Shown: positions 1-64,000, counted from the stretch's first letter. The stretch: 64,000 nt of DNA from an uncultured Candidatus Saccharibacteria bacterium (GCA_964615415.1 CAZTNI010000001.1:240746-304745), one strand, 5' to 3'. Translations and numbers: made by a program. The notes: generated from the letters alone by a model not told the origin.

Positions 1-569
1 TGGTAGATATTGAATTGCCGTCTGCGGGTCTTGCGCTTGCTATTTACTACGTCATCATGCCGGCAGAGGTATCTACAAACTTGGCACGTTTTGATGGAGT
101 GCGCTACGGACTGTCTCGTACAGGAAGTACGCAGTGGGAAGACTATGCGAAGTCGCGTGGCGAAGGGTTTGGTCCCGAGGCACGTCGCCGCATTATGCTC
201 GGTACGTACGTGCTTTCTAGTGGGTACTATGATGCCTACTACGGCAAAGCAATCGCGGCGCGCGCCAAACTTACGGAAGAGGTGCAAGAGGTTCTCTCGC
301 GAGTAGACGTTATTGCGACACCGTCCGCACCTTCCCCTGCTACCAAGCTTGGCGAACACACTCACGACCCGCTTGCTATGTACCTGCTCGATATATTTAC
401 CGTAACTGCAAATCTTACTGGCAACCCAGCGCTGTCAGTGCCTATGGGTGTCGTTGGGCGCGAAGGAGCAAAGCTTCCTGTTGGAATTCAATTCACTGCT
501 GCACATAAAGGAGAAGCTACACTCTTTGCTATAGGAAAAGCAGTGGAGAAGAATTCTGTACTACAATAG
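1..569 (+). CDS. gatA: Glutamyl-tRNA(Gln) amidotransferase subunit A, C-terminal part; 5' end lies outside the window
   Basis: The translation (…GNPALSVPMGVVGREGAKLPVGIQFTAAHKGEATLFAIG…) matches the conserved C-terminus of amidase-family GatA. The ORF runs in from the window edge. Confidence 0.8.
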   Translation, partial: VDIELPSAGLALAIYYVIMPAEVSTNLARFDGVRYGLSRTGSTQWEDYAKSRGEGFGPEARRRIMLGTYVLSSGYYDAYYGKAIAARAKLTEEVQEVLSRVDVIATPSAPSPATKLGEHTHDPLAMYLLDIFTVTANLTGNPALSVPMGVVGREGAKLPVGIQFTAAHKGEATLFAIGKAVEKNSVLQ

Positions 570-575
570 AGGTGC

Positions 576-1169
576 ATGTACGATATAAATTTTCTTAACA
601 TCGGCTACATCTTTTTGAGCCTGCTTAATGCTGTACAGGGGCTGTATGTTGACCCGTCGACCGTGCCTGCATACGTGGCGTACCTTGCGGGGCAAGTGTT
701 GGTGCTTGGTAGCGCGGTCTCTGTACTTATTTTGGCGCTTACTGCGTACGTGCGGATTCGCCTTATCATGGTTGAGCATGAAGGTTTTCATGGTCATCAT
801 GATGAAAGTCATCCGGGTGGTGTGCATCAAGAAACCGAAATCATTGGCACTCAAAAAAACTCGCGCTGGGAACACGTGCTTGCACTTAGTACCTCAGCAA
901 ACGAAGGTGACTGGCGACGCGCTATTATCGAGGCTGATATTATGCTCGGCAATTTACTCACCGATAAAGGGTATCCCGGTGCAACTATAGGAGATCAATT
1001 GAAAACAGCTAATCCGCTCCAATTTACGACCCTTGATGTGGCATGGACGGCTCACAAAATGCGCAATGACATAGCTCATGCGGGCGAGTCATTTCGTCTA
1101 ACCGAGCGGGACGTACGTGCAACTATCGCGCAATACGCGCGAGTATTTGAAGAATTTGGAATTATATAG
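576..1169 (+). CDS. Hypothetical membrane protein with two N-terminal TM helices; C-terminal region is possibly DUF4145/HEPN-like
   Basis: 197-aa ORF with a hydrophobic N-terminus. The C-terminal motif MRNDIAHAG resembles DUF4145, but that assignment is weak. Confidence 0.45.
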   Translation: MYDINFLNIGYIFLSLLNAVQGLYVDPSTVPAYVAYLAGQVLVLGSAVSVLILALTAYVRIRLIMVEHEGFHGHHDESHPGGVHQETEIIGTQKNSRWEHVLALSTSANEGDWRRAIIEADIMLGNLLTDKGYPGATIGDQLKTANPLQFTTLDVAWTAHKMRNDIAHAGESFRLTERDVRATIAQYARVFEEFGII

Positions 1170-1184
1170 TATAATAAAGGTATA

Positions 1185-1257
1185 GCGGGGTGGAGCAGTG
1201 GTAGCTCGCCAGGCTCATAACCTGGAGGTCGCTGGTTCAAGTCCAGCCCCCGCAACA
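1185..1257 (+). tRNA. tRNA with anticodon CAT (Met, or Ile2-lysidine type); CCA not encoded
   Basis: A cloverleaf is readable: D-arm GAGCagtGGtAGCTC, anticodon stem-loop CCAGG-CTCATAA-CCTGG, T-arm GCTGGTTCAAGTCCAGC. The T-arm resembles Ile2(k2CAT)-type tRNAs. Confidence 0.75.
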
Positions 1258-1283
1258 AGTATTACAAAATAACGAACTATCTG

Positions 1284-1994
1284 ATGACTTTCTCTATAAA
1301 AGAGTCGTTAAGATCCGGGTGGCAGCAATTTAAGGCGCATAGCGGCATCGTACTTACCGTATTCCTGATCGTCTTTGCGGTAAATATTTTCGCATCCATG
1401 TTTGATAGCGCTCTAGAAGGAAATGGATTTGTACAGTTTATAAGTAGCGTGTTATTTGGAATTGTGGGTGTTGTGGTAGGTACTGGAGCTACGTACATAG
1501 TTCTTAAAATTGCAAAAGGAGAACGGGCTGTGCGACGTGACATTGTGCCACCGCTTTCTTTATTGTGGCGATACTTTGTAGTAAATATGCTTGTTACGGT
1601 AATCACCTTGGGCATCTGTGCTGCCTGCGCTCTTGTTGGCTTTTCGGTAGTGACGGGACTTCTTGCGCTCGAGTTGCCTTTACTTGCAACGCTTGCGGGG
1701 ATCGTTATCGCGACAACAGGTATAGCCTTTCTGATATACGTAGCACTTCGGTATTCAGTTGCCTCGTTCGCTATTCTTGAAGGTGCAAAGATTATGGAGA
1801 GTGTTCACCGAAGCGCGGTACTTACACGAGGAGTAAAGGGGAAACTCGTACTTTTTGTACTCGTTGCCGGACTCATTAACCTCCTCGGTCTTTTAGCGCT
1901 TGTGGTGGGGTTGCTTCTAACGATCCCGCTCACGGCCCTCGCGTTTGCAAACGTATATCTTGCGCTTAAAAAGCGTGTTGAAGTAACGGCGTAA
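1284..1994 (+). CDS. Hypothetical polytopic membrane protein
   Basis: 236-aa ORF with at least six hydrophobic segments. No recognisable catalytic motif. Confidence 0.55.
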   Translation: MTFSIKESLRSGWQQFKAHSGIVLTVFLIVFAVNIFASMFDSALEGNGFVQFISSVLFGIVGVVVGTGATYIVLKIAKGERAVRRDIVPPLSLLWRYFVVNMLVTVITLGICAACALVGFSVVTGLLALELPLLATLAGIVIATTGIAFLIYVALRYSVASFAILEGAKIMESVHRSAVLTRGVKGKLVLFVLVAGLINLLGLLALVVGLLLTIPLTALAFANVYLALKKRVEVTA

Positions 1995-2048
1995 AAATGC
2001 TACTTTGAGTCCACGTCGGATAAGCGAAGCTTTCCACGTATCTTATTT

Positions 2049-2122
2049 GTCGGCGTAGCTCAGGTAGTTAGAGCATGGGACTCATAAACCCAAGGTCGAA
2101 GGTGCAAGTCCTTCCGCCGACA
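2049..2122 (+). tRNA. tRNA with anticodon CAT (Met/initiator-like); CCA not encoded
   Basis: Acceptor GTCGGCG/CGCCGAC, D-arm TAGCTCAGGTAGTTAGAGC, anticodon loop CTCATAA flanked by a GGG/CCC run, T-arm GAAGGTGCAAGTCCTTC. Confidence 0.75.
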
Positions 2123-4478
2123 CTAGTGTAGGGGACGTTTCTTTGCTGCACATAGACTCCATTGGGTGCTTTGCAACCCAAGCTTTTACGTGTGTGAGGA
2201 GTCGATCAAAATCCGCGATGCTCGAGTTGTGGGAGAAGGAGATGCGGGCAATATCTTTAACTGGTTTGATATAGATCTGCTGCTTTTTTAGGTAGGCAGC
2301 GAGCGCTGCTGGGTCGGACACGCGCAGTGCAATAATATTGCCCTGGTCTTCGTCGTGGTCGATAAACGAAATATTTTCTTCAGTAAGACGTTTTTTGCAA
2401 GCCGCAAGGAATGCCTTGTTCTTTTTCTCTACTGTGCGAATACCAATCTGGTTTATGTGCTTTAAGGCCGCGTGGAGCGTTACGACACCCATCAAATTAA
2501 CCGTGCCACCTTCAAAACGGCTGGCTGTGTCTTTGAGGGTGTAACTTTCTGTATCGAAGTGTGCCATGCTGCGCATGCCTACTTGAGTCTCTTTAAGGAG
2601 TGGCATGAGGTTTTTGTTGACGTACATAAAGCCCATACCCACCATGCCCCCCATATATTTTTGTCCGCCACACAGAAGAAAATCGACAGGAGTTTTTTGC
2701 AGGTCAATGGCACGCACGCCTATCCCTTGTACACCGTCTACCACAAGGAAGATTCCTTTACTGCGACAAATGCGGGAAAGTTTTGCGAGGTCAGGAAGGT
2801 AGCCGTCGTAGTGCTGCGCCCATGAAATTGAGATTACTTTTGTCTTGGGAGTAATGTTTGCGATGAGTGCGTCAAATGTTTCTTTGCCGTTTGCGCCATC
2901 AATCAAGCGTACGGTAATACCCTCTTTCTGTTTCTTCTGCCAGACAAAAATATTTGCAGGATATTCTTTTGCACCGAGCAACACTTCGTCGCCTTTGCGC
3001 AAGGGGAGCGCTTCGCTTGCAATATTAAGCCCTTCCGTGGTGTTTTTGATGTAGGTAATTTCACTCGGATCGCAGTGTACTAATGTTGCGGCTTCTGCCG
3101 CGAGTTTTTCTATATAGGGTTCGTATTTAAGAAGTATGTCAGGAGGGCCAACTCGGAAATATTCTTCCAAAAAATTTGCAGCAGCCTTGTAGACATGCGC
3201 TCCCATAGGACCAACGGTGCCGTAGTTAAAGAACACTTTTTTCTTTGGCTCTTCCGCGTTCTGTGCCGCTGTTTTAGTTGTAGTGGTTGGCGCTTGTTCC
3301 CACTTAATAGTAGGCATGATGATAGAACGGTCGATGTTGTCTTTGTAGCGCTTGGTGAATTCTAAAAGGTTCGCTAGTTCTGTTTGGAGCCGTCGGTCTT
3401 TTTTGGTATGCGATTGTGCGACAACAGGGTGCACCTCAACCTCTTTTTTAAGTGAACCATTGTTTTCCTTGCGTGGATTTTCTATGTATTGCACCTCAGT
3501 TGCGCCCGCGAGGTTTGTTAGTGTTTCCGCCATTTCCTTAATCGAAAGGCGTTGTGTGTAGTTGTGTGCAACGTCGTGCGTGCCCGGAGTCATGTCTGTG
3601 TTCGCAAAGTCGAGGAAATGGTCGACGGTGTCGGTCAAACTGATGAGTCCGGTCGTTTGTGATCCGTCACCGTACACAGTGAGCGGGTGACCGATAGCAA
3701 GCTGACAGACAAAACGGTTGAGTACGGTGCTAAATACTGAGTCGTAATTAAAGCGAGTGGAAAGAGAATGATTTTCTACAGCGCGATTTTCATCAATCGT
3801 GGCTCCAAAGATGGTCGACTGTTGCACGGTCAGGATCTTTAACTTCCACACCGATGCGCAGAGGTCGTTAATAAGGAAGTCGCTGATCTTCGACTGGTGG
3901 TAAAAGTCGGTAGCCTGCATGGGGAACCATGCGTTGAGGATTTTCCGTGCCTGGCCCTCGTGTTCAAATGTGAAATCTTTTTTACCAAGCGGCAGGAAGT
4001 CAGTGTCGACGTCCATGTAGCAGCCTGCGGACCCGAGTTTTATGTAGTTAATGTTTTTGTTTACTGCCGCGATAGCCCATAAAACATTCAAGTGACCAAC
4101 AATGTTGTTCGAGAAGGTTGCGGCGGCGTTCTTTGCGTTCATCATTGAAAATGGTGCGGAAGGCTGCTGCGCAGCATTAATGATGACCGAGGGGTTGTGT
4201 TTTTTAAGGAGTTTGACGCAGGCGTCCTGGTCGAGGAGTTCTACCTTTTCAAATGAAATATTTTTCTTACCAAAAATTTTTTCGTATTCTGTAATACGCT
4301 TACGCGGACTGTGAAAGGGGACCAAGAGTTTTGCGTTTACCTCCTTTTCCCATTCGCGCTTAATGAGGTTGTCTGCAAGAACAACTTTTGCGTTAGTGCG
4401 ATTTGCAAATGCGAGACCGAGGCTCCAGCCCAAGTATCCATCGCCTCCTAATATGAGGATAGTGTCGTTTTTGGTCAT
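2082..4478 (-). CDS. Fusion protein: N-terminal NAD-dependent epimerase/dehydratase (SDR, GxxGxxG + YHQSK) and C-terminal class-V (NifS/SufS-like) PLP-dependent aminotransferase
   Basis: 798-aa ORF. The N-terminus reads ILILGGDGYLGWSLGLAF with a YHQSK catalytic dyad. The C-terminal half carries DGVQGIGVRAIDL…CGGQKYMGG, the PLP-lysine motif of class-V aminotransferases. The last ~13 codons overlap the tRNA at 2049-2122 on the opposite strand. Confidence 0.7.
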   Translation of the reverse strand: MTKNDTILILGGDGYLGWSLGLAFANRTNAKVVLADNLIKREWEKEVNAKLLVPFHSPRKRITEYEKIFGKKNISFEKVELLDQDACVKLLKKHNPSVIINAAQQPSAPFSMMNAKNAAATFSNNIVGHLNVLWAIAAVNKNINYIKLGSAGCYMDVDTDFLPLGKKDFTFEHEGQARKILNAWFPMQATDFYHQSKISDFLINDLCASVWKLKILTVQQSTIFGATIDENRAVENHSLSTRFNYDSVFSTVLNRFVCQLAIGHPLTVYGDGSQTTGLISLTDTVDHFLDFANTDMTPGTHDVAHNYTQRLSIKEMAETLTNLAGATEVQYIENPRKENNGSLKKEVEVHPVVAQSHTKKDRRLQTELANLLEFTKRYKDNIDRSIIMPTIKWEQAPTTTTKTAAQNAEEPKKKVFFNYGTVGPMGAHVYKAAANFLEEYFRVGPPDILLKYEPYIEKLAAEAATLVHCDPSEITYIKNTTEGLNIASEALPLRKGDEVLLGAKEYPANIFVWQKKQKEGITVRLIDGANGKETFDALIANITPKTKVISISWAQHYDGYLPDLAKLSRICRSKGIFLVVDGVQGIGVRAIDLQKTPVDFLLCGGQKYMGGMVGMGFMYVNKNLMPLLKETQVGMRSMAHFDTESYTLKDTASRFEGGTVNLMGVVTLHAALKHINQIGIRTVEKKNKAFLAACKKRLTEENISFIDHDEDQGNIIALRVSDPAALAAYLKKQQIYIKPVKDIARISFSHNSSIADFDRLLTHVKAWVAKHPMESMCSKETSPTLVSAEGLAPSTLGL

Positions 4479-4616
4479 GCGGCAAAACAGACGTGTCTGA
4501 AATCAGAAAACAAGTACCTTCCCAGGTGCTATATTTTTACCACTTGGCTTTAGAAAGGTACAAGGAATTTACACATCGCACATGCGAGTGGAAGGAATGT
4601 AAAGATGGGTAAGTAA

Positions 4617-5201
4617 TTAGAGGGAGGTTTGTAGGCGTCGCACGCTGTCGGCAGTGAGGGTTGGCTGCTCAAACGAGGTGTCGAGCTCTCCGGTAATGGT
4701 GACAAAATCGCCCACGTCTACATCGCTTGGAGCAATGCGTTCTCCTTCGTCGTTTATAAACTTAGTACCAAAGTAGCGTTTTTCATATTTTGTCGCGTTT
4801 GTTTGTACGGTCCAGGTAAAAACAACCGAGTGCCAGGTGGTGCGCACGGTAAGGACAGGACCGTCTATTGCGAGTACTTCAGCGCCACGAAGGAGGATGA
4901 GGCCTGTGCGAGCGATGTTGATTTCACTAGGAGGAGTTTCTGTTTCGATAATCGCTTCAAGAGGTGCAGCGACTGCTGCTGGAACTTGTGGCGGGGGAGT
5001 AGAAACCGACTGTAGGGAAACAACGAATGCTGAAAAGGTAACAATGAAAAAGAGAGCGCTGCCGCCTATAGCTATAGTTTTACTATTGAAGCGAGGGTCG
5101 CGCAGCACTTCCACGCCGCGCTCAGCAAGGCGCTCTAAAGATGGAGGAACGCGTACTTCCTCCCACCGTTTTTGTATGACTGAAGAATTTCCTGTGCGCA
5201 T
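4617..5201 (-). CDS. Hypothetical single-pass membrane/secreted protein
   Basis: The ORF has a TM segment (FFIVTFSAFVVSL) followed by a Pro/Ala-rich linker and a beta-rich domain. The start at MRTGN… was chosen over the longer track ORF; the start is uncertain. Confidence 0.45.
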   Translation of the reverse strand: MRTGNSSVIQKRWEEVRVPPSLERLAERGVEVLRDPRFNSKTIAIGGSALFFIVTFSAFVVSLQSVSTPPPQVPAAVAAPLEAIIETETPPSEINIARTGLILLRGAEVLAIDGPVLTVRTTWHSVVFTWTVQTNATKYEKRYFGTKFINDEGERIAPSDVDVGDFVTITGELDTSFEQPTLTADSVRRLQTSL

Positions 5202-5474
5202 AAGCTGAAGTATAGAAACAAAAAATGAAGGGCACATGATGCAAAACGCCGAACGGAAAATCACCGTACAACATGTCTTGCAGAGTTGCAAGTTTTGTTG
5301 GGAGAGAGCTTGGTTAAGAACATTTTTCTGCGGGACTTGGTCAGGCGTTCCAAAATTGCCGTCGCAATTTTGGCCGCACGACCCTGCCTCGCGGTTTCGC
5401 CTGCTGGCGAAACATCGCTCCGGCGTTCAAGTCCCTTCGCAAGCAAAATTGTTTGCTTGCGACTCTCGCTACGC

Positions 5475-5500
5475 AAAAACCGCCCGAAGGCGGTTTTTTG
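5475..5500. terminator. Bidirectional Rho-independent terminator hairpin downstream of tRNA-Asp
   Basis: AAAAACCGCCCGAAGGCGGTTTTTT: a perfect GC-rich stem flanked by an A-tract and a T-tract. Confidence 0.7.
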
Positions 5501-5503
5501 ATG

Positions 5504-5578
5504 CGCGAGAGACGGGACTTGAACCCGCAACCTCCGCCGTGACAGGGCGGCGCTCTAACCAAATTGAGCTACTCCCGC
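5504..5578 (-). tRNA. tRNA-Asp (anticodon GTC)
   Basis: The reverse complement reads GCGGGAGTAGCTCAATTTGGTTAGAGCGCCGCCCTGTCACGGCGGAGGTTGCGGGTTCAAGTCCCGTCTCTCGCG. The anticodon loop is CTGTCAC and the acceptor stem pairs with one G·U pair. Confidence 0.85.
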
Positions 5579-5744
5579 AAGTGAGGGACAAAATGAACAC
5601 TGGTTTCATTTTTTCCGAGCGCAGGGGGAGAAAGCTACGCTTACTCCCGCATAACGCTATTTACTTCCGGTAAACAAAGGCATTCTAGCCTAAAATTGAC
5701 GTTTTTCCAATAACCCTTCTCCTTTACTGTGATACGATTTATGT

Positions 5745-6656
5745 GTGCCAAGCCAGTCTATATTCAGTAAAATATTTGCTCCGGTGCCGCTTGCCATACT
5801 TGGTGTTCTTGGATTCGGTGCTCTGGTATATGCAAACGTGCAGGTTTATACGCTTTCTAACCGTCTTGCGGATTTGGCTTCAAGTACGGCAGCACTCGCC
5901 AGTTCTACGGCACAGGCTGACACGTCTCTTGAGCAAAAGGCGACCACCATCTCAGACTCTCTTTACGCATCTCAACAAAATATTGAGGCAATTCAAAATC
6001 GTTTAGGAGGTTTCGAGCAAACGGTCGGCACCATTTCAAGCTCTGTTGGTATTTTAGAGAAGCTTAGTAAAACTGACCCAGAACTTTTGCAAAAATATTC
6101 TAAAGTATTTTTCTTGAGCGAACATTATGCGCCGGAGCGTCTGGCGCAAATTGACCAGCAGTATGTGTACAGTGATACTCGTACAGAAAAAATAAACGCA
6201 CTGGTTGCACCATTTTTAAATAGTTTACTTGTTGCGGCAAAGTCGCAAGGCGTAGAGCTGTTTGTGAAGTCTGCCTACCGCTCATTTGAAGAACAGGCTG
6301 CGCTTAAGTCTTCGTACAAGGTTACCTATGGCGCAGGGACGGCAAACCAATTTTCTGCAGACCAGGGCTATTCGGAACACCAGCTTGGTACCACGGTCGA
6401 TTTTATCTCAACAGGCCAAGGGGGTGTGTTGGAAGGGTTTGATAAAACAGCTGCCTACCAGTGGCTCCTGAACAATGCGTACCGCTACGGATTTATCCTT
6501 TCATATCCGCGTCAGAATGGATACTATATTTTTGAACCGTGGCACTGGCGGTATGTGGGGGTAGCACTAGCGACTCGTTTACACAACGAAAATAAAAACT
6601 TTTACGACCTCGAGCAACGAGAAATAGACATCTACCTCGCAAACATTTTCGATTAA
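5745..6656 (+). CDS. D-alanyl-D-alanine carboxypeptidase, peptidase M15B (VanY-like), with N-terminal TM and coiled coil
   Basis: The motifs SEHQLGTTVDF and EPWHWRY belong to the M15 zinc carboxypeptidase family. Confidence 0.75.
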   Translation: MPSQSIFSKIFAPVPLAILGVLGFGALVYANVQVYTLSNRLADLASSTAALASSTAQADTSLEQKATTISDSLYASQQNIEAIQNRLGGFEQTVGTISSSVGILEKLSKTDPELLQKYSKVFFLSEHYAPERLAQIDQQYVYSDTRTEKINALVAPFLNSLLVAAKSQGVELFVKSAYRSFEEQAALKSSYKVTYGAGTANQFSADQGYSEHQLGTTVDFISTGQGGVLEGFDKTAAYQWLLNNAYRYGFILSYPRQNGYYIFEPWHWRYVGVALATRLHNENKNFYDLEQREIDIYLANIFD

Positions 6657-6863
6657 TAATTAGTGATATACTTCTTCCTATATGGACGGATTAAATAATT
6701 TCTTTCAAATGTTGCTCGGGTTTTTGCTCCAGCTCTTGGAGCTGTTTGTCGGGTTTTGGATCGCGGTATTAAACCTGGTATTAGACTTCGCGCGCTCGCT
6801 TGCCGGACTCGTATCCTAACCCTTCTTTTTTCTTGGCAAATATTGTAGGGTATACCTACATTT

Positions 6864-6939
6864 GCCGTTGTAGCTCAGTTGGTAGAGCAACGCCATGGTA
6901 AGGCGTAGGTCGGCAGTTCGATCCTGCCCAACGGCTCCA
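6864..6939 (+). tRNA. tRNA-Thr (anticodon GGT), CCA encoded
   Basis: GCCGTTGTAGCTCAGTTGGTAGAGCAACGCCATGGTAAGGCGTAGGTCGGCAGTTCGATCCTGCCCAACGGCTCCA, with anticodon loop ATGGTAA. Confidence 0.85.
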
Positions 6940-6960
6940 GCAGTCACGTATAATCTGTAT

Positions 6961-7575
6961 ATGGCTTCACCCACTATTACTAAGGAGCGTATTCTTATAC
7001 TCCTTGCAAACCTCGCGTACATTTTTGGTTTTACGGTCTGGTTTTTGATGCGCGGCAACGTAGAATTTTTGTGGTACGTAGTCGTAATGATCGGCCTCCT
7101 TATCTTTGTGGCTCACAGCCTGAGCTACTCACGACTCCCGAACTCGCTCCTTATATTGCTTTCGGTGTGGGGAGTAATGCATATGGCAGGCGGCGGTGTG
7201 CCCGTCGGAGACCATGTGCTGTATCGCCAAGTACTGTTTCCTATTTTTAATGGAGGCGATGATTTCCTGATTTTTAAATACGATCAGTTGGTTCATGTGT
7301 ACGGCTTCGGTGTCGCTGCTGCAATTGTGCATTGGCTTATCCGCAGTCGCGCGCCTTCGGTGCGACCTATCTGGCGCGGGCTGCTTGCGGCACTTACGGC
7401 AATGGGTCTCGGAGTGGTGAATGAGATAGTAGAATTTGCCGCATTCCTCTCGCTCGACAAAACGGGTATCGGCGGCTTCTATAATTTACAGCTCGACCTT
7501 GTCTTTAATACGCTCGGTGCAGTCGCTGCAGTTATTGGCCTTGAGATATATCTGCGATTGAAAAGAGGCCAATAA
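6961..7575 (+). CDS. Hypothetical polytopic membrane protein
   Basis: The ORF track starts at 6895 inside the tRNA-Thr. I trimmed the start to the ATG at 6961 (MASPTITKE…). The protein has multiple TM helices. Confidence 0.5.
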   Translation: MASPTITKERILILLANLAYIFGFTVWFLMRGNVEFLWYVVVMIGLLIFVAHSLSYSRLPNSLLILLSVWGVMHMAGGGVPVGDHVLYRQVLFPIFNGGDDFLIFKYDQLVHVYGFGVAAAIVHWLIRSRAPSVRPIWRGLLAALTAMGLGVVNEIVEFAAFLSLDKTGIGGFYNLQLDLVFNTLGAVAAVIGLEIYLRLKRGQ

Positions 7576-7605
7576 TATCGTACGATTTCGAAACGGTCTC
7601 AATAA

Positions 7606-7680
7606 GCCGAAGTAGCTCAGCTGGTAGAGCAGCGGTATCGTAAACCGCAGGTCGCCGGTTCAATCCCGGCCTTCGGCTCC
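7606..7680 (+). tRNA. tRNA-Thr (anticodon CGT)
   Basis: GCCGAAGTAGCTCAGCTGGTAGAGCAGCGGTATCGTAAACCGCAGGTCGCCGGTTCAATCCCGGCCTTCGGCTCC, with anticodon loop ATCGTAA. Confidence 0.85.
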
Positions 7681-7722
7681 CGTGTATAAGAAAAAGCCAC
7701 CCGCTCGGGGTGGCTTGTGTGT

Positions 7723-8154
7723 TTATCGGGGTCGTAAAATCCCGGCTTCTTTAAGGACTGTACGATGGTCCTCAAGAAAATCATTCATGAGAAGAATGCG
7801 ATCCAGTCCCATTGCAGTCACTTCGAAGTGTTCGTTTCCCCAGTGTTGTTCGTGGATTCTACGAGCATAAGGAGCGATCTCCGAATGTGGCAATCTTTTT
7901 TCGTACAAATATTGCTTGAAGGCGTGTGGGGAGCTGGGAACAGTTCTTGAGTGTAGGAATGAAAAAGGAGGGGGCAGAGACCATCCTGTTTCTTCTGCAA
8001 GCTCTCGCACTGCAGCTTCTTCAGGACCCTCTCCTAACTCAACGCGTCCTCCGGGAAGTTTCCATACTGGTTGCGGTCGGCGATATTCTCGCACGACCAG
8101 CAGGTGTGTGGGACTGTGTGCTGCAATAAGCACCTGTCCCAGGTTTGTGTTCAA
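7723..8154 (-). CDS. NUDIX hydrolase
   Basis: Nudix box GGRVELGEGPEEAAVRELAEETG (GX5EX7REUXEEXGU). Confidence 0.75.
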   Translation of the reverse strand: MNTNLGQVLIAAHSPTHLLVVREYRRPQPVWKLPGGRVELGEGPEEAAVRELAEETGWSLPPPFSFLHSRTVPSSPHAFKQYLYEKRLPHSEIAPYARRIHEQHWGNEHFEVTAMGLDRILLMNDFLEDHRTVLKEAGILRPR

Positions 8155-8215
8155 CGCAACCTCCGCTTTCTATATTCGTTCTTCTAAATTTCATTAGAGC
8201 ACATGTTTACGAAAG

Positions 8216-9118
8216 TTGCAAGTTCAGGTACACTATGCGGTATCTATGCAGTCAGCAGAGGAGCGCAAACAGCGGATAGAAGCTATTGAAGCTGCTATGG
8301 CTGCGCCTGACTTTTGGAGCGACGTGCAGTCTGCGCAAGCCCTTATTAAAGAATTACAGGAGTTGAAAGTGGAGGCAGAAGGTGGCGGGAAGTACGAAGC
8401 GGGTGGCGCCATCCTTTCGTTTGTTGCGGGCGCTGGTGGTGACGATGCTGAAGATTTTGCCCACATGCTCTACGAAATGTATCGCAAGTTTGCAGAAAAA
8501 AAAGGTTGGGGCCTGCGCGTGCTGCATCAAAACGAAAATGATCACGGCGGGTATCGAAACCTTTCTGTAGAAATTACAGGGAAAAAAGTGTACGGCACGC
8601 TTAAAAATGAATACGGCGTGCACCGCTTGGTGCGCATCTCGCCCTTTAATGCCGCACAAAAGCGCCAGACTTCTTTTGTGCTTGTGGAGGTGCTGCCTAT
8701 TTTGGAAAAAGTTTCCGAAGTAGAAATTCCTGAAAGTGATCTAGAAATTTCTTTCGCTCGTTCAGGCGGGCCGGGCGGGCAAAATGTGAACAAGCGCGAA
8801 ACTGCGGTACGTGTTGTGCACAAACCGACCGGTATTTCAGCACATATGGACGGCGAGCGTAACCAAAATGCTAATAAAGAAAAGGCGATTGCTGTAGTAC
8901 AAGCAAAACTCCTGCATCAGCTTGAAGTTGAGCGGAAGGAAACCATTGCCGACTTGTCGGTCGCGGCAGGTAAAATCGAGTGGGGGAGTCAAATCCGCTC
9001 CTATGTTCTCCATCCTTATAAGCTGGTTAAAGACCACCGTACTGACGTAGAGGTGCGGGATGCAGAGTCTGTATTAGACGGCAACATAGAGGCATTTCTA
9101 GACCAAGCCCAGCAGTAA
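8216..9118 (+). CDS. prfB: Peptide chain release factor 2 (N-terminally short form)
   Basis: SPF motif (RISPFNAAQ) and GGQ motif ([11 protein letters not shown]). The likely start is TTG 8216 or ATG 8246. An in-frame stop at 8186 prevents any longer N-terminus. Confidence 0.8.
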
Positions 9119-9172
9119 GGGGAGTTGTGGTTTTGCACATCTGTAATACTCAAGTATCATATAAGGGTTGTA

Positions 9173-9853
9173 ATGATATATTACGATCGCGTATCCAAAG
9201 TGTACGCAGACAACTCTGTTGCCCTTGAAGACATTTCCTTCTCCGTAGAGCCGGGTGAATTCATTTCCATCGTCGGACATTCAGGGGCTGGCAAAACAAC
9301 TCTCGTAAAACTTCTCCTTGCAGAAGAGCGTCCTTCGACTGGCTCTGTTTTTTTTGAATCTATTAACGTGCACGATATACCACTGCGCAAGATGAACGAC
9401 TTGCGTCGCAAAATAGGTACCGTCTTTCAAGACTTTCGCCTGTTGCCGCAAAAAACTGCATACGAAAACATTGCGTTTGCTATGGAAGCTGCTGGTCGCA
9501 GCGAGGAAGAGATTCATTCTGATGTGCCGCACGTGCTTGAGCTTGTGGACCTGGGCGACAAAATGAATAACTTCCCCGGTGAGCTTTCCGGTGGTGAGCA
9601 GCAACGTGTTGCTATAGCTCGCGCTATCGTGAATCAGCCTGACGTTATCGTTGCGGACGAGCCGACGGGCAACCTCGACCCCGTTAACACATTTGAAGTG
9701 GTGCAAATTTTAAAGAAGATTAACGACCTTGGCACAACTATTATTCTGACTACGCACAATAAAGGAGTGATAGATTCCTTGAAGCGACGCGTCATCACCA
9801 TGGATCGTGGCAAAATTATTCGCGATGACAGGGAAGGTAAATATATATTGTAA
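9173..9853 (+). CDS. ftsE: Cell division ATP-binding protein FtsE
   Basis: MIYYDRVSKVY…GHSGAGKTTL Walker A, the LSGGEQQRVAIARA signature, and the gene sits immediately upstream of an ftsX-like permease. Confidence 0.85.
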   Translation: MIYYDRVSKVYADNSVALEDISFSVEPGEFISIVGHSGAGKTTLVKLLLAEERPSTGSVFFESINVHDIPLRKMNDLRRKIGTVFQDFRLLPQKTAYENIAFAMEAAGRSEEEIHSDVPHVLELVDLGDKMNNFPGELSGGEQQRVAIARAIVNQPDVIVADEPTGNLDPVNTFEVVQILKKINDLGTTIILTTHNKGVIDSLKRRVITMDRGKIIRDDREGKYIL

Positions 9854-9855
9854 CT

Positions 9856-10791
9856 ATGTCGTGGATAACTATTAAACGTATTTTCCGTGCAGGTTTTTTG
9901 GACTTTTGGCGCAACGGCTTTGTTTCGTTTGCTTCGGTCCTTATGATGATCTTCACGCTATTTGTGATAGGTCTCGCTACCTTTACGGGGGTTATCCTTA
10001 ATACCACGCTTGAAGAGTTCCGCAGCAAGGCCGACCTTAACGTCTACTTTACTACCGACGCATCAGAAGACCGTATTGTTGCGCTTCAGCAGTCGCTGCG
10101 CGAGCTTCCGGAAGTTGAGTCGGTTGAATATCTCTCTCGAGAGGAAGCACTTGCACAGTTTCGTGAACGACACAAAAACGACCAGTTGACCCTTCAGGCT
10201 CTTGAGGAGCTTGGAGACAATCCACTAGGCGCTGTATTGAACGTTAAAGCAAAAGACATTACACAGTACGAACGCATTGCAACATTCGTGCGTGGCGAAG
10301 AAGAAGCAGTGGGTCCGGGCGAAGTGCCGATCATCGACAAAATTAACTATTACGACGAGCAGCATCGCGCTGCGCTTGAGCGACTGAGTTCTATTACCGA
10401 CTCGGCGCGGCTGATCGGGCTCGTTATCATCATAATTTTCGTCAGTCTTACGATCGCTATTTCGTTTAATACACTCCGTCTCGCTATCTACTCGTCTCGC
10501 GAAGAGATTTCAGTTATGCGCTTGGTGGGTGCGGGCACCGGATACATCCGCTTACCGTTTATGGTGGAAGGAGTTCTGTATGGTCTTATTGCAGGAGTCG
10601 TAACACTGGTATTGTTTTACCCACTTACGTGGTGGTTGGGGAGTTCTACAGCAGGCTTCTTCGGAGGGATTAATGTCTTCCAATACTACCTCAGTCACTT
10701 CTTGTATTTCTTCTTGTTGATCGTCGGCTCGGGGGTCGTTCTTGGAGCAGTTGCCAGCTTCCTTGCGGTACGGCGCTATCTCAAGATATAA
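9856..10791 (+). CDS. ftsX: Cell division permease FtsX
   Basis: 311-aa ORF with an N-terminal TM helix, a periplasmic domain and a C-terminal 3-TM FtsX-like permease domain. It is adjacent to ftsE. Confidence 0.8.
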   Translation: MSWITIKRIFRAGFLDFWRNGFVSFASVLMMIFTLFVIGLATFTGVILNTTLEEFRSKADLNVYFTTDASEDRIVALQQSLRELPEVESVEYLSREEALAQFRERHKNDQLTLQALEELGDNPLGAVLNVKAKDITQYERIATFVRGEEEAVGPGEVPIIDKINYYDEQHRAALERLSSITDSARLIGLVIIIIFVSLTIAISFNTLRLAIYSSREEISVMRLVGAGTGYIRLPFMVEGVLYGLIAGVVTLVLFYPLTWWLGSSTAGFFGGINVFQYYLSHFLYFFLLIVGSGVVLGAVASFLAVRRYLKI

Positions 10792-10807
10792 CTAGAGACG
10801 AACTATT

Positions 10808-12463
10808 ATGCTTTTTTCTAAGGACAAGGCGACGAAGACCCCTAAATACATCTTCGTCGTCGGCGGCGTTATGTCTGGTGTAGGCAAGGGTGTTGCAACC
10901 TCGGCTATTGGTCTCATTTTAAAATCGAAGGGGTTTGGTGTTACGGCAATTAAAATAGACCCGTACATCAACGTAGACGCGGGCACTATGAACCCAACCG
11001 AGCATGGCGAAGTATTCGTGCTCGATGACGGCGACGAGACCGACCAAGACATGGGCAACTACGAGCGCTTCCTCGACACAACGCTGACGCGTACCAACTA
11101 CATGACTACTGGTCGTGTGTACCAAGAGGTTATTCGCAAAGAGCGTAACTTGGAATATAAGGGCCGCAATGTGCAAGTGGTGCCGGATGTGCCTGCAGAA
11201 GTAATCCGTCGCATTAAGGAGGCACAGCAAAAGGCAGCAGCCGATATTACGATTATCGAAGTGGGTGGCACTGTGGGCGAGTATGAAAATATCCTCTTCC
11301 TTGAGGCTGCGCGCATGTTGAAGCAAGAGTGTCCGGACGACGTTGCGATTGTGATGGTCTCCTACTTGCCCGTGCCACACAACATTGGCGAGATGAAGAC
11401 TAAGCCAACGCAGCATGCGTCGCGCGAATTGAACAGTGCCGGGTTGCAGGCAGATATTATTCTTGCGCGCGCGGTGGTGCCGCTCGATGAAAAGCGCAAG
11501 GAAAAAATCGCCATCTTTTGTAACGTGCGCCCAGAGCGTGTCATCTCTGCGCCAGATGTCGAGAGTATTTACGATGTGCCGCTTAACTACGAAAAGGATG
11601 GGTTAGGAGATACCCTCTGCGATGTGCTCGGACTCGAACATCGCACCAGCGACCTCTCGAAGTGGGAGCAGTTTGTCGCAAAGTCTAAAAATGGCACCAA
11701 GGAAGTAAAAATCGCGATGGTGGGCAAGTATTTTAAGTCGGGAGAGTTTGTACTTTCCGACGTATACATTTCCGTACTCGAGGCGCTCAAGGCAGCTGGC
11801 TACCATCAAGATGTAAAAACAAAAATCACCTATTTTGATTCCGAAGAATTTGAAAAAGATCCTGTTAAGTTAGAAGAGCTTTCAAACTATGCTGGCATTA
11901 TCGTACCGGGTGGCTTTGGCAGCAGGGGTGTTGAAGGTATTGTGGCGGCTATTACATTTGCGCGTGAGCATAAAATTCCGTACCTCGGCCTTTGCTACGG
12001 CATGCAGTGGATGGTTATTGAATATGCACGCAATAAAGCTGGGCTCGCCGGAGCTAATACGAAAGAAGTGTCCGAAACGACCCCACACCCGGTTATCGAT
12101 GTGATGGCTGAGCAGGTAGATAAAATTTCAAGTAAAAACTACGGGGGTACCATGCGCCTCGGTGCGTACCCATGCGTACTGAAAGACGGCAGTGTTGCGC
12201 ATCAGGCATACGGTAAACAAGAAATCTCTGAACGCCATCGCCATCGCTACGAAGTAAATCCGCGCTATGTAGAGCAGCTTGAAGCCGCGGGGCTCGTGTT
12301 TAGTGGCCGTTCGCCCAATGGTACACTGATGGAGATAGCTGAACTGCCGAGCGACGTGCATCCATTTTTTGTTGCGTCGCAGTTTCATCCTGAACTCCTG
12401 TCTCGTCCACTGTCGCCGCACCCGCTTTTTGCTGCATTTATACGTGCAGCTCTAAAGAAGTAA
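10808..12463 (+). CDS. pyrG: CTP synthase
   Basis: N-terminal synthetase motif GGVMSGVGKG, and a C-terminal glutamine amidotransferase domain (LGLCYGMQ, HRHRYEVN). Confidence 0.9.
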   Translation: MLFSKDKATKTPKYIFVVGGVMSGVGKGVATSAIGLILKSKGFGVTAIKIDPYINVDAGTMNPTEHGEVFVLDDGDETDQDMGNYERFLDTTLTRTNYMTTGRVYQEVIRKERNLEYKGRNVQVVPDVPAEVIRRIKEAQQKAAADITIIEVGGTVGEYENILFLEAARMLKQECPDDVAIVMVSYLPVPHNIGEMKTKPTQHASRELNSAGLQADIILARAVVPLDEKRKEKIAIFCNVRPERVISAPDVESIYDVPLNYEKDGLGDTLCDVLGLEHRTSDLSKWEQFVAKSKNGTKEVKIAMVGKYFKSGEFVLSDVYISVLEALKAAGYHQDVKTKITYFDSEEFEKDPVKLEELSNYAGIIVPGGFGSRGVEGIVAAITFAREHKIPYLGLCYGMQWMVIEYARNKAGLAGANTKEVSETTPHPVIDVMAEQVDKISSKNYGGTMRLGAYPCVLKDGSVAHQAYGKQEISERHRHRYEVNPRYVEQLEAAGLVFSGRSPNGTLMEIAELPSDVHPFFVASQFHPELLSRPLSPHPLFAAFIRAALKK

Positions 12464-12472
12464 CGACTCACT

Positions 12473-13423
12473 ATGCAACCGTATATCGTGGCTGGTCTTG
12501 GAGTAGGCGCGCTGCTCGCGGCTTTTGTAGCATGGCAGCCGGTGGTGCCGGTAGCTCAATTGACGTGGGTGAGCGAACAAGAGGAGCAGATAGAGCAAAA
12601 AGCGACAATACTCTTTGGTGGTGATGCGTTTTTCGATCGTTCCGTGCGTACAACGATGGAAGAAAAAGGAGCGCAGTATGTATTTTCGTGCATAGCACCG
12701 CTCTTAAAAGCAGCAGACCTTACGGTATTAAACCTCGAAGGGCCTATTACTGACAACGCATCAGTGAGTGTGGGGAGTGAAGTGGGTTCGCCAAATAATT
12801 TTAGATTTACGTTCCATCCAGATGTAGCGCCGCTTTTGGTAGAGAACAATGTTCGTGTGGTAAACCTTGGTAACAATCACATATTAAATTTTGGATACGA
12901 CGGCGTAGGGCAAACTACCCGCTATCTTGATGCGGCAGGTGTTGCATACTTTGGCGAGCCGGATGCGTATACGGTTACAAAAATGGTGGTCAATGAGATC
13001 CCGCTTGCGTTTATTGGCTATAACGAATTTGGCGGCAGCGCACCGAAAACGCTCGAGCAGATCAAAGTAGCCGTAGAGGAAGGATACCTCCCGGTCGTAT
13101 ATGCACACTGGGGGATCGAGTATGAAACCATCTCGTCTCTTCCGGCGCAGCAGTTGGCGCGCATGTTTGTGGACGCGGGCGCGAAGTTGGTGATAGGCTC
13201 GCATCCGCATGTTATCCAGCAAAGCGAGCTCTACAACGGCGTCCATATTTACTACTCGCTCGGGAATTTCATATTCGACCAATACTGGAACGATGAGGTG
13301 CGCACGGGCTTATTGGTAGAAGCGACGTTCGACAAAAGTGGAGTGCTGTCAGTAGAAGAGGTGCGCACGTACCTTGAACGAGATCGTCGCACGTGTCCGC
13401 TCCCAGAGCCGTTAGTCAACTAA
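12473..13423 (+). CDS. CapA/PGA-biosynthesis family metallophosphatase, membrane-anchored
   Basis: ILFGGDAFFDRS, HWGIEYE and GSHPHVIQ are CapA (poly-gamma-glutamate synthesis) family signatures. There is an N-terminal TM helix. Confidence 0.7.
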   Translation: MQPYIVAGLGVGALLAAFVAWQPVVPVAQLTWVSEQEEQIEQKATILFGGDAFFDRSVRTTMEEKGAQYVFSCIAPLLKAADLTVLNLEGPITDNASVSVGSEVGSPNNFRFTFHPDVAPLLVENNVRVVNLGNNHILNFGYDGVGQTTRYLDAAGVAYFGEPDAYTVTKMVVNEIPLAFIGYNEFGGSAPKTLEQIKVAVEEGYLPVVYAHWGIEYETISSLPAQQLARMFVDAGAKLVIGSHPHVIQQSELYNGVHIYYSLGNFIFDQYWNDEVRTGLLVEATFDKSGVLSVEEVRTYLERDRRTCPLPEPLVN

Positions 13424-14026
13424 TACGGCGTAGACGATTAAGCGGTGTGTATACGTATTCAATTTTTTATCAAACTTCCCCGCACAGGTAATAAGGTTAA
13501 GGCGGGGTTTATCTGCGCGTTCAAATAAAAAGTAGGTTGAAACGTCCTTTAGGTTGGTTAGTTTTGCTTCCTCAACTTTAAAATGTAGCGTCTCTCCGTC
13601 GTTGTTGGTGACGTAGATGTCGTCGCCGGGTTGTACGCGACGTAAATTCCCAAACGCTGCATACACATGAGCGTCGAGCACCGCACTACCTACTTCGCCT
13701 GGAGTAACGCCGCCCGTGTACCAGCCAACGTTTTTACTCTTGCCGTTCGGTACGTCCATTTCACCCTCGGGAGTAATGCCGACTCCTACAATAGAAGCTT
13801 TCAGTTTAATAGAGGGGATGGAAAGGCGGGTCGGAGTAGCACGTGTGGGGAGCGAAGGAGGCGGTACGATTTGTGAGGGTGGTACGACGACTGTTTCGGG
13901 AACGCCTGCTTGCGGCGGAAGTGGAGAGGAGGCGGAGCTAAATGCAGAAAGTGTTTCTTCTTGCACGGCGACGCAAAAAAATATAACGGCACTGAACATG
14001 ACTGAAAAAAGCACTGTGTTTCGCAT
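13412..14026 (-). CDS. Sortase family transpeptidase
   Basis: Active-site TLxTC motif (RLNLITCAG) with the conserved His region, and an N-terminal TM anchor. Start taken at the ATG at 14026; an alternative TTG start lies at 14092. Confidence 0.7.
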   Translation of the reverse strand: MRNTVLFSVMFSAVIFFCVAVQEETLSAFSSASSPLPPQAGVPETVVVPPSQIVPPPSLPTRATPTRLSIPSIKLKASIVGVGITPEGEMDVPNGKSKNVGWYTGGVTPGEVGSAVLDAHVYAAFGNLRRVQPGDDIYVTNNDGETLHFKVEEAKLTNLKDVSTYFLFERADKPRLNLITCAGKFDKKLNTYTHRLIVYAVLVD

Positions 14027-14176
14027 GAAGTGCGATAATTGTAGACGACCAGTTTTGCCTCGTCCAATGAAAGGCTCACAAAATTCAGACAAAAATTCAT
14101 ACTGACTGAAGCGGTTGAGATTCGGGCCTTTTTCAGGTATCTTTGGACTGTATTGCCGGGATCGTTCTCGGTAGAT

Positions 14177-14247
14177 TGCCAGATCGTCTAATGGTAGGAC
14201 AACGGACTCTGAATCCGTTTATCTTGGTTCGAATCCAAGTCTGGCAG
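14177..14247 (+). tRNA. tRNA-Gln (anticodon CTG)
   Basis: TGCCAGATCGTCTAATGGTAGGACAACGGACTCTGAATCCGTTTATCTTGGTTCGAATCCAAGTCTGGCAG. The acceptor stems are perfectly complementary, the D-arm is the short Gln type, and the anticodon loop is CTCTGAA. Confidence 0.85.
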
Positions 14248-14287
14248 CAGAGGAACATCGTGACGAATCGCAGACTTGGATTCGAAC
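14229..14287. repeat. 17-bp perfect inverted repeat formed by the tRNA-Gln 3' end (GTTCGAATCCAAGTCTG) and an inverted copy 25 nt downstream
   Basis: GTTCGAATCCAAGTCTG at 14229-14245 and CAGACTTGGATTCGAAC at 14271-14287. Confidence 0.8.
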
Positions 14288-14370
14288 ACAGGATGGGGTC
14301 GGGAAGGGGTGCTAAGACCTTCCCGTGGAGGAAGGATTGGGAAAACCGAGGGTTTCCCAGCAAGTGAGTG

Positions 14371-14385
14371 ATCCAAGTCTGGCAG
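14371..14385. repeat. Direct partial copy of the tRNA-Gln 3' end (ATCCAAGTCTGGCAG); att-like remnant
   Basis: The sequence is identical to tRNA-Gln positions 14233-14247. It sits in a GAGTGAT…TTTCTGTGTCATAAT context. Confidence 0.7.
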
Positions 14386-14414
14386 CTCGACATTTCTGTG
14401 TCATAATTCGTTCC

Positions 14415-14921
14415 ATGAAAGTCATTCTGTACATGGCAAGCACCGTGAATGGGTTCATCGCAAAATCCACTGATGATACGAGTTGGATAAGTAGCGAAGA
14501 ATGGAATAGTTATAGCAAAGCAACGCGTAAAGCGGGTAATTTGATTGTTGGTCATCGGACCTATGACATTCTTACGAAACAGCGAGAGTTTTCTGAATTC
14601 AAGGATGTAAGAGTGGTAGTGGTAGCCACTACTCCTGTGGAGTTAGTAGCAAAAAATCATTTCGTCGCCTCCAATCCAACGGAAGCGCTGAAAGTGGTGA
14701 GTGATGCAGATGAGATTATTGTTGCAGGTGGAGGAGAACTCAATGCCTCATTCCTGGCTGGGAACTTAGTTGACGAAATCTATCTAGATATAGAACCTCG
14801 GTTCTTCGGTGGGGGAATCGGACTGGCTCATGGTAAGGATTTTGACCTCAAACTAGAACTCGTTGGCACTAAAGAAATTTCACCAAACGAGCTGCAATTA
14901 CATTATCGGGTAGTTAAATAA
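14415..14921 (+). CDS. Dihydrofolate reductase family protein (RibD C-terminal domain type)
   Basis: MKVILYMASTVNGFIAKSTDDTSWISSEEWNSY…VAGGGELNASFL matches the DHFR-like RibD_C/YwjB family. The start was trimmed from the track ORF (14325) to the ATG at 14415. Confidence 0.65.
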   Translation: MKVILYMASTVNGFIAKSTDDTSWISSEEWNSYSKATRKAGNLIVGHRTYDILTKQREFSEFKDVRVVVVATTPVELVAKNHFVASNPTEALKVVSDADEIIVAGGGELNASFLAGNLVDEIYLDIEPRFFGGGIGLAHGKDFDLKLELVGTKEISPNELQLHYRVVK

Positions 14922-15106
14922 GTTCGAATATCGTCCCAGACGGTCAGCAAAATAAAGCGCAGCGAATTTTGCTGCCAGAAGCAGGAGTGCGGGGCACTCC
15001 TGCGGCTTGGATTCGAAAAGCCGGAGCGGGGACCCGTTCAGCAGAACGGGTGGCGAGGCTCGGCTCGAGACCAGTGTGCCGCGACGGCGGCATGCTGAGT
15101 CGAGAG

Positions 15107-15123
15107 GAATCCAAGTCTAGCAG
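15107..15123. repeat. Third direct partial copy of the tRNA-Gln 3' end (GAATCCAAGTCTAGCAG, 1 mismatch)
   Basis: It matches tRNA-Gln 14231-14247 at 16 of 17 positions. Inverted fragments lie nearby at 15006-15017 (CTTGGATTCGAA) and 14971-14983 (TGCTGCCAGAAGC). A GAGTGAT-TTCTGCGACATAAT motif repeats at 15171-15191. Confidence 0.65.
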
Positions 15124-15196
15124 TCAGTTTGAGGTAGGTTCTCGGGCTTGGAACGTGTCGATATGCTCCGAGTGATTTCTGCGACATAATATAAAG

Positions 15197-15793
15197 ATGG
15201 GAATTAAAGAGGTGGTTAGATTTGTAGATTTTCTCAGTGTTTTTCCAAATATCAAAAGAGGAAACAAAATCAAAGGGAAAAATGATTTTGAAAATGATGC
15301 CGAGCATAGCTACCAACTTGCCGTTACGGTTTGGTATCTTGCAGATATTTTGAAGCTTCAAGTCAATCGGCAATTGATTCTAGAATATGCTCTTGCCCAT
15401 GATTTAGTTGAGATATATGCCGGAGATACTGATACTTTTCTTAATAACTCAGATGATCATGCAATTTCAAAACAGAAAAAAGAAGAAGAGGCATTTAATA
15501 AAATAAAACAAGATTTTCCTGAATTTGTGTCTTTGCATAAAAGTATTGAACGATATGAACACCTTTCCGATGCGGAATCAAAACTTGTATATATTGTTGA
15601 TAAAATATTGCCCGACATAAACATCTTTCTTAGTAATGACACTTACTACAAAGATAATGAAGTTACATATGATGGTTGGCAGAAATGGTTTAAATTAAAA
15701 GTACAGAAATCTGGTATTAGAGACGAAAAAATTATGGTCTTGATTGACGAGCTTGCTGAGTTTCAAAAAACCCAAAAAGTTTTTTCTGAATAG
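15197..15793 (+). CDS. HD-domain phosphohydrolase (YfbR-like 5'-deoxynucleotidase family)
   Basis: H…HD…D metal-binding pattern: AEHSYQLAVTVWYLADIL…LAHDLVEIYAGDT. Confidence 0.65.
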   Translation: MGIKEVVRFVDFLSVFPNIKRGNKIKGKNDFENDAEHSYQLAVTVWYLADILKLQVNRQLILEYALAHDLVEIYAGDTDTFLNNSDDHAISKQKKEEEAFNKIKQDFPEFVSLHKSIERYEHLSDAESKLVYIVDKILPDINIFLSNDTYYKDNEVTYDGWQKWFKLKVQKSGIRDEKIMVLIDELAEFQKTQKVFSE

Positions 15794-15858
15794 ACGTCCG
15801 AATAGCGTCGTTTAGAAGATTTTACATAAGCCACTATTTCCAATGAGCTCGACCTGCT

Positions 15859-16728
15859 ATGATGGATTCCATGGCTAAAGTAGTAGCTACCTATCATAAA
15901 GACTGCATCGACGGCACGACTGCCGCGGCGGTTTTGCTGCGTAAGTTTCCTGAGGCTAAGCTTTTCCCGCTTGCGCACGCGTATACTCCTGCGGATTTAG
16001 AAGTAGTATTGCAGGAGGTGGATGCAGGTACGATTTGTTACACGCTCGATTGCGGGCTCGGTGTGCAGGCGTTTTTAGATAAAGGTTGTCAGGTAACGAC
16101 GATCGACCACCACATTGGTGGCAAGGCAGAGTTTGAGGCACTGCAAGCAGCGAACAAAAACTATACCTACGTATTTAATAACGAGAAATCAGGCGCATCG
16201 CTCGCGTGGTCATACTTGTTCTCCGACGAGCCGCTTCCAGAATTAATTAAGCTGGTTGAAGACAGTGACCTCTGGCTCCAGAAGTTCGGAAAAGATACGA
16301 AAGACGTTAACAATTACCTTTCGATGTTTCGTAACGACCCGGCGGCAATATTACGCTGCATAGAAGGCGACCTGAAAGATATTAAAGAAAAGGGAAGCGT
16401 CATTACTATGTACGCAGATAAAGAAGTAGAGGAGCAAATTGCACTCCCTTCCGTGACAGTTACGATTGGTTCATATCAAGTTCCAGCGTTTAATATTACG
16501 TCGTATACATCCGCGAGCGGCAACTTTCTTGCAAAAAAATTAGGCAACGCAGTTGCGATGTTTATTGTTAAGGGAGACGAGGTGAAATTTAGTTTCCGTT
16601 CGCTCGAAGGATACTCGCCATCATCGCTCGAACTCGCAAAACTCCTGGGTGGCGGCGGACACCAAAACGCTGCGGGTGCAACAGTCTCACTTTCAACATT
16701 CCTCAAAATGCTCATCGTATCTAAGTAA
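15859..16728 (+). CDS. DHH/DHHA1 family phosphoesterase (NrnA-like nanoRNase/pAp phosphatase)
   Basis: DHH motif (TIDHHIGG), DHHA1 motif (GGGHQNAAGA) and N-terminal DxD. Confidence 0.75.
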   Translation: MMDSMAKVVATYHKDCIDGTTAAAVLLRKFPEAKLFPLAHAYTPADLEVVLQEVDAGTICYTLDCGLGVQAFLDKGCQVTTIDHHIGGKAEFEALQAANKNYTYVFNNEKSGASLAWSYLFSDEPLPELIKLVEDSDLWLQKFGKDTKDVNNYLSMFRNDPAAILRCIEGDLKDIKEKGSVITMYADKEVEEQIALPSVTVTIGSYQVPAFNITSYTSASGNFLAKKLGNAVAMFIVKGDEVKFSFRSLEGYSPSSLELAKLLGGGGHQNAAGATVSLSTFLKMLIVSK

Positions 16729-17171
16729 TGAAAATTCTTATCATCTCGCCAGGTAAAAAACACGACCATGCGGTCGAGAGTGGTGTTGCGGAGTACGCAA
16801 AGCGCTTGGAGAAAAAATTTCCCCTCGAGTGGGCGTTTCCATCAATTGGTACGAAAGAATCTGAAAGCGAAGCGATACTAAAACAGATCAAAGATACTGA
16901 CGCGGTTGTTCTCCTTGATGAACGAGGAAAAGACATAGACACACCAACCTTTGCAAAGCTGCTTGATAAGCACCTACAGTCGGGCACGAAGCGTCTTGTA
17001 TTTATTGTTGGCGGCGCATTTGGCGTGCACGACTCTGTAAAAGAGCGCGCCGACATGGTTATAAAACTGTCTTCACTCGTATTCCCGCATATGTTGGTGC
17101 GTCTTATTTTGGTAGAGCAGCTCTATCGAGCCTCGTCGATCCTCGAAGGAGGCAAATATCATCACGCGTAA
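16728..17171 (+). CDS. rlmH: 23S rRNA (pseudouridine1915-N3)-methyltransferase RlmH (SPOUT)
   Basis: 147-aa YbeA/RlmH-like sequence (MKILIISPGKK…LVFIVGGAFG…). Confidence 0.75.
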   Translation: MKILIISPGKKHDHAVESGVAEYAKRLEKKFPLEWAFPSIGTKESESEAILKQIKDTDAVVLLDERGKDIDTPTFAKLLDKHLQSGTKRLVFIVGGAFGVHDSVKERADMVIKLSSLVFPHMLVRLILVEQLYRASSILEGGKYHHA

Positions 17172-17173
17172 TT

Positions 17174-17413
17174 ATGTACTTTGTCTACATTCTTGAGTGC
17201 AAAGATGGGTCGCTCTATACCGGCATTACGACAGACGTGGAGCGACGATTTGTAGAACATCAAAAAGGAGTGGGGAGTAACTTTACTCGTGCGAAAAAAG
17301 CTAAGCGGATTGTATATAGCGAGCAACAGGCGAATCGAAGTACTGCCCTTAAACGCGAAGCAGAAATAAAGAAGTTAAAGCGGGAGCAGAAGCTTGCGCT
17401 GATTGAGGTGTAA
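17174..17413 (+). CDS. GIY-YIG nuclease family protein (UPF0213)
   Basis: MYFVYILECKDGSLYTGITTDVERRFVEHQKG is the GIY-YIG motif. Confidence 0.8.
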   Translation: MYFVYILECKDGSLYTGITTDVERRFVEHQKGVGSNFTRAKKAKRIVYSEQQANRSTALKREAEIKKLKREQKLALIEV

Positions 17414-17458
17414 ACAACACGCCTTTCTATTTTGTCCAGAATGCGGTAGGGTACTGAG

Positions 17459-18910
17459 ATGTCTAAGGGTGAAGTAATAGTCCGCTTCGAAGGCGTGTCG
17501 CACAACTTTGGCGTAAGGAAGCCTATTTTAGAGGCTGTGGATTTTTCCCTGCGCCGTGGGATGAAGATAACGCTCATGGGGCAAAACGGCGCGGGCAAAA
17601 GCACCCTCTTTTCGCTCATTACCGGTGCCCAAACTCCAGAGGACGGCATTATTCATATTCAACATGGTCTTACGATAGCGATCGGTCGCCAGGTTATCCC
17701 GCGCGACCAGCTCGACTTAACGGTGCGCGAATTTTTTCAAAAAGTATTTCCTGCAAAAGTCTACGACATTGACCCGAAGATAGATAAAATTTTAGAAGTC
17801 GTTAACCTTGTTGCGCCGTACGACAAGGTAATCCGCTCGTTTTCGGGTGGGCAGCAGGCACGCCTCCTCCTTGCTTCGGCCCTGATCCAAAACCCTGACC
17901 TTTTGTTGCTCGACGAGCCGACCAACAATCTCGACAAAGAGGGCATTGAACACCTAACGAAGTTTTTGATCGACTATAAAAAGACAGTGATGGTCATTTC
18001 TCACGATGCGGAATTTCTTAACTCGTTTACGCAAGGCGTCTTATACCTCGACGTGCATACACACAAGATAGAGCAGTACGTCGGTAACTACTTTGACGTG
18101 GTGGCGCAAATTTCTGCACGTATCGAAAAAGAAAATAGAAAAAATGCACTCTTGGCAAAAGAGATTCAGGAAAATAAAGACAAGGCGAACTTTTTTGCAA
18201 ACAAGGGAGGTCAGATGCGTATGGTGGCAAAGCGCATGCGCGAAAAGGCTGCAGAACTTGAGGAAGAAAAGGTAGATGTCCGCAAGGAAGACAAGGCGAT
18301 CCGTCCGTTCGTTATCCCGCACCAGCCTGACCTCATTGGTGACATCATTCAAATTAGTTCGTTCTTGATGATTAAAAATCACAAGCCAGTGCAGCGCAAA
18401 ACTAAACTCGCACTCCGTAAAAACCAACACCTGCAGTTGGTTGGTCCTAATGGTATTGGTAAGTCGACGCTGCTTGAGTCTATTGCAAGCGGCACGGCCG
18501 AAGGTTCGACCGTTATGCCGGGCGTGCGTGTTGGGTACTATCGCCAAGATTTTTCTAACCTCGATTTTGAAAAGACTGTGCATGACGAACTTGAGGCGGC
18601 TATGGATCGTCCGTACGAAGAGACGCTGCGCTCTGTTGCGGCTGGGTTTTTAATTAATGGCGAGCTGATTAATACAAAAATTGGTCACCTTTCGGAAGGA
18701 CAAAAAGGCTTGGTGGCGTTTGCGCGCTTGGTATTGATGAAGCCAGGTCTTCTTATTTTGGACGAACCGACGAACCATATTAACTTCCGCCACCTTCCGG
18801 TTATTGCAGAGGCGCTTAACAAATACGAAGGAGCGATGATCCTTGTCTCGCACGTGCCGGACTTTGTAAAACAGATCCGCATAGACGAAGTGCTCGACCT
18901 CGAAAAGTAG
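17459..18910 (+). CDS. ABC-F family ATPase (two tandem ABC domains, no TM domain)
   Basis: Two Walker A motifs (GQNGAGKST, GPNGIGKST) and two signature/Walker B regions (SGGQQARL…LLLDEPTNNLD; LSEGQKGL…LILDEPTNH). Confidence 0.8.
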   Translation: MSKGEVIVRFEGVSHNFGVRKPILEAVDFSLRRGMKITLMGQNGAGKSTLFSLITGAQTPEDGIIHIQHGLTIAIGRQVIPRDQLDLTVREFFQKVFPAKVYDIDPKIDKILEVVNLVAPYDKVIRSFSGGQQARLLLASALIQNPDLLLLDEPTNNLDKEGIEHLTKFLIDYKKTVMVISHDAEFLNSFTQGVLYLDVHTHKIEQYVGNYFDVVAQISARIEKENRKNALLAKEIQENKDKANFFANKGGQMRMVAKRMREKAAELEEEKVDVRKEDKAIRPFVIPHQPDLIGDIIQISSFLMIKNHKPVQRKTKLALRKNQHLQLVGPNGIGKSTLLESIASGTAEGSTVMPGVRVGYYRQDFSNLDFEKTVHDELEAAMDRPYEETLRSVAAGFLINGELINTKIGHLSEGQKGLVAFARLVLMKPGLLILDEPTNHINFRHLPVIAEALNKYEGAMILVSHVPDFVKQIRIDEVLDLEK

Positions 18911-18911
18911 T

Positions 18912-20147
18912 ATGTACGACTTACTAGTCATAGGTGGTGGTGCGTCTGGCATGATGGCAGCGGGTACTGCGGCTGCGCGTGGGAAAAAAGTGCTGCTACT
19001 CGAAAAAAACAGAACACTCGGTGAAAAACTGAAAATAACCGGCGGCGGCCGCTGCAACGTAACAAATGCGGAAGACGACGTGCACGAGCTGCTTAAGAAG
19101 TATGGCAAGGCGGAACAATTTCTTTACTCGGTGTTTGCACAGTTTGGTGTAAAGGATACCTTTTCCTTTTTTGAATCAAAAGGTTTGCCACTCGTGGTGC
19201 AGGCGCGCAAGCGTGCCTTCCCGCACACAGAAAAAGCTCGCGACGTGTTTGCCGTACTAGAGACGTACGTAAAAAAGAGCGGCGTCGTTGTTAAAAATGC
19301 CTCCCCGGTGACGCGCATAGAAACAGCGTCAGACGGAACTGTTGCTGCTGTCTATTGTGGCAAGGAACGGTATGAAGCAACTGCCTATGTACTTGCGACG
19401 GGAAGCATGTCACACCCAGAAACTGGCTCAACGGGAGATGGCTTTGAGTGGCTGCGTGACTTAGGCCACACGGTGCATGCGCCAACGCCCACCATTGTGC
19501 CGCTTGCAGTAAAAGAAGAGTGGGTAAAGCAACTTTCGGGAGCATCGCTCTCGTTTATGAAAATCACCTTCTTTTTGGAAGGGAAGAAAAAATTTTCTGA
19601 GACAGGGAAGATTCTTTTTACACACTTTGGCCTCTCGGGTCCGCTTATTTTAAACAGTGCACACAAAGTGCAAGACTTGCTCTATAGCGGGATCGTCACT
19701 GCAACGATAGATGCCTACCCACACACGGACCTCGGTGCCTTGGAAGATACGGTCATTAAAGTGTTTGATGCGCACAAAAACAAGACATTTAAAAACATTG
19801 TCCGCGAGTTCGTGCCCGAAGGTACACACAAGGGCATACTTACCTTGCTTGCAGAGCGTATGGATGTAACGAAGAAAGTGCACTCGATAACGCGCGAAGA
19901 GCGTAAGGTGGTGGTGCAACTCCTCAAAGCCCTGCCGCTTACCATTGAAGGGCTGATGGGCTTTGACCGGGCAGTTGTTGCCGACGGTGGCGTGCCGCTT
20001 GAGGAAGTAGACATGCGCACCATGCGCTCCAAAAAGGTCCCTAACCTCTATATCGTAGGAGACTTGCTCCACATTAACCGTCCCTCAGGAGGCTTTTCTC
20101 TGCAGCTCTGCTGGTCCACAGGCTTTGTTGCCGGGCAACATGTGTGA
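18912..20147 (+). CDS. FAD-dependent oxidoreductase, HI0933/BaiN-like flavoprotein family
   Basis: N-terminal dinucleotide-binding motif MYDLLVIGGGASGMMAAG and the overall ~410-aa architecture of the HI0933 family. Confidence 0.7.
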   Translation: MYDLLVIGGGASGMMAAGTAAARGKKVLLLEKNRTLGEKLKITGGGRCNVTNAEDDVHELLKKYGKAEQFLYSVFAQFGVKDTFSFFESKGLPLVVQARKRAFPHTEKARDVFAVLETYVKKSGVVVKNASPVTRIETASDGTVAAVYCGKERYEATAYVLATGSMSHPETGSTGDGFEWLRDLGHTVHAPTPTIVPLAVKEEWVKQLSGASLSFMKITFFLEGKKKFSETGKILFTHFGLSGPLILNSAHKVQDLLYSGIVTATIDAYPHTDLGALEDTVIKVFDAHKNKTFKNIVREFVPEGTHKGILTLLAERMDVTKKVHSITREERKVVVQLLKALPLTIEGLMGFDRAVVADGGVPLEEVDMRTMRSKKVPNLYIVGDLLHINRPSGGFSLQLCWSTGFVAGQHV

Positions 20148-20292
20148 GGTCTTCATGATCCGGTAGGGCTAGACAGATCCTTCTCGACAGGTATAGTGAA
20201 AAAGTTAGGCACATAGCACGATCTATAGGGGAATTCATATCTGAAAAGGTATGAATTTTTTATTTCGCGTGATTGTCTGACCATATCACTCT

Positions 20293-21621
20293 ATGTTGAT
20301 ATTATCGAACGGATTTCCGACAAACCTTCCTGACTCAGATATTGTCTCTCAAGGAGGGCCTGCAAATTTTGCACGCCTATTCATAAACTATATCCTCTCT
20401 TCTGGTGCAGAGCATAAGTGGGTGGGTGTTATGCTCGAGGGAAGTAACTCTCGAGGTATTTACATGGAAGAGGTGTTTGCGTCTACTTATAGACGCTACT
20501 ATCGCTTGCGTGCGCCAAAAGCGATCATCAATAAAGTAACCCAAGCAAAAAGTTCTCGCGTAAAGCCTGTCGTGGCGTGGAAAAAACCTATTGCAGCACT
20601 TGTTTCTCTTATAGAAGAGCAAAAACCCGACGTTGTGTTTCTAAACGGCTTCGGCGTTTTTAATTGGATGCTACTCCAGGCTGCTAAGGAAACAAATACG
20701 CCGGTCGTGATTCAACATGCGGGAATTTGGACCAAGGAATTAGGTATACATAAAGACCGCTATACGGAGCAGGGTAGAAAATTGCTCGAACGCATGGAGC
20801 AAGATTCTACAGAGCTCTCTTCAATAGAAATTTTTCTTAATACCTGGAGTCGCGAGTATTATGCGACCCATGTTGCTTCGGGCGACGCGCGCAAGACAGA
20901 GATTGTCCCCCTGCCGTTCGACTTCACTTCTTTTAAACAACTGCACAGCAGTGTAACCGCATCTAAATTTTCTTTTTCTACTAAGAAGTTCCATGTCGGC
21001 ATCATTGCTCGGTGGGATGAGATTAAAAATCATGCCGCCGTTCTTGCTCTTGCAAAAGCGGCTCGTGCACAAAAATTACCGTGGCAGTTTCATGCAATAG
21101 TGGACATTCCCGCGTCAGAAGATGCGGCAACGGTGCAGGAGTATAAAAAATATGTTGATGTTATTCCTCCAGTCGATCGCGCAGGCATTTCTGCGTTTTG
21201 TAGTGCGGTCGACCTGCTTTTACTACCATCGTTGTTTGACGTGTCTCCCACGGTGGTGCTGGAAGCGGTCGCGCTTAAAACTCCTATCGTTATCTCGGAA
21301 ACAGTAGGGTATGTGCGAGATTTTGCGTCTCATGGCGCAGCGGAGTGGGTTATAGATCCTTCTGATGTAGCGCAATCTTTAGAAAATCTAAAAAACATTA
21401 TGGGAAAGGAGATGCCAGCTGACTTTACTAATTACATAGTGCGTGCACACAACCATACGCAAGTATTTGCAACCTATCTCGAACTATTTGAGATAGCAAA
21501 ATTAAAATCTCTTCCTATGCCGCAAGTAGTACGAAAACTCTTCCGTAAAGAATTAGGAAAGTATCTGCCTTTTTTGACAGAAGCTTCACAAAAGAAAAAG
21601 GAAAAAGTTGTATCTGCATAA
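20293..21621 (+). CDS. Glycosyltransferase (GT-B fold, GT4-like C-terminal domain)
   Basis: The C-terminal half (…IIARWDEIKNHAAVLALAKAA…EAVALKTPIVISETVGY…) is GT1/GT4-like. The start is uncertain. Confidence 0.55.
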   Translation: MLILSNGFPTNLPDSDIVSQGGPANFARLFINYILSSGAEHKWVGVMLEGSNSRGIYMEEVFASTYRRYYRLRAPKAIINKVTQAKSSRVKPVVAWKKPIAALVSLIEEQKPDVVFLNGFGVFNWMLLQAAKETNTPVVIQHAGIWTKELGIHKDRYTEQGRKLLERMEQDSTELSSIEIFLNTWSREYYATHVASGDARKTEIVPLPFDFTSFKQLHSSVTASKFSFSTKKFHVGIIARWDEIKNHAAVLALAKAARAQKLPWQFHAIVDIPASEDAATVQEYKKYVDVIPPVDRAGISAFCSAVDLLLLPSLFDVSPTVVLEAVALKTPIVISETVGYVRDFASHGAAEWVIDPSDVAQSLENLKNIMGKEMPADFTNYIVRAHNHTQVFATYLELFEIAKLKSLPMPQVVRKLFRKELGKYLPFLTEASQKKKEKVVSA

Positions 21622-21636
21622 TGGTATACTACGCGT

Positions 21637-21876
21637 ATGGAACCAAAGCGACTTTTTAAGAGCGAAGAAAATCGGGTGTTTGCAGGAGTCTTCGGCGGTT
21701 TGGGCGAGTACTTTACCGTCGACCCAGTTATCTTGCGCGTGTTGTGGGTCGTAGTAGTTATCTTCACCGCATTCATTCCGGGCGTCATCGCGTACATTCT
21801 TGCTGCTATTATTATTCCAAGGCGGCCGGTACGTGTGCACCACCAAGAGACACATCACCACGAGTCGCACTCGTAA
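21637..21876 (+). CDS. PspC-domain protein
   Basis: RLFKSEENRVFAGVFGGLGEYFTVDPVILRV is the PspC domain motif, followed by a TM helix. Confidence 0.75.
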   Translation: MEPKRLFKSEENRVFAGVFGGLGEYFTVDPVILRVLWVVVVIFTAFIPGVIAYILAAIIIPRRPVRVHHQETHHHESHS

Positions 21877-22437
21877 ATGACTCATCGTAAACGCGCAGGA
21901 TTCGTGCAAGACTTGGGCATTATTGCGCTAAGTATTTTTGCTGCGATTGTTCTAGTAAAGACGGACGTTATTGTAAATATCCTTACCTCTTCAAAAGAGC
22001 TGGAATTTTTCGGTAGCTTTATTGCGGGCATGTTTTTTACCTCGGTGTTTACGACCGTGCCTGCAATAGTGACGCTTGGAGAAATTGCGCAAGAGTATTC
22101 GCTCGTTATGACCGCGCTCCTGGGTGGTGCGGGAGCGGTGCTTGGCGACCTGCTTATTTTCCGTTTTGTGCGCGACCGCTTTTCGCAACACTTGCTTGAA
22201 GTGATGGGATTGAAAGGTGGTCCACGCCGCTTTACACGCCTCTTTAGTAAAGGTCCGCTGCGCTGGGTAACCTTCCTGCTCGGTGGTCTTATCATTGCTT
22301 CGCCTTTGCCGGATGAGTTAGGCATTAGTCTATTAGGCTTTACGAAAATGAAACTTGCATGGTTTATTCCGCTTGCATTTACGTTTAATGCGATAGGAAT
22401 TTTCCTTATTGGCCTTGCCGCTCGAGCAGTTGGGTAA
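21877..22437 (+). CDS. Hypothetical polytopic membrane protein; start codon abuts the pspC stop
   Basis: 186 aa with 5-6 TM helices. It appears to be operonic with the PspC-domain gene. Confidence 0.5.
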   Translation: MTHRKRAGFVQDLGIIALSIFAAIVLVKTDVIVNILTSSKELEFFGSFIAGMFFTSVFTTVPAIVTLGEIAQEYSLVMTALLGGAGAVLGDLLIFRFVRDRFSQHLLEVMGLKGGPRRFTRLFSKGPLRWVTFLLGGLIIASPLPDELGISLLGFTKMKLAWFIPLAFTFNAIGIFLIGLAARAVG

Positions 22438-22449
22438 TATAGTCAATCT

Positions 22450-23325
22450 ATGAAATATCTTATATATATTCTTGTTGCTGCGGCGGTGCTTGTGGGCGGC
22501 TTTTTTGCCCTCAATACCTATATTTATAAAGAAAAGCAGGGGCCAACTGACTATAAAAACGCAACGTATGTAGTGGAGGGCGAGCCAGTCACTCTCTCGA
22601 ATGGTGTTTCAGCGGATGGAAGTACTCGATACTTTGGAAATGAAGTAACGGGCGATCTTAATGCGGACGGTCGTCCTGATCGCGCCTTCCTACTTACTTC
22701 AGATGGTGGTGGTAGTGGCATCTTTTATTACCTGGTAGGAGCGTTGCAAACCGAGGCAGGAACATACAACGGCACGCGCGCTGTGTTTGTCGGTGATCGT
22801 ATTGCGCCCCAAACTACAGAGTTTCAAAACGGTATCGTTGTTGTGAACTATGCGGATCGTGCCCCGGGTGAGCCTATGACTGCGCAGCCTTCAGTCGGTA
22901 AGACGTTGCGTTTGAAATACGACCCTGTTGGAGAAGATTTCGGCATCGTCGCAAATAATTTTGAAGGTGAGGCAGACCCGTCACGCATGACGCTCAGTAT
23001 GCAGACGTGGGTCTGGGACTCTGCGCTCTATAACGATGGTCGTGAAATAACTCCAAAGAAGACTGGGGCATTTACACTCACGTTTAAAACAGACGGTACA
23101 TTTACCGCTACGACTGACTGCAACCAAATGGGCGGGAGCTATACGACTGCTGCCAACAATCAAATTACATTTGGTGACATCTACATGACCAAAATGTTCT
23201 GTGAAGGTTCGCAAGAAATAGAGTTTTCACAAATGCTCTCAAACACGAGCGGCTATCACTTTACGTCGCGCGGGCAGCTCATACTCGACCTCAAGTTCGA
23301 CAGCGGCTCGGTTGTCTTCCACTAA
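22450..23325 (+). CDS. Secreted META/DUF306 (HslJ-like) domain protein
   Basis: N-terminal TM/signal. The C-terminal domain motifs CNQMGGSY…FGDIYMTKMFC are typical of META/HslJ domains. Confidence 0.55.
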   Translation: MKYLIYILVAAAVLVGGFFALNTYIYKEKQGPTDYKNATYVVEGEPVTLSNGVSADGSTRYFGNEVTGDLNADGRPDRAFLLTSDGGGSGIFYYLVGALQTEAGTYNGTRAVFVGDRIAPQTTEFQNGIVVVNYADRAPGEPMTAQPSVGKTLRLKYDPVGEDFGIVANNFEGEADPSRMTLSMQTWVWDSALYNDGREITPKKTGAFTLTFKTDGTFTATTDCNQMGGSYTTAANNQITFGDIYMTKMFCEGSQEIEFSQMLSNTSGYHFTSRGQLILDLKFDSGSVVFH

Positions 23326-23394
23326 TTATCCCCGGCGGGTCCGTGCGTGCGCAAAACTGATGCTACGATGAAGCCATATAGGTAATTTGTATAT

Positions 23395-23778
23395 ATGGAT
23401 ATCTTTTTTGCGAAGTTCCTTGGTCTTTACTTTGTGATCGTTGGTCTCATTGTGATGATTCGTAAGCAGTCGATCATGCCAACCATGAAGGAACTGCTTA
23501 AAAATCGCTCGCTTTTGTTCTTGCTCGGTATCGCACATCTTACAGCGGGTCTTGTTATTGTCATTACACACCCGATGCTTGCACTCAATGTGCCGGGTGT
23601 TATCTCGCTCATTGGTTGGATCATGACTATTGAAGGTATTTTGTACCTTGCGATGCCGTATCGCGCAGTTCAAAAATTTATTGGAAGCTTTAACCAGCAA
23701 GGATGGTACACCTCGGGCGGTATTGCAGCAGTGCTCCTTGGTATGTACTTGGTCTGGTACGGATTCGGCTTGATGTAA
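23395..23778 (+). CDS. Hypothetical small membrane protein (4 TM)
   Basis: 127-aa hydrophobic ORF. Confidence 0.45.
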   Translation: MDIFFAKFLGLYFVIVGLIVMIRKQSIMPTMKELLKNRSLLFLLGIAHLTAGLVIVITHPMLALNVPGVISLIGWIMTIEGILYLAMPYRAVQKFIGSFNQQGWYTSGGIAAVLLGMYLVWYGFGLM

Positions 23779-23804
23779 TTGGCAGTTTGGTATACTAGTT
23801 CTCT

Positions 23805-24767
23805 ATGCATTCTGAAAACGCGATAGAAATTCGCGGCTTGGTAAAGTCGTATAAAAAATTACAGGTGCTCAAAGGTTTGGATCTTTCGGTGCAAAAGGGC
23901 ACCATGTTGGCCTTGTTGGGACCAAACGGTGCAGGCAAAACGACCACAGTTAAAATCCTTAGTACACTTCTCAAGCCCGACCAAGGCGAGGTTCGAGTTA
24001 ATGGCCTCGATGTGGTTGCCGACGCTGACGGTGTGCGCCACTCAATTGGCTTAACAGGTCAATACGCGGCGGTTGATGAATATTTGACCGGGCGAGAGAA
24101 CCTGGTCATGATGGGGCGTCTGTATCATCTTTCAAAAGCGGCCGCACAAAAGCGCGCGCAGGAACTGCTTGAGCAGTTTGACCTTGTCGAAGCCGCAGAA
24201 CGTGCAGCAAAAACATACTCAGGCGGCATGCGCCGTCGTCTCGACCTTGCGGCAAGCCTAGTTGCTACTCCTCCTATTGTTTTCCTCGATGAGCCGACGA
24301 CCGGCCTCGACCCTCGCAGCCGCATTAACATGTGGGGCGTCATTAAAGGTCTTATGGCCTCTGGCGTTACTATTTTGCTCACTACGCAGTACTTGGAAGA
24401 GGCCGATAAATTGGCAGACCGTATCGCTGTGCTCGACCAAGGAAAGATTATTGCAGAGGGAACTGCCGACACGCTGAAGGCGGGGATTGGCAGCGAACGC
24501 ATTGAGGTAGTGATAGAAAAGCCTCAAGACTTTGAGAGTGCTTTAAAACTTCTTGCAGGAGCTGGCGTACAAGTAGACAAAGAAGAGCGCAGTATTAGCG
24601 TGCCTATTGATGGTAGCGTGGGTGCGGTAAAACGCGTACTCGACTTGCTGCACGACGCAAAAATTGAAATCGATACCATGTCAGTGCACAAACCAACACT
24701 CGACGACGTATTTTTGCACTTAACAGGTCGAGGCGTTGAAACAAAAGAAGAAAAAGTAACTGCATAA
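23805..24767 (+). CDS. ABC transporter ATP-binding protein (DrrA-like, ABC-2 exporter type)
   Basis: Walker A LLGPNGAGKTTT, signature YSGGMRRRL and Walker B IVFLDEPTTGLD. Confidence 0.8.
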   Translation: MHSENAIEIRGLVKSYKKLQVLKGLDLSVQKGTMLALLGPNGAGKTTTVKILSTLLKPDQGEVRVNGLDVVADADGVRHSIGLTGQYAAVDEYLTGRENLVMMGRLYHLSKAAAQKRAQELLEQFDLVEAAERAAKTYSGGMRRRLDLAASLVATPPIVFLDEPTTGLDPRSRINMWGVIKGLMASGVTILLTTQYLEEADKLADRIAVLDQGKIIAEGTADTLKAGIGSERIEVVIEKPQDFESALKLLAGAGVQVDKEERSISVPIDGSVGAVKRVLDLLHDAKIEIDTMSVHKPTLDDVFLHLTGRGVETKEEKVTA

Positions 24768-24771
24768 CCAT

Positions 24772-25554
24772 ATGAAGACTCACTCTGCATTATTTTGGGC
24801 CGTCAGCGACACGTGGGTGCTTATCGTGCGCAGCCTGAAACATATTTTTAAAAACATGGACCAGCTGCTGGGGCTTACCATCCAGCCGGTTATGTTCATG
24901 CTGCTCTTCGGCTATGTCTTTGGTGGTGCTATCACCACAACAGCAGGGAGTTACATTAACTTTCTTGTTGCAGGTATTTTGGTACAGATGGCAGCGTTTG
25001 GTGCAACGACGACTGCGCTCAGTGTTGCGACCGACCTTAAGCGCGGTATTATCGACCGCTTTAAGTCGCTCCCTATGGTGAGTTCTGCGGTGATGACGGG
25101 TCACGTTATCGGCGACCTGGTGCGCAACGGACTTTCGTCCATTATCCTTTTGATCGTTGCATTGTGTATGGGATTCCGTCCGGTCGCATCATTTACAGAC
25201 TGGCTGGTGATTATTGGTATTTTGCTTGTCTTTACGTTGGCGTTTTCGTGGATGGCGGCGATTATGGGTCTGCTTGCAAAGAGCGTTGAGGCAGTGCAGT
25301 GGATGTCGTTCTTTGTGGTGTTTCCGCTCACCTTTGCGAGTGCTGCGTTTGTACCGACCGCAAGTATGCCGGGCGTATTGCGTGCGTTCGCAGAAAATCA
25401 GCCAGTTACCCATGTCATTGAAGCAATTCGCGCTCTTATGATCGGAACTCCGATCGGTAACCATGGGTGGCTTGCACTAGCGTGGTGTGTTGCAATCATC
25501 GCCGTTGCGATGCCGATAGCGTCATACCTTTTCCGCACCCGCGCAGCACAGTAA
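24772..25554 (+). CDS. ABC-2 type transporter permease
   Basis: 260-aa protein with 6 TM helices, immediately downstream of the ATPase. Confidence 0.7.
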   Translation: MKTHSALFWAVSDTWVLIVRSLKHIFKNMDQLLGLTIQPVMFMLLFGYVFGGAITTTAGSYINFLVAGILVQMAAFGATTTALSVATDLKRGIIDRFKSLPMVSSAVMTGHVIGDLVRNGLSSIILLIVALCMGFRPVASFTDWLVIIGILLVFTLAFSWMAAIMGLLAKSVEAVQWMSFFVVFPLTFASAAFVPTASMPGVLRAFAENQPVTHVIEAIRALMIGTPIGNHGWLALAWCVAIIAVAMPIASYLFRTRAAQ

Positions 25555-25576
25555 AGCTGCGTGATATACTCACGGT

Positions 25577-25828
25577 ATGAATCTTTTTAACTTTGGAACC
25601 CTTGGGGTTGATGTGCCGATGCCAGAATGGTTCTACGCATTTATTAGCGTTATCGTGTTGTGGAGTTTGTTCTGGAAGGGTCTTGCTTTGTGGCACGCTG
25701 CTCGCCGTAAACAGCCGTGGTGGTTTGTAATCTTGCTTGTGGTAAACACTATGGGCATCCTCGAGATCATCTATCTCTTTGTAGTTGCAAAACTCAAACC
25801 GAAAGACCTCTTCGATACACATCACTAA
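25577..25828 (+). CDS. Small membrane protein (DUF5652-like)
   Basis: 83 aa with two TM helices and a WWFVILL motif. Confidence 0.45.
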   Translation: MNLFNFGTLGVDVPMPEWFYAFISVIVLWSLFWKGLALWHAARRKQPWWFVILLVVNTMGILEIIYLFVVAKLKPKDLFDTHH

Positions 25829-25837
25829 ATAAAGAAA

Positions 25838-25870
25838 CCCCGCGCAATATAGCGCGGGGTTTTGTTTAAC
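25838..25870. terminator. Bidirectional Rho-independent terminator
   Basis: AAACCCCGCGCAATATAGCGCGGGGTTTTGTTT. Confidence 0.7.
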
Positions 25871-26243
25871 AGTCTGCGCGGGCAATGGGGCCCGTCTGTG
25901 CGCGAATCTGGGTAAGCGTTTTTGCTCGCCGGGCGGGCTTCTGCTCGCTCACCTGGACCGTGCAGCAGTTGTAAAACGTGATCTGTTTTCCGTGGCAGAG
26001 ATGCTCTTCTGCAAGTGGGCGCATCACGTCCGATGCGCAGATACGAATGAGCTGCTTGCCGAGTTCGGATTTCGGATCTTCGGTCGCAAGTTCGCCTCGA
26101 CCGTGAGCAAGTCGGTGGAGATACGTGCAGGCAAGCGGCAAGTCAGCTTGCATGCCTGCAAGAATCAGAGCATCAAGTTCCTGCTCCGAAAGGCTGTCCA
26201 GGTTTTTGCCTGCAGTAGCAGCAATGAGGGACGGAAGAGACAT
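25866..26243 (-). CDS. Hypothetical Cys/His-rich protein, operonic with the upstream CooC/MinD-like ATPase
   Basis: The start (ATG at 26243) is preceded by GGAGG. The protein contains C-x-Y-x-H…C-H-G-K…C-C motifs. The start was trimmed from the longer track ORF. Confidence 0.45.
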   Translation of the reverse strand: MSLPSLIAATAGKNLDSLSEQELDALILAGMQADLPLACTYLHRLAHGRGELATEDPKSELGKQLIRICASDVMRPLAEEHLCHGKQITFYNCCTVQVSEQKPARRAKTLTQIRAQTGPIARADC

Positions 26244-26316
26244 TGATAACCTCCAAAGAACAACACTGGCGATCCTGCCAGCGTGCACCCCGCTATGCAT
26301 CACGGGGCGCACGCTG

Positions 26317-26994
26317 CTAGGATCTTGTAGCTCTAAAAATCTCTTCTATTGCTCGAGCGGTGTCTGTCTCCATCCCAGCCTCTTTATTGTGAACGATGCA
26401 GTGTGGAATAGCTGCCAATCCCAGCTCGTGTTTTATTTGTTCCGCGACACGACGGCTGTGTACCGTTGGTTCCTGAACAATCACTGCAAGGTCAACGCCT
26501 GCAAGAATGCCTGTGGCAACGGGGTCGGTGCCAGCTCGTTCGTCAATCACCACCGCCTCGTCGTCTGTAAGTTTTAACAGGGGGAGATATACCTTGAGCG
26601 GCGCTGCAAGAGAGTGGCTGCACGCCTCTTGGGACCGTACTCGGTCAGTGTGCGGACCAGCTGTTATAAGACGCAGACCTTCTGTAAGCTCACTAGAAAC
26701 ACTTGCGGTGTAGGGATCAGTGGGCGAGAGGGTAAATTCCACCCCGCGTTCTTTTGCGGTAGCGAGCGCATCAGCAAAACTTCCTGCAGGGTGTGACCCG
26801 ACGTAGGTTTTGATTCTGTCGGGCTCAGCCCCCAGAAATACGGTAGGGTCTGCTCCAAGGTTGTAGGAAAGATCCATATTATGGTCGGCGTCGATCGCGA
26901 GTACGGTGGTCCCTCGGGCACGTAAAAAGCGCACGAGCGCGGTCGCCATGGTCGACTTGCCTGATCCGCCTTTCCCCAGAAACGCGATTTTCAT
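26317..26994 (-). CDS. MinD/ParA-superfamily P-loop ATPase (CooC-like metallochaperone type)
   Basis: Deviant Walker A MKIAFLGKGGSGKST and the DADHNMDL motif. Confidence 0.65.
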   Translation of the reverse strand: MKIAFLGKGGSGKSTMATALVRFLRARGTTVLAIDADHNMDLSYNLGADPTVFLGAEPDRIKTYVGSHPAGSFADALATAKERGVEFTLSPTDPYTASVSSELTEGLRLITAGPHTDRVRSQEACSHSLAAPLKVYLPLLKLTDDEAVVIDERAGTDPVATGILAGVDLAVIVQEPTVHSRRVAEQIKHELGLAAIPHCIVHNKEAGMETDTARAIEEIFRATRS

Positions 26995-27037
26995 AAACGC
27001 AAATTACTTGCATTTAATACCATACCGAACAATCACA

Positions 27038-27062
27038 ATAAATGCAAATTTGTTGCATTTGA
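27038..27062. promoter_or_regulatory. Fur-family operator-like palindrome in the divergent fur / CooC-like intergenic region
   Basis: AAATGCAAATTTGTTGCATTT has perfectly inverted 8-bp arms (AAATGCAA / TTGCATTT). A related half-site, CTTGCATTTAAT, lies at 27014. Confidence 0.5.
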
Positions 27063-27066
27063 ATAT

Positions 27067-27519
27067 GTGTGGTATAGTGCGCCCATGCATACACACGCTC
27101 CTGACTTTAAGGCAGTGCTGCGCCAAAGCGGTTACAAAGCGACTCCGGGCCGCGTACTCCTTTTGCAGACTCTGTTTGGTGAAGAGAAGCCCGTGACTGT
27201 TACGTATTTAGAGAAAAAACTAAAAAAAGCGATCGACAAGGTAACGCTCTATCGTGCGCTTGAGTCCATGATCCTTTCTGGAGTGGTTCGTGAGGTGGAT
27301 TTTCGCCATGGACATGCCCACTTCGAGCTTGCGGTATTGCGCCCCCATCATCACCACATTGTCTGTACCAGCTGTGGCTTGGTAGAAGATGTTGCTTGCA
27401 ACACCGAACCGTTTGTAAAAAAAGTAGAGAAAAGCGCAAAGAAATTTAGTGCGATTGATGACCACTCGATGGAGTTTTTTGGTGTGTGCGATGGTTGCGC
27501 AAAAGGTACGTCGCGATAA
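27067..27519 (+). CDS. Fur family transcriptional regulator (Fur/Zur/PerR)
   Basis: Winged-helix N-terminus (VTLYRALE…), an H-rich metal site (HHHHIVC), and C-x2-C pairs (CTSCG…CDGC). Confidence 0.8.
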   Translation: MWYSAPMHTHAPDFKAVLRQSGYKATPGRVLLLQTLFGEEKPVTVTYLEKKLKKAIDKVTLYRALESMILSGVVREVDFRHGHAHFELAVLRPHHHHIVCTSCGLVEDVACNTEPFVKKVEKSAKKFSAIDDHSMEFFGVCDGCAKGTSR

Positions 27520-28573
27520 GAGTGGTGAGCGGCACCGTCAGGATAACCCCGATGCCGCCAATCAATATGCGTACAAGCTCTGTAGCAAACATTTCATTAT
27601 TGAGTAGGGAGGTGACAGACACTGATGCTTGATGCATAAGCAGTAAAAGGGGGAGCGACACGCCGACGTATGCAATCGCGAGCGTGTTTACTAGCGCGCC
27701 AATGTGTTCGCGTCCAATGCGGATTGCTTTTGTATATACTTCCGCAGATGTAAGGTGCTTACCTGCACTATATAGTTCTTCAACTGCAACCGCTTGGCCG
27801 ATTGCCATGTCGTAGAGGATACCCAGGAGGCCGATTATAATCGCGCCAAACAATAATCCAACCATGTTGATGCCCCCGTCGGTGTTGAAGTTGAGGTACA
27901 CGTTTTCTTCCGAGGTGTAGCCGCTTAGCTGTGCAGCGTCGAGCGTAAAGAGCGTGGCGATGCCGGTCAGCACGAGCGTGCCTATCATGCCCAGTACGGC
28001 AGCGGTGGTGGTTTTAGTAAAACCGTGCGTGATGTATGAGCCAAGTATGATGATGAGCGACGAAACGCCGATACTTACAACTATAGGAGAGTATCCTGCA
28101 AGAATGCCTGGAATAAGCAGATACACAATAAGCACCATACTGCCGAGTAGTGTTGCGAGTCCTCGTACACCCTGCATCCCGCCAAATATAAAAATTAAAG
28201 CGACAAATACCGCTCCTAAGAGTGCGAGCGTGTCGAGCCGGTAAGGGTCTGCAACCGTATAAAATTCCGTGCCGTCGAGTTCGTGCACGATGTGGCGCAG
28301 GTAAAATACATCCCCGATATCTAACTGTATGTAGTCGTTTTCAAAGGTAACAACGCTCCCTTTGTCTTCGCCTTCAAGAATTTCAGCCGAGAGGGTCTGT
28401 ACTTTGCTTGGTGTGTTGGTGCCGGGGAGTACTAATTCGTGCTCGTTGGTAACTGTTAGTACCTCTGCTTTTAGGATGGTTACGCTGTCCGTTACGACCT
28501 CATTTTGGGCAAACGAAGTACCCGGAACAAGGAGAAACGAGACGAGTAAGAAAGCTCTACATATAAACGTCAT
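27446..28573 (-). CDS. YibE/F family membrane protein
   Basis: N-terminal extracytoplasmic domain plus a C-terminal polytopic YibE/F-like region (…GMQGVRGLATLLGSMVLIVYLLIPGIL…). The start was trimmed to the ATG at 28573. The 3' end overlaps the fur 3' end by 74 nt on the opposite strand. Confidence 0.6.
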   Translation of the reverse strand: MTFICRAFLLVSFLLVPGTSFAQNEVVTDSVTILKAEVLTVTNEHELVLPGTNTPSKVQTLSAEILEGEDKGSVVTFENDYIQLDIGDVFYLRHIVHELDGTEFYTVADPYRLDTLALLGAVFVALIFIFGGMQGVRGLATLLGSMVLIVYLLIPGILAGYSPIVVSIGVSSLIIILGSYITHGFTKTTTAAVLGMIGTLVLTGIATLFTLDAAQLSGYTSEENVYLNFNTDGGINMVGLLFGAIIIGLLGILYDMAIGQAVAVEELYSAGKHLTSAEVYTKAIRIGREHIGALVNTLAIAYVGVSLPLLLLMHQASVSVTSLLNNEMFATELVRILIGGIGVILTVPLTTLIATYLLRNHRTHQKTPSSGHQSH

Positions 28574-28598
28574 ATATGGTATAACAATTTTATAGTAT

Positions 28599-29477
28599 AT
28601 GAATTTACGAACTATAACCATTCTGTTAACTGTTATTGCTGTTTTGGCAGTGGGAGCGTTTGCGTGGGCGTCGTTTGGGGGCATGTCTGTGCCGAACCCT
28701 GACAATGGCGGAAATGCCACGACTACTCCAGGTACACAGGACAACATGATCCGTGTGACCGCTCCTGTTGCGTATGCAACGGTGGGGAGTCCGCTTCAGA
28801 TACGCGGCCAGGCGCGTGGCGGGTGGTACTTCGAAGCATCGTTCCCAGTACGTCTTGAAGACGCAAACGGTACCGTACTTGCTCAAGCTCCTGCACAAGC
28901 GCAAGGCGATTGGATGACGACAGAATTTGTCCCATTTGAAGCAACGCTTACATTCACTGCTCCAACAACGGAAACCGGTACGCTTATTCTCGAAAAAGAC
29001 AATCCATCGGGCCTGCCAGAAAACGCAGACGAACGTCGCATCCCGGTACGCTTTTCAACGACTCAAAGCGCTTCTTCAACTCAAGTCGTACAGCTCTACT
29101 ACTACAATCCAAATAACGACAAAGACGCGCAAGGAAATATTCTTTGCTCGGCAAAAGGTTTAGTTGCAGTAAACCGCACGATTCCAAAAACCACGACACC
29201 GCTCGCAGACTCTATTAAGCTACTCCTCAAGGGTGCGTTGACCGCACAGGAAAAAGCACAGGGTATTACGACAGAATTTCCTCTGGCAGGCGTGTCGCTT
29301 ACCTCAGCTACCATCACAGGTGGTGTCGCAACGCTTACCTTTGCAGACCCGCAGAACAAAACCGTGGGCGGTTCATGCCGCGTTGGGGTGCTCTGGAGAC
29401 AAATCGAAGCAACGGCAAAGCAGTTTGCAAGTGTAACGAGCGTACAGTTTAAACCGCAAGACCTATTTCAGCCTTAA
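28599..29477 (+). CDS. Secreted protein with Gmad2 Ig-like and GerMN domains
   Basis: N-terminal signal/TM. The C-terminal region (VQLYYYNPNNDKDAQGNILCSAKGLVAVNRT…ADSIKLLLKG) is GerMN-like. Confidence 0.55.
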   Translation: MNLRTITILLTVIAVLAVGAFAWASFGGMSVPNPDNGGNATTTPGTQDNMIRVTAPVAYATVGSPLQIRGQARGGWYFEASFPVRLEDANGTVLAQAPAQAQGDWMTTEFVPFEATLTFTAPTTETGTLILEKDNPSGLPENADERRIPVRFSTTQSASSTQVVQLYYYNPNNDKDAQGNILCSAKGLVAVNRTIPKTTTPLADSIKLLLKGALTAQEKAQGITTEFPLAGVSLTSATITGGVATLTFADPQNKTVGGSCRVGVLWRQIEATAKQFASVTSVQFKPQDLFQP

Positions 29478-29515
29478 TCCTCAACCTTTTGTAAGGCCGT
29501 CCCTACCCAAAAACT

Positions 29516-29551
29516 CTTGACAAAAGAGGCTTTTGGGTATATTATGAAGTA
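29516..29551 (+). promoter_or_regulatory. Consensus sigma70-type promoter upstream of the DEAD-box helicase gene
   Basis: TTGACA, then a 17-nt spacer (aaagaggcttttgggta), then TATTAT. About 130 nt of hairpin-containing 5' UTR follows. Confidence 0.6.
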
Positions 29552-29681
29552 GTAACAATCTCATTAGTTTTGCCCTGCTTTAGTGTAGGGAACTGGAAGC
29601 CACTCCTGGCTTTGTCTAAAAAACTCGCGAGAACCAGTCGACTTTTTATTATAAAGACTGTTGGTTACGAGTAGACAAAGT

Positions 29682-30974
29682 ATGTATTCAAATAATCGTT
29701 CAAGTTCTGGCCGCGGAAATTCTTTTTCTCGTGGTAATTCATTTAATAAAGGTGGAAGTACTCGCCGTTTTGGTGGTGGCTTTAACCGTGGTGGTTCACG
29801 CGGCGGTTCTCGCGGTGGATTTAACCGTGGCGGCAAGGGTCGCACAGGTCAATACATTGATCCATCTAAATTTATCAACAAAGCAGTTATAACCGAAGAG
29901 GCTCCACATTTTGTTCCGGAGCACCGCTTCGAAGACTTTGCCATTGTCGAGCAGCTCAAGAAAGCAATTATTGCAAAGGGCTATACGACACCGACTCCTA
30001 TTCAAGACCGTGCTATTCCGCATGTGCTTAAAGGCTCAGACGTCGTAGGTATTGCAAATACTGGTACCGGTAAGACCGCTGCGTTTTTGATCCCGCTTAT
30101 CGACAAAGTGCTTCGCAATCCGCAAGAGGAAGTGCTTATTATTGTGCCAACACGCGAACTCGCTATTCAAATTGATGAAGAGCTGAAAGGCTTTACGAAG
30201 GGAATGAAACTCTTCTCTACGGTATGTGTGGGCGGTGTTAACATCGGTCCACAAATTTCGCAGCTTCGCTACAAGAATCACTTTGTGATCGGTACACCAG
30301 GTCGTCTTAAGGATCTTATCGAGCGTAAGAAAATCCGCCGCGAAACGTTTAATACTATTGTGTTAGACGAAGCTGACCGCATGCTCGACATGGGTTTCAT
30401 TAATGATATGCGCTATGTCATGGAAGGCATGCCGCAGAATCGTCATACCCTCTTCTTCTCTGCAACGCTTTCTCCTGAAATCGAGAAGCTTATTTCAGAG
30501 TTCCTTCGCGAGCCAGTGCGCATTAAAGTATCAAACGGTACGACGACTTCTGCGCAAATTGACCAAGATGTCGTACGTGTCTCTCCAGGTCAGCAAAAAC
30601 TCGATGTGTTGCAGGAACTCCTTGCACAAAAAGAGTTCAATAAAGTAATTATTTTCGGCCGCACAAAGCATGGTGTCGAGCGTCTTTCGAAGATGCTGGA
30701 GCAGCGTGGCTTTAAGGCTGAGTCTATTCATGGCAACAAGAGCCACTCGCAACGTCAGCGTGCCTTGGATAGTTTTAAGAAGAATCAGGCTCAGGTTCTT
30801 GTTGCAACAGACGTTGCTGCACGTGGGCTCGATATCGCCGACGTCTCACACGTCATCAACTACGAACTTCCTATGACCTACGAGGACTATGTGCACCGCA
30901 TTGGCCGTACCGGCCGTGGTAATAAGCGTGGCAAGGCGCTTACCTTCTTAGAACATAATGAAACCCGCAACTAA
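29682..30974 (+). CDS. DEAD-box ATP-dependent RNA helicase with N-terminal RGG/GS-rich low-complexity region
   Basis: Q-motif/Walker A (ANTGTGKT), DEAD (VLDEADRML), SAT, HRIGRTGR. Residues 1-60 are rich in RGG/GGS repeats. An alternative TTG start lies at 29661. Confidence 0.85.
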   Translation: MYSNNRSSSGRGNSFSRGNSFNKGGSTRRFGGGFNRGGSRGGSRGGFNRGGKGRTGQYIDPSKFINKAVITEEAPHFVPEHRFEDFAIVEQLKKAIIAKGYTTPTPIQDRAIPHVLKGSDVVGIANTGTGKTAAFLIPLIDKVLRNPQEEVLIIVPTRELAIQIDEELKGFTKGMKLFSTVCVGGVNIGPQISQLRYKNHFVIGTPGRLKDLIERKKIRRETFNTIVLDEADRMLDMGFINDMRYVMEGMPQNRHTLFFSATLSPEIEKLISEFLREPVRIKVSNGTTTSAQIDQDVVRVSPGQQKLDVLQELLAQKEFNKVIIFGRTKHGVERLSKMLEQRGFKAESIHGNKSHSQRQRALDSFKKNQAQVLVATDVAARGLDIADVSHVINYELPMTYEDYVHRIGRTGRGNKRGKALTFLEHNETRN

Positions 30975-31125
30975 GACATTTCAAAAAGGAGGCAAGTGGA
31001 TCGAAAAAAAGTCTAAGACTGAGATTCTTGTCTGTGCTTGCGGTAATAAATATATCCGCACCCGTAAAAATCAGGCGAAGTGCTTACAGTGTGTGGTGCG
31101 CGACCTTGCGCTAGCTCAGAAATAA
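30958..31125 (+). CDS. Putative 55-aa zinc-ribbon protein (C-x-C…C-x2-C); overlaps the helicase 3' end by 17 nt
   Basis: ATG 30958 to TAA 31123-31125 encodes MKPATKTFQKGGKWIEKKSKTEILVCACGNKYIRTRKNQAKCLQCVVRDLALAQK. It is too short for the ORF track. No clean SD-start pairing is present. Confidence 0.3.
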   Translation: MKPATKTFQKGGKWIEKKSKTEILVCACGNKYIRTRKNQAKCLQCVVRDLALAQK

Positions 31126-31164
31126 GTTTGACCGCTGCGAGCGGATCGCCTAGACTACTAGTCT

Positions 31165-31458
31165 ATGCATGTAGTAATTAAACACTCGTTTACTAAAGAC
31201 GAAGCGGTGCGTCGTGTAAAAATGGCGCTCGACCAAGCGCGTTCGCAAGCAGGACAGCACGTGGAAGGTTTGCAAGAAAATTGGGACAACGACACGCTTA
31301 ACTTCGCTTTTGATCTCCAAGGGAAAAATATCACCGGTACGCTCGATGTGCGTGACAATGAATTTGAGCTCAATGCGAAGCTTCCGCTCCTGTGGCGCAT
31401 GTTTGAAGGGAAAATAGAAAAGATGATCGAAGCGCAGGCCTCTCAGTTCATCAAGTAG
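31165..31458 (+). CDS. Polyhydroxyalkanoic-acid-system family protein (PHA_gran_rgn-like)
   Basis: 97-aa sequence MHVVIKHSFTKDEAVRRVKMALDQ…NEFELNAKLPLLWRMFEGKIEKMIE resembles the PHA_gran_rgn family. Confidence 0.5.
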   Translation: MHVVIKHSFTKDEAVRRVKMALDQARSQAGQHVEGLQENWDNDTLNFAFDLQGKNITGTLDVRDNEFELNAKLPLLWRMFEGKIEKMIEAQASQFIK

Positions 31459-31466
31459 GCTTCTTC

Positions 31467-31688
31467 ATGATCTCTACAGGGCCCAGCTTTCATACTGGTA
31501 AGGCTGGGCTTATTGGTATAACAAACACACTAACTATGTTAATGACCATTGCGATCGTGCTGATTCTTTTGTGGATCCTCGGGTTGGTATCGTCCTATAC
31601 CATCGGCGGGCTTATCCATATTTTGCTCGTGATAGCAGTCGTACTTTTTTTGGTACGCGTTATCCAGGGACGCAATCCACTGGGGTAG
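31467..31688 (+). CDS. Small membrane protein (Lmo0937-like)
   Basis: 73 aa with two TM helices. Confidence 0.4.
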   Translation: MISTGPSFHTGKAGLIGITNTLTMLMTIAIVLILLWILGLVSSYTIGGLIHILLVIAVVLFLVRVIQGRNPLG

Positions 31689-31724
31689 TGCGAAGCGATC
31701 CGTACTCCCGGGTATACTGAGCAC

Positions 31725-32867
31725 ATGCTTGTACGTGCATGTGCTCTTTGTATTGCGGTACTTATGCCGTTTGCTGCTCTCTATGCAGCGCCGCTGAACA
31801 CGCCCTCATTTGAAGTGGGAGGATGGCTACCGTATTGGCGAGAAGATGAAGGGACTGCTGTTGTAAAAAAACACTTAGATGCGCTTACGACGATCCATCC
31901 CTTTGGCTACACGGTAGACAAAAATGGTGCGCTCCATGACGAGATGGGTGTACGGAAAGAACCGTGGCGGAGTTTTAACGCGGCAGTGCAAGAAACAGCA
32001 GTGCGGCTAATCCCGACTGTTATCTGGCACGACGGCGCTGCTATCCACGATGTGTTAAGCGACCCTATACAACGCAAAGCGCACGTTACAGACATTGTGC
32101 GCACGGTAGAGCGCGAAGGGTTTGATGGCATCGACATCGACTACGAAGCAAAGCGTGCGGAAACGAACCCGTTTTTTACGCTCTTTTTAAAAGAGCTCTA
32201 CGCGGCAATAGGGAGTAAGTTTGTATACTGCACTATCGAGCCGCGTACGCCGCCAGAATCTGCATTTTCTGTCGTGCCAAAAAATCTTCAGTACGCAAAC
32301 GACTACACCGCGCTGCGCGCGTATTGTGACCGTGTCGTTATTATGGCGTACGACCAAGGGACGATTGACCTCACTCTTAATAAAGCGGCAAGGGGTGCGC
32401 CGTATATTCCTGTTGCAGATGTGGCATGGGTAGAAAAAGTGGTGGAGTTGGCGCTGCAGACTCTTCCCAAAGATAAAGTAATTATCGGCATTCCAACGTA
32501 CGGGTACGAGTACACGATAACGCCACTCCAGAAAGGGTATCGCTATGACCGGTTAGGAGCGTTTAATCCGGGCTACGCGCTTGCTATTGCTGAGCGTCTC
32601 GGTATCACACCAACTCGCACGCTTTCTGGCGAACTTGCCGTCACGTATATTGCATCCTCTTCGCCGCTGTATACCGGGGCAAGTATCGCTGCTGGACCAA
32701 GTTTTTCTAAAAACGCTACTGTGTATAGCCTCCTGTGGTGGAGTGATGCTGTGGCTATTAAGGAAAAGATAGACCTCGCTAAAAAATTAGGAGTGCAAGG
32801 GGTGTCTATTTTTAAACTCGATGGGAGTCACGACCCTAAATTGTGGGATATACTTTTGGGATACTAA
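31725..32867 (+). CDS. Glycoside hydrolase family 18 (chitinase-like) protein, secreted
   Basis: GH18 catalytic motif GFDGIDIDYE, with an N-terminal signal/TM. Confidence 0.75.
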   Translation: MLVRACALCIAVLMPFAALYAAPLNTPSFEVGGWLPYWREDEGTAVVKKHLDALTTIHPFGYTVDKNGALHDEMGVRKEPWRSFNAAVQETAVRLIPTVIWHDGAAIHDVLSDPIQRKAHVTDIVRTVEREGFDGIDIDYEAKRAETNPFFTLFLKELYAAIGSKFVYCTIEPRTPPESAFSVVPKNLQYANDYTALRAYCDRVVIMAYDQGTIDLTLNKAARGAPYIPVADVAWVEKVVELALQTLPKDKVIIGIPTYGYEYTITPLQKGYRYDRLGAFNPGYALAIAERLGITPTRTLSGELAVTYIASSSPLYTGASIAAGPSFSKNATVYSLLWWSDAVAIKEKIDLAKKLGVQGVSIFKLDGSHDPKLWDILLGY

Positions 32868-32879
32868 TAACGGAAGCAT

Positions 32880-34118
32880 ATGGACCACACGAACCCATGG
32901 GAGAGTGCTAAAAAGCAATTAGCAAAAGCAACCGCACATATCTCGCTTGATCCGCTCTTACGTGCAACGCTAGAACATCCTGACCGTATTGTAGAAGTGT
33001 CGGTGCCAGTCACTATGGACGATGGGTCTATCCGTGTGTTCGACGGTTTTCGGGTACAGCACAATAATGCGCGTGGTCCGTATAAAGGAGGACTGCGCTA
33101 TCACGAGGAAGTGGACATGGATGAAGTCCGGGCACTCTCGTTTTGGATGACGATGAAAAACGCAGTCATCGACGTGCCGTTTGGTGGAGGGAAAGGCGGC
33201 GTGCGCGTGAACGCCAAAGAACTTTCAGAAGGTGAACTTGAGCGTCTTACTCGAGAATTTGCACGTAAAATCGCTCCTGTGATAGGCCCGGACATAGACG
33301 TGCCAGCACCTGATGTAAATACAAACGGTAAAATAATGCTTTGGATCGTCGATGAGTATGCAAAAGTAACGGGAGCTCCTGCACCTGCGGTCGTAACCGG
33401 TAAGCCGGTCGGCCAAGGTGGTTCAGAAGGTCGCACTGAAGCAACAGGGCTCGGCGGGTCGTACGCACTTGCTGCACTTGCGCCGCGTTTAGGAAAAAAA
33501 CTTTCAGACCTGCGCGTTGCGGTGCAAGGGTTTGGCAATGTGGGGAGCTACGCAGCACAATTTTTACAAGAAGCAGGCTGCACTGTGGTTGCTATTTCCG
33601 ACTCGCAAACCGGTATGTACAACCCTAACGGAATTAAAAACCTACAAGCAGTACGCGAATATAAAGAAAAGACAGGGAAGCTTGAAGGTTGTCCAGAGCT
33701 AGTAGAGGCAGAGCGTGTGCCGCATGACGAAGTGTTAAAGCTTGCGGTAGATGTCATAGTCCCTTCCGCACTCGAAAATGCCTTGACGATAGATAATGCG
33801 CCGCACGTGCAAGCCTCAATTGTGCTTGAAATGGCCAACGGACCAACCACTGCCGAGGCGGACGAATTTTTAACCAATAAAGGTGTTGTTATTATTCCCG
33901 ATATTTTGGCAAACGCCGGGGGTGTTGCGGTCAGTTACTGCGAATGGGAGCAAAATAAAAAGAACGAGCGTTGGAATAAGGAAGACGTCTTTGGGTTTCT
34001 GCAAAAGAAAATGAGTAGTGCTGCAGAACGAGTATGGGACACTGCGCAAACATACAAAGTGTCCTTGCGCGAAGCTGCGTATGTGGCCGCACTTAAGAAA
34101 ATATCAGAAAAATATTGA
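32880..34118 (+). CDS. gdhA: Glutamate dehydrogenase
   Basis: GGGKGG catalytic lysine motif, and an NAD(P)-binding domain with GFGNVGSYAAQ. Confidence 0.9.
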   Translation: MDHTNPWESAKKQLAKATAHISLDPLLRATLEHPDRIVEVSVPVTMDDGSIRVFDGFRVQHNNARGPYKGGLRYHEEVDMDEVRALSFWMTMKNAVIDVPFGGGKGGVRVNAKELSEGELERLTREFARKIAPVIGPDIDVPAPDVNTNGKIMLWIVDEYAKVTGAPAPAVVTGKPVGQGGSEGRTEATGLGGSYALAALAPRLGKKLSDLRVAVQGFGNVGSYAAQFLQEAGCTVVAISDSQTGMYNPNGIKNLQAVREYKEKTGKLEGCPELVEAERVPHDEVLKLAVDVIVPSALENALTIDNAPHVQASIVLEMANGPTTAEADEFLTNKGVVIIPDILANAGGVAVSYCEWEQNKKNERWNKEDVFGFLQKKMSSAAERVWDTAQTYKVSLREAAYVAALKKISEKY

Positions 34119-34159
34119 TGTGTAGTATACTGCCAGTATTACTTATCTAGGCGTACGCT

Positions 34160-34672
34160 ATGAAACAATCAACAATCATTGTGCTTCTTGCTGTTTTGGT
34201 AGTCGTGGGAGGGGGAGTGTATTGGTATAGCAGTATGCAAGGCGGGTCAGTACAGCCGGCAGAGCAGTCTACAAACACAGCAACCACCACGACAGAAAAT
34301 CCTACAGGGCAAGCCTCTACCACAGTAGGTGTTGGCGTAACTGTTGGCTCCTCAGCAGTGCCTATGAGCGCAACAGTCACCTACAGTGCAGATGGTTTTT
34401 CTCCGCAAGCTGTCACTATTAAAAAAGGGGGTACCGTAACCTGGGTGAACGAGGGTGATGGCAACATGTGGGTCGGCGCGGCGTCGCACCCATCGCACAC
34501 AAGCTACAGCGGCACAACACTTGCAGAACACTGTGGCGGCACTGCGCCCGAATCGTTCGATCAGTGCGAGAATGGCGATCAGTACTCATTTACGTTCGAC
34601 AAGGTGGGTAAGTGGAATTATCACAACCACTCTCGCGCGTCGCACTTTGGGTCAGTTACAGTAGTTGAATAA
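34160..34672 (+). CDS. Secreted cupredoxin-like domain protein
   Basis: N-terminal TM, Thr-rich linker, then a beta-sandwich region with His/Cys/Met residues (GGTVTWVNEGDGNMW…HNH). Confidence 0.4.
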   Translation: MKQSTIIVLLAVLVVVGGGVYWYSSMQGGSVQPAEQSTNTATTTTENPTGQASTTVGVGVTVGSSAVPMSATVTYSADGFSPQAVTIKKGGTVTWVNEGDGNMWVGAASHPSHTSYSGTTLAEHCGGTAPESFDQCENGDQYSFTFDKVGKWNYHNHSRASHFGSVTVVE

Positions 34673-35036
34673 TTGTATGATTGCGCGCGTACCAGACCTC
34701 CTGCTTCGTCTTGCGGTTGCGTTTGCGTTTCTCTACCCACCCATCAATGCGTGGGGCGACCCGAACGCGTGGATCGGCTATTTCCCGCAGTTTATGTCGG
34801 GTATTCTCCCAGACGAAACCTTGCTTCATGTGTTTGGAGGTATAGAAATACTACTTGCGCTTTGGATTTTAAGTGGCTGGAAGATAGTCTGGCCTTGTGT
34901 CGGAGCTGCAGTCATGTTGCTTGCTATCGTAGGGTTCAATATGTCCGAGTTCCAAGTGCTGTTCCGCGACGTGTCGATAGCACTCGCTGCGCTCGCGCTT
35001 GCCTACCTGCACAAACCTCAGACACAACACGTGTAA
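34665..35036 (+). CDS. Hypothetical membrane protein (DoxX-like?)
   Basis: 123 aa with 3-4 TM helices. Confidence 0.4.
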   Translation: MNNCMIARVPDLLLRLAVAFAFLYPPINAWGDPNAWIGYFPQFMSGILPDETLLHVFGGIEILLALWILSGWKIVWPCVGAAVMLLAIVGFNMSEFQVLFRDVSIALAALALAYLHKPQTQHV

Positions 35037-35045
35037 TATATCTGT

Positions 35046-35915
35046 ATGCACGACGGTAAACGATTTCAGCCTCTGGTCTACCTGCTTGTAGTTGTGTTCA
35101 TTGTGCTTGTTGGATGGCTCTTGTGGATAGACAAAGGAGTGGGAGGACCAGGATTCATACAGGCTGTTCAGTATACGTGTGCGCAGGAAAAGATAATCCA
35201 GGCTTCGTTTTATGAAGAAGAGGTGCGCCTTGTGCTGAATGACGGTCGTCGCATGACTTTGCCGCAAACTATTTCTGCGTCGGGTATTCGCTATGCGAAC
35301 GCAGACGAGTCGTTTGTATTCTGGAGCAAAGGTAACACTGCCTTTATTACTGAAGGTACGTCTGGGAAAGAAACGTATAGCAACTGTGTGACGGCCGGTG
35401 CCGCCCCGGGAGCACAGGAAGAGGAGTGGGAGACGTTTAGCAAACCATTTTCAAACTACGCTATCCAATATCCCTCTACCTATGCAGTGAATCAAAACTA
35501 TCTCTACACTGCGCTCGGTCCGGGTAAAGAAATTCGCGGCGTAAAGTTTACTATCCCACAGTCTCTTTCAATAGGAACAAATCTTTCTTCCGACACGGGT
35601 CTGAGTGTTGAGGAAATTGCTAACCCGGCGTCCTGCAGTCCAACACGCTTTGTCTACGATGCGCAGGATATCCGCACCGTGTACGAGCACGGTATTGAGT
35701 ACTCCGTGGCAGACAGTGGAGGTGCGGCAGCAGGGAACCTGTACGAGGAACATGTCTACGCTATTCCCGGCACGTCGCCCTGCATAGCTATCCGCTATTT
35801 CATCCACTCAACAAATATTGGTAACTACGAACCAGGCGCAGTCCGCGAGTTCGACAAAGAAGCGCTTATAGCAGAGTTCGACCGGATCCGCAGTACGCTG
35901 AACGTCTCGCGCTAG
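35046..35915 (+). CDS. MliC-domain (membrane-bound lysozyme inhibitor of C-type lysozyme) protein with additional C-terminal domain
   Basis: MliC hallmark …YTCAQEKIIQASFYEE…LPQTISASGIRYANADESFVFWSKGNTAF (the SxSGxRY motif). Confidence 0.65.
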   Translation: MHDGKRFQPLVYLLVVVFIVLVGWLLWIDKGVGGPGFIQAVQYTCAQEKIIQASFYEEEVRLVLNDGRRMTLPQTISASGIRYANADESFVFWSKGNTAFITEGTSGKETYSNCVTAGAAPGAQEEEWETFSKPFSNYAIQYPSTYAVNQNYLYTALGPGKEIRGVKFTIPQSLSIGTNLSSDTGLSVEEIANPASCSPTRFVYDAQDIRTVYEHGIEYSVADSGGAAAGNLYEEHVYAIPGTSPCIAIRYFIHSTNIGNYEPGAVREFDKEALIAEFDRIRSTLNVSR

Positions 35916-35973
35916 AGGTTGACTTTTTGTAAAAATAGGTTACTCTTTCTTCTTAGAAGAACGTCGTAACCGA

Positions 35974-36852
35974 TTGGAGGGGTGCATGGACGCCAGAGTA
36001 ACTGAACGGAGGCCGAAGGTCGAGACGCTTGTCTCGAAGCTTGACCCAAACGAAGTAATCCGGTTCGCCGATATGCAGTACGTGCTCGAGCGCTACGGAC
36101 CGGACGTGGAGCCGCATAAGTCCCGAGAAGCAGAGGCGAACCTGCAGTTCCTTTCCTCGCTTAATGGGGCGCCTGGCTCTAAGGAGGAAATTTATCTTAT
36201 GCGCGTGCGCAACATTCTGTTTGCGTATGCGCGTGACAGAGTCGAGCGGGCCATCAAGTACGACAAGGCAAAAAAGAAGGTGGCGGACCGTTATCGCTAC
36301 ATTCAGGAAAGCCTGCGTCGAGGATGGTGGCAGCGCTTGCTCTACGCGCTGCTCTCGAAAGTTGGGGCCATTACTGTTTTTGCTACATTCGGCTACGGAT
36401 TAGCACAAACACTTGCCCCGATTATTCCCGAAGTGCTGAGCCAGTTTACGGGCGAGACAGGAGGTTCGTTTCTTGTAACGCTGGTGAGTGGCTTCATCGG
36501 CCTTGTGGTGCAGAACGCGCTCGTGGATTATCGCAAGGCAAAAGTAGATCGCGAGCGAGAGTTCCTCTTCCAGTCGGCCAAGCAGGCATACCGGGAAGCG
36601 AAGGAATTTCTCTATAACCAGTACTGGAAAGAGTGCGTCGATGCGTGGGAGGAGTACACCGAAGTTCCGTACGCGCGCATCTCGTTCCATCACGAGATCG
36701 TTCGACAAGAGCTCCGTGAAGAGCGCGAACACGAGCGCGAACTTCGCTTCCTCCGCCTGACCGAACTCCAGCGGGCATGGCGCTACGCGCACGGCCTTTG
36801 GAAGCGCAGCGTGGCTCGGATCAAAGCGCGGCGGAAGTCGGTCAAGACGTAA
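35974..36852 (+). CDS. Hypothetical protein with central TM hairpin and charged coiled-coil regions
   Basis: 292-aa ORF with no recognisable domain. Confidence 0.45.
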   Translation: MEGCMDARVTERRPKVETLVSKLDPNEVIRFADMQYVLERYGPDVEPHKSREAEANLQFLSSLNGAPGSKEEIYLMRVRNILFAYARDRVERAIKYDKAKKKVADRYRYIQESLRRGWWQRLLYALLSKVGAITVFATFGYGLAQTLAPIIPEVLSQFTGETGGSFLVTLVSGFIGLVVQNALVDYRKAKVDREREFLFQSAKQAYREAKEFLYNQYWKECVDAWEEYTEVPYARISFHHEIVRQELREEREHERELRFLRLTELQRAWRYAHGLWKRSVARIKARRKSVKT

Positions 36853-36892
36853 GTGTGGGCGCCCTAGCAATAGGGCGCCCTTTTTCTTTTCC

Positions 36893-36956
36893 GGATTATC
36901 CACACATATGTGTATCTTGTGTATTGCGCTCAAAATGTGTGTGCTACTATACACAT
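36893..36956. promoter_or_regulatory. Candidate LexA operator palindromes upstream of lexA
   Basis: A perfect 12-bp palindrome ACACATATGTGT at 36896-36909 and a second dyad ATGTGT-N10-ACACAT at 36935-36956, directly 5' of the lexA start. Confidence 0.5.
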
Positions 36957-37619
36957 ATGCAGCAGCTACTCACTTTTAAACAACAGCGGGTGCTCTCCGA
37001 GCTTCGCTCACATATTGCAGAGCATAACGAGCCACCAACGCTCGAAGAGCTTCGCAAAACCCTTGGGTTCGAGTCTCTCCGTACGGTGACGCAATACTTA
37101 GACATTCTCGAGCGTAAGGGCTACATCGTCCGCCATAAAGGTTTGAAGAAAAATATCGAACTACGTAATGCAGACGGTGGGTGGGGTACAGTATCTATCC
37201 CTGTTATCGCCAATGTCGGCTGCGACGACCTCTCCGTCTATGCACAAGAACAAGCGGACGAATTTATTGAAGTCGACAAAAAAATTGTCGATGAAGCGGG
37301 GGAAATTGTTGCAGTGCGTGCCGTCGGCGAGTCTATGTTAGACGCAGGTATTAAAAGCGGGGACTATATTCTGGTGCAATTTACAAACAATGTGCAAACC
37401 GGCGACCGTGTTGCAGCAATAGTGGGCGACATGGTCACCGTAAAGCGGCTCGAGAAAAAAGACGGCGTCACTATCCTCTGGCCAGAGTCGAAAGATCCTA
37501 AATACAAACCGATTATTCTCCACGAAGATTTTAAAATCACCGGCAAAGTACTCTGTGTTATTTCTCAGCCAGATGTCGAGATTACGGAAGTGGTTCCTCT
37601 CAAAGAAGACGAATACTAA
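36957..37619 (+). CDS. lexA: LexA repressor (S24 peptidase family)
   Basis: N-terminal wHTH (…LEELRKTLGFESLRTVTQYLDILERKGYI…) and a C-terminal S24 domain with VGESMLDAGI (Ser) and VKRL (Lys). The start was trimmed to the ATG at 36957. Confidence 0.8.
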   Translation: MQQLLTFKQQRVLSELRSHIAEHNEPPTLEELRKTLGFESLRTVTQYLDILERKGYIVRHKGLKKNIELRNADGGWGTVSIPVIANVGCDDLSVYAQEQADEFIEVDKKIVDEAGEIVAVRAVGESMLDAGIKSGDYILVQFTNNVQTGDRVAAIVGDMVTVKRLEKKDGVTILWPESKDPKYKPIILHEDFKITGKVLCVISQPDVEITEVVPLKEDEY

Positions 37620-37749
37620 GAGGTTTCTAAAAATTGCGAGCTACTGTGTTGCAGCCTGTGCTACTCCTTCACAATAAGAAACTATTGCTCAGTCCGTTGC
37701 TCGGGTGCGCCTTGTATCTCATCAATTTTTAGAAACCTCTATAAAAACT

Positions 37750-37890
37750 ATGATCAAAAAGATTGGTAAAAAATACGTGGTACTTTCGGAAGATAGTACC
37801 CGGCGTCTTGGGACGTATACAACTCTTGCTGAAGCGAAGGAGCGTCTGCAACAAATAGAGATTTTTAAACGCCGCAAGGTAAAGAAATAA
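37750..37890 (+). CDS. Small basic hypothetical protein (46 aa)
   Basis: MIKKIGKKYVVLSEDSTRRLGTYTTLAEAKERLQQIEIFKRRKVKK. Weak call. Confidence 0.3.
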   Translation: MIKKIGKKYVVLSEDSTRRLGTYTTLAEAKERLQQIEIFKRRKVKK

Positions 37891-37894
37891 AGAA

Positions 37895-37918
37895 GCCCCG
37901 CGCATGGTGCGCGGGGCT
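37895..37918. terminator. Rho-independent terminator hairpin (U-tract on the minus-strand side)
   Basis: GCCCCGCGCATGGTGCGCGGGGC. On the minus strand it is followed by UUCUUUAUUUCUUU. Confidence 0.65.
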
Positions 37919-38220
37919 GGCTACTAGGGTGCTCCTGGGGTGGAGGCTCGAGCACTCTAGCAGCGTTGCGTGTCCTAGCCGGGGACGCCGGCAAGAATAG
38001 GGTTCTGTCCATGAAGCTGGACAGGGGCGTTCCATGATGCTGAGATCCGTGGCTCCGGTGTGCGGATGCCAGTCTGCTGGAGCTTCTGGATGTGTGCCGG
38101 TATCGTGTCCGGCTTGTTACGCTGCGGTTGCAACGGTATTCCTCCCTTAGTGAATCTGCATGTACTGGCCCCATAACAAACTACACGAGTCCACTGAAGT
38201 GTCAATGAGGCTCGATGAAG
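37919..38220 (-). ncRNA. Candidate structured RNA or structured 3' region of unknown family; GC-rich, hairpin-dense
   Basis: A 300-nt non-coding stretch between convergent genes. GC is clearly above the neighbouring sequence. It contains long imperfect helices (e.g. 37921-37968, a 15-bp stem with one mismatch) and ends on the minus strand with the terminator at 37895-37918. Confidence 0.35.
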
Positions 38221-38745
38221 CTAGCAGATCCGCTCCGCAAAGTAGCGCCGCACCATCTGCTCGTGGAGCGGGAAGGCGAAGTCGCGAGGTATGCTCTGGG
38301 GCGTTATGCAAAAGCGCTCCGTGACCTCGCGTGATGGGGTAAAGCCATGCTCGATCGGCACCACACCCCTGCGTACGATACCGAAGATGATCAGGTGTGT
38401 TTTTGCCGAGTTACTCGTTGGTGCAAAGCTGAGGATATTGTGCTCCGGATCAGGAATCTCAACTTGAATTTCCTCGGCTGTTTCGCGAGCAGCAGCTTCT
38501 TCCCACGACTCACCCTTTTTCATATAGCCGCCGGGCAGGCACACAAGGCCAATGGGCTCGATGCCGCGCCGGCTCATATACAAACCCTGCGGGGTTGGAA
38601 CAAGGAGCGCAACAGCGGCTGCAGGATTCTCGGGGTACGTTGTCCTACCGCACGCCGTGCACAGCATCTCTTCTTTTCCAAGAGATGATTGGTCGTACGG
38701 TGTGCCGCAGTAGTGGCAGTGCGAGTAGGGAACAGGTTTCTTCAC
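38221..38745 (-). CDS. NUDIX hydrolase with N-terminal zinc ribbon (NudC-like NADH pyrophosphatase architecture)
   Basis: C-x2-C…C-x2-C ribbon (CHYCGTPY…CTACG), then Nudix box GGYMKKGESWEEAAARETAEEIQVE. Confidence 0.7.
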   Translation of the reverse strand: MKKPVPYSHCHYCGTPYDQSSLGKEEMLCTACGRTTYPENPAAAVALLVPTPQGLYMSRRGIEPIGLVCLPGGYMKKGESWEEAAARETAEEIQVEIPDPEHNILSFAPTSNSAKTHLIIFGIVRRGVVPIEHGFTPSREVTERFCITPQSIPRDFAFPLHEQMVRRYFAERIC

Positions 38746-38872
38746 GTGGTCCTCCGTGTGTAAGAACAGTTGCGTAGTCTCTTTGTAAAGTACTACAGAA
38801 AAATCGATACGTCAAAACCAGTCGATGAGGTAATTTGAGATCGGATTAGTTTCTCTAACACAAGGGGTACCC

Positions 38873-39157
38873 ATGGAGGGTGTAGTTGGAATACTCGGTA
38901 TTGTTGTTTTTATCGCGTCGGCATGGGCTGCAGGATCCTATCTGACCTGGATTCCAATCCTCGTCATTTCTCTGTTGCTTGTGATGCTCTTGGTGTTTCT
39001 CTATAGAAAGGGGAATTTCCAAGGGTTGGAAGGGATCGCTACGACAATGCTTTTTGTCCTCGGGGTGATCTGGATGCTTGTTGCGTGGATCACGTACTAC
39101 ATGGCAACCGACCAGCGCTGGGTTCAAGACTTCTTCAATACATACATATTCCGTTAA
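38873..39157 (+). CDS. Small membrane protein (3 TM)
   Basis: 94-aa hydrophobic ORF. Confidence 0.4.
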   Translation: MEGVVGILGIVVFIASAWAAGSYLTWIPILVISLLLVMLLVFLYRKGNFQGLEGIATTMLFVLGVIWMLVAWITYYMATDQRWVQDFFNTYIFR

Positions 39158-39171
39158 AGGAGGACAGAGGT

Positions 39172-39570
39172 ATGAGGAAAGTACTCGTCGTGGATGACGA
39201 AGAGATGTGGCGAGATGCGCTGAAGCGAATTTTCGATGACTTGGGGTGCGAGGTAGACTTCGCTACCGACTTTCACGAAGGTAAGGCACGGATCGAGGTG
39301 ACCAAGTACGACCTTATCGTGCTCGACAACGCTCTGGACTACTTCTGGACCGACGCAGGGATTGAACTGCTCCACGTGGTGCGGAAGTATATTATTACGC
39401 CGAACGTGGAAACGCCGATCGTGCTCCATACCGGCGACGACCGCGACTCGACCAAAGAGCGGGTCAAACAGTTGGGCGGTCTCTATCGCTTCAAGGGCGA
39501 CTCGGATACCTTGTATGATTTCCTACAAGCTCTGCTTGCGGGTAGACCAATTCCCGCAACTTCTCAGTAA
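39172..39570 (+). CDS. Stand-alone response-regulator receiver (CheY-like) domain protein
   Basis: AAAGGAGG SD 7 nt upstream of the ATG. Receiver motifs: VLVVDDEE acidic pocket, the LIVLDN phospho-acceptor Asp, and a conserved Lys region. Confidence 0.65.
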   Translation: MRKVLVVDDEEMWRDALKRIFDDLGCEVDFATDFHEGKARIEVTKYDLIVLDNALDYFWTDAGIELLHVVRKYIITPNVETPIVLHTGDDRDSTKERVKQLGGLYRFKGDSDTLYDFLQALLAGRPIPATSQ

Positions 39571-39576
39571 GGGAGG

Positions 39577-40092
39577 ATGGTAATGCATAATCTTGCGAAT
39601 CGTGTTTCAAAATGGACGCGCAATGCACAACACGGTCCCTTCTATATGGAGAGTGGTTTCTATGCCGGTCGGGCGCCCTCGACCAGGGACGTCAATTCAC
39701 AAATTCTTGAGGCTATCCGCATAGGCCTCAGAGATGAAGTGAGTCAGGAAGCTGCGGTTAACTTTGTGCGGATGGTCAACCAGTTGGACGATCTTTCTGC
39801 ATCATCGTTTGTGGTGGCGCTCGAGCGCTTCTTTGCGAGCGATTGCAAAGAAGTGCTGAGCGCACAACGCAAGGAAGACCGTACGCGGATTGATGCGCAC
39901 GGCGATGATCGTGCACGGAAGCAGTCACTCGGTCTTGTGTTGCAGGTAGCGAGCGGGCCCACGATCTCCGAAGAGGATATCGCAGCTCGGTCGGAGGATA
40001 TCAAAGCAGATTTCATCCGCTGGCACGAGCATGACATCCCCAAGGAGGAAAAGTTTTCTCGCGCTCCTTCTCCTCGCTTACGTAAATGGTGA
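39577..40092 (+). CDS. Hypothetical protein, co-transcribed with the receiver gene
   Basis: 171-aa ORF starting 6 nt after the receiver stop. No recognisable motif. Confidence 0.45.
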   Translation: MVMHNLANRVSKWTRNAQHGPFYMESGFYAGRAPSTRDVNSQILEAIRIGLRDEVSQEAAVNFVRMVNQLDDLSASSFVVALERFFASDCKEVLSAQRKEDRTRIDAHGDDRARKQSLGLVLQVASGPTISEEDIAARSEDIKADFIRWHEHDIPKEEKFSRAPSPRLRKW

Positions 40093-40097
40093 CAAAT

Positions 40098-40130
40098 AAG
40101 CCGCTCTTAAGGGAGCGGCTTTTCTTTTTA
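40098..40130 (+). terminator. Rho-independent terminator, member of the repeated GCCGCTCC…GGAGCGGCTTTTCTTTT family
   Basis: AAGCCGCTCTTAAGGGAGCGGCTTTTCTTTTT. Confidence 0.75.
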
Positions 40131-40189
40131 TATATTTACGACTATAGTCTGCTACGGACTGAAGTAACCTAAACGGAAAGGGTAGATTA

Positions 40190-40615
40190 ATGAAAGTATT
40201 TAAGCCGAACTTCAAGCGGACTATCGGCGAGTTTCCAAATCTTGCTATAGCCGTCGTGCAGCATGCACACACGGGCGAGATCCTCATGGTCGCCTTCACA
40301 GACGAGGCCGGCTGGCTGCAAACGCTGCAGACCGGCAATGTCAGTCTCTTCTCGACTTCCCGCGGAAAGAGCTGGGTCAAGGGCGAGGAGAGCGGCAACT
40401 TTATGAAAGTGCTCTCCATTATGGTCGACTGCGATGGAGACGCAATCATCTACTCCGTCGAGCCGCAAGGACCCGGCGTCGCCTGTCACACCGGCGCGGT
40501 GTCGTGCTTCTACCGCGAGGCGTTTACTCCCGAGTATGACCACCCGCCGAAGGAAGGCGAGCATGAGCACCTGGAGATGATCGACGTCGAGGTGCACGAG
40601 AGGTTCCAAACATAA
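40190..40615 (+). CDS. Phosphoribosyl-AMP cyclohydrolase (HisI-like) domain protein, stand-alone
   Basis: LAIAVVQHAHTGEILMVAFTDEAGWLQTLQTGNVSLFSTSRGKSWVKGEESGNFMKVLSIMVDCDGDAIIYSVEPQGPGVACHTGAVSCFY aligns with the HisI PRA-CH core. Confidence 0.65.
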   Translation: MKVFKPNFKRTIGEFPNLAIAVVQHAHTGEILMVAFTDEAGWLQTLQTGNVSLFSTSRGKSWVKGEESGNFMKVLSIMVDCDGDAIIYSVEPQGPGVACHTGAVSCFYREAFTPEYDHPPKEGEHEHLEMIDVEVHERFQT

Positions 40616-40619
40616 CAAA

Positions 40620-40652
40620 AGCCGCTCCCTTGGGAGCGGCTTTTTCTTTTGG
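40620..40652 (+). terminator. Rho-independent terminator, same repeated family
   Basis: AAAAGCCGCTCCCTTGGGAGCGGCTTTTTCTTTT. Confidence 0.75.
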
Positions 40653-41018
40653 AAAGGTATTGTAACGTGTTTATTTTTGTTTTGTACTGTCTGCAAGGTT
40701 TCCCAGTGTTTTTTGAGAGAATCTTTTTTGATTTTGTGATTGATTTAATACTTTAAAAAACTACTGGTAGGGATTTCCTACATGGGCGATCCGAGAAAGA
40801 ATTAGGTAGCAGGAAGTAATTGCCGTGATATCGGGATGCCGAGATATGTCCATTGTCAGGCATTTATTGACACTCAGCTATAAAATAATTGTAAAAATTT
40901 TACCAGTATAAAAAACATATATAAAAACTTTTTTGAATCCTGAGTTTCCCACAGAAAAACCCTTTGTGTGGGCCGTTTTCGTGAAATATTGAAGCTATTG
41001 ATTAGCTAATTTTTATAT

Positions 41019-44000
41019 ATGAATTTCTTCCCACTTCTTATCGCGGGCCCAGGCAAAATAGCACTTCGATTGATGGGAATGATTCTTGTCGTCTCATTTT
41101 TTCTTTCTCCTCTTGCCCCTGTGTTTGCGCAAGAAGCAGATCCTGGAGCTGGTAGCGAAACTCCTGTTGCTGAAGAGTTGCTAACTGAAGAACCCTCTGA
41201 AGCAGATACTTCTACAGAAACTTCTGAAGAACCTGTGGTTGAAGAATCTGATCCAACGCCAACTGACCCAACAGAAGAAACTTCTTCTGAAGAAGTTTCA
41301 GAGTCGGAAATTTCCGAACTCACTGAAGAATCGGAAGAAGACTCACTACTAGAAGAAGAACTTGAACCAGAAGAAGACTCGCTGATGTCATCATCAGGAG
41401 GAGATCAGGGTACTGGAGAAGCTGTCGATTATGCAGCAGCTGGTGCACAAGCGAAGGTGGATGCATTCGGAGCTCTTGTGCAGAAAATTCAAATTGAAGT
41501 TCCTCCTGGTCGCAACGGTCTTCAGCCAGATTTATCTCTGCTTTACAACAGTCTGCAGTATGAAGATGGAAGTCTGGTGGGTTTTGGATGGGGGTTAACG
41601 ATACCGTATATTGAACGACTCAATCGCACTGGTGTTGATCGTTTGTATACCGATAATTATTTTTCGTCCTCTATGTATGGAGAATTAGCCTCCACGAGTG
41701 TCCCAGGTGAATATCGTCCAAGAACTGAAAACGGAGATTTTGTTAAATTTGTTTTTCAAAATAATATCTGGACTGCGTACGATAAACAGGGAACACAATA
41801 CAAATACGGTTCGACTACAGGATCTCAGGTGTACGACACTGCAAGCTCAACACAGGTTGGTGTATGGATGCTGCAGGAAGTTCGCGATACAAACAACAAC
41901 TACATAAAATATAACTATCAAAAAAGTGATAATCAGATTTATCCTTCGACGATTATCTATACAGGCAACGAATCTACCGACGGCATCTTCTCTGTAAGCT
42001 TTTCAAGACAAACACGACCAGATCCTATCTTTAGCTACAAGTATGGTTTTTTGGTAGAGACAAAAGATAGAATAAACCAAATTACAGTAGCGGTGAGTAG
42101 CTCGACTGTCCGCTCATACGCGCTTGCGTATACCTCCGGAAATAACGGGTATCGTTCTATGCTTTCTTCTGTAACTGAAACGTATGTTAATCCTGATGGT
42201 ACTAGTGTTGCGTATGCGCCGTGGCAGTTTGCTTATACTAACCAAACGCTTTCCTTTACTGATCAGGTTGAGAAAGAGGAAGGGGGATATAGGTCGCCAG
42301 CTTTCGTGCGTACCGACTTAAATGGCAACGGTCTTCTCGATATTGTCGCTTCATTTGTTGACTGGTCTCCTGCAGTGCAGAAAAATCTCCGTGTCATAAA
42401 CAATGGAAACTTTTCATTTACTAGCTCGGGTACGTTCTCTCCGGGATCAACAGACGTTCAAGTTACTTGGGCAAATGCTAATCCTTCTCCTAGTTGGCTT
42501 GTTTCCAGCGATCCTGGTGTGCGCCTCATGGACATAAATGGTGATGCGCTGCCAGATGTCGTGCAAAGTTATGTGTGCCAAGTAACATGCTCGACCTCAA
42601 TACAACAATATTTCTTGAATCTTGGTAACGGTCAGTGGCAGTCTACTGCAGCTACTACAACAGGATGGAATTATATTGTACGTGACCAACCAGGCACTTC
42701 TATTCCGCACGCCACAATCGCTATCATTGGAAACGTAAACGGCGACACTGTAGATGATATTTTTCCATACGAAGTAAATTATTTCGCAAGTACAGGTGGA
42801 GGTTCTCCACGTTGGACAAGCAACCAAGGTCAGCTGGTAGATCTTAACCATGACGGATTGGATGATGCATTTGCTCGTTTCGGTACAACTGCTTCTACAA
42901 GTATTAATAGAGGGGGGACAATAGGAATTACCACTGCATCAACCTCATTCAGCTACACAGCGACCTTTAATGGGCCGAGCGCCTATGAAGACAACGTAGA
43001 CAAAGGAATTCGCATCATGGATATAAATAATGATGGTCTTCCGGACCTCGTACGCTCATATCTTTTCTCGGGCGGTTACTCTTCTCATGGTGATGGCCAG
43101 TATGTGCCGCAAGATACAAGTTCTTCGACGCAAATTTATATAAACACAGGTGTTGGGTGGACCAGAATGCAAAACCCTCCAGCTATTCCCGTTATCTCAA
43201 ATCCTTCAAGTCAAAGTGGTTTTTGGACAGGTGCTCAACTTATTGAAGCGGTGTGGGACCAGGATGGTGATGGAGATGCAGAGATTGGTACCTATACCAA
43301 TAACATGAGTCGACAAGATTTGTTGAAGCAAATTACTTTGCCGACGGGAGGGTATGTGTATGCAACAAGTACTCCTACAACACAGCAATTCACCGGTTCT
43401 CAGGCTCACCACCCGAATTCTGTAGTACCTGTGTGGACTGTGTCGGAAATTACACACGATGATGGAAATGGTACACGAGAGACCAGTCGCTATTCTTACA
43501 AAGACGGAACACTCTGGTATGGTGGCATTAATAATCGAAAATATGCAGGCTTCGCAAGCACTACAGAGTCATACTATGGTCTTACTACCAAGTATTACCA
43601 TCAGGGAGATGAGACAGATTCTTCTCGTGGGGAATACCAAGATTCATTTGCAAAGATTGGCAAAATGTATCGTGTAGAGAGAACTAATAACGATGGAGTG
43701 GTGTATGCAAAGACTATCTACAAATGGGATCAGGCTACCACTACGTACGGAAATGTGTTCGCAAAATTAGTGCAGAAAGTAGACATGGAGTACAACGGCG
43801 ACGGTACTCACAAGGATCGTGCAGAGACATATACCTACGACAATGCCTCGGGCAATCTTACTGAAAAGAAGGAGTGGGGAGAGGTGACAGCATCAGACGA
43901 TGGAAGTTTCTCTGACACTGGGAGCGACATATTTGTCACAACGTACACCTATGCAACAGTAAACGCTTCTTCTACTGTTAGTCTTTTAGCGTCACAGTTA

Positions 44001-47000
44001 AAAACAGATCAAGGCGCTAATACTGTTAATGAGTCGAAGTTCTATTACGATTCGCAGTCATTTGGCTCCGCAACAGTAGGTAACCTTACAAAAGCAGAAA
44101 AGAGAATTAACCCAACTACTTTTGCAAGTACTACTAAGACATACAACAGCTACGGTTTACCGACCCAACAAAAGGATGAGAATAATAACGCTACTACGTA
44201 TGTATACGATGCGTTTAATCTCTACCCTGCAACCTCTACCAATGCCCTAAGTCAAAGTACAAAATATCAGTACAACTATGCGCTGGGCAAACTTGCTACA
44301 ACTACTGACTCAAATAATCAGACCTGGGTTAAAAAGTATGACGGCCATGGCCGTTTGCTTGAAGTGCAAGTGCCTGACCCTGCAACCTCAACTGCGCGTG
44401 TAATAAAGACTACCTACACGTATACCGATACTCCGCTTGCTGTGTCGGTAAAAAAGAGTTCGTACCTCGACGCTACTAACATAGTAGATTCTTACACGTA
44501 CTACGATGGTTTGGGGCATGCGATTCAAACCAAACAAGAAGCAGAAGGGGGAGAGTGGATTACTAAAGATGTAAGTTACAACGTGCGTGGTCGAGTATTC
44601 ACAGAAACACTTCCGTATCCAACAACAAATTACGTAAAGAGTTCTCCTACTGCTACTACAACCCTGTATACCAACTACATGTATGATCCGCTTAACCGAG
44701 TAACAGAATCACACACGGTCGTTGGCACTACAACAAATACGTATGATGACTGGAAGAAGACAGTTACGAACCCGCTTGGCATTGCGAAGTCATTCTATAA
44801 CGATGCGTACGATAATCTAGTTCGTGTAGATGAGACTAATAGCGGCTCTACTTATACAACGTTATATACGTGGGATGGAAATGGAGCGCTAACGGGTATA
44901 ACGGATGCTCTCAGTAACATACGCTCGTTTACGTACGACATGTTGGGTCGTCGCACTCAGGCAACAGACCTGCGTGCTTCTGGAGACGGCACATACGGTA
45001 CGTATACATATACCTACGATCCGGCGGGGAACATGAAGTCTAAGGTAACTCCGGTTGGGTCAACCATTAACTACACCTACGATGCGCTTAATCGCCTCAA
45101 GACAGAAGATTATACAGGTCAGGCAGGCACAGAAACCACCTATACCTATGACGCATGTACGCTCGGTGCAGGGAAGTTGTGCGTGGCAAGCAGTACTGCT
45201 TCAGTCGTGGGGTATGCATATACCCCAGCGGGTCTTGTTAAGACTGCAACCACAACTGTGCTAGGCACGCCAACCGTATTTACTACATCGAGTACATATG
45301 ATCGGCAGGGAAATCAGACAACTCTTACATACCCTGACGGTATGGAAGTGAAATACACCTATAATGCGGGTGGCTACATAGAAACCGTTCAGAAGAAAGA
45401 GGCGAGCGAAGGATCATTCTCAAACATAGTGTCTAACTTTAATTACTCACCCGTTGGTCAAGTAAGTCGAACCGAGTATGCAAATGGAGCGGTAACTACC
45501 AATACGTATGATCCTGCCACTCTCTACAGACTCAGCAATAAACAAACTATTCTCGGTGGTTCGCAGCAGGCACAAAACATCAGCTACAGCTACGACGCTT
45601 TGGGAAATATTTTGCAAGTTACCGATGCGTCAAATACGGCAGCTGCAAAAACGGTTAACTACTCGTACGACGACTTGTCTCGCCTTGTTACTGCATCTAC
45701 CACCAACGCAACAAGTAGTCCGAACTATAGATACACATATGCATACAATGCTCTGGGTAATATCACGAACGGTCCACTCGGGGTCTACACATACGCAGGT
45801 ACGAACTATGCAAACCCGCATGCAGCAACTGCTATAGCGACAACTTCAGGAGGTGGAGGAGGCGTTGCGACAACCACGACTCATACAGTATTTGCCGACG
45901 CCCTTACCCCAGGATGGAACGATTGGTCATACAATGCGGTACTCGACCTTAACGCAACTACCACGTACGCAGGAAGCAAAGCTATCAAGGTTACCTACTC
46001 AGTCGCTTGGGGTGGTTCATATTTGCAAAAGACTGCTGGAATCCAAGTTGGTACCTCTACTGCGCTTCAACTCGCCTTGCGTTCAACAAGTTCATCGCCT
46101 GACGTTACCATCGATATATATGGTACCAACGACGCGTATCTTGGATACGCTGACCCTACTGACTATATCGGCGGTCCTATTGCTGCTAACACGTGGTATC
46201 TACTTACTATCCCGTTTTCAGATTTTGGCGCCACTTCAACTATCAGTGGCATCGTAGTTGCACGCGACACTCCAGGTGTTCTCTATATCGATGAATTAAA
46301 GACTGTTGCCACATCTACAGGCGGAGGAGGTTCTGTGGCAACTACCACGCTTGCATACGATGCGAACGGCAACCTTACCTCAGACGGTACATTTACCTAT
46401 ACATGGGATTATCTCAACCGCATGACTCAGTCTGGTAACGGTACTGCCACATCAACCTATGCATACGATCAAGATGGTAATCGCGTAAAAATAGTTGAAG
46501 CAGGCGTCACCACAATCTTCCCAAACAAGTTCTACAACGCAATGCTTGGTGGTGCTGGCACTACTACAAAGCACATATATGCGGGAGACATGCTCCTTTC
46601 TACGATAGAGAATACAAATACTGCCGCTGCGACAACCACTACACACACGGTGTTTACCGACGCACTTGCTGCGGGCTGGAACGACTGGTCGTATAACGCT
46701 ACGCTCAACGTTAACGAAACTGCAGTTGTCTACAGCGGTGCTAAGTCAGCAAAGATCACATACAGCGCACCATGGGGCGGAGCATACATACAAAAAACGG
46801 GTGTAAATGTATCAACCTCTACGGCACTGCAGTTCGCAATCCGCCAACCTGTCACAACTGTTGATGTCGACCTCGATATCTATGGCGCAAACGATCAATA
46901 CCTTGGATACGTTAATATTGAGAATTTTGTGCCCGGAGGTGTGCTCCTTTCCAATACATGGCAGGTGGCAACGATACCGCTGTCAGCTATGGGCGCAACT

Positions 47001-48059
47001 TCTACGATCACGGGTATTGTGTTTGCGCGAGATGCAACAGGTACTCTGTATTTGGATGATATAAAATTCATCGCAACCTCTACCTCAGGAAGCCCTGCAA
47101 CATCAACGGTCCGCTACATCCATACAGATCATCTTGGTGGTACCAACGTTGTCACAAATGCGAGTGGTGCGGTGGTAGAAACAATTGACTACTATCCATA
47201 TGGAGAGACTCGTCTTGATGCGAAGGTTGGGACTTATGGAGGAGAAAAGAATAAATATGCGGGTACTGAGTATGACGCAGGTAGTGGTTTGAACTACATG
47301 CAGGCACGTTATCAAAGCCCAACTCGCGGAAACTTCATATCGCAGGATCCGGTGTTCTGGGAGATTGATATTACTAATGATGGTAAAGCAGTTCTCTCAA
47401 ACCCTCAACTTCAAAATTCATACAGTTATGCTGGCAATAATCCAATCGTAAGTAAAGATCCATCTGGAAGATTCCTAGACACCATTCTCGATTTAGGATT
47501 TATAGCTTACGATGTATACAAAGTTGGCCAGGCGGCCTTCACTGGCGGAAATGTTGGTGAGCAGTTAGGATACTTAGGGCTTGATGTAGCTGGGGCAGCC
47601 GTACCATTTGTCACAGGTGCGGGAGTAGCTGCTAGAGGAGTTAAAGCTGCTAATGCGGTAGCAGATGCAGCCGGCGGCGCCAACAAAGCAGGTAATGCTG
47701 CTCAGGCGGCTAATACCGCAGTAAAATCACTACCGGACTCGACGTTGGTCTGCAGAGGAGGAGGTTGCTCGGTGGAAAGTTTTATTAAGGGCAGTAATGA
47801 AGGAAGGGCGGGTCTTAATCCAAGTCCAACAACTCCTCTTACTGGGGTATCAGTAAATATGGGGGGTTCAAAAAATGCACTTATTAGCAATTTGCCTGGT
47901 GACTACCCTAAAGCAGGTTTTACATTCACCAATCAAATACAAAAACTTGGTGGCAATGCAGTATCTAGCCCTTCTCTTAATAATCCTTTCCACGGTCTAA
48001 TCAACGGCCTCAGTGCCCAGCAATTGAATAATATTTTTAAAGTAGAAAAGATAAAATAA
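41019..48059 (+). CDS. Giant secreted Tc-toxin/RHS-type polymorphic toxin: SpvB/TcB-like N-terminal domain, FG-GAP-like region, YD/RHS repeats, RHS repeat-associated core, unassigned C-terminal toxin domain
   Basis: 2346-aa ORF with a signal peptide and an acidic linker. The SpvB motif (…GLQPDLSLLYNSLQYEDGSLVGFGWGLTIPYIERLNRTGVDRLY…) is followed by many YD repeats (YTYDALNRL, YSYDALGNI, YAYDANGNL, YAYDQDGNR). The RHS core reads RYIHTDHLGGTNVVTNASGAVVETIDYYPYGE…ARYQSPTRGNFISQDPVFW. Confidence 0.85.
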   Translation: MNFFPLLIAGPGKIALRLMGMILVVSFFLSPLAPVFAQEADPGAGSETPVAEELLTEEPSEADTSTETSEEPVVEESDPTPTDPTEETSSEEVSESEISELTEESEEDSLLEEELEPEEDSLMSSSGGDQGTGEAVDYAAAGAQAKVDAFGALVQKIQIEVPPGRNGLQPDLSLLYNSLQYEDGSLVGFGWGLTIPYIERLNRTGVDRLYTDNYFSSSMYGELASTSVPGEYRPRTENGDFVKFVFQNNIWTAYDKQGTQYKYGSTTGSQVYDTASSTQVGVWMLQEVRDTNNNYIKYNYQKSDNQIYPSTIIYTGNESTDGIFSVSFSRQTRPDPIFSYKYGFLVETKDRINQITVAVSSSTVRSYALAYTSGNNGYRSMLSSVTETYVNPDGTSVAYAPWQFAYTNQTLSFTDQVEKEEGGYRSPAFVRTDLNGNGLLDIVASFVDWSPAVQKNLRVINNGNFSFTSSGTFSPGSTDVQVTWANANPSPSWLVSSDPGVRLMDINGDALPDVVQSYVCQVTCSTSIQQYFLNLGNGQWQSTAATTTGWNYIVRDQPGTSIPHATIAIIGNVNGDTVDDIFPYEVNYFASTGGGSPRWTSNQGQLVDLNHDGLDDAFARFGTTASTSINRGGTIGITTASTSFSYTATFNGPSAYEDNVDKGIRIMDINNDGLPDLVRSYLFSGGYSSHGDGQYVPQDTSSSTQIYINTGVGWTRMQNPPAIPVISNPSSQSGFWTGAQLIEAVWDQDGDGDAEIGTYTNNMSRQDLLKQITLPTGGYVYATSTPTTQQFTGSQAHHPNSVVPVWTVSEITHDDGNGTRETSRYSYKDGTLWYGGINNRKYAGFASTTESYYGLTTKYYHQGDETDSSRGEYQDSFAKIGKMYRVERTNNDGVVYAKTIYKWDQATTTYGNVFAKLVQKVDMEYNGDGTHKDRAETYTYDNASGNLTEKKEWGEVTASDDGSFSDTGSDIFVTTYTYATVNASSTVSLLASQLKTDQGANTVNESKFYYDSQSFGSATVGNLTKAEKRINPTTFASTTKTYNSYGLPTQQKDENNNATTYVYDAFNLYPATSTNALSQSTKYQYNYALGKLATTTDSNNQTWVKKYDGHGRLLEVQVPDPATSTARVIKTTYTYTDTPLAVSVKKSSYLDATNIVDSYTYYDGLGHAIQTKQEAEGGEWITKDVSYNVRGRVFTETLPYPTTNYVKSSPTATTTLYTNYMYDPLNRVTESHTVVGTTTNTYDDWKKTVTNPLGIAKSFYNDAYDNLVRVDETNSGSTYTTLYTWDGNGALTGITDALSNIRSFTYDMLGRRTQATDLRASGDGTYGTYTYTYDPAGNMKSKVTPVGSTINYTYDALNRLKTEDYTGQAGTETTYTYDACTLGAGKLCVASSTASVVGYAYTPAGLVKTATTTVLGTPTVFTTSSTYDRQGNQTTLTYPDGMEVKYTYNAGGYIETVQKKEASEGSFSNIVSNFNYSPVGQVSRTEYANGAVTTNTYDPATLYRLSNKQTILGGSQQAQNISYSYDALGNILQVTDASNTAAAKTVNYSYDDLSRLVTASTTNATSSPNYRYTYAYNALGNITNGPLGVYTYAGTNYANPHAATAIATTSGGGGGVATTTTHTVFADALTPGWNDWSYNAVLDLNATTTYAGSKAIKVTYSVAWGGSYLQKTAGIQVGTSTALQLALRSTSSSPDVTIDIYGTNDAYLGYADPTDYIGGPIAANTWYLLTIPFSDFGATSTISGIVVARDTPGVLYIDELKTVATSTGGGGSVATTTLAYDANGNLTSDGTFTYTWDYLNRMTQSGNGTATSTYAYDQDGNRVKIVEAGVTTIFPNKFYNAMLGGAGTTTKHIYAGDMLLSTIENTNTAAATTTTHTVFTDALAAGWNDWSYNATLNVNETAVVYSGAKSAKITYSAPWGGAYIQKTGVNVSTSTALQFAIRQPVTTVDVDLDIYGANDQYLGYVNIENFVPGGVLLSNTWQVATIPLSAMGATSTITGIVFARDATGTLYLDDIKFIATSTSGSPATSTVRYIHTDHLGGTNVVTNASGAVVETIDYYPYGETRLDAKVGTYGGEKNKYAGTEYDAGSGLNYMQARYQSPTRGNFISQDPVFWEIDITNDGKAVLSNPQLQNSYSYAGNNPIVSKDPSGRFLDTILDLGFIAYDVYKVGQAAFTGGNVGEQLGYLGLDVAGAAVPFVTGAGVAARGVKAANAVADAAGGANKAGNAAQAANTAVKSLPDSTLVCRGGGCSVESFIKGSNEGRAGLNPSPTTPLTGVSVNMGGSKNALISNLPGDYPKAGFTFTNQIQKLGGNAVSSPSLNNPFHGLINGLSAQQLNNIFKVEKIK

Positions 48060-48060
48060 T

Positions 48061-48513
48061 ATGAAAATAAAAAATGAATCAGATTTTGTAAATGCAGATA
48101 GTAAATTGAATCTGCGGAAAATCTCTTCTAATGAAATAGAGATAACCGACGTCTATGACATCTGGGATGGGCCTTTAAGTGGTAGCTGTCTCTGGGAAAA
48201 TAAAGATTATTATTTTTTCTCTTTTGATCAACTTGAGGATGATAAATCTGGTGATCGCTGGCCAAGAAAATACATTTTAGTTAGCTTAGATTCTGAGCAA
48301 AAGCAAACTGAAGAAGAATTAAAAAACCTTTATTCGGCTTTGAAAAAAGGTGAATTTACCGCCGAAGAATATAGCAACAAATTAGAAAGAATTCCAAAGT
48401 TACAAATAGAAAATAAGCAAATTGTTGGATGGTTTGATTCTGAAGATGTTGAAAAAAATGGAACTCCAACAAGATTCATGCAATCCTATTTTTCGTGGAA
48501 AGAAAAGAATTAA
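48061..48513 (+). CDS. Candidate cognate immunity protein of the RHS C-terminal toxin
   Basis: 150-aa ORF starting 2 nt after the RHS stop. It is markedly AT-rich relative to the RHS gene. That is the typical position and composition for an RhsI-type immunity gene. Confidence 0.55.
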   Translation: MKIKNESDFVNADSKLNLRKISSNEIEITDVYDIWDGPLSGSCLWENKDYYFFSFDQLEDDKSGDRWPRKYILVSLDSEQKQTEEELKNLYSALKKGEFTAEEYSNKLERIPKLQIENKQIVGWFDSEDVEKNGTPTRFMQSYFSWKEKN

Positions 48514-48608
48514 TTCTCTATTTTTGCTTCCATAAAACGCCCATACTGTTACAAACTTTATGGGGTCTGACCCCAATTCCAAATCTAAAGAATAATAAAA
48601 AATAAATT

Positions 48609-48797
48609 ATGCATATTAAAATTGATAAGGATGTAGGTACGGCTTATATTTACATAGCGGACAACCCAGAAGATCTAAAAGGCTCTGTCCGTTCCGAGCC
48701 AGTCAACTCAGATCTGATTATTGACTACACTCCAGACGGAAAATTATTTGGAATTGAAATTCTTAACCTGAAACTTCTCGATCTTGGTGAGAAATGA
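48609..48797 (+). CDS. DUF2283-like small protein (toxin-antitoxin associated family)
   Basis: MHIKIDKDVGTAYIYIADNPEDLKGSVRSEPVNSDLIIDYTPDGKLFGIEILNLKLL resembles DUF2283 (antitoxin partner of DUF4258). Confidence 0.5.
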   Translation: MHIKIDKDVGTAYIYIADNPEDLKGSVRSEPVNSDLIIDYTPDGKLFGIEILNLKLLDLGEK

Positions 48798-48818
48798 AAG
48801 CTAATTGAGAGGCTAAGT

Positions 48819-49144
48819 ATGATTAATAATTCACGGGATAAATATATTAATCTTGCAGTTCAGTATGGTGAGTATAAAAAGAATGGAGAAGCTGAACTTG
48901 CCAACAAGGTACATCAGCAACTCTCTGAAACATCCGACGCAATAAAAAAATTGATCCAGAGGGTTTTGATTTCATTGCTAGTCCTATGAATCACCCTGAA
49001 CCATTTGTAAGACTGTGGGCCGCAACTGATTCAAAAGATTATAAACCAAAGGAGGCGAGAGCAACTTTACGGGAACTCAAATACAACAAAGACGTAGCGG
49101 GGCTAGATGCTTGGGCGTTGTTAAGCATGTGGGGAGAGGAATAA
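48819..49144 (+). pseudogene. Frameshifted (or phase-variable) ~105-aa gene split at an A7 homopolymer
   Basis: Frame 1 (ATG 48819) reads MINNSRDKYINLAVQYGEYKKNGEAELANKVHQQLSETSDAIKK and terminates after the A7 run at 48943-48949. The -1/+1 frame continues as …IDPEGFDFIASPMNHPEPFVRLWAATDSKDYKPKEARATLRELKYNKDVAGLDAWALLSMWGEE* (stop at 49142-49144). Confidence 0.5.
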
Positions 49145-49253
49145 AAAACTTCTGAAATACAGGTTGTAGAGTTGGGGTCAGGGTCCCTTCAATGACAAAA
49201 TCTATATTGCCAGGCTCTTGCGACTGATGGTGCGGTAAAAGTGTAAAAGAAAT

Positions 49254-49288
49254 CGCCCCGACACTTCATGTGTCGGGGCTGTTTTTTA
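49254..49288 (-). terminator. Rho-independent terminator immediately downstream of the minus-strand gene 49286-49837
   Basis: CGCCCCGACAC-TTCA-TGTGTCGGGGC hairpin with flanking T/A tracts. Confidence 0.7.
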
Positions 49289-49837
49289 TCCTGCTTTTTC
49301 GACTGCGGCGCGGGCAGTTTCTTCCATCGTCTTGTAGATAGGGAAATCGTACCCCAGAAGGAGCGTAGTGTTACGCTCTACCATGTCGAGTCCGGAAAAT
49401 CCTTCCTCGCCGCCTATAACGACACGAGTCTCTTTTCGGTAGAACATGTGCGCTCGCCACTCGCCAAGTTCGCCGTAGGAGTCGCGGCCGTAGGGGCCGG
49501 CTTCCGGTGCACGGGGCTCGCGTTGCTCTTCTGCCCAAAAGAGGATGCAGCCTCGCGGGGTGTGCCACGCGGCCCGTGCAAGGTAGTGCCGCTCCCAGTC
49601 GAGCTGTCGATCAAAGATGTCCGCACCCTCTTGCAGGAAGTAGCCAGCAAGTGGGTGTGTGTTATTCCACCTTGCGGGGCAGGCTATGACGCAGTTGCCA
49701 TCCGTCGCTTGGCGCAGGTGCACGACCATTTCGTGTTGCCAGTCGCCGCCACCGCGGATAGGCCCGCCAAGGAAGAAGAAGGGAAGGTCTTCGAATTCCC
49801 GAAGGTCGGGACAATATTTCGGAACAATAATGCGCAT
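49286..49837 (-). CDS. Nucleoside 2-deoxyribosyltransferase-like (Rossmann/SLOG-type) protein, GC-rich
   Basis: N-terminal FFFLGGPIRGGGDW motif typical of the nucleoside 2-deoxyribosyltransferase/LOG-like fold. GC content is much higher than the flanking AT-rich genes. The family assignment is tentative. Confidence 0.45.
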   Translation of the reverse strand: MRIIVPKYCPDLREFEDLPFFFLGGPIRGGGDWQHEMVVHLRQATDGNCVIACPARWNNTHPLAGYFLQEGADIFDRQLDWERHYLARAAWHTPRGCILFWAEEQREPRAPEAGPYGRDSYGELGEWRAHMFYRKETRVVIGGEEGFSGLDMVERNTTLLLGYDFPIYKTMEETARAAVEKAG

Positions 49838-49917
49838 GTGTTCTCCTTTTGTATGTACCTAGCGGCACTATACCGAAAGAGAAGTGTATTTGCCAGGCGT
49901 ATACTTACACTCAATAT

Positions 49918-50139
49918 ATGAGGACGATAAGCGTGCGCGTAACGGCGGGAGCAAAGAAAGAAAAGGTGGAGGAACTTGCAAACGGCCGGCTTGCTATCGC
50001 TGTTAAAGAAAAGCCCGAGCAAGGCAAAGCAAACGAACGGGTGTTGGAGTTGGTTGCAGCACACCTTAAAGTGCCGCGTAAAAAAGTAAGCATTACCCGC
50101 GGCAGCAAAAGCCCGTCTAAAATAATTACCGTCCGATGA
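49918..50139 (+). CDS. DUF167/YggU family protein
   Basis: MRTISVRVTAGAKKEKVEEL…LAIAVKEKPEQGKANERVLELVAAHLKVPRKKVSITRGSKSPSKIITV matches UPF0235/YggU. The start was trimmed to the ATG at 49918. Confidence 0.6.
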   Translation: MRTISVRVTAGAKKEKVEELANGRLAIAVKEKPEQGKANERVLELVAAHLKVPRKKVSITRGSKSPSKIITVR

Positions 50140-50201
50140 ACTTTGCGGGACCTGACCCAATTCCCAGTCTCAACAAATAGGTCTACAATAAAGAAACTTT
50201 C

Positions 50202-50450
50202 ATGGAATTAGTATTACAAATAGGCATTCTTGTGATAGGAGGCTGGTTTGCTTATATAGGAGGTCGGACTTTGTTCTCAAAAAAATACTACGTATCAAAG
50301 ATTGAAAATATAAAAGGTAAAACGGTTGATAATGCATATAAAAATCTGCCACGCTGGAGAATATGGTTTACTCGGTACGATTATTCGACACAATGGCTGA
50401 TTCTTGGTGTCGGGCTACTCACTCTTTTTGTCTTTAGTTTATTTAAGTAA
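50202..50450 (+). CDS. Small 2-TM membrane protein (orphan immunity-like)
   Basis: 82 aa, AT-rich. First of three tandem small TM genes. Confidence 0.4.
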   Translation: MELVLQIGILVIGGWFAYIGGRTLFSKKYYVSKIENIKGKTVDNAYKNLPRWRIWFTRYDYSTQWLILGVGLLTLFVFSLFK

Positions 50451-50456
50451 ATTCTT

Positions 50457-50723
50457 ATGGATGTTCAACAACTTATACTCACTATCCTTGGAACTGGTTT
50501 AGTCATATTTTGCTACTTTAACTGGGTTAAAGCCAAAGATAAGGAATTTCTATTCTTAGGAGTATCTGCTCTGATAGGTTTGTTATTTGCGGGTGCAAAA
50601 TATCTTCCTGTTTCTTCTGAATTTAATCAAGCAAGGGCCGGCATAGGAGTTATCGTTCTTTCAATTCTGTTCCTTTTAGTTTTACGAATGGGATATAAGT
50701 TGTGGTTCAAAAAAAGAAAATGA
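50457..50723 (+). CDS. Small 2-TM membrane protein (orphan immunity-like)
   Basis: 88 aa, AT-rich. Confidence 0.4.
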   Translation: MDVQQLILTILGTGLVIFCYFNWVKAKDKEFLFLGVSALIGLLFAGAKYLPVSSEFNQARAGIGVIVLSILFLLVLRMGYKLWFKKRK

Positions 50724-50750
50724 TCCATATTTAAGTTATTAACATATCTT

Positions 50751-51002
50751 ATGTTGGATTCTTTTTTAATCGTATTGGTCCAGGCTGGAATCTCAGTGAT
50801 TGTAGGAGTAATGGCAATTTTTTACAGGAAACGCCTGACTCGTGAATTTACAGCAAAATTTATCCAGGTATATGGAAATTTTTTCAATTCTAAAAAAGTT
50901 TTTACTTCAAAGTTCTTCAATGATTATTTAGAAGTGGGTTTTGTAGTATTTGGAATTTGCGCCTTGATATTTGCTTTTTTCAATATTGTTAGGTCGATAT
51001 AA
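50751..51002 (+). CDS. Small 2-TM membrane protein (orphan immunity-like)
   Basis: 83 aa, AT-rich. Confidence 0.4.
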   Translation: MLDSFLIVLVQAGISVIVGVMAIFYRKRLTREFTAKFIQVYGNFFNSKKVFTSKFFNDYLEVGFVVFGICALIFAFFNIVRSI

Positions 51003-51015
51003 AATATTTAAGTCG

Positions 51016-51339
51016 ATGAGCAAGACTTTTAGCGAAAAGGTGGTGGAACTCGCACTTTCTGTACCGCCTGGGCGGGTGACTACTTATGGCCGGATTGCTA
51101 TTGCGGCAGGGGGAGGAAGCATGGCCTCGCAAAGCATTTCTAATATTCTTTGGCGCGCGCAGCAGGAAAGAGGAATAAAAAATATACCCTGGCACCGGAT
51201 AGTCTATGCCGATGGAAAAGTGTGGCTCGACGAAGAGCATAAAAAGAAGAGACTGGCGTTGTATAAGAAGGAGAAAATTGTCTTAGATAAAAATAATAGG
51301 ATAGAAAATTTCGTAGATAAACTTTGGGAGTTTAAATAA
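51016..51339 (+). CDS. Alkyltransferase-like protein (ATL; Ogt C-terminal DNA-binding domain with Trp replacing the active-site Cys)
   Basis: VTTYGRIA…PWHRIV: the Ogt PCHRV motif carries W instead of C, which is diagnostic of ATL DNA-damage sensors. Confidence 0.7.
   Translation: MSKTFSEKVVELALSVPPGRVTTYGRIAIAAGGGSMASQSISNILWRAQQERGIKNIPWHRIVYADGKVWLDEEHKKKRLALYKKEKIVLDKNNRIENFVDKLWEFK
51301..51339. repeat. Left copy of a 39-bp imperfect direct repeat flanking the DUF2726 gene (right copy 51901-51939)
   Basis: ATAGAAAATTTCGTAGATAAACTTTGGGAGTTTAAATAA aligns with CCAGAAAACTTCGTAGACAAACTTTGGAAGTTTAAGTAG at about 32 of 39 positions. Both copies span the stop codon of the preceding gene. Confidence 0.75.
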
Positions 51340-51364
51340 AGAAATATGCTAGGCTAGGAGCTAT

Positions 51365-51916
51365 ATGGATGAGCTACAGATTATATCCTCAATTTCGCCA
51401 CAAACTCTCGGCATTTTAATTTTTGGAATAGTGATATTTGTTGCCGCTGTGTTGTTGGGATTGTCTGTAAAGGAAAAAGTAAACACACCGGTTACCAAAA
51501 TACCAAGCTTTTATAAGAAGAAAGAATATCTTTTTGACTCCATCTCAGAATTTAATTTACATAAAACTCTTGTAGAACTTTTTAGCGATCGTTTTTATAT
51601 TTTCTCTCAAATTCAATACAGTCACCTGGTCGAACCTAAACCAGATCTTTGGTGGGAAATGCGAAGACATAGAAGCAGAATTGATAGAAAATCCGCAGAT
51701 TTTGTCTTGTGTGACAAAGAACGTGTTGTACCACAGCTCGTGATCGAATTAGACGGCAGTAGTCATGAGCTAGAAAGGAAGCAAGAAAGAGATCAATTTA
51801 TAAACGAGACTATGGAAGCAGTGGGTCTTCCTATCCTGCATCTATATACGAATCGATTGAATAAGGACTACGTAAAAGAGGAGGTGGAAAGAATATTGTC
51901 CCAGAAAACTTCGTAG
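51365..51916 (+). CDS. DUF2726-type (PD-(D/E)xK/Vsr-like) nuclease domain protein with N-terminal TM
   Basis: ADFVLCDKERVVPQLVIELDGSSHE…RDQFINETMEAVGLPILHL. Confidence 0.6.
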   Translation: MDELQIISSISPQTLGILIFGIVIFVAAVLLGLSVKEKVNTPVTKIPSFYKKKEYLFDSISEFNLHKTLVELFSDRFYIFSQIQYSHLVEPKPDLWWEMRRHRSRIDRKSADFVLCDKERVVPQLVIELDGSSHELERKQERDQFINETMEAVGLPILHLYTNRLNKDYVKEEVERILSQKTS

Positions 51917-52007
51917 ACAAACTTTGGAAGTTTAAGTAGTAAACCCTATCTTCCTCGGCGTGACACAAGGCTCTGTAGGGGAGCGGAGGATGGAACGTTC
52001 GTAGCAC

Positions 52008-52856
52008 TCACTGCACTTGCTTCAATGTTTCAATTCTTTTTTTCCAAACAGACACGTACTCTTTTTTTGTGTTCTCGCAAGAGGATAACCAGTCTCTAAA
52101 ATCTCTCTTTTGTCCTTTGTCCAAAATATATCTATCAATGTATTCAATTAAAAAAGCCGAGGTCCTTAGACACATGCTTATGATCCAAAACCGTTCATTG
52201 TAAGATTCTTCTTTATAGTAGTAAGGATTTCCGTGAAGTATCTCAGAAATGCTTGAATATATTTCATATGTTCTTTCAATTCCAAAAACTTTTATAGAGT
52301 ATGAAGAGAATCGATTCATATTCGCAGGAGTCAAAAGAATTTCTTTTTGTGCAGCAAAAAGTTTATTATCTCTCATCCAATTTTTTGATAATAATTCAGG
52401 ATTTTGTGGAAAATCTGGTTTTGCTCTTGCGATGAAATCTTTATAGAGCTTAAAAGTCTCATCGTAATAAGGATATTTTCCATTACTATTTTTCAACGTC
52501 TTTGCAATCAATAGAGAATGTGCGATGCAGAAAATTGCTTTGTCGTCGTTACTCGGGCAGTTAATTTCTAGATGTACAAAGTTGGCGTAAATGTCCAACA
52601 GAGTGCGTACATTTGGTAACAAATAAATATATTTCTTTTCATCTTCACTTTGCGCTTCAACACCAAGAAAATCTAAAATTTCTTTGTATCGTTTCAGTGC
52701 TCGTATCTGATATATCCGAATAGCAGAGTCGGCAGCTGAAATAGTAAAAGCCTCCTCTTGAAGAGGAGTGAATACCTTAATCCTTTCATCAAAAAGAATA
52801 GAGGCTTGTTTGATAAGGTCTAGTTGGCTATCAATTACTTCCTTGTCTGACTTCAT
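52008..52856 (-). CDS. Hypothetical protein, AT-rich orphan (282 aa)
   Basis: Long ORF on the minus strand with strongly AT-biased composition. No recognisable motif. Confidence 0.5.
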   Translation of the reverse strand: MKSDKEVIDSQLDLIKQASILFDERIKVFTPLQEEAFTISAADSAIRIYQIRALKRYKEILDFLGVEAQSEDEKKYIYLLPNVRTLLDIYANFVHLEINCPSNDDKAIFCIAHSLLIAKTLKNSNGKYPYYDETFKLYKDFIARAKPDFPQNPELLSKNWMRDNKLFAAQKEILLTPANMNRFSSYSIKVFGIERTYEIYSSISEILHGNPYYYKEESYNERFWIISMCLRTSAFLIEYIDRYILDKGQKRDFRDWLSSCENTKKEYVSVWKKRIETLKQVQ

Positions 52857-53016
52857 ATCGGCGCTTTAGGAGACCGTCCCATAATACATTAATTCTGTTC
52901 TGATCTCGTTCCACGCGGCGCAGTATGTTAATTTTGCTATACTTCACTCATGCAAAAGATACACCTTTCCACTTTTATAAATGCTTTGCGGAAAGGGTAG
53001 TAGATTAAAAAATAAA

Positions 53017-53047
53017 GGACCGCGCTGGGCGGTCCTTTTTCTTTGGT
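53017..53047. terminator. Bidirectional Rho-independent terminator
   Basis: AAAGGACCGCGCTGGGCGGTCCTTTTTCTTT. Confidence 0.7.
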
Positions 53048-53052
53048 TGCTG

Positions 53053-53406
53053 CTAGCTCGCAACCTGAAATGGAGAAGGGGTTTGCAGGCGCTCTAGTTC
53101 TTCAGGTTTAATAAGCCCCATCAACAATTTGCCCTGCAGTATCATGACGCTGTGGCCATGACTAAAGTAGGTTTCTTCCTTTCTTGTGCCGCCCGGGTTC
53201 CACTGCTTCTGGAAGAATGTTACTTCTATATGCGCACGTGTTTTATCTAATCGGACAAAGTGAATGGTCCCATGCTTCCTAAAGTGCAGCTTCTCTCCGG
53301 GCTGCAGTTTCCAGACGGAGCTGGTGGGCCCTATCCAGAGATAGAAGACTCCATTGATGTACGCCAGTGTAGGGAAGTGCGTGTACCTGCGCTTCTTGTT
53401 TGCCAA
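53053..53406 (-). CDS. Hypothetical protein (117 aa, beta-rich; possible PUA-like fold)
   Basis: TTG start at 53406, preceded by an AAGGAGGG SD. Confidence 0.5.
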   Translation of the reverse strand: MANKKRRYTHFPTLAYINGVFYLWIGPTSSVWKLQPGEKLHFRKHGTIHFVRLDKTRAHIEVTFFQKQWNPGGTRKEETYFSHGHSVMILQGKLLMGLIKPEELERLQTPSPFQVAS

Positions 53407-53475
53407 TTGACCCTCCTTGGGTCGCCTAGGGTTGGAACGGAATCCGTGCGTACTATGCCATAGGTAGCATATGCT

Positions 53476-53515
53476 GACAAATAGAAAATATGTGGTAGTG
53501 TAGCGGCAGATTCAA
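53476..53515 (+). promoter_or_regulatory. Promoter/5'-UTR module TGACAAA-N-TGTGGTAGTGTAGCGGCAGA, duplicated at 54068-54108
   Basis: TGACAAATAGAAAATATGTGGTAGTGTAGCGGCAGATTC aligns with TGACAAACATAAAAATTGTGGTAGTGTAGCGGCAGACTTC at about 35 of 40 positions. Confidence 0.6.
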
Positions 53516-53537
53516 AACAAGTCCTTTGGAGGTACCC

Positions 53538-54029
53538 ATGATCGACATTCGTTCTGACTCGGCCGACCCGCGTGCGGCAAGGTTGAGCAACTTTACCGAG
53601 CGGCACTTCATCCTTGATGGTGTGCTGTGCAACTCGCTCGAAGGCTTCTTGCAGGGGCTTAAGGCAGAAGCTCTTGAAGTGCAGTGTGCTATTTGCAAGC
53701 TGGTGGGTATCGATGCAAAACAGGCTGGTAATGTGCTTGTAGTCAGAGATCCCCATTTTCTGTATTGGGAAGATGATGCTGTTGCTCGCGATGAAGTTGG
53801 CTACTTTGAACTGCTGACAAGAGCCTACGATGCGGCGTACGACCAGGACCCGACTTTTCGGGAAGACTTGCTTGCAACGGGGCACGAAGAGTTGCGCTAC
53901 ACGGTGGGCAGGTATGATCCTCTTGCAACGGTTCTTACCGAAACAGAATTTCTCTACCAGCTGTACCGTCTGCGTGCCCGAGCACATCGCGAACCAGTGG
54001 CCCAGCAGGAGCTGCCCGGCATTCGTTAA
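53538..54029 (+). CDS. NADAR (YbiA/DUF1768) family protein
   Basis: LSNFTERHFILDGVLCNSLEGFLQGLK matches the NADAR signature. GGAGG SD 5 nt upstream of the ATG. Confidence 0.6.
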   Translation: MIDIRSDSADPRAARLSNFTERHFILDGVLCNSLEGFLQGLKAEALEVQCAICKLVGIDAKQAGNVLVVRDPHFLYWEDDAVARDEVGYFELLTRAYDAAYDQDPTFREDLLATGHEELRYTVGRYDPLATVLTETEFLYQLYRLRARAHREPVAQQELPGIR

Positions 54030-54042
54030 ATGTGGTAGGTAT

Positions 54043-54072
54043 AAAGGCCGCTCCTCCCAGGGCGGCCTTTTT
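54043..54072 (+). terminator. Rho-independent terminator (variant of the repeated family)
   Basis: AAAGGCCGCTCCTCCCAGGGCGGCCTTTTT. Confidence 0.65.
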
Positions 54073-54133
54073 GCTGACAAACATAAAAATTGTGGTAGTG
54101 TAGCGGCAGACTTCTTTACCACGGAGAAACGCC

Positions 54134-54505
54134 ATGTTTGCTAAGTTTGGTGAATTGCTGCTGTATCTCGTGTTCGGGCCTCAGTACTTCTTTTTCCGGA
54201 TCGTGCGGCTGTTGGTGCGTATGGTTGTACCGAAATGGAGTCGTCGCGTTTCGGAGTTTGAACAGACAGAGATGTACGAGCTGCTAGAAGAGCGTGCAAT
54301 ATGGAGCATTTTTCTTTTGTGGTTCATCGTGGCTTTGGTGCTTGCAGTGATGCTCGGGGCACATGCATCGATACCTCTGGTCCCTGTGGTCATGTTCCAC
54401 ATGGTAACTGGGTTGGGGGTTTACATCTTTGCTCGGCACAAGCGAGTAGAGCTTATTCGCAGGGGAGTACGGAATGACCCGGTACGCACTCGCTCTGTTT
54501 CCTGA
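54134..54505 (+). CDS. Hypothetical membrane protein (123 aa)
   Basis: Preceded by the duplicated promoter module. Three TM helices. Confidence 0.45.
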   Translation: MFAKFGELLLYLVFGPQYFFFRIVRLLVRMVVPKWSRRVSEFEQTEMYELLEERAIWSIFLLWFIVALVLAVMLGAHASIPLVPVVMFHMVTGLGVYIFARHKRVELIRRGVRNDPVRTRSVS

Positions 54506-54680
54506 CGAACCGCGGTGCTTGGTGGAAGGGATTGGATCCAACGTAATTAAATTCGACATCAATGGGTGGAAAATATTTGACTCCCTTGAAGAGATCGAGG
54601 AATTTAAAAGGACGCACAAGAACCATTTCTTCGACCTCAACAAACTCACTATCATTGAAGTCCCAAAGGGTAAAACCTGA
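54474..54680 (+). CDS. Small hypothetical protein (68 aa), overlapping the previous gene by 32 nt
   Basis: MTRYALALFPDEPRCLVEGIGSNVIKFDINGWKIFDSLEEIEEFKRTHKNHFFDLNKLTIIEVPKGKT. Confidence 0.35.
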   Translation: MTRYALALFPDEPRCLVEGIGSNVIKFDINGWKIFDSLEEIEEFKRTHKNHFFDLNKLTIIEVPKGKT

Positions 54681-54759
54681 GGGACTTTTTCTTTACGTGA
54701 CAAAGGTTAATAGACGTGGTATTATACAGATAGACGAATCCCACCAAAGGAGACTACCC

Positions 54760-55068
54760 ATGCTCGCATACATCTTCGACGCCGTGCCGCTTCGCGTGCG
54801 GCAGGGCATCACTCTGGCCTTCTACGCACTCGCTGCCCTGGCGTTCGGCTCCGCGTTCTTTGCGGAGTCGGCGATCGGAGTTGCGTCGATGCTGTGGGCG
54901 GCGATCGCGCTTGTGAGCAGTGCCATGTTCCTCCACATCAACATCCGGACCGGCGTCTTTGCGGAGTCGGTGGCGCCGCGCGCCAGCGCGCTCTGTATGC
55001 TGGTCTTCGCGGTGGCGGTTCTCGGCCTGGTCATCACGAGTGCCCGCTTCGACGGCATGTCCCTCTAA
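54760..55068 (+). CDS. Hypothetical membrane protein (102 aa)
   Basis: AAAGGAG SD 8 nt upstream of the ATG at 54760. A promoter GTGACA-N17-TATTAT lies at 54700-54730. The start was trimmed from the track ORF. Confidence 0.5.
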   Translation: MLAYIFDAVPLRVRQGITLAFYALAALAFGSAFFAESAIGVASMLWAAIALVSSAMFLHINIRTGVFAESVAPRASALCMLVFAVAVLGLVITSARFDGMSL

Positions 55069-55072
55069 CCCC

Positions 55073-55108
55073 AGCCGCTCCCTCACAAGGGAGCGGCTTT
55101 TCTTTTTT
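55073..55108 (+). terminator. Rho-independent terminator, repeated family
   Basis: AGCCGCTCCCTCACAAGGGAGCGGCTTTTCTTTTTT, followed by a GTGACAAA-N17-TATAGT promoter. Confidence 0.75.
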
Positions 55109-55169
55109 GGTGACAAAATATACTTTTCGTTGTATAGTCTGAGCGGAAATTGTTCTCAAGGAGGCTTTA

Positions 55170-55814
55170 GTGATTCCTGCTCAGCTTGCCGAAGCGGCAT
55201 CCCACTCGACACGTGCGTACTACGACGAATGTGCTGCGCGTATTAACCGAGACGAAATCCCGCTGCAACCTACGGTGCACTTGGAAGCATTTATCTCTCG
55301 CTTGCGGCCGATGTCAGTCGTGCTCGACATAGGCTGTGGTACCGGACGAGCTATTCCCTCTATCCGCGGTCGTGTACGGCAGCTCAAGGTGATCGGCATC
55401 GATAACTCTAAAAGTATGCTGCACTACGCGAAGGATCGCTACCCGGACATCGACTTCCGGCTCGGCGATGCGCGTGACGTGCGGGCGCTCGTGTCGGAAG
55501 TGTGCGACGGCTTCTTGTGTATAGACACGCTGTCGCATATTCCTCGGGCGCAGCTCGTCTCGACGCTGCAGAATATCCGCGCTGTTCTGAGGCGTGGTGC
55601 AGTGGGGTACATGACGGTACCGCTTGGCACCAAGACTCAGATCTCTCATCGCGCGAGCGCGCACCCGCCGCCGCACTCCCCGAACTACCAGATCCTGATC
55701 GAGGAGTGGACCTCCGAGCGCCTCTCGCCGTGTCTTGCGCAAGCGGGGTTGCAGCCCATTCTTCCTATTTCGAAGAAAGACAGTACGTTACGGCTTAACG
55801 TGGAAGCAGTCTAG
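55170..55814 (+). CDS. Class I SAM-dependent methyltransferase
   Basis: Motif I VLDIGCGTGR. GTG start with an AAGGAGG SD. Confidence 0.65.
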   Translation: MIPAQLAEAASHSTRAYYDECAARINRDEIPLQPTVHLEAFISRLRPMSVVLDIGCGTGRAIPSIRGRVRQLKVIGIDNSKSMLHYAKDRYPDIDFRLGDARDVRALVSEVCDGFLCIDTLSHIPRAQLVSTLQNIRAVLRRGAVGYMTVPLGTKTQISHRASAHPPPHSPNYQILIEEWTSERLSPCLAQAGLQPILPISKKDSTLRLNVEAV

Positions 55815-55836
55815 TTCCTCGTTCCCGCGATACTAC

Positions 55837-55866
55837 GCCGCTCCGTAAGGAGCGGCTTTTTCTTTT
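55837..55866 (+). terminator. Rho-independent terminator, repeated family
   Basis: GCCGCTCCGTAAGGAGCGGCTTTTTCTTTT, followed by a GTGACAAA-N17-CATACT promoter. Confidence 0.75.
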
Positions 55867-55941
55867 CGTGACAAAGTTACATAATTGTGGCATACTACCG
55901 CCTAGTCTGTTCCTCTGTGGTCACGCGCTAAAAGGGAGAAA

Positions 55942-56283
55942 GTGCGCATGTCGCCTTATGCTAAAAGCATTCTGTTTCATATGGGCTTCTGGTTCCCGAA
56001 AATACTCTTTTTATTTCAAGACGAGTTTTTAGCGGTCAACATGAAGAGTCATCCTGAGCGGATCGACAAGATCGGACTCGATATCATCATAGTCCTGGTC
56101 TGCACATTCCTCTTTTTCTTGGTGCTACAGTTGCTGTTCGGACTGGCAGCGGGGTGGCACGGATGGGCCATCGTTGTTGCCATCTACGTGGTCGCTGGTG
56201 TGTGCTTCGACCTGGTGTATCACCGGGTAAAGTTCCAACACATGCTGGGCTACACTAGCAAAACCGCGCAACGTGCGCGGTAG
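55942..56283 (+). CDS. Hypothetical membrane protein (113 aa)
   Basis: AAAGGGAG SD. Start at GTG 55942 or ATG 55948. Two or three TM helices. Confidence 0.45.
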   Translation: MRMSPYAKSILFHMGFWFPKILFLFQDEFLAVNMKSHPERIDKIGLDIIIVLVCTFLFFLVLQLLFGLAAGWHGWAIVVAIYVVAGVCFDLVYHRVKFQHMLGYTSKTAQRAR

Positions 56284-56288
56284 CAAAG

Positions 56289-56322
56289 CGCCGCTCCCTA
56301 AAGGGGAGCGGCTTTTCTTTTT
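56289..56322 (+). terminator. Rho-independent terminator, repeated family
   Basis: GCGCCGCTCCCTAAAGGGGAGCGGCTTTTCTTTTT. Confidence 0.75.
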
Positions 56323-56345
56323 ATAAGCTGGTATACTCTTTCTGT

Positions 56346-57041
56346 ATGAAAGCAGTATTTATTATTCTTGCAGCAATTATTGGAGTGGTAGGAGCTATTT
56401 GGTATTTCTCTCCGAGCGGCCCTGGCGGAGCGCAGTCACAAAACTCGCAAACCGACCTTTTTGGGTATAGCACCACAACAAATAACGGTTCAGATGTCGC
56501 CGGAGCACAAACACAAACGGGCGCTGTGCAGCAAGGTTCGCAAACTACTACTAACAATAAAGTCATGCAAGCAACACTCAAAACAACTAAGGGCGACATC
56601 GTTATCGAATTTTTTGGCACCGATGCGCCAAACACCGTCGCGAATTTTGCAAAACTCGCGCAAGAAGGATTTTACAACGGCACCAAGTTCCATCGCGTTA
56701 TCGCGGGCTTCATGATCCAAGGCGGCGACCCACTTACGAAAGATGACTCTCAAATGGCACGCTGGGGTACCGGCGGTCCGGGCTATCAGTTTGCAGACGA
56801 AATCCACGCAAACAACCGCAACGTCGTTGGTACTATCTCTATGGCGAATGCAGGTCCGAATACGAACGGCAGCCAGTTCTTTATCAACACTGCTAACAAT
56901 AACTTTCTCGACACAAAGCACACGGTTTTTGGCAAGGTGGTAAAGGGTATGGAGGTTGTGGCCGCTATTGAAGCAACTGCTACAGGCCAGGCTGACCGCC
57001 CGGTTGAGCCTATGGTCATCACGAGCGTTACGGTACAGTAG
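56346..57041 (+). CDS. Peptidyl-prolyl cis-trans isomerase, cyclophilin type, membrane-anchored/secreted
   Basis: FHRVIAGFMIQGGDP and SMANAGPNTNGSQFFI are cyclophilin signatures. N-terminal TM plus a Q/T-rich linker. Confidence 0.85.
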   Translation: MKAVFIILAAIIGVVGAIWYFSPSGPGGAQSQNSQTDLFGYSTTTNNGSDVAGAQTQTGAVQQGSQTTTNNKVMQATLKTTKGDIVIEFFGTDAPNTVANFAKLAQEGFYNGTKFHRVIAGFMIQGGDPLTKDDSQMARWGTGGPGYQFADEIHANNRNVVGTISMANAGPNTNGSQFFINTANNNFLDTKHTVFGKVVKGMEVVAAIEATATGQADRPVEPMVITSVTVQ

Positions 57042-57045
57042 AGTA

Positions 57046-57390
57046 ATGCGAGTAGGGAGGCGAGCACACTACTTAACTCATAAAGAAACAGCGCGCACAC
57101 TCGTGCATGCACGCATTGCACACTTAAACCAGTACTACCAAGTACCGATCCGCAAGGTATTTATTAAAAACCACCGCAGTCGGTGGGGTAGCTGCTCGTC
57201 TAAAGGTAATTTAAATTTTAATTACCGCGTGGCACTCTTGCCGCAAGAGCTGGTTGACTATGTTGTGGCGCACGAGTTGTGTCATTTAAAAGAGTTTAAT
57301 CACTCACAAAAATTTTGGGAGCTGGTTGCGCAGACGGTACCGGCACATAAAGAGTTGCGTCGGCAATTGTTGCGCATCCCGCTGCGTTAA
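57046..57390 (+). CDS. YgjP/DUF45-like M48-family metal-dependent hydrolase (short form)
   Basis: HEXXH motif in VAHELCHLKEFNHSQKFW. The start was trimmed to the ATG at 57046. Confidence 0.6.
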   Translation: MRVGRRAHYLTHKETARTLVHARIAHLNQYYQVPIRKVFIKNHRSRWGSCSSKGNLNFNYRVALLPQELVDYVVAHELCHLKEFNHSQKFWELVAQTVPAHKELRRQLLRIPLR

Positions 57391-57408
57391 AGTTGTATAC
57401 TTTTATAT

Positions 57409-57819
57409 ATGGAACAACCTATGCCAAAAACCGAAGACGAGTGGAAGCAAAAGTTAACTCCCGAGCAGTACGCGGTACTGCGCGAAAAGGGAGCCGAAGC
57501 CCCGTTTAGTGGCAAACTCCTCCATGCCGACGCTACCGGCACGTTTAACTGTGCGGCGTGTAGCAACCCGCTTTTTGCGTCGACTGCAAAATTTGACTCT
57601 GGTACGGGTTGGCCCTCGTTCGACGAAGCGCTGCCGGGCGCAGTTACGCTGAGTGAAGACACTTCGCACGGTATGCGCCGCACGGAAGTAACCTGCGCAC
57701 GCTGCGGCTCGCATCTAGGCCACCTCTTTGACGATGGTCCTACCAAAACGGGCAAAAGATACTGCATGAACTCCGTGTGTTTGGATTTAGAGGAACAAAC
57801 AAAGGGTATTGCTAAATAA
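57409..57819 (+). CDS. msrB: Peptide methionine sulfoxide reductase MsrB
   Basis: Two C-x2-C zinc motifs (CAACSNPLF…, CARCGSHLGHLFDDGP) and GWPSF. Confidence 0.85.
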   Translation: MEQPMPKTEDEWKQKLTPEQYAVLREKGAEAPFSGKLLHADATGTFNCAACSNPLFASTAKFDSGTGWPSFDEALPGAVTLSEDTSHGMRRTEVTCARCGSHLGHLFDDGPTKTGKRYCMNSVCLDLEEQTKGIAK

Positions 57820-57879
57820 GTATTTTGTGGTATAAAAGGTCCGGACGTTTCTCTCATCATTCCAATCAGGAGGTGTGTA

Positions 57880-58596
57880 ATGGCGAGTGTGTTGGTGATC
57901 GGTGCCCACCCGGACGACGAGGTTCTGGGTGTGGGAGGGATCTTGCGGAAACTTCACTTCCAAGACGACGTGCATATTGTCACCTGTTCAGACGGGGCGC
58001 ACAGCCACTCTATCGTGCTCAACGTATTCGAACACCCGACTCCACAAGAAGTTGCGGCAGTGCGGGAGGGAGAACTTGCCCGGGCCTGCAGCATTATTGG
58101 GGAGGGAATGTGCCTCACCCACGAGCAGTGGGCATACTCAGACGGGAAGCTCCAGAAGACTGCTGGGTTACTCGAGGTCGACATACTCGACTTGCTCGGA
58201 AGGTTCTATCCCGACGTCATCTATGTGCACGCCCTGGATGCACACCCAGACCACCGCGCTGTCCATGATGCGGCATTAGCCGCCCTCAGAAGGGCGGGCT
58301 TCGCTGGCGAGATCTACGAGTACTTCATCTGGACACGCGAGTTTGCCCTTGGTCGCCAGGAACTCCTCACCCAAGCGCAGCTCGACCAGATCCAGGAGTT
58401 TACCCCCGACACTATCCATGTGGATGTGTCGGAACAGAACTCCACGAAGCGCAGGGCGCTAGAGGCCTTCGAGAGCCAAGTATCTTCTGCTCCAGCGTAT
58501 CCGGGATGGTTGCCGCAGAAGAAGCCGATCTTGAAGCCGTCCTTCGTTGAATACCATCTGCGCGGTGAGGAGATCATCACTCCCGTTCGGCTCTAG
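57880..58596 (+). CDS. PIG-L/LmbE family N-acetylglucosaminyl deacetylase
   Basis: VLVIGAHPDDEVLGVGG motif. Confidence 0.75.
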   Translation: MASVLVIGAHPDDEVLGVGGILRKLHFQDDVHIVTCSDGAHSHSIVLNVFEHPTPQEVAAVREGELARACSIIGEGMCLTHEQWAYSDGKLQKTAGLLEVDILDLLGRFYPDVIYVHALDAHPDHRAVHDAALAALRRAGFAGEIYEYFIWTREFALGRQELLTQAQLDQIQEFTPDTIHVDVSEQNSTKRRALEAFESQVSSAPAYPGWLPQKKPILKPSFVEYHLRGEEIITPVRL

Positions 58597-58605
58597 TTTG
58601 GGAAT

Positions 58606-58645
58606 CTAACCCGCTCTACCAAGAGCGGGTTTTTTCTTTATTTTG
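58606..58645 (+). terminator. Rho-independent terminator
   Basis: AACCCGCTCTACCAAGAGCGGGTTTTTTCTTTATTTT. Confidence 0.7.
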
Positions 58646-58702
58646 CTTAGTATTTTTGCCTGTGCTAGGCGTCTGTTGGTGATCGAGCTATACTTTAGGA
58701 GT

Positions 58703-59017
58703 ATGTCTACAACAGTAAAATCGATTCTTGTATTACTCGTTATTATCGGTGCAGGTGCAGCTTTGTGGTGGAGCGGTTGGCTTAATAATATCGGTATTCC
58801 TATGCCGTCTACACAAAACAATGCAACCACAACCCCAGAACAAACACAGCAACAGCAGCAAGCAGTAAACGACCTTCCGACTGCAGCTAACGATGCTTCA
58901 GACCAGGCTATCCAGCGCGACATCGCAGCACTTGATGTACAGATCCAAGCAGCTGCAAGTGACGAAACGCAAATTGACCAGGGTATGAACGACAAACCCG
59001 TCGCTCAGGAATATTAA
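58703..59017 (+). CDS. Small secreted Q/A-rich hypothetical protein
   Basis: Signal/TM helix (ILVLLVIIGAGAALWW), then a low-complexity region. The start was trimmed to the ATG at 58703. Confidence 0.45.
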   Translation: MSTTVKSILVLLVIIGAGAALWWSGWLNNIGIPMPSTQNNATTTPEQTQQQQQAVNDLPTAANDASDQAIQRDIAALDVQIQAAASDETQIDQGMNDKPVAQEY

Positions 59018-59039
59018 TTGATCGTTAGCACACACTATC

Positions 59040-59828
59040 ATGCACTCATTCTCTAAAAAAATTATCGCAGCCCTTATCGGCACCTCGCTCCTTGTCCCAG
59101 CGTTTGTGTTTGCACAGACGGGTGCAGGAGTTAATGCGACCGTGCAGGCACAAGTATCGCTTGATGCAAAAGCAACGCGCGGAAAAGACAAAGCTACACA
59201 GGAGATCGATCGTCGTATTGCAGCACTGCAGTCACTATCTGTGCGTATTAACGCAATGACTAAGATCACTCCAGAGTTAAAGACAAATATTACTACCGTC
59301 ATTCAAAACCAGGTTCAGGCATTTTCACAACTAAAAACGCAAATCGCTGCTGCTACCTCTACCGCAAGTGTACGTACATCAGTAGGATTGGTGAATCAGT
59401 CGTATCGTGTGTATGTACTCATCATCCCTCAGGCGCACATCATTGCGTCCTCTGACCGCATTGTCACCATGAGCAACATGCTTAACGGTATTGGATTGAA
59501 GCTGAAAGCACGTATCGAGGCTGCTCAAGCTGCAGGTGCAGACGTAACCTCGCTCGCACAAATGTTGGTTACGCTTGGTACAAAAATCGATAGCGCTAAT
59601 GCCCATGCACAGGCAGCGGTAAACGGTACCATTACACTCCTGCCAGACGAAGGCGACCAGGCAAAGATGAAAGCGAATCAGGATGCACTAAAAGCAGGTC
59701 GTGCAGAAATTGTAGCGGCACATAAAGACATTGCTGACGCACGTAAAGAAATCGCTTCAATCGTTTCCGGTCTTGCCACGCTCCAAGTAAATGCAAACAC
59801 GGGTGCGAGTGCAGGTACTGCTCAGTAA
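59040..59828 (+). CDS. Secreted coiled-coil hypothetical protein
   Basis: N-terminal signal peptide and Ala/Gln-rich heptad-like repeats. Confidence 0.45.
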   Translation: MHSFSKKIIAALIGTSLLVPAFVFAQTGAGVNATVQAQVSLDAKATRGKDKATQEIDRRIAALQSLSVRINAMTKITPELKTNITTVIQNQVQAFSQLKTQIAAATSTASVRTSVGLVNQSYRVYVLIIPQAHIIASSDRIVTMSNMLNGIGLKLKARIEAAQAAGADVTSLAQMLVTLGTKIDSANAHAQAAVNGTITLLPDEGDQAKMKANQDALKAGRAEIVAAHKDIADARKEIASIVSGLATLQVNANTGASAGTAQ

Positions 59829-59834
59829 TCATCA

Positions 59835-60656
59835 ATGACTACGCTGCTTCTCGCATCGCTTCTGGTCATGGCCGCGTCACTCGCGGGAGTAGTGGCGGTC
59901 TGGAAGCGGGCAGGAAGGATACTAGAGCGCAACGCCGACTTCTTGGTTAGCTTTTCTGCAGGTGTCTTCCTTGTCGTTGCATACCGCCTTGCAACTGAGG
60001 CGGTAGAGCATGCAGACTCTTTTGGCGACGGCGTATTGTGGGTTTTCTTAGGAGCACTCTTTACATGGGTGCTCTTTAAGTTGGTACCGATGCTTCACTC
60101 GCATCATGATGATGCAGATGAGCATGAGCATGCTCATGAAGGCCTAGACCAACACGACCATTCTTCGCTCGACATACGACGCATGTTGCTAGGAGACGGT
60201 CTGCATAATATTGGTGACGGTCTGCTGCTTGCTGCGTCGTTTGCGGTAAGCCCAGCGCTCGGTATTGCTGCTGCAGCGAGTGTTTTTGTGCACGAGCTTA
60301 TTCAGGGAATATCAGAGTTCTTTGTATTGCGCAGCGCTGGATACTCGGCCCGTCAGGCGCTCACCCTTAACCTCATCATCAACAGTACGATTCTTATTGG
60401 TGCCCTGGGCGGGTACTTCCTCCTCGATGCTCTTGAGGTGCTCGAGGTACCGCTGTTGGGCCTTGCTGCGGGTACGTTCTTGGTGGTGGTGCTTCACGAC
60501 CTGATCCCTCATTCAGTAAAAAGTTCTACAGAAAAACTGCACTATACAAAGCACATGGTGTGGTTCCTTGTAGGGTTAGCTATCATGTTTGGCGCGTCAG
60601 CATTTATTTCTCATGAAGAGTCTGCAGACGGCGCTCCAGTCCAGCAAACTCAGTAA
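59835..60656 (+). CDS. ZIP family metal cation transporter (ZupT-like)
   Basis: HELIQGISEF and HDLIPHS TM motifs, and a His-rich loop HSHHDDADEHEHAHEGLDQHDH. Confidence 0.8.
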   Translation: MTTLLLASLLVMAASLAGVVAVWKRAGRILERNADFLVSFSAGVFLVVAYRLATEAVEHADSFGDGVLWVFLGALFTWVLFKLVPMLHSHHDDADEHEHAHEGLDQHDHSSLDIRRMLLGDGLHNIGDGLLLAASFAVSPALGIAAAASVFVHELIQGISEFFVLRSAGYSARQALTLNLIINSTILIGALGGYFLLDALEVLEVPLLGLAAGTFLVVVLHDLIPHSVKSSTEKLHYTKHMVWFLVGLAIMFGASAFISHEESADGAPVQQTQ

Positions 60657-60718
60657 GAAAAGAGAGGTTGCAGATGTCTAAAAGTAGAGTACAGTGGAAG
60701 CCTGTCTAACCCAGGTTT

Positions 60719-61297
60719 GTGCGTCTTACTCATTACTTTACATTTCCTATGTATACCCGCCTTCTAACACTTATAGTCGCTGCTTTTTCTTTTGTGGTTG
60801 TACTCGTGCCGGGAACTGCGGCTGCTCAGTACTATCCATCGTATATGTACTATCCGCCGACTGTTCAGGCTCCTCTTGCGTGCTCGGTATCGGTCGCAGA
60901 GGTTCGTGCTGGCGACTCTGTTAGTTTTGTAGCGACAGGCGGGTATGGTGGGGCCTTTAACTGGGCTACTCCTGAACGTACGTATCTTAATATAGGCCCG
61001 ACGCTCACGGTCGCCTTGTATGTCCCTGGAGTTCAAACGGTTACCGTTTCAAGCGGAGTTCAGACTGCGTCATGTACAGTGCGCGTGCTTCCGTCGTTTG
61101 GGTCCGGAGCGTCGGTACAGCAGGTGCCAAGCTACCCGGTTACCTACTTTGCAGCGCAGTACATCCCAAGTCTTCCTAACACGGGCTTTGCGCCCCTCAC
61201 TGCTGCTTCGTTTGGGTTTGCTGCAGTGTTGCTGATCGCTGCAGGTTTGTTTGTTTCACCCTATGTCAAAAGAACCATTGTTGCTACCTTCCGCTAA
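60719..61297 (+). CDS. Cell-wall-anchored LPXTG protein (sortase substrate)
   Basis: C-terminal sorting signal LPNTG, then a hydrophobic segment, then a KRT positively charged tail. N-terminal signal peptide. Confidence 0.65.
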   Translation: MRLTHYFTFPMYTRLLTLIVAAFSFVVVLVPGTAAAQYYPSYMYYPPTVQAPLACSVSVAEVRAGDSVSFVATGGYGGAFNWATPERTYLNIGPTLTVALYVPGVQTVTVSSGVQTASCTVRVLPSFGSGASVQQVPSYPVTYFAAQYIPSLPNTGFAPLTAASFGFAAVLLIAAGLFVSPYVKRTIVATFR

Positions 61298-61985
61298 GAG
61301 CGGTGTTCTGGTACGACGGCCTACTGCATCGCCGCTGTGGCGTATTGCAGCTATTGTAGTTGGGTTGGGTGTCGTGTGTGTGGGTGCAGTCGACGTGTTT
61401 GGCCGGCTTGAAGAGAAGGTTGCTGCATTCGACCTAGGATCGATAGGATTTTTAGCATTTGCGCCGGTGGCTGTTGCAAATGATCCGTCTTTGGTAACCA
61501 GGGTGACGGGAGAGCCAGCTCCTGTTGTTGCGGAGCCACTCGTGCCGCTCTATGTGCGTATCCCTGCTATTGGTGTTGATGCGCTCGTAGAAGCCGTAGG
61601 GAAGAAACCGAACGGCGCCATGGACACGCCGAAGAAGTTTGATGAAGTCGCGTGGTACTCCTTAGGTAGTAAGCCAGGGGCAGCGGGTAATGCTGTATTT
61701 GCTGGGCATGTTAACAATGCGCTAAACCTCGACGGGGTGTTTGCGCACCTGCAGGATGTAGAGGTAGGCACCACCATAGAGGTAGAAGGAACGCATGGCG
61801 AGGTGCTTACGTACGAGGTTGTGGATATACAGACCTATAAGGTAGATGAGGCCCCTTTAGAGGAGATTTTTCGCATTACAGGGCCCTCCCAGATCGTTTT
61901 GATTACCTGTGAGGGGGAGTGGAATTCGGCCGTACGCTCCTACGACGAGCGGCTCGTGGTGGTTGCTAAGCTCCTTCCGTTATGA
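61263..61985 (+). CDS. Sortase family transpeptidase
   Basis: TLxTC active site (QIVLITCEGEW), a conserved His (FAGHVNN) and a C-terminal Arg. The gene overlaps the end of the LPXTG substrate gene. Confidence 0.75.
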   Translation: MSKEPLLLPSAKSGVLVRRPTASPLWRIAAIVVGLGVVCVGAVDVFGRLEEKVAAFDLGSIGFLAFAPVAVANDPSLVTRVTGEPAPVVAEPLVPLYVRIPAIGVDALVEAVGKKPNGAMDTPKKFDEVAWYSLGSKPGAAGNAVFAGHVNNALNLDGVFAHLQDVEVGTTIEVEGTHGEVLTYEVVDIQTYKVDEAPLEEIFRITGPSQIVLITCEGEWNSAVRSYDERLVVVAKLLPL

Positions 61986-62093
61986 TAGTTTGAGGGCGTT
62001 CAGTAGTAAGTTCTCCAACCGGGCACTTTGTGCAATTGGGCGGGAGGGTCGCCTTACGAAAGAACATAAGTAATCCAATTGTTTTCGCGTAAT

Positions 62094-62345
62094 ATGGCAC
62101 GCAAACTGTTCGTAGGTGGTCTTCCTTACCGCACTACTGGAGATGAGTTGAAAGACGCATTTTCAAAGGCTGGTGAGGTAGCATCTGCGTCTATTGTGAC
62201 CGATCGCGAGACTGGTCGCTCACGTGGCTTCGGCTTCGTAGAGATGGCAAACGATGGTGATGCTGACGGCGCAATTGCTATGTGGAATGGCAAGGAGCTC
62301 GGCGGTCGCACTCTCACAGTCTCCGACGCTCGCCCAAAGGCGTAA
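62094..62345 (+). CDS. RNA-binding protein with single RRM domain
   Basis: RNP-2 LFVGGL and RNP-1 RGFGFVEM. Confidence 0.85.
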   Translation: MARKLFVGGLPYRTTGDELKDAFSKAGEVASASIVTDRETGRSRGFGFVEMANDGDADGAIAMWNGKELGGRTLTVSDARPKA

Positions 62346-62461
62346 TCAGCTCTGCTGACTACACCTAAGGTATAGATCAAAACGCCGCATGAGCTTCTGC
62401 TCTGCGGCGTTTTGCATTACCATAAACAAGCTTCGACAAAACTTGTTTTGTTAAAGCCTGT

Positions 62462-63358
62462 ATGCCAAAACTTCTGACTGATTTAAAATCTTTTTATAAA
62501 ACACAGGGGAGGCATACGTTGCCGTGGCGCACAACGCACGACCCATACAAAATTTTAGTGTCGGAAATAATGCTGCAGCAAACCCAGGTTGCACGCGTGT
62601 TGCCGAAGTACGAGGAATTTATAACAGTTTTTCCTACAGCAAAAGCTCTAGCACAAGCACCACTTTCCAAAGTGCTCGGCCTCTGGAGCGGTTTAGGCTA
62701 CAACCGCCGCGCAAAATTTTTACAAGCGGCAGCAAAACAGTTAGCTCTCACAGAATCTCTTCCAGAAAAAGTCCTCGGTTCTCCCGTATCGGGCTCGAAG
62801 CCCTCTCGGGCCAGACTATTTTCTGGAAGAGATTCTGCTGCGCACCTGACGACGGAATTCTTAGAAAGTCTGCCGGGTGTGGGGCCGTACACGGCTCGGG
62901 CAGTTGCTGCTTTTGCGCACAATCGCAAGGAAGTCTTTGTCGAGACAAATATCCGCACCGTCTTCATTCACTACTGTTTTAAAAACCGGCGCAAACTCGA
63001 CTCCCTTATTTCCGACAAAGAGATTTTGCCCTTAGTGGAAGAGGCACTCAAGAAATCTCGGATGCAGCCGCGCGATTTTTATGCAGCGTTAATGGACTAT
63101 GGCTCGTACTTGAAGCAAAAAGGCATCAAGCTAAATATGCGCAGCAAGCACTACGCGAAGCAAAGTAAATTTAAGGGGTCGAATCGCGAACTGCGCGGCG
63201 CTATTTTAAAAGAGCTTCTTAAAAAACCCGCGTCAGTCGACGAGTTGGTCGAAGCGACTATGAGAGTAAAGTCTGAGGTAGTGCGCACACTGGCAGCACT
63301 TTCAAGCGAAGGGATTATTACACTCAAGAAAAATAAGTTTGCTATACTAGATTCATGA
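62462..63358 (+). CDS. HhH-GPD superfamily base-excision DNA glycosylase (MutY/Nth-like), apparently without the 4Fe-4S cysteine cluster
   Basis: N-terminal MutY-like WRTTHDPYKILVSEIMLQQT, HhH LPGVGPYTARAV, and a GPD region. No C-x6-C-x2-C-x5-C motif is present. Confidence 0.6.
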   Translation: MPKLLTDLKSFYKTQGRHTLPWRTTHDPYKILVSEIMLQQTQVARVLPKYEEFITVFPTAKALAQAPLSKVLGLWSGLGYNRRAKFLQAAAKQLALTESLPEKVLGSPVSGSKPSRARLFSGRDSAAHLTTEFLESLPGVGPYTARAVAAFAHNRKEVFVETNIRTVFIHYCFKNRRKLDSLISDKEILPLVEEALKKSRMQPRDFYAALMDYGSYLKQKGIKLNMRSKHYAKQSKFKGSNRELRGAILKELLKKPASVDELVEATMRVKSEVVRTLAALSSEGIITLKKNKFAILDS

Positions 63359-63648
63359 ACAGAAGTTTTAGGATTTTCCTCGCAGCCCTGTATGGTATTT
63401 TATTTGTTCCCGCTACGTACTTTGCGATGATTGTATATGGTCTTTCTGCTATGGATGCTGGGCCGCAGCTAACCCCCATCGTACTGAGCTTTATTGCGTT
63501 ACCAATCACGCTGCTTATTTCCTGCATTGGAGAAATCTGGGCAGCTTCGCGCGACAAGCACCATATGCGCTCATCCGCAGCAACATTTTTTGCAGTGTTG
63601 CCGTGGCTGGTCGTCGCTCTCATGGTCATGTTCCGCTTCGCACAATAA
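63355..63648 (+). CDS. Hypothetical membrane protein (97 aa, 3 TM)
   Basis: Hydrophobic ORF that overlaps the stop of the preceding gene. Confidence 0.45.
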   Translation: MNRSFRIFLAALYGILFVPATYFAMIVYGLSAMDAGPQLTPIVLSFIALPITLLISCIGEIWAASRDKHHMRSSAATFFAVLPWLVVALMVMFRFAQ

Positions 63649-63653
63649 AAATA

Positions 63654-63687
63654 AAAGACCGCCCCATATGTCTTGAGGCGGTCTTGT
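63654..63687. terminator. Bidirectional Rho-independent terminator
   Basis: AAAGACCGCCCCATATGTCTTGAGGCGGTCTT. Confidence 0.65.
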
Positions 63688-63696
63688 GAGGAGGGT

Positions 63697-63894
63697 TTAG
63701 AGCTTTTGAGCAAACATCGCCTCCGCTTCAGGAGTAATGGCGCGGACGACAACATGATGTTGCGTTGCAAGCAGGATGTTCGTTCTAAGCGTATCGGTAA
63801 TGTATCCTGCGCTCACAGTCGCTTCGTCGACCCCGACAAAAGCTTCGTCAGAGAGTAAGGGGGTATCGGGTTCGAGATGCAGCATGCGTGGCAT
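63697..63894 (-). CDS. Small hypothetical protein (65 aa)
   Basis: The ATG at 63894 is preceded by an AAAGGAGG SD. Confidence 0.45.
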   Translation of the reverse strand: MPRMLHLEPDTPLLSDEAFVGVDEATVSAGYITDTLRTNILLATQHHVVVRAITPEAEAMFAQKL

Positions 63895-64000
63895 GGTAGC
63901 CTCCTTTCCGTAAGAGCTGCTGGTTCCACTATACACAGTATGTATAAAAGAAAAAGGGCGCGCAGTTTTCACTGCGCGCCCTCGCCGGCCCCCGCCGACA

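What the first reader, a model, noticed from the sequence alone, without database searches (positions are those of the whole stretch)
53407..56330. Cluster of six monocistronic small genes with cloned promoter and terminator modules (includes a NADAR protein and a SAM methyltransferase)
Each gene in 53.5-56.3 kb (NADAR 53538-54029, TM 54134-54505, 68-aa 54474-54680, TM 54760-55068, MTase 55170-55814, TM 55942-56283) has its own sigma70-type promoter of the form (G/C)TGACAAA-N17-TAnnnT. Most end with a member of the same hairpin family, GCCGCTCC(C)-N4-6-(G)GGAGCGGCTTTTCTTTT. Two promoter/5'-UTR modules (53476-53515 and 54068-54108) are about 88% identical over 40 nt, including a shared leader GTGTAGCGGCAGA. 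This modular 'promoter-gene-terminator' repetition suggests a cassette array assembled by duplication or recombination of regulatory modules. NADAR domains reverse ADP-ribosyl modifications, including DarT guanine ADP-ribosylation of DNA, so the NADAR gene could be an antitoxin-like or anti-defence function. I do not see a DarT partner. The cluster may be a novel variable gene array.
Basis: partly seen in the sequence, partly recalled or inferred. Interest (0 to 1): 0.65.

Follow-up and report, generated by a model that had tools for sequence, protein, structure and literature searches.

The report
Repeated promoter-terminator junctions flanking small genes
A 3-kb stretch of an uncultivated bacterium's chromosome holds five self-contained mini transcription units, one encoding a relative of the phage T4 enzyme that removes toxic ADP-ribose from DNA; a few promoters and terminators are true copies of one another, but the layout is conserved in a relative and is a modest variation on known themes.

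Summary
The sequence features are real, but the description needs correcting. There are five transcription units, not six. The 68-aa ORF overlaps TM1 by 32 nt and has no promoter of its own. Each unit has a sigma-70-type promoter (TGACAAA -35, -16 TRTG-like element, -10) and ends in a stable hairpin with a U-tract.

True copying is limited to P1/P2 (35/41 identical), junctions J2/J4 (76% over 49 nt), and the GCCGCTCC hairpin stem, which also occurs at 40.1 and 40.6 kb. The other promoters share only consensus elements, and the TTTTCTTTT tail is common to this lineage's terminators.

The "NADAR" is a member of the AdfN/T4 gp30.3 family (PF08010). It has the NADAR fold and the catalytic Glu/Lys pair, and no DarT partner was found.

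A contig from a related organism keeps AdfN, terminator, promoter and TM1 in the same order (75.7% nt identity; dN/dS 0.16 and 0.19). No recombinase, att site or phage gene is nearby. So this is not shown to be a variable cassette array.

The closest analogue is the composite promoter/stem-loop "PeSL" motif of T4-type phages. The functions of the three membrane proteins, the 68-aa protein and the methyltransferase remain unknown.

The parts
53053..53406 (-). 117-aa ORF transcribed divergently from P1. TTG start with an AAGGAGG SD; a bidirectional terminator lies at 53014-53038. Possible sixth unit.
   Evidence: best in frame; GC3 0.61; no family match
53452..53480 (-). Promoter-like site for the 117-aa ORF. 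Its -35 TTGTCA is the reverse complement of P1's TGACAA, so the two promoters are back to back.
   Evidence: the -10 region GTACTATG is conserved in L146
53474..53510 (+). P1: CTGACAAA, TGTGgTAGTGT, then the discriminator/leader AGCGGCAGA. This is the ancestral AdfN promoter.
   Evidence: core conserved upstream of AdfN orthologues in 5 lineages
53538..54029 (+). AdfN-type NADAR, predicted DNA ADP-ribosylglycohydrolase, 163 aa
   Evidence: PF08010 E=6e-36; E35/K42 align with T4 E36/K43; model pLDDT 94.6 matches 2b3w, 8bau and 8bat
54043..54073 (+). T1 hairpin AAAGGCCGCTC/GGGCGGCCTTT with a T-tract; a diverged member of the hairpin family
   Evidence: -22.8 kcal/mol
54074..54110 (+). P2: a copy of the P1 core, 35/41 identical
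54134..54505 (+). TM1, a 123-aa protein with two TM helices; conserved in a relative
   Evidence: orthologue in L146 69/114 identical, dN/dS 0.19
54474..54680 (+). 68-aa soluble protein, co-transcribed with TM1 (32-nt overlap); belongs to a small conserved family
   Evidence: 11 homologues at 40-59% identity; model pLDDT 85.6 with no PDB match
54657..54695 (+). T2 hairpin (GAAGUCCC/GGGACUUU) with a UUUUUCUUU tail; the stem is not the GCCGCTCC type
   Evidence: -17.1 kcal/mol
54697..54725 (+). P3: GTGACAAA, CGTGgTATTAT
   Evidence: junction J2 is 76% identical to J4 over 49 nt
54760..55068 (+). TM2, a 102-aa membrane protein with GC3 0.85 and an internal duplication
   Evidence: D13
55073..55108 (+). 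T3: GCCGCTCCC-loop-GGGAGCGGC followed by TTTTCTTTT
   Evidence: -22.5 kcal/mol
55110..55138 (+). P4: GTGACAAA, CGTTgTATAGT
55170..55814 (+). Class I SAM-dependent methyltransferase, 214 aa, substrate unknown
   Evidence: Methyltransf_25 E=2e-17; only generic matches in NCBIfam, PDB and PADLOC
55837..55866 (+). T4: GCCGCTCC-GTAA-GGAGCGGC followed by TTTTTCTTTT
   Evidence: -18.4 kcal/mol
55868..55896 (+). P5: GTGACAAA, TGTGgCATACT
55948..56283 (+). TM3, a 111-aa protein with two TM helices; an ORFan
   Evidence: (matches only itself among 5.8 billion proteins)
56290..56325 (+). T5: GCCGCTCCCC-loop-GGGGAGCGGC followed by TTTTCTTTTTATA. Positions 56304-56325 are identical to 40111-40132.
   Evidence: -21.2 kcal/mol
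40098..40132 (+). Additional copy of the hairpin family, after the TM/REC/DUF7718-like operon
40617..40650 (+). Additional copy of the hairpin family, after a stand-alone HisI-like gene

Best explanation
This is a chromosomal stretch, probably from a CPR/Patescibacteria-like bacterium, with no mobile-element hallmarks. It consists of five back-to-back, self-contained transcription units, plus possibly one divergent unit.

How each unit is built. Each starts at a strong sigma-70/sigma-A-type promoter (TGACAAA -35, Gram-positive-style -16 TRTG element, -10). It has a short SD-containing leader, one small gene (TM1 plus the 68-aa ORF in one case), and a strong intrinsic terminator. The terminator's T-tract runs directly into the next -35. 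Every intergenic spacer is therefore a composite terminator/promoter junction that insulates neighbouring units and re-initiates transcription.

How the modules arose. Some modules are true paralogues made by local duplication or gene conversion. AdfN's ancestral promoter core was copied onto the TM1 promoter. J2 and J4 are homologous as whole junctions. The GCCGCTCC hairpin was spread to 5-6 sites in two clusters.

What the genes do. Unit 1 encodes an orphan AdfN-type NADAR that most likely removes ADP-ribose from DNA bases, protecting the cell against a DarT-like DNA ADP-ribosylating toxin from outside. The other products (three small membrane proteins, a 68-aa protein, a SAM methyltransferase) are accessory genes of unknown role.

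Shown versus inferred. Shown: the anatomy, family membership, module homology, and conservation of units 1-2. Inferred: promoter and terminator activity, enzyme activity, and the direction and timing of the conversion.
For: - Anatomy and enrichment of the signals.
- Module homology: P1/P2 are 35/41 identical, against a shuffled maximum of 30.
- Direction of copying: the P1-type core TAnTGT-nGCGGCnGA is conserved upstream of AdfN orthologues in five lineages. The window's P2 resembles P1 types (36/41 and 35/41) more than its positional orthologue (31/42), yet its leader stays orthologous.
- Composite junctions: J2 and J4 are 76% identical over 49 nt, spanning hairpin arm, T-tract and promoter.
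- Hairpin family: six of about 16 strong terminators share the GCCGCTC(C) stem, with different loops, in two clusters.
- Mixed gene origins: GC3 is 0.55-0.85 against 0.51 +/- 0.06 for core genes, while the junctions between the genes are alike.
- AdfN membership: and PMC11257639.
- Chromosomal and vertically inherited: L146 is syntenic, with dN/dS 0.16 and 0.19. Neighbours are cellular genes with no recombinase.
- AdfN homologues in relatives are also solitary monocistronic genes between terminators.
Against: - There are no expression data.
- Only one related contig exists (1 kb), so nothing is known about units 3-5 in relatives.
- Three of the five promoters share only consensus elements.
- The hairpin sequence occurs as single copies in many unrelated bacteria, so some convergence is possible.
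- The perfect hairpins follow the high-GC3 genes. They could therefore have been imported with those genes rather than copied locally.
- The rest of the 316-kb source contig could not be examined, so genome-wide frequency is untested.
Confidence: 0.55

Rival explanations
1. This is ordinary accessory-gene spacing. The promoters and terminators look alike only because they are strong versions of the organism's consensus signals. No module copying has functional or evolutionary significance.
For: - Promoter pairs other than P1/P2 are at shuffled-background identity.
- The -16 TRTG element and TGACAAA also occur at other likely promoters, at 5728, 27068, 29517 and 36940.
- The TTTCTTT tail is on unrelated terminators here and in relatives.
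- The hairpin occurs singly in many unrelated genomes.
Against: - P1/P2 are 35/41 identical, including the non-consensus spacer and discriminator.
- A 22-nt stretch is identical between 40111 and 56304.
- Six of about 16 strong terminators share one stem, while the other ten are all different.
- The window's P2 is closer to P1 than to its own positional orthologue.
Confidence: 0.25
2. Units 3-5 and the 38.9-40.65 kb cluster were imported from one higher-GC donor (a bacterium or mobile element) together with that donor's own terminators and promoters. On this view the repeated modules are a donor signature, not local duplication.
For: - The clean GCCGCTCC hairpins follow the higher-GC3 genes: TM2 0.85, MTase 0.67, TM3 0.66, HisI-like 0.75 and the 171-aa gene 0.55.
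- The conserved AdfN and TM1 units have the diverged T1 and the unrelated T2.
- P3-P5 start GTGACAAA, whereas P1 and P2 start CTGACAAA.
Against: - GC3 differs greatly among these genes (0.55-0.85), which argues against a single donor.
- No donor was found. The composite junction is absent from the viral collection, and its metagenome hits are unrelated.
- No integration hallmarks are present.
- T1 and its L146 orthologue already carry a related GCCGC stem and the same tail.
Confidence: 0.15
3. This is an orphan-immunity or anti-toxin gene array belonging to the RHS polymorphic-toxin locus 5.4 kb upstream. The NADAR would neutralise an ADP-ribosylating toxin, and the small membrane proteins would neutralise membrane-targeting toxins delivered by competitors.
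For: - A 2346-aa SpvB/FG-GAP/RHS protein with an unassigned C-terminal tip lies at 41019-48059, followed by small low-GC ORFs.
- The AdfN paper itself speculates that stand-alone bacterial NADARs protect against toxins delivered by competitors (PMC11257639).
- Small ORFan membrane proteins are typical of immunity genes (my own knowledge).
Against: - No ORF matches a known immunity family, and the toxin tip has no ART or any other assignment.
- The array is separated from the toxin by 5 kb of genes on both strands.
- AdfN and 68-aa homologues in relatives sit next to housekeeping genes, not toxins.
- AdfN-TM1 linkage is conserved under purifying selection, unlike rapidly turning-over immunity islands.
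Confidence: 0.08
4. This is a remnant of a prophage or a phage early ('moron') region, brought in with the gp30.3-like gene.
For: - PF08010 is best known from T4-type phages; 1,509 phage records carry a homologue.
- Small genes with individual strong promoters and stem-loops resemble phage hyperplastic regions (PMC2839356).
Against: - No other array protein has any phage match.
- There are no structural, integrase or replication genes.
- The closest AdfN relatives are all on cellular contigs.
- Identity to phage proteins is at most 44.5%.
Confidence: 0.04

Closest known systems
AdfN (T4 gp30.3; Pfam PF08010 Phage_30_3), the anti-DarT factor NADAR of T-even phages (PMC11257639)
   Same: It shares the sequence family (123.7 bits against a cut-off of 36) and the NADAR fold. 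The catalytic Glu/Lys pair and the C-terminal helix that the inactive RB69 allele lacks are both present. It stands alone, with no DarT.
   Different: It is encoded on a cellular chromosome of a CPR-like bacterium, not on a lytic phage. Identity to T4 is 37%. It would act as a host-side orphan antitoxin or repair enzyme rather than as a phage counter-defence. Its activity and substrate are untested.
PeSL (promoter-early stem-loop) composite promoter/terminator cassettes of T4-type phage hyperplastic regions (PMC2839356, PMC4122927)
   Same: Both are small intergenic motifs that combine a strong sigma-70-like promoter, an A/T-rich tract upstream of the -35, and a terminator stem-loop. Both are repeated between small genes that are often ORFans. 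There is evidence here of exchange between motif copies (P1 to P2).
   Different: This is a bacterial chromosome, not a phage genome. The stem-loop always lies upstream of the -35. Only some copies are demonstrably homologous. No PeSL-bounded indel or mini-circle was observed, and the one comparison available shows conserved synteny.
DarTG1 toxin-antitoxin system (DarG1 NADAR antitoxin)
   Same: It has the same enzyme superfamily and predicted chemistry, namely removal of ADP-ribose from DNA guanine.
   Different: There is no adjacent DarT toxin gene and no operon with a toxin. The protein falls in the gp30.3 sequence cluster, not the DarG1 cluster.
Integron gene-cassette arrays and recombinase-associated orphan-immunity arrays (rAID-type; the latter from my own knowledge)
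   Same: Both are tandem small genes of mixed composition separated by repeated intergenic elements.
   Different: There is no integrase or recombinase and no attC-like site. Every unit has its own promoter and terminator, whereas integron cassettes are promoterless.

Membership tests
AdfN / Phage_30_3 (PF08010), NADAR superfamily | Significant match to the family profile | tested here: met
   PF08010 E=6.4e-36, 123.7 bits against a cut-off of 36, covering profile positions 4-137 of 138. The Pfam NADAR model itself did not match at E<=0.1.
AdfN / Phage_30_3 (PF08010), NADAR superfamily | NADAR fold | tested here: met
   AF2 model with pLDDT 94.6. The only significant PDB matches are YbiA 2b3w, Phytophthora NADAR 8bau and Geobacter lovleyi NADAR 8bat, with probabilities 0.99-1.00.
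AdfN / Phage_30_3 (PF08010), NADAR superfamily | Catalytic Glu and Lys (T4 AdfN E36 and K43; mutating either abolishes function, PMC11257639) | tested here: met
   E35 and K42 align with T4 E36 and K43. They are invariant in 10 and in 45 sequences.
AdfN / Phage_30_3 (PF08010), NADAR superfamily | Intact C-terminal helix (its loss inactivates the RB69 allele) | tested here: met
   Helix at residues 135-151 in the model, aligned to the T4 C-terminus.
AdfN / Phage_30_3 (PF08010), NADAR superfamily | DNA ADP-ribosylglycohydrolase activity | not testable with these tools
   Requires biochemistry on DarT1-modified DNA.
AdfN as a phage counter-defence factor | Encoded by a phage genome | tested here: not met
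   The neighbours are cellular genes (cyclophilin, MsrB, YgjP-like, sortase, LexA, tRNAs) and there are no phage genes. The closest homologues are on cellular contigs.
DarTG toxin-antitoxin | Adjacent DarT ADP-ribosyltransferase gene | tested here: not met
   The adjacent ORFs have no such match. No DarT family appeared among PADLOC matches of 82 window ORFs; any single-member match better than about 1e-10 would have been listed. A very divergent DarT cannot be excluded.
PeSL composite promoter/terminator cassettes | A sigma-70-like promoter and a terminator stem-loop combined in one short intergenic motif, with an A/T-rich tract upstream of the -35 | tested here: met
   Junctions J1-J4 each have a hairpin (-17 to -23 kcal/mol), a T-tract, TGACAAA and a -10, all within intergenic spacers of 79-133 nt.
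PeSL composite promoter/terminator cassettes | Repeated motif concentrated among small or ORFan genes | tested here: met
   All 5 full-model matches in 64 kb lie in this 2.9-kb stretch. TM1 and TM3 found only themselves in the protein-database search, although TM1 has an orthologue in L146.
PeSL composite promoter/terminator cassettes | Located in hyperplastic regions of T4-type phage genomes | tested here: not met
   The context is a bacterial chromosome.
PeSL composite promoter/terminator cassettes | Indels or replacements between close relatives bounded by the motifs | tested here: inconclusive
   Only L146 was available. Units 1-2 are syntenic, but the P2 promoter core appears replaced by P1-type sequence. 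No data exist for units 3-5.
PeSL composite promoter/terminator cassettes | Formation of mini-circles by recombination between motifs | not testable with these tools
   Needs PCR or long-read evidence.
Integron cassette array | IntI integrase, attI/attC sites and promoterless cassettes | tested here: not met
   No integrase or recombinase domain was found in the ORFs scanned. Each unit has its own promoter. No attC-like or att-like repeats were found.
Polymorphic-toxin immunity array | Genes directly downstream of the toxin that belong to known immunity families | tested here: not met
   The array lies 5.4 kb from the RHS gene, with genes on both strands in between. There are no immunity-family matches.

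The most novel reading that the evidence does not exclude
The composite terminator/promoter junctions could act as recombination substrates, like phage PeSLs, in a bacterial (CPR-like) chromosome. On this reading they form a recombinase-independent 'ORFanage' that captures, insulates and expresses foreign small genes, including an orphan anti-ADP-ribosylation enzyme. The GCCGCTCC hairpins at 40 kb and 55-56 kb would mark genes moved by this route.
Probability: 0.12. Interest if true: 0.65.

Novelty: new variant of a known kind. Interest (0 to 1): 0.33.

Why it matters
If the junctions do mediate gene shuffling, a mechanism so far described only in T4-type phages would also operate in the reduced genomes of uncultivated bacteria. 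That would help explain how those genomes acquire and express lineage-specific small genes without dedicated recombinases.

Separately, a conserved stand-alone AdfN-type NADAR under purifying selection in these bacteria is a concrete, testable example of the 'orphan antitoxin' idea raised for bacterial NADARs. As things stand, the evidence supports only a modest claim: a tidy set of insulated mini-operons with a few copied regulatory modules.

Tried and rejected
- **Genome-wide test of the hairpin.** It says nothing about the source, but it does show that the sequence is not unique.
- **Metagenome scan for the composite junction.** It gave 13 loci, all unrelated chance matches with no homology to the window.
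- **Viral-collection scans.** Scans for four array proteins (AdfN, TM1, TM3, MTase) and two module patterns found nothing. These detect only close relatives or exact matches.
- **tblastn of TM1, TM2, TM3 and the 68-aa protein against 50,697 phage records.** No match.
- **Exact-protein look-ups of the cyclophilin and the MTase.** Not on record, probably because the gene caller chose other start codons. Two look-ups were wasted.
- **Paralogy among TM1, TM2 and TM3.** No significant similarity.
- **Rfam.** Only tRNAs. The sub-threshold matches are the terminators themselves.
- **RHS C-terminal tip against Pfam and PDB.** No assignment, so no ART link to the NADAR could be made.
- **Source organism name.** Not given.
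- **REP/RAYT-type and DNA-uptake-sequence-type explanations for the hairpin.** Rejected. There is no GTAG motif, no RAYT was seen, and the 8-mer is not enriched outside the hairpins (10 of 11 occurrences are hairpin arms).

Full report
**1. What is in the sequence**

The six ORFs are present between 53.4 and 56.3 kb on the + strand. Each scores best in its annotated frame under a codon model trained on 30 long genes of the window. They form five transcription units, not six. The 68-aa ORF (54474-54680) overlaps TM1 (54134-54505) by 32 nt and has no promoter, so the two are co-transcribed. TM3 most likely starts at ATG 55948, which lies 9 nt after the GGGAG Shine-Dalgarno sequence; the GTG at 55942 is only 3 nt away. 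An independent gene call on another assembly uses the same ATG start. Two contigs from other sequencing runs are 100% identical to the window across 52687-54207 and 55215-56909, so the arrangement is not an assembly artefact.

**2. Promoters**

The five sites are:

| Site | Position | -35 | -16 / -10 |
|---|---|---|---|
| P1 | 53474 | CTGACAAA | TGTGgTAGTGT |
| P2 | 54074 | CTGACAAA | TGTGgTAGTGT |
| P3 | 54697 | GTGACAAA | CGTGgTATTAT |
| P4 | 55110 | GTGACAAA | CGTTgTATAGT |
| P5 | 55868 | GTGACAAA | TGTGgCATACT |

- A pattern built from these sites (TGACA, spacer, YGTKG, YAnnnT) matches five times in the 64-kb window, and all five matches are these sites. Because the pattern was derived from them, this shows only that nothing else in the window fits it.
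- Independently, five of the twelve TGACAAA heptamers in the window lie here, all on the + strand and all intergenic. The binomial P is about 4e-6.
- The elements themselves are not exotic. They are a sigma-70/sigma-A consensus with the -16 'TRTG' extension known from Gram-positive promoters (my own knowledge). TRTG-type -10 regions and a TTGACAAA -35 also occur at other likely promoters in the window, at 5728, 27068, 29517 and 36940.
- Only P1/P2 are clearly homologous: 90% over 39 nt, or 35/41 against a shuffled mean of 22.5 and maximum of 30. P3/P5 reach 30/43. The other pairs (24-28 identical) sit at background plus consensus.

**3. Terminators and junctions**

- All five units end in stable hairpins followed by U-tracts, with energies of -17.1 to -22.8 kcal/mol and z-scores of -3.4 to -6.7.
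- T3, T4 and T5 share the stem GCCGCTCC/GGAGCGGC with different loops. T1 (GGCCGCTC/GGGCGGCC) is a diverged relative. T2 is a different hairpin whose 5' arm lies inside the 68-aa coding sequence.
- The same family also occurs at 40098 and 40617, after a TM/receiver-domain/DUF7718-like operon and after a stand-alone HisI-like gene. Positions 40111-40132 are identical to 56304-56325.
- Of roughly 16 strong terminators in the window, six carry this stem and the other ten are all different. The stem is therefore cluster-specific.
- The TTTTCTTTT-type tail is on unrelated terminators here (for example 36857, 58608 and 63983) and in related genomes.
- Each T-tract abuts the next -35. Every spacer is thus a composite terminator/promoter junction. 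J2 and J4 are 76% identical over 49 nt, spanning the hairpin arm, T-tract, -35, spacer and -10.

**4. The proteins**

- **Protein 1** matches Pfam Phage_30_3 (PF08010; E=6e-36) rather than the Pfam NADAR model.
  - T4 gp30.3 is AdfN, a NADAR-superfamily DNA ADP-ribosylglycohydrolase that neutralises DarT1. Mutating E36 or K43 abolishes its function (PMC11257639).
  - The window protein is 37% identical to T4 gp30.3. Its E35 and K42 align with the T4 catalytic pair and are invariant in 45 homologues.
  - Its AlphaFold model (pLDDT 94.6) matches only the three solved NADAR structures.
  - 1,509 T4-type phage records carry a homologue, at up to 44.5% identity.
- **The methyltransferase** is a generic class I SAM enzyme with no specific assignment.
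- **TM1 and TM3** found only themselves among 5.8 billion proteins.
- **The 68-aa protein** has 11 homologues at 40-59% identity and a confident beta-beta-beta-alpha-beta model with no PDB match.
- None of the small proteins has a phage match. There is no detectable paralogy among the membrane proteins.

**5. Context**

- No DarT-like protein was detected among 82 window ORFs scanned against PADLOC. Any single-member match better than about 1e-10 would have been listed.
- No integrase, transposase or att-like repeat is nearby.
- Upstream lies a 2346-aa SpvB/FG-GAP/RHS protein whose C-terminal tip has no assignment, followed by a low-GC block (32-44% GC) of small genes. Downstream are cyclophilin, a YgjP-like protein, MsrB and a PIG-L-type deacetylase.
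- GC3 of the array genes is uneven: 0.55, 0.58, 0.58, 0.85, 0.67 and 0.66, against 0.51 +/- 0.06 for core genes. The genes probably have mixed histories, even though the junctions between them look alike.

**6. Relatives**

- AdfN homologues at 51-62% identity in CPR-like contigs are solitary genes next to ATP synthase, YchF or nucleotide-metabolism genes. Each sits between terminators with its own promoter, and none has a DarT or an array.
- The key locus is L146, a 1,060-bp contig from another metagenome. It aligns with window 53427-54468 at 75.7% nucleotide identity and carries AdfN (82% aa), a terminator, a promoter and TM1 (69/114 aa identical) in the same order.
- dN/dS is 0.16 for AdfN and 0.19 for TM1. 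TM1 is therefore a real gene, and units 1-2 are inherited vertically.
- The -10/discriminator core TAnTGT-nGCGGCnGA is conserved upstream of AdfN in five lineages. It is AdfN's ancestral promoter.
- The window's P2 core is closer to P1-type sequences than to its positional orthologue, while its leader remains orthologous:

| Comparison | Identical / aligned |
|---|---|
| Window P2 vs window P1 | 36/41 |
| Window P2 vs relative's P1 | 35/41 |
| Window P2 vs relative's P2 (positional orthologue) | 31/42 |
| Relative's P1 vs relative's P2 | 26/42 |

- The simplest reading is duplication of the AdfN promoter onto TM1, followed by gene conversion (concerted evolution) in the window's lineage.

**7. 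Interpretation**

The best-supported picture is a chromosomal set of insulated mini-operons. Their composite terminator/promoter junctions are partly paralogous, and the first unit encodes an orphan AdfN-type NADAR.

The closest described analogue for the junctions is the PeSL motif of T4-type phage hyperplastic regions. PeSLs combine strong sigma-70-like promoters, an A/T-rich upstream tract and a terminator stem-loop. They are repeated upstream of ORFans and mediate modular shuffling (PMC2839356, PMC4122927). The anatomical features are met here. The phage context is not. The defining evolutionary behaviour, indels bounded by the motifs, could not be shown, and the one comparison available shows conserved synteny. 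The locus may therefore work like a PeSL array, but it is not a member of that family, and 'variable cassette array' is not supported.

The rivals are pure consensus convergence, import of units 3-5 with donor signals, an RHS-linked immunity array, and a prophage remnant. They are weighed in the Rival explanations section.

**8. Limits**

- The genome-collection and metagenome scans did not recover the source genome or further relatives. Genome-wide frequency of the modules and the state of units 3-5 in relatives remain unknown.
- Promoter, terminator and enzyme activities are all inferred.
- The organism is inferred to be CPR/Patescibacteria-like only from the closest homologues (for example a 'Candidatus Pacebacteria' entry) and from gene content.

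Noticed in passing
window 41019-48513: A 2346-aa SpvB/FG-GAP/RHS-type polymorphic toxin. Its last ~200-300 aa match no Pfam or PDB entry. A 150-aa low-GC (32%) ORF follows 1 nt after its stop codon and is a likely cognate immunity gene.
   Followed up: partly
window 48000-53000: A low-GC block (ORFs 32-44% GC) of small genes on both strands: DUF2283, DUF167/YggU, three tandem 82-88-aa membrane ORFs (50202-51002), an alkyltransferase-like DNA_binding_1 protein, a DUF2726 nuclease-like protein, and a 282-aa ORF with a weak LAGLIDADG hit. One ~58% GC ORF (49286-49837, - strand) is embedded in it. The block looks like a mosaic accessory island.
   Followed up: partly
window 38873-40650: A second cluster uses the same GCCGCTCC terminator family. 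It holds a 94-aa membrane protein, a receiver-domain-only response regulator and a DUF7718-like protein in one operon, followed by a stand-alone HisI-like PRA-CH gene with GC3 0.75. A lone PRA-CH domain in a reduced genome is odd.
   Followed up: partly
window 56323-56348: The cyclophilin gene has an extended -10 (TGGTATACT) ending about 8 nt before its ATG, and no Shine-Dalgarno sequence. The transcript is probably leaderless and starts immediately after terminator T5.
   Followed up: no
window 53452-53501: P1 and the promoter-like site for the divergent 117-aa ORF are back to back. They share one near-palindromic -35 (TTTGTCA/TGACAAA). The minus-strand -10 region is conserved in L146.
   Followed up: partly
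window 54857-54871 and 54956-54970: A perfect 15-nt direct repeat 99 nt apart inside TM2, corresponding to a repeated FAES motif. TM2 appears to have arisen by internal duplication of a membrane segment. Its GC3 of 0.85 is far above the window norm.
   Followed up: no
L008 3120-3160 and 3705-3760; L147 1600-1690 and 2200-2330: In related genomes the AdfN gene is flanked by near-identical copies of a different hairpin (L008: GGGCGCTyACGGTTTATCCGCGGGCGCTC). In L147, terminators run straight into TTGACA promoters. Lineage-specific repeated terminators and composite junctions may be a general habit of these bacteria.
   Followed up: partly
window 53496-53515; L146, L148, L008, L002 upstream of the AdfN orthologues: A conserved -10/GC-rich discriminator/leader (TAnTGT-nGCGGCnGA-(A)TTCAA) persists upstream of AdfN across lineages with only 56-82% protein identity. 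This suggests a regulated promoter or a conserved operator.
   Followed up: partly
L005-L007 (AdfN homologue at 8001-8498): In one marine lineage the AdfN homologue sits inside a nucleotide-metabolism cluster (DHFR, thymidylate synthase, dCMP deaminase, dUTPase, thymidylate kinase). In T4, gene 30.3 also lies a few kb from cd (dCMP deaminase).
   Followed up: no
P0127 (homologue of the 68-aa protein): One homologue carries two tandem copies of the 68-aa domain. Another homologue (P0123, L144) is a solitary gene after an OTCase-like gene near EF-Tu/S10. The family has invariant R14, F27, F35, F44, H51 and L58 and no known function.
   Followed up: partly
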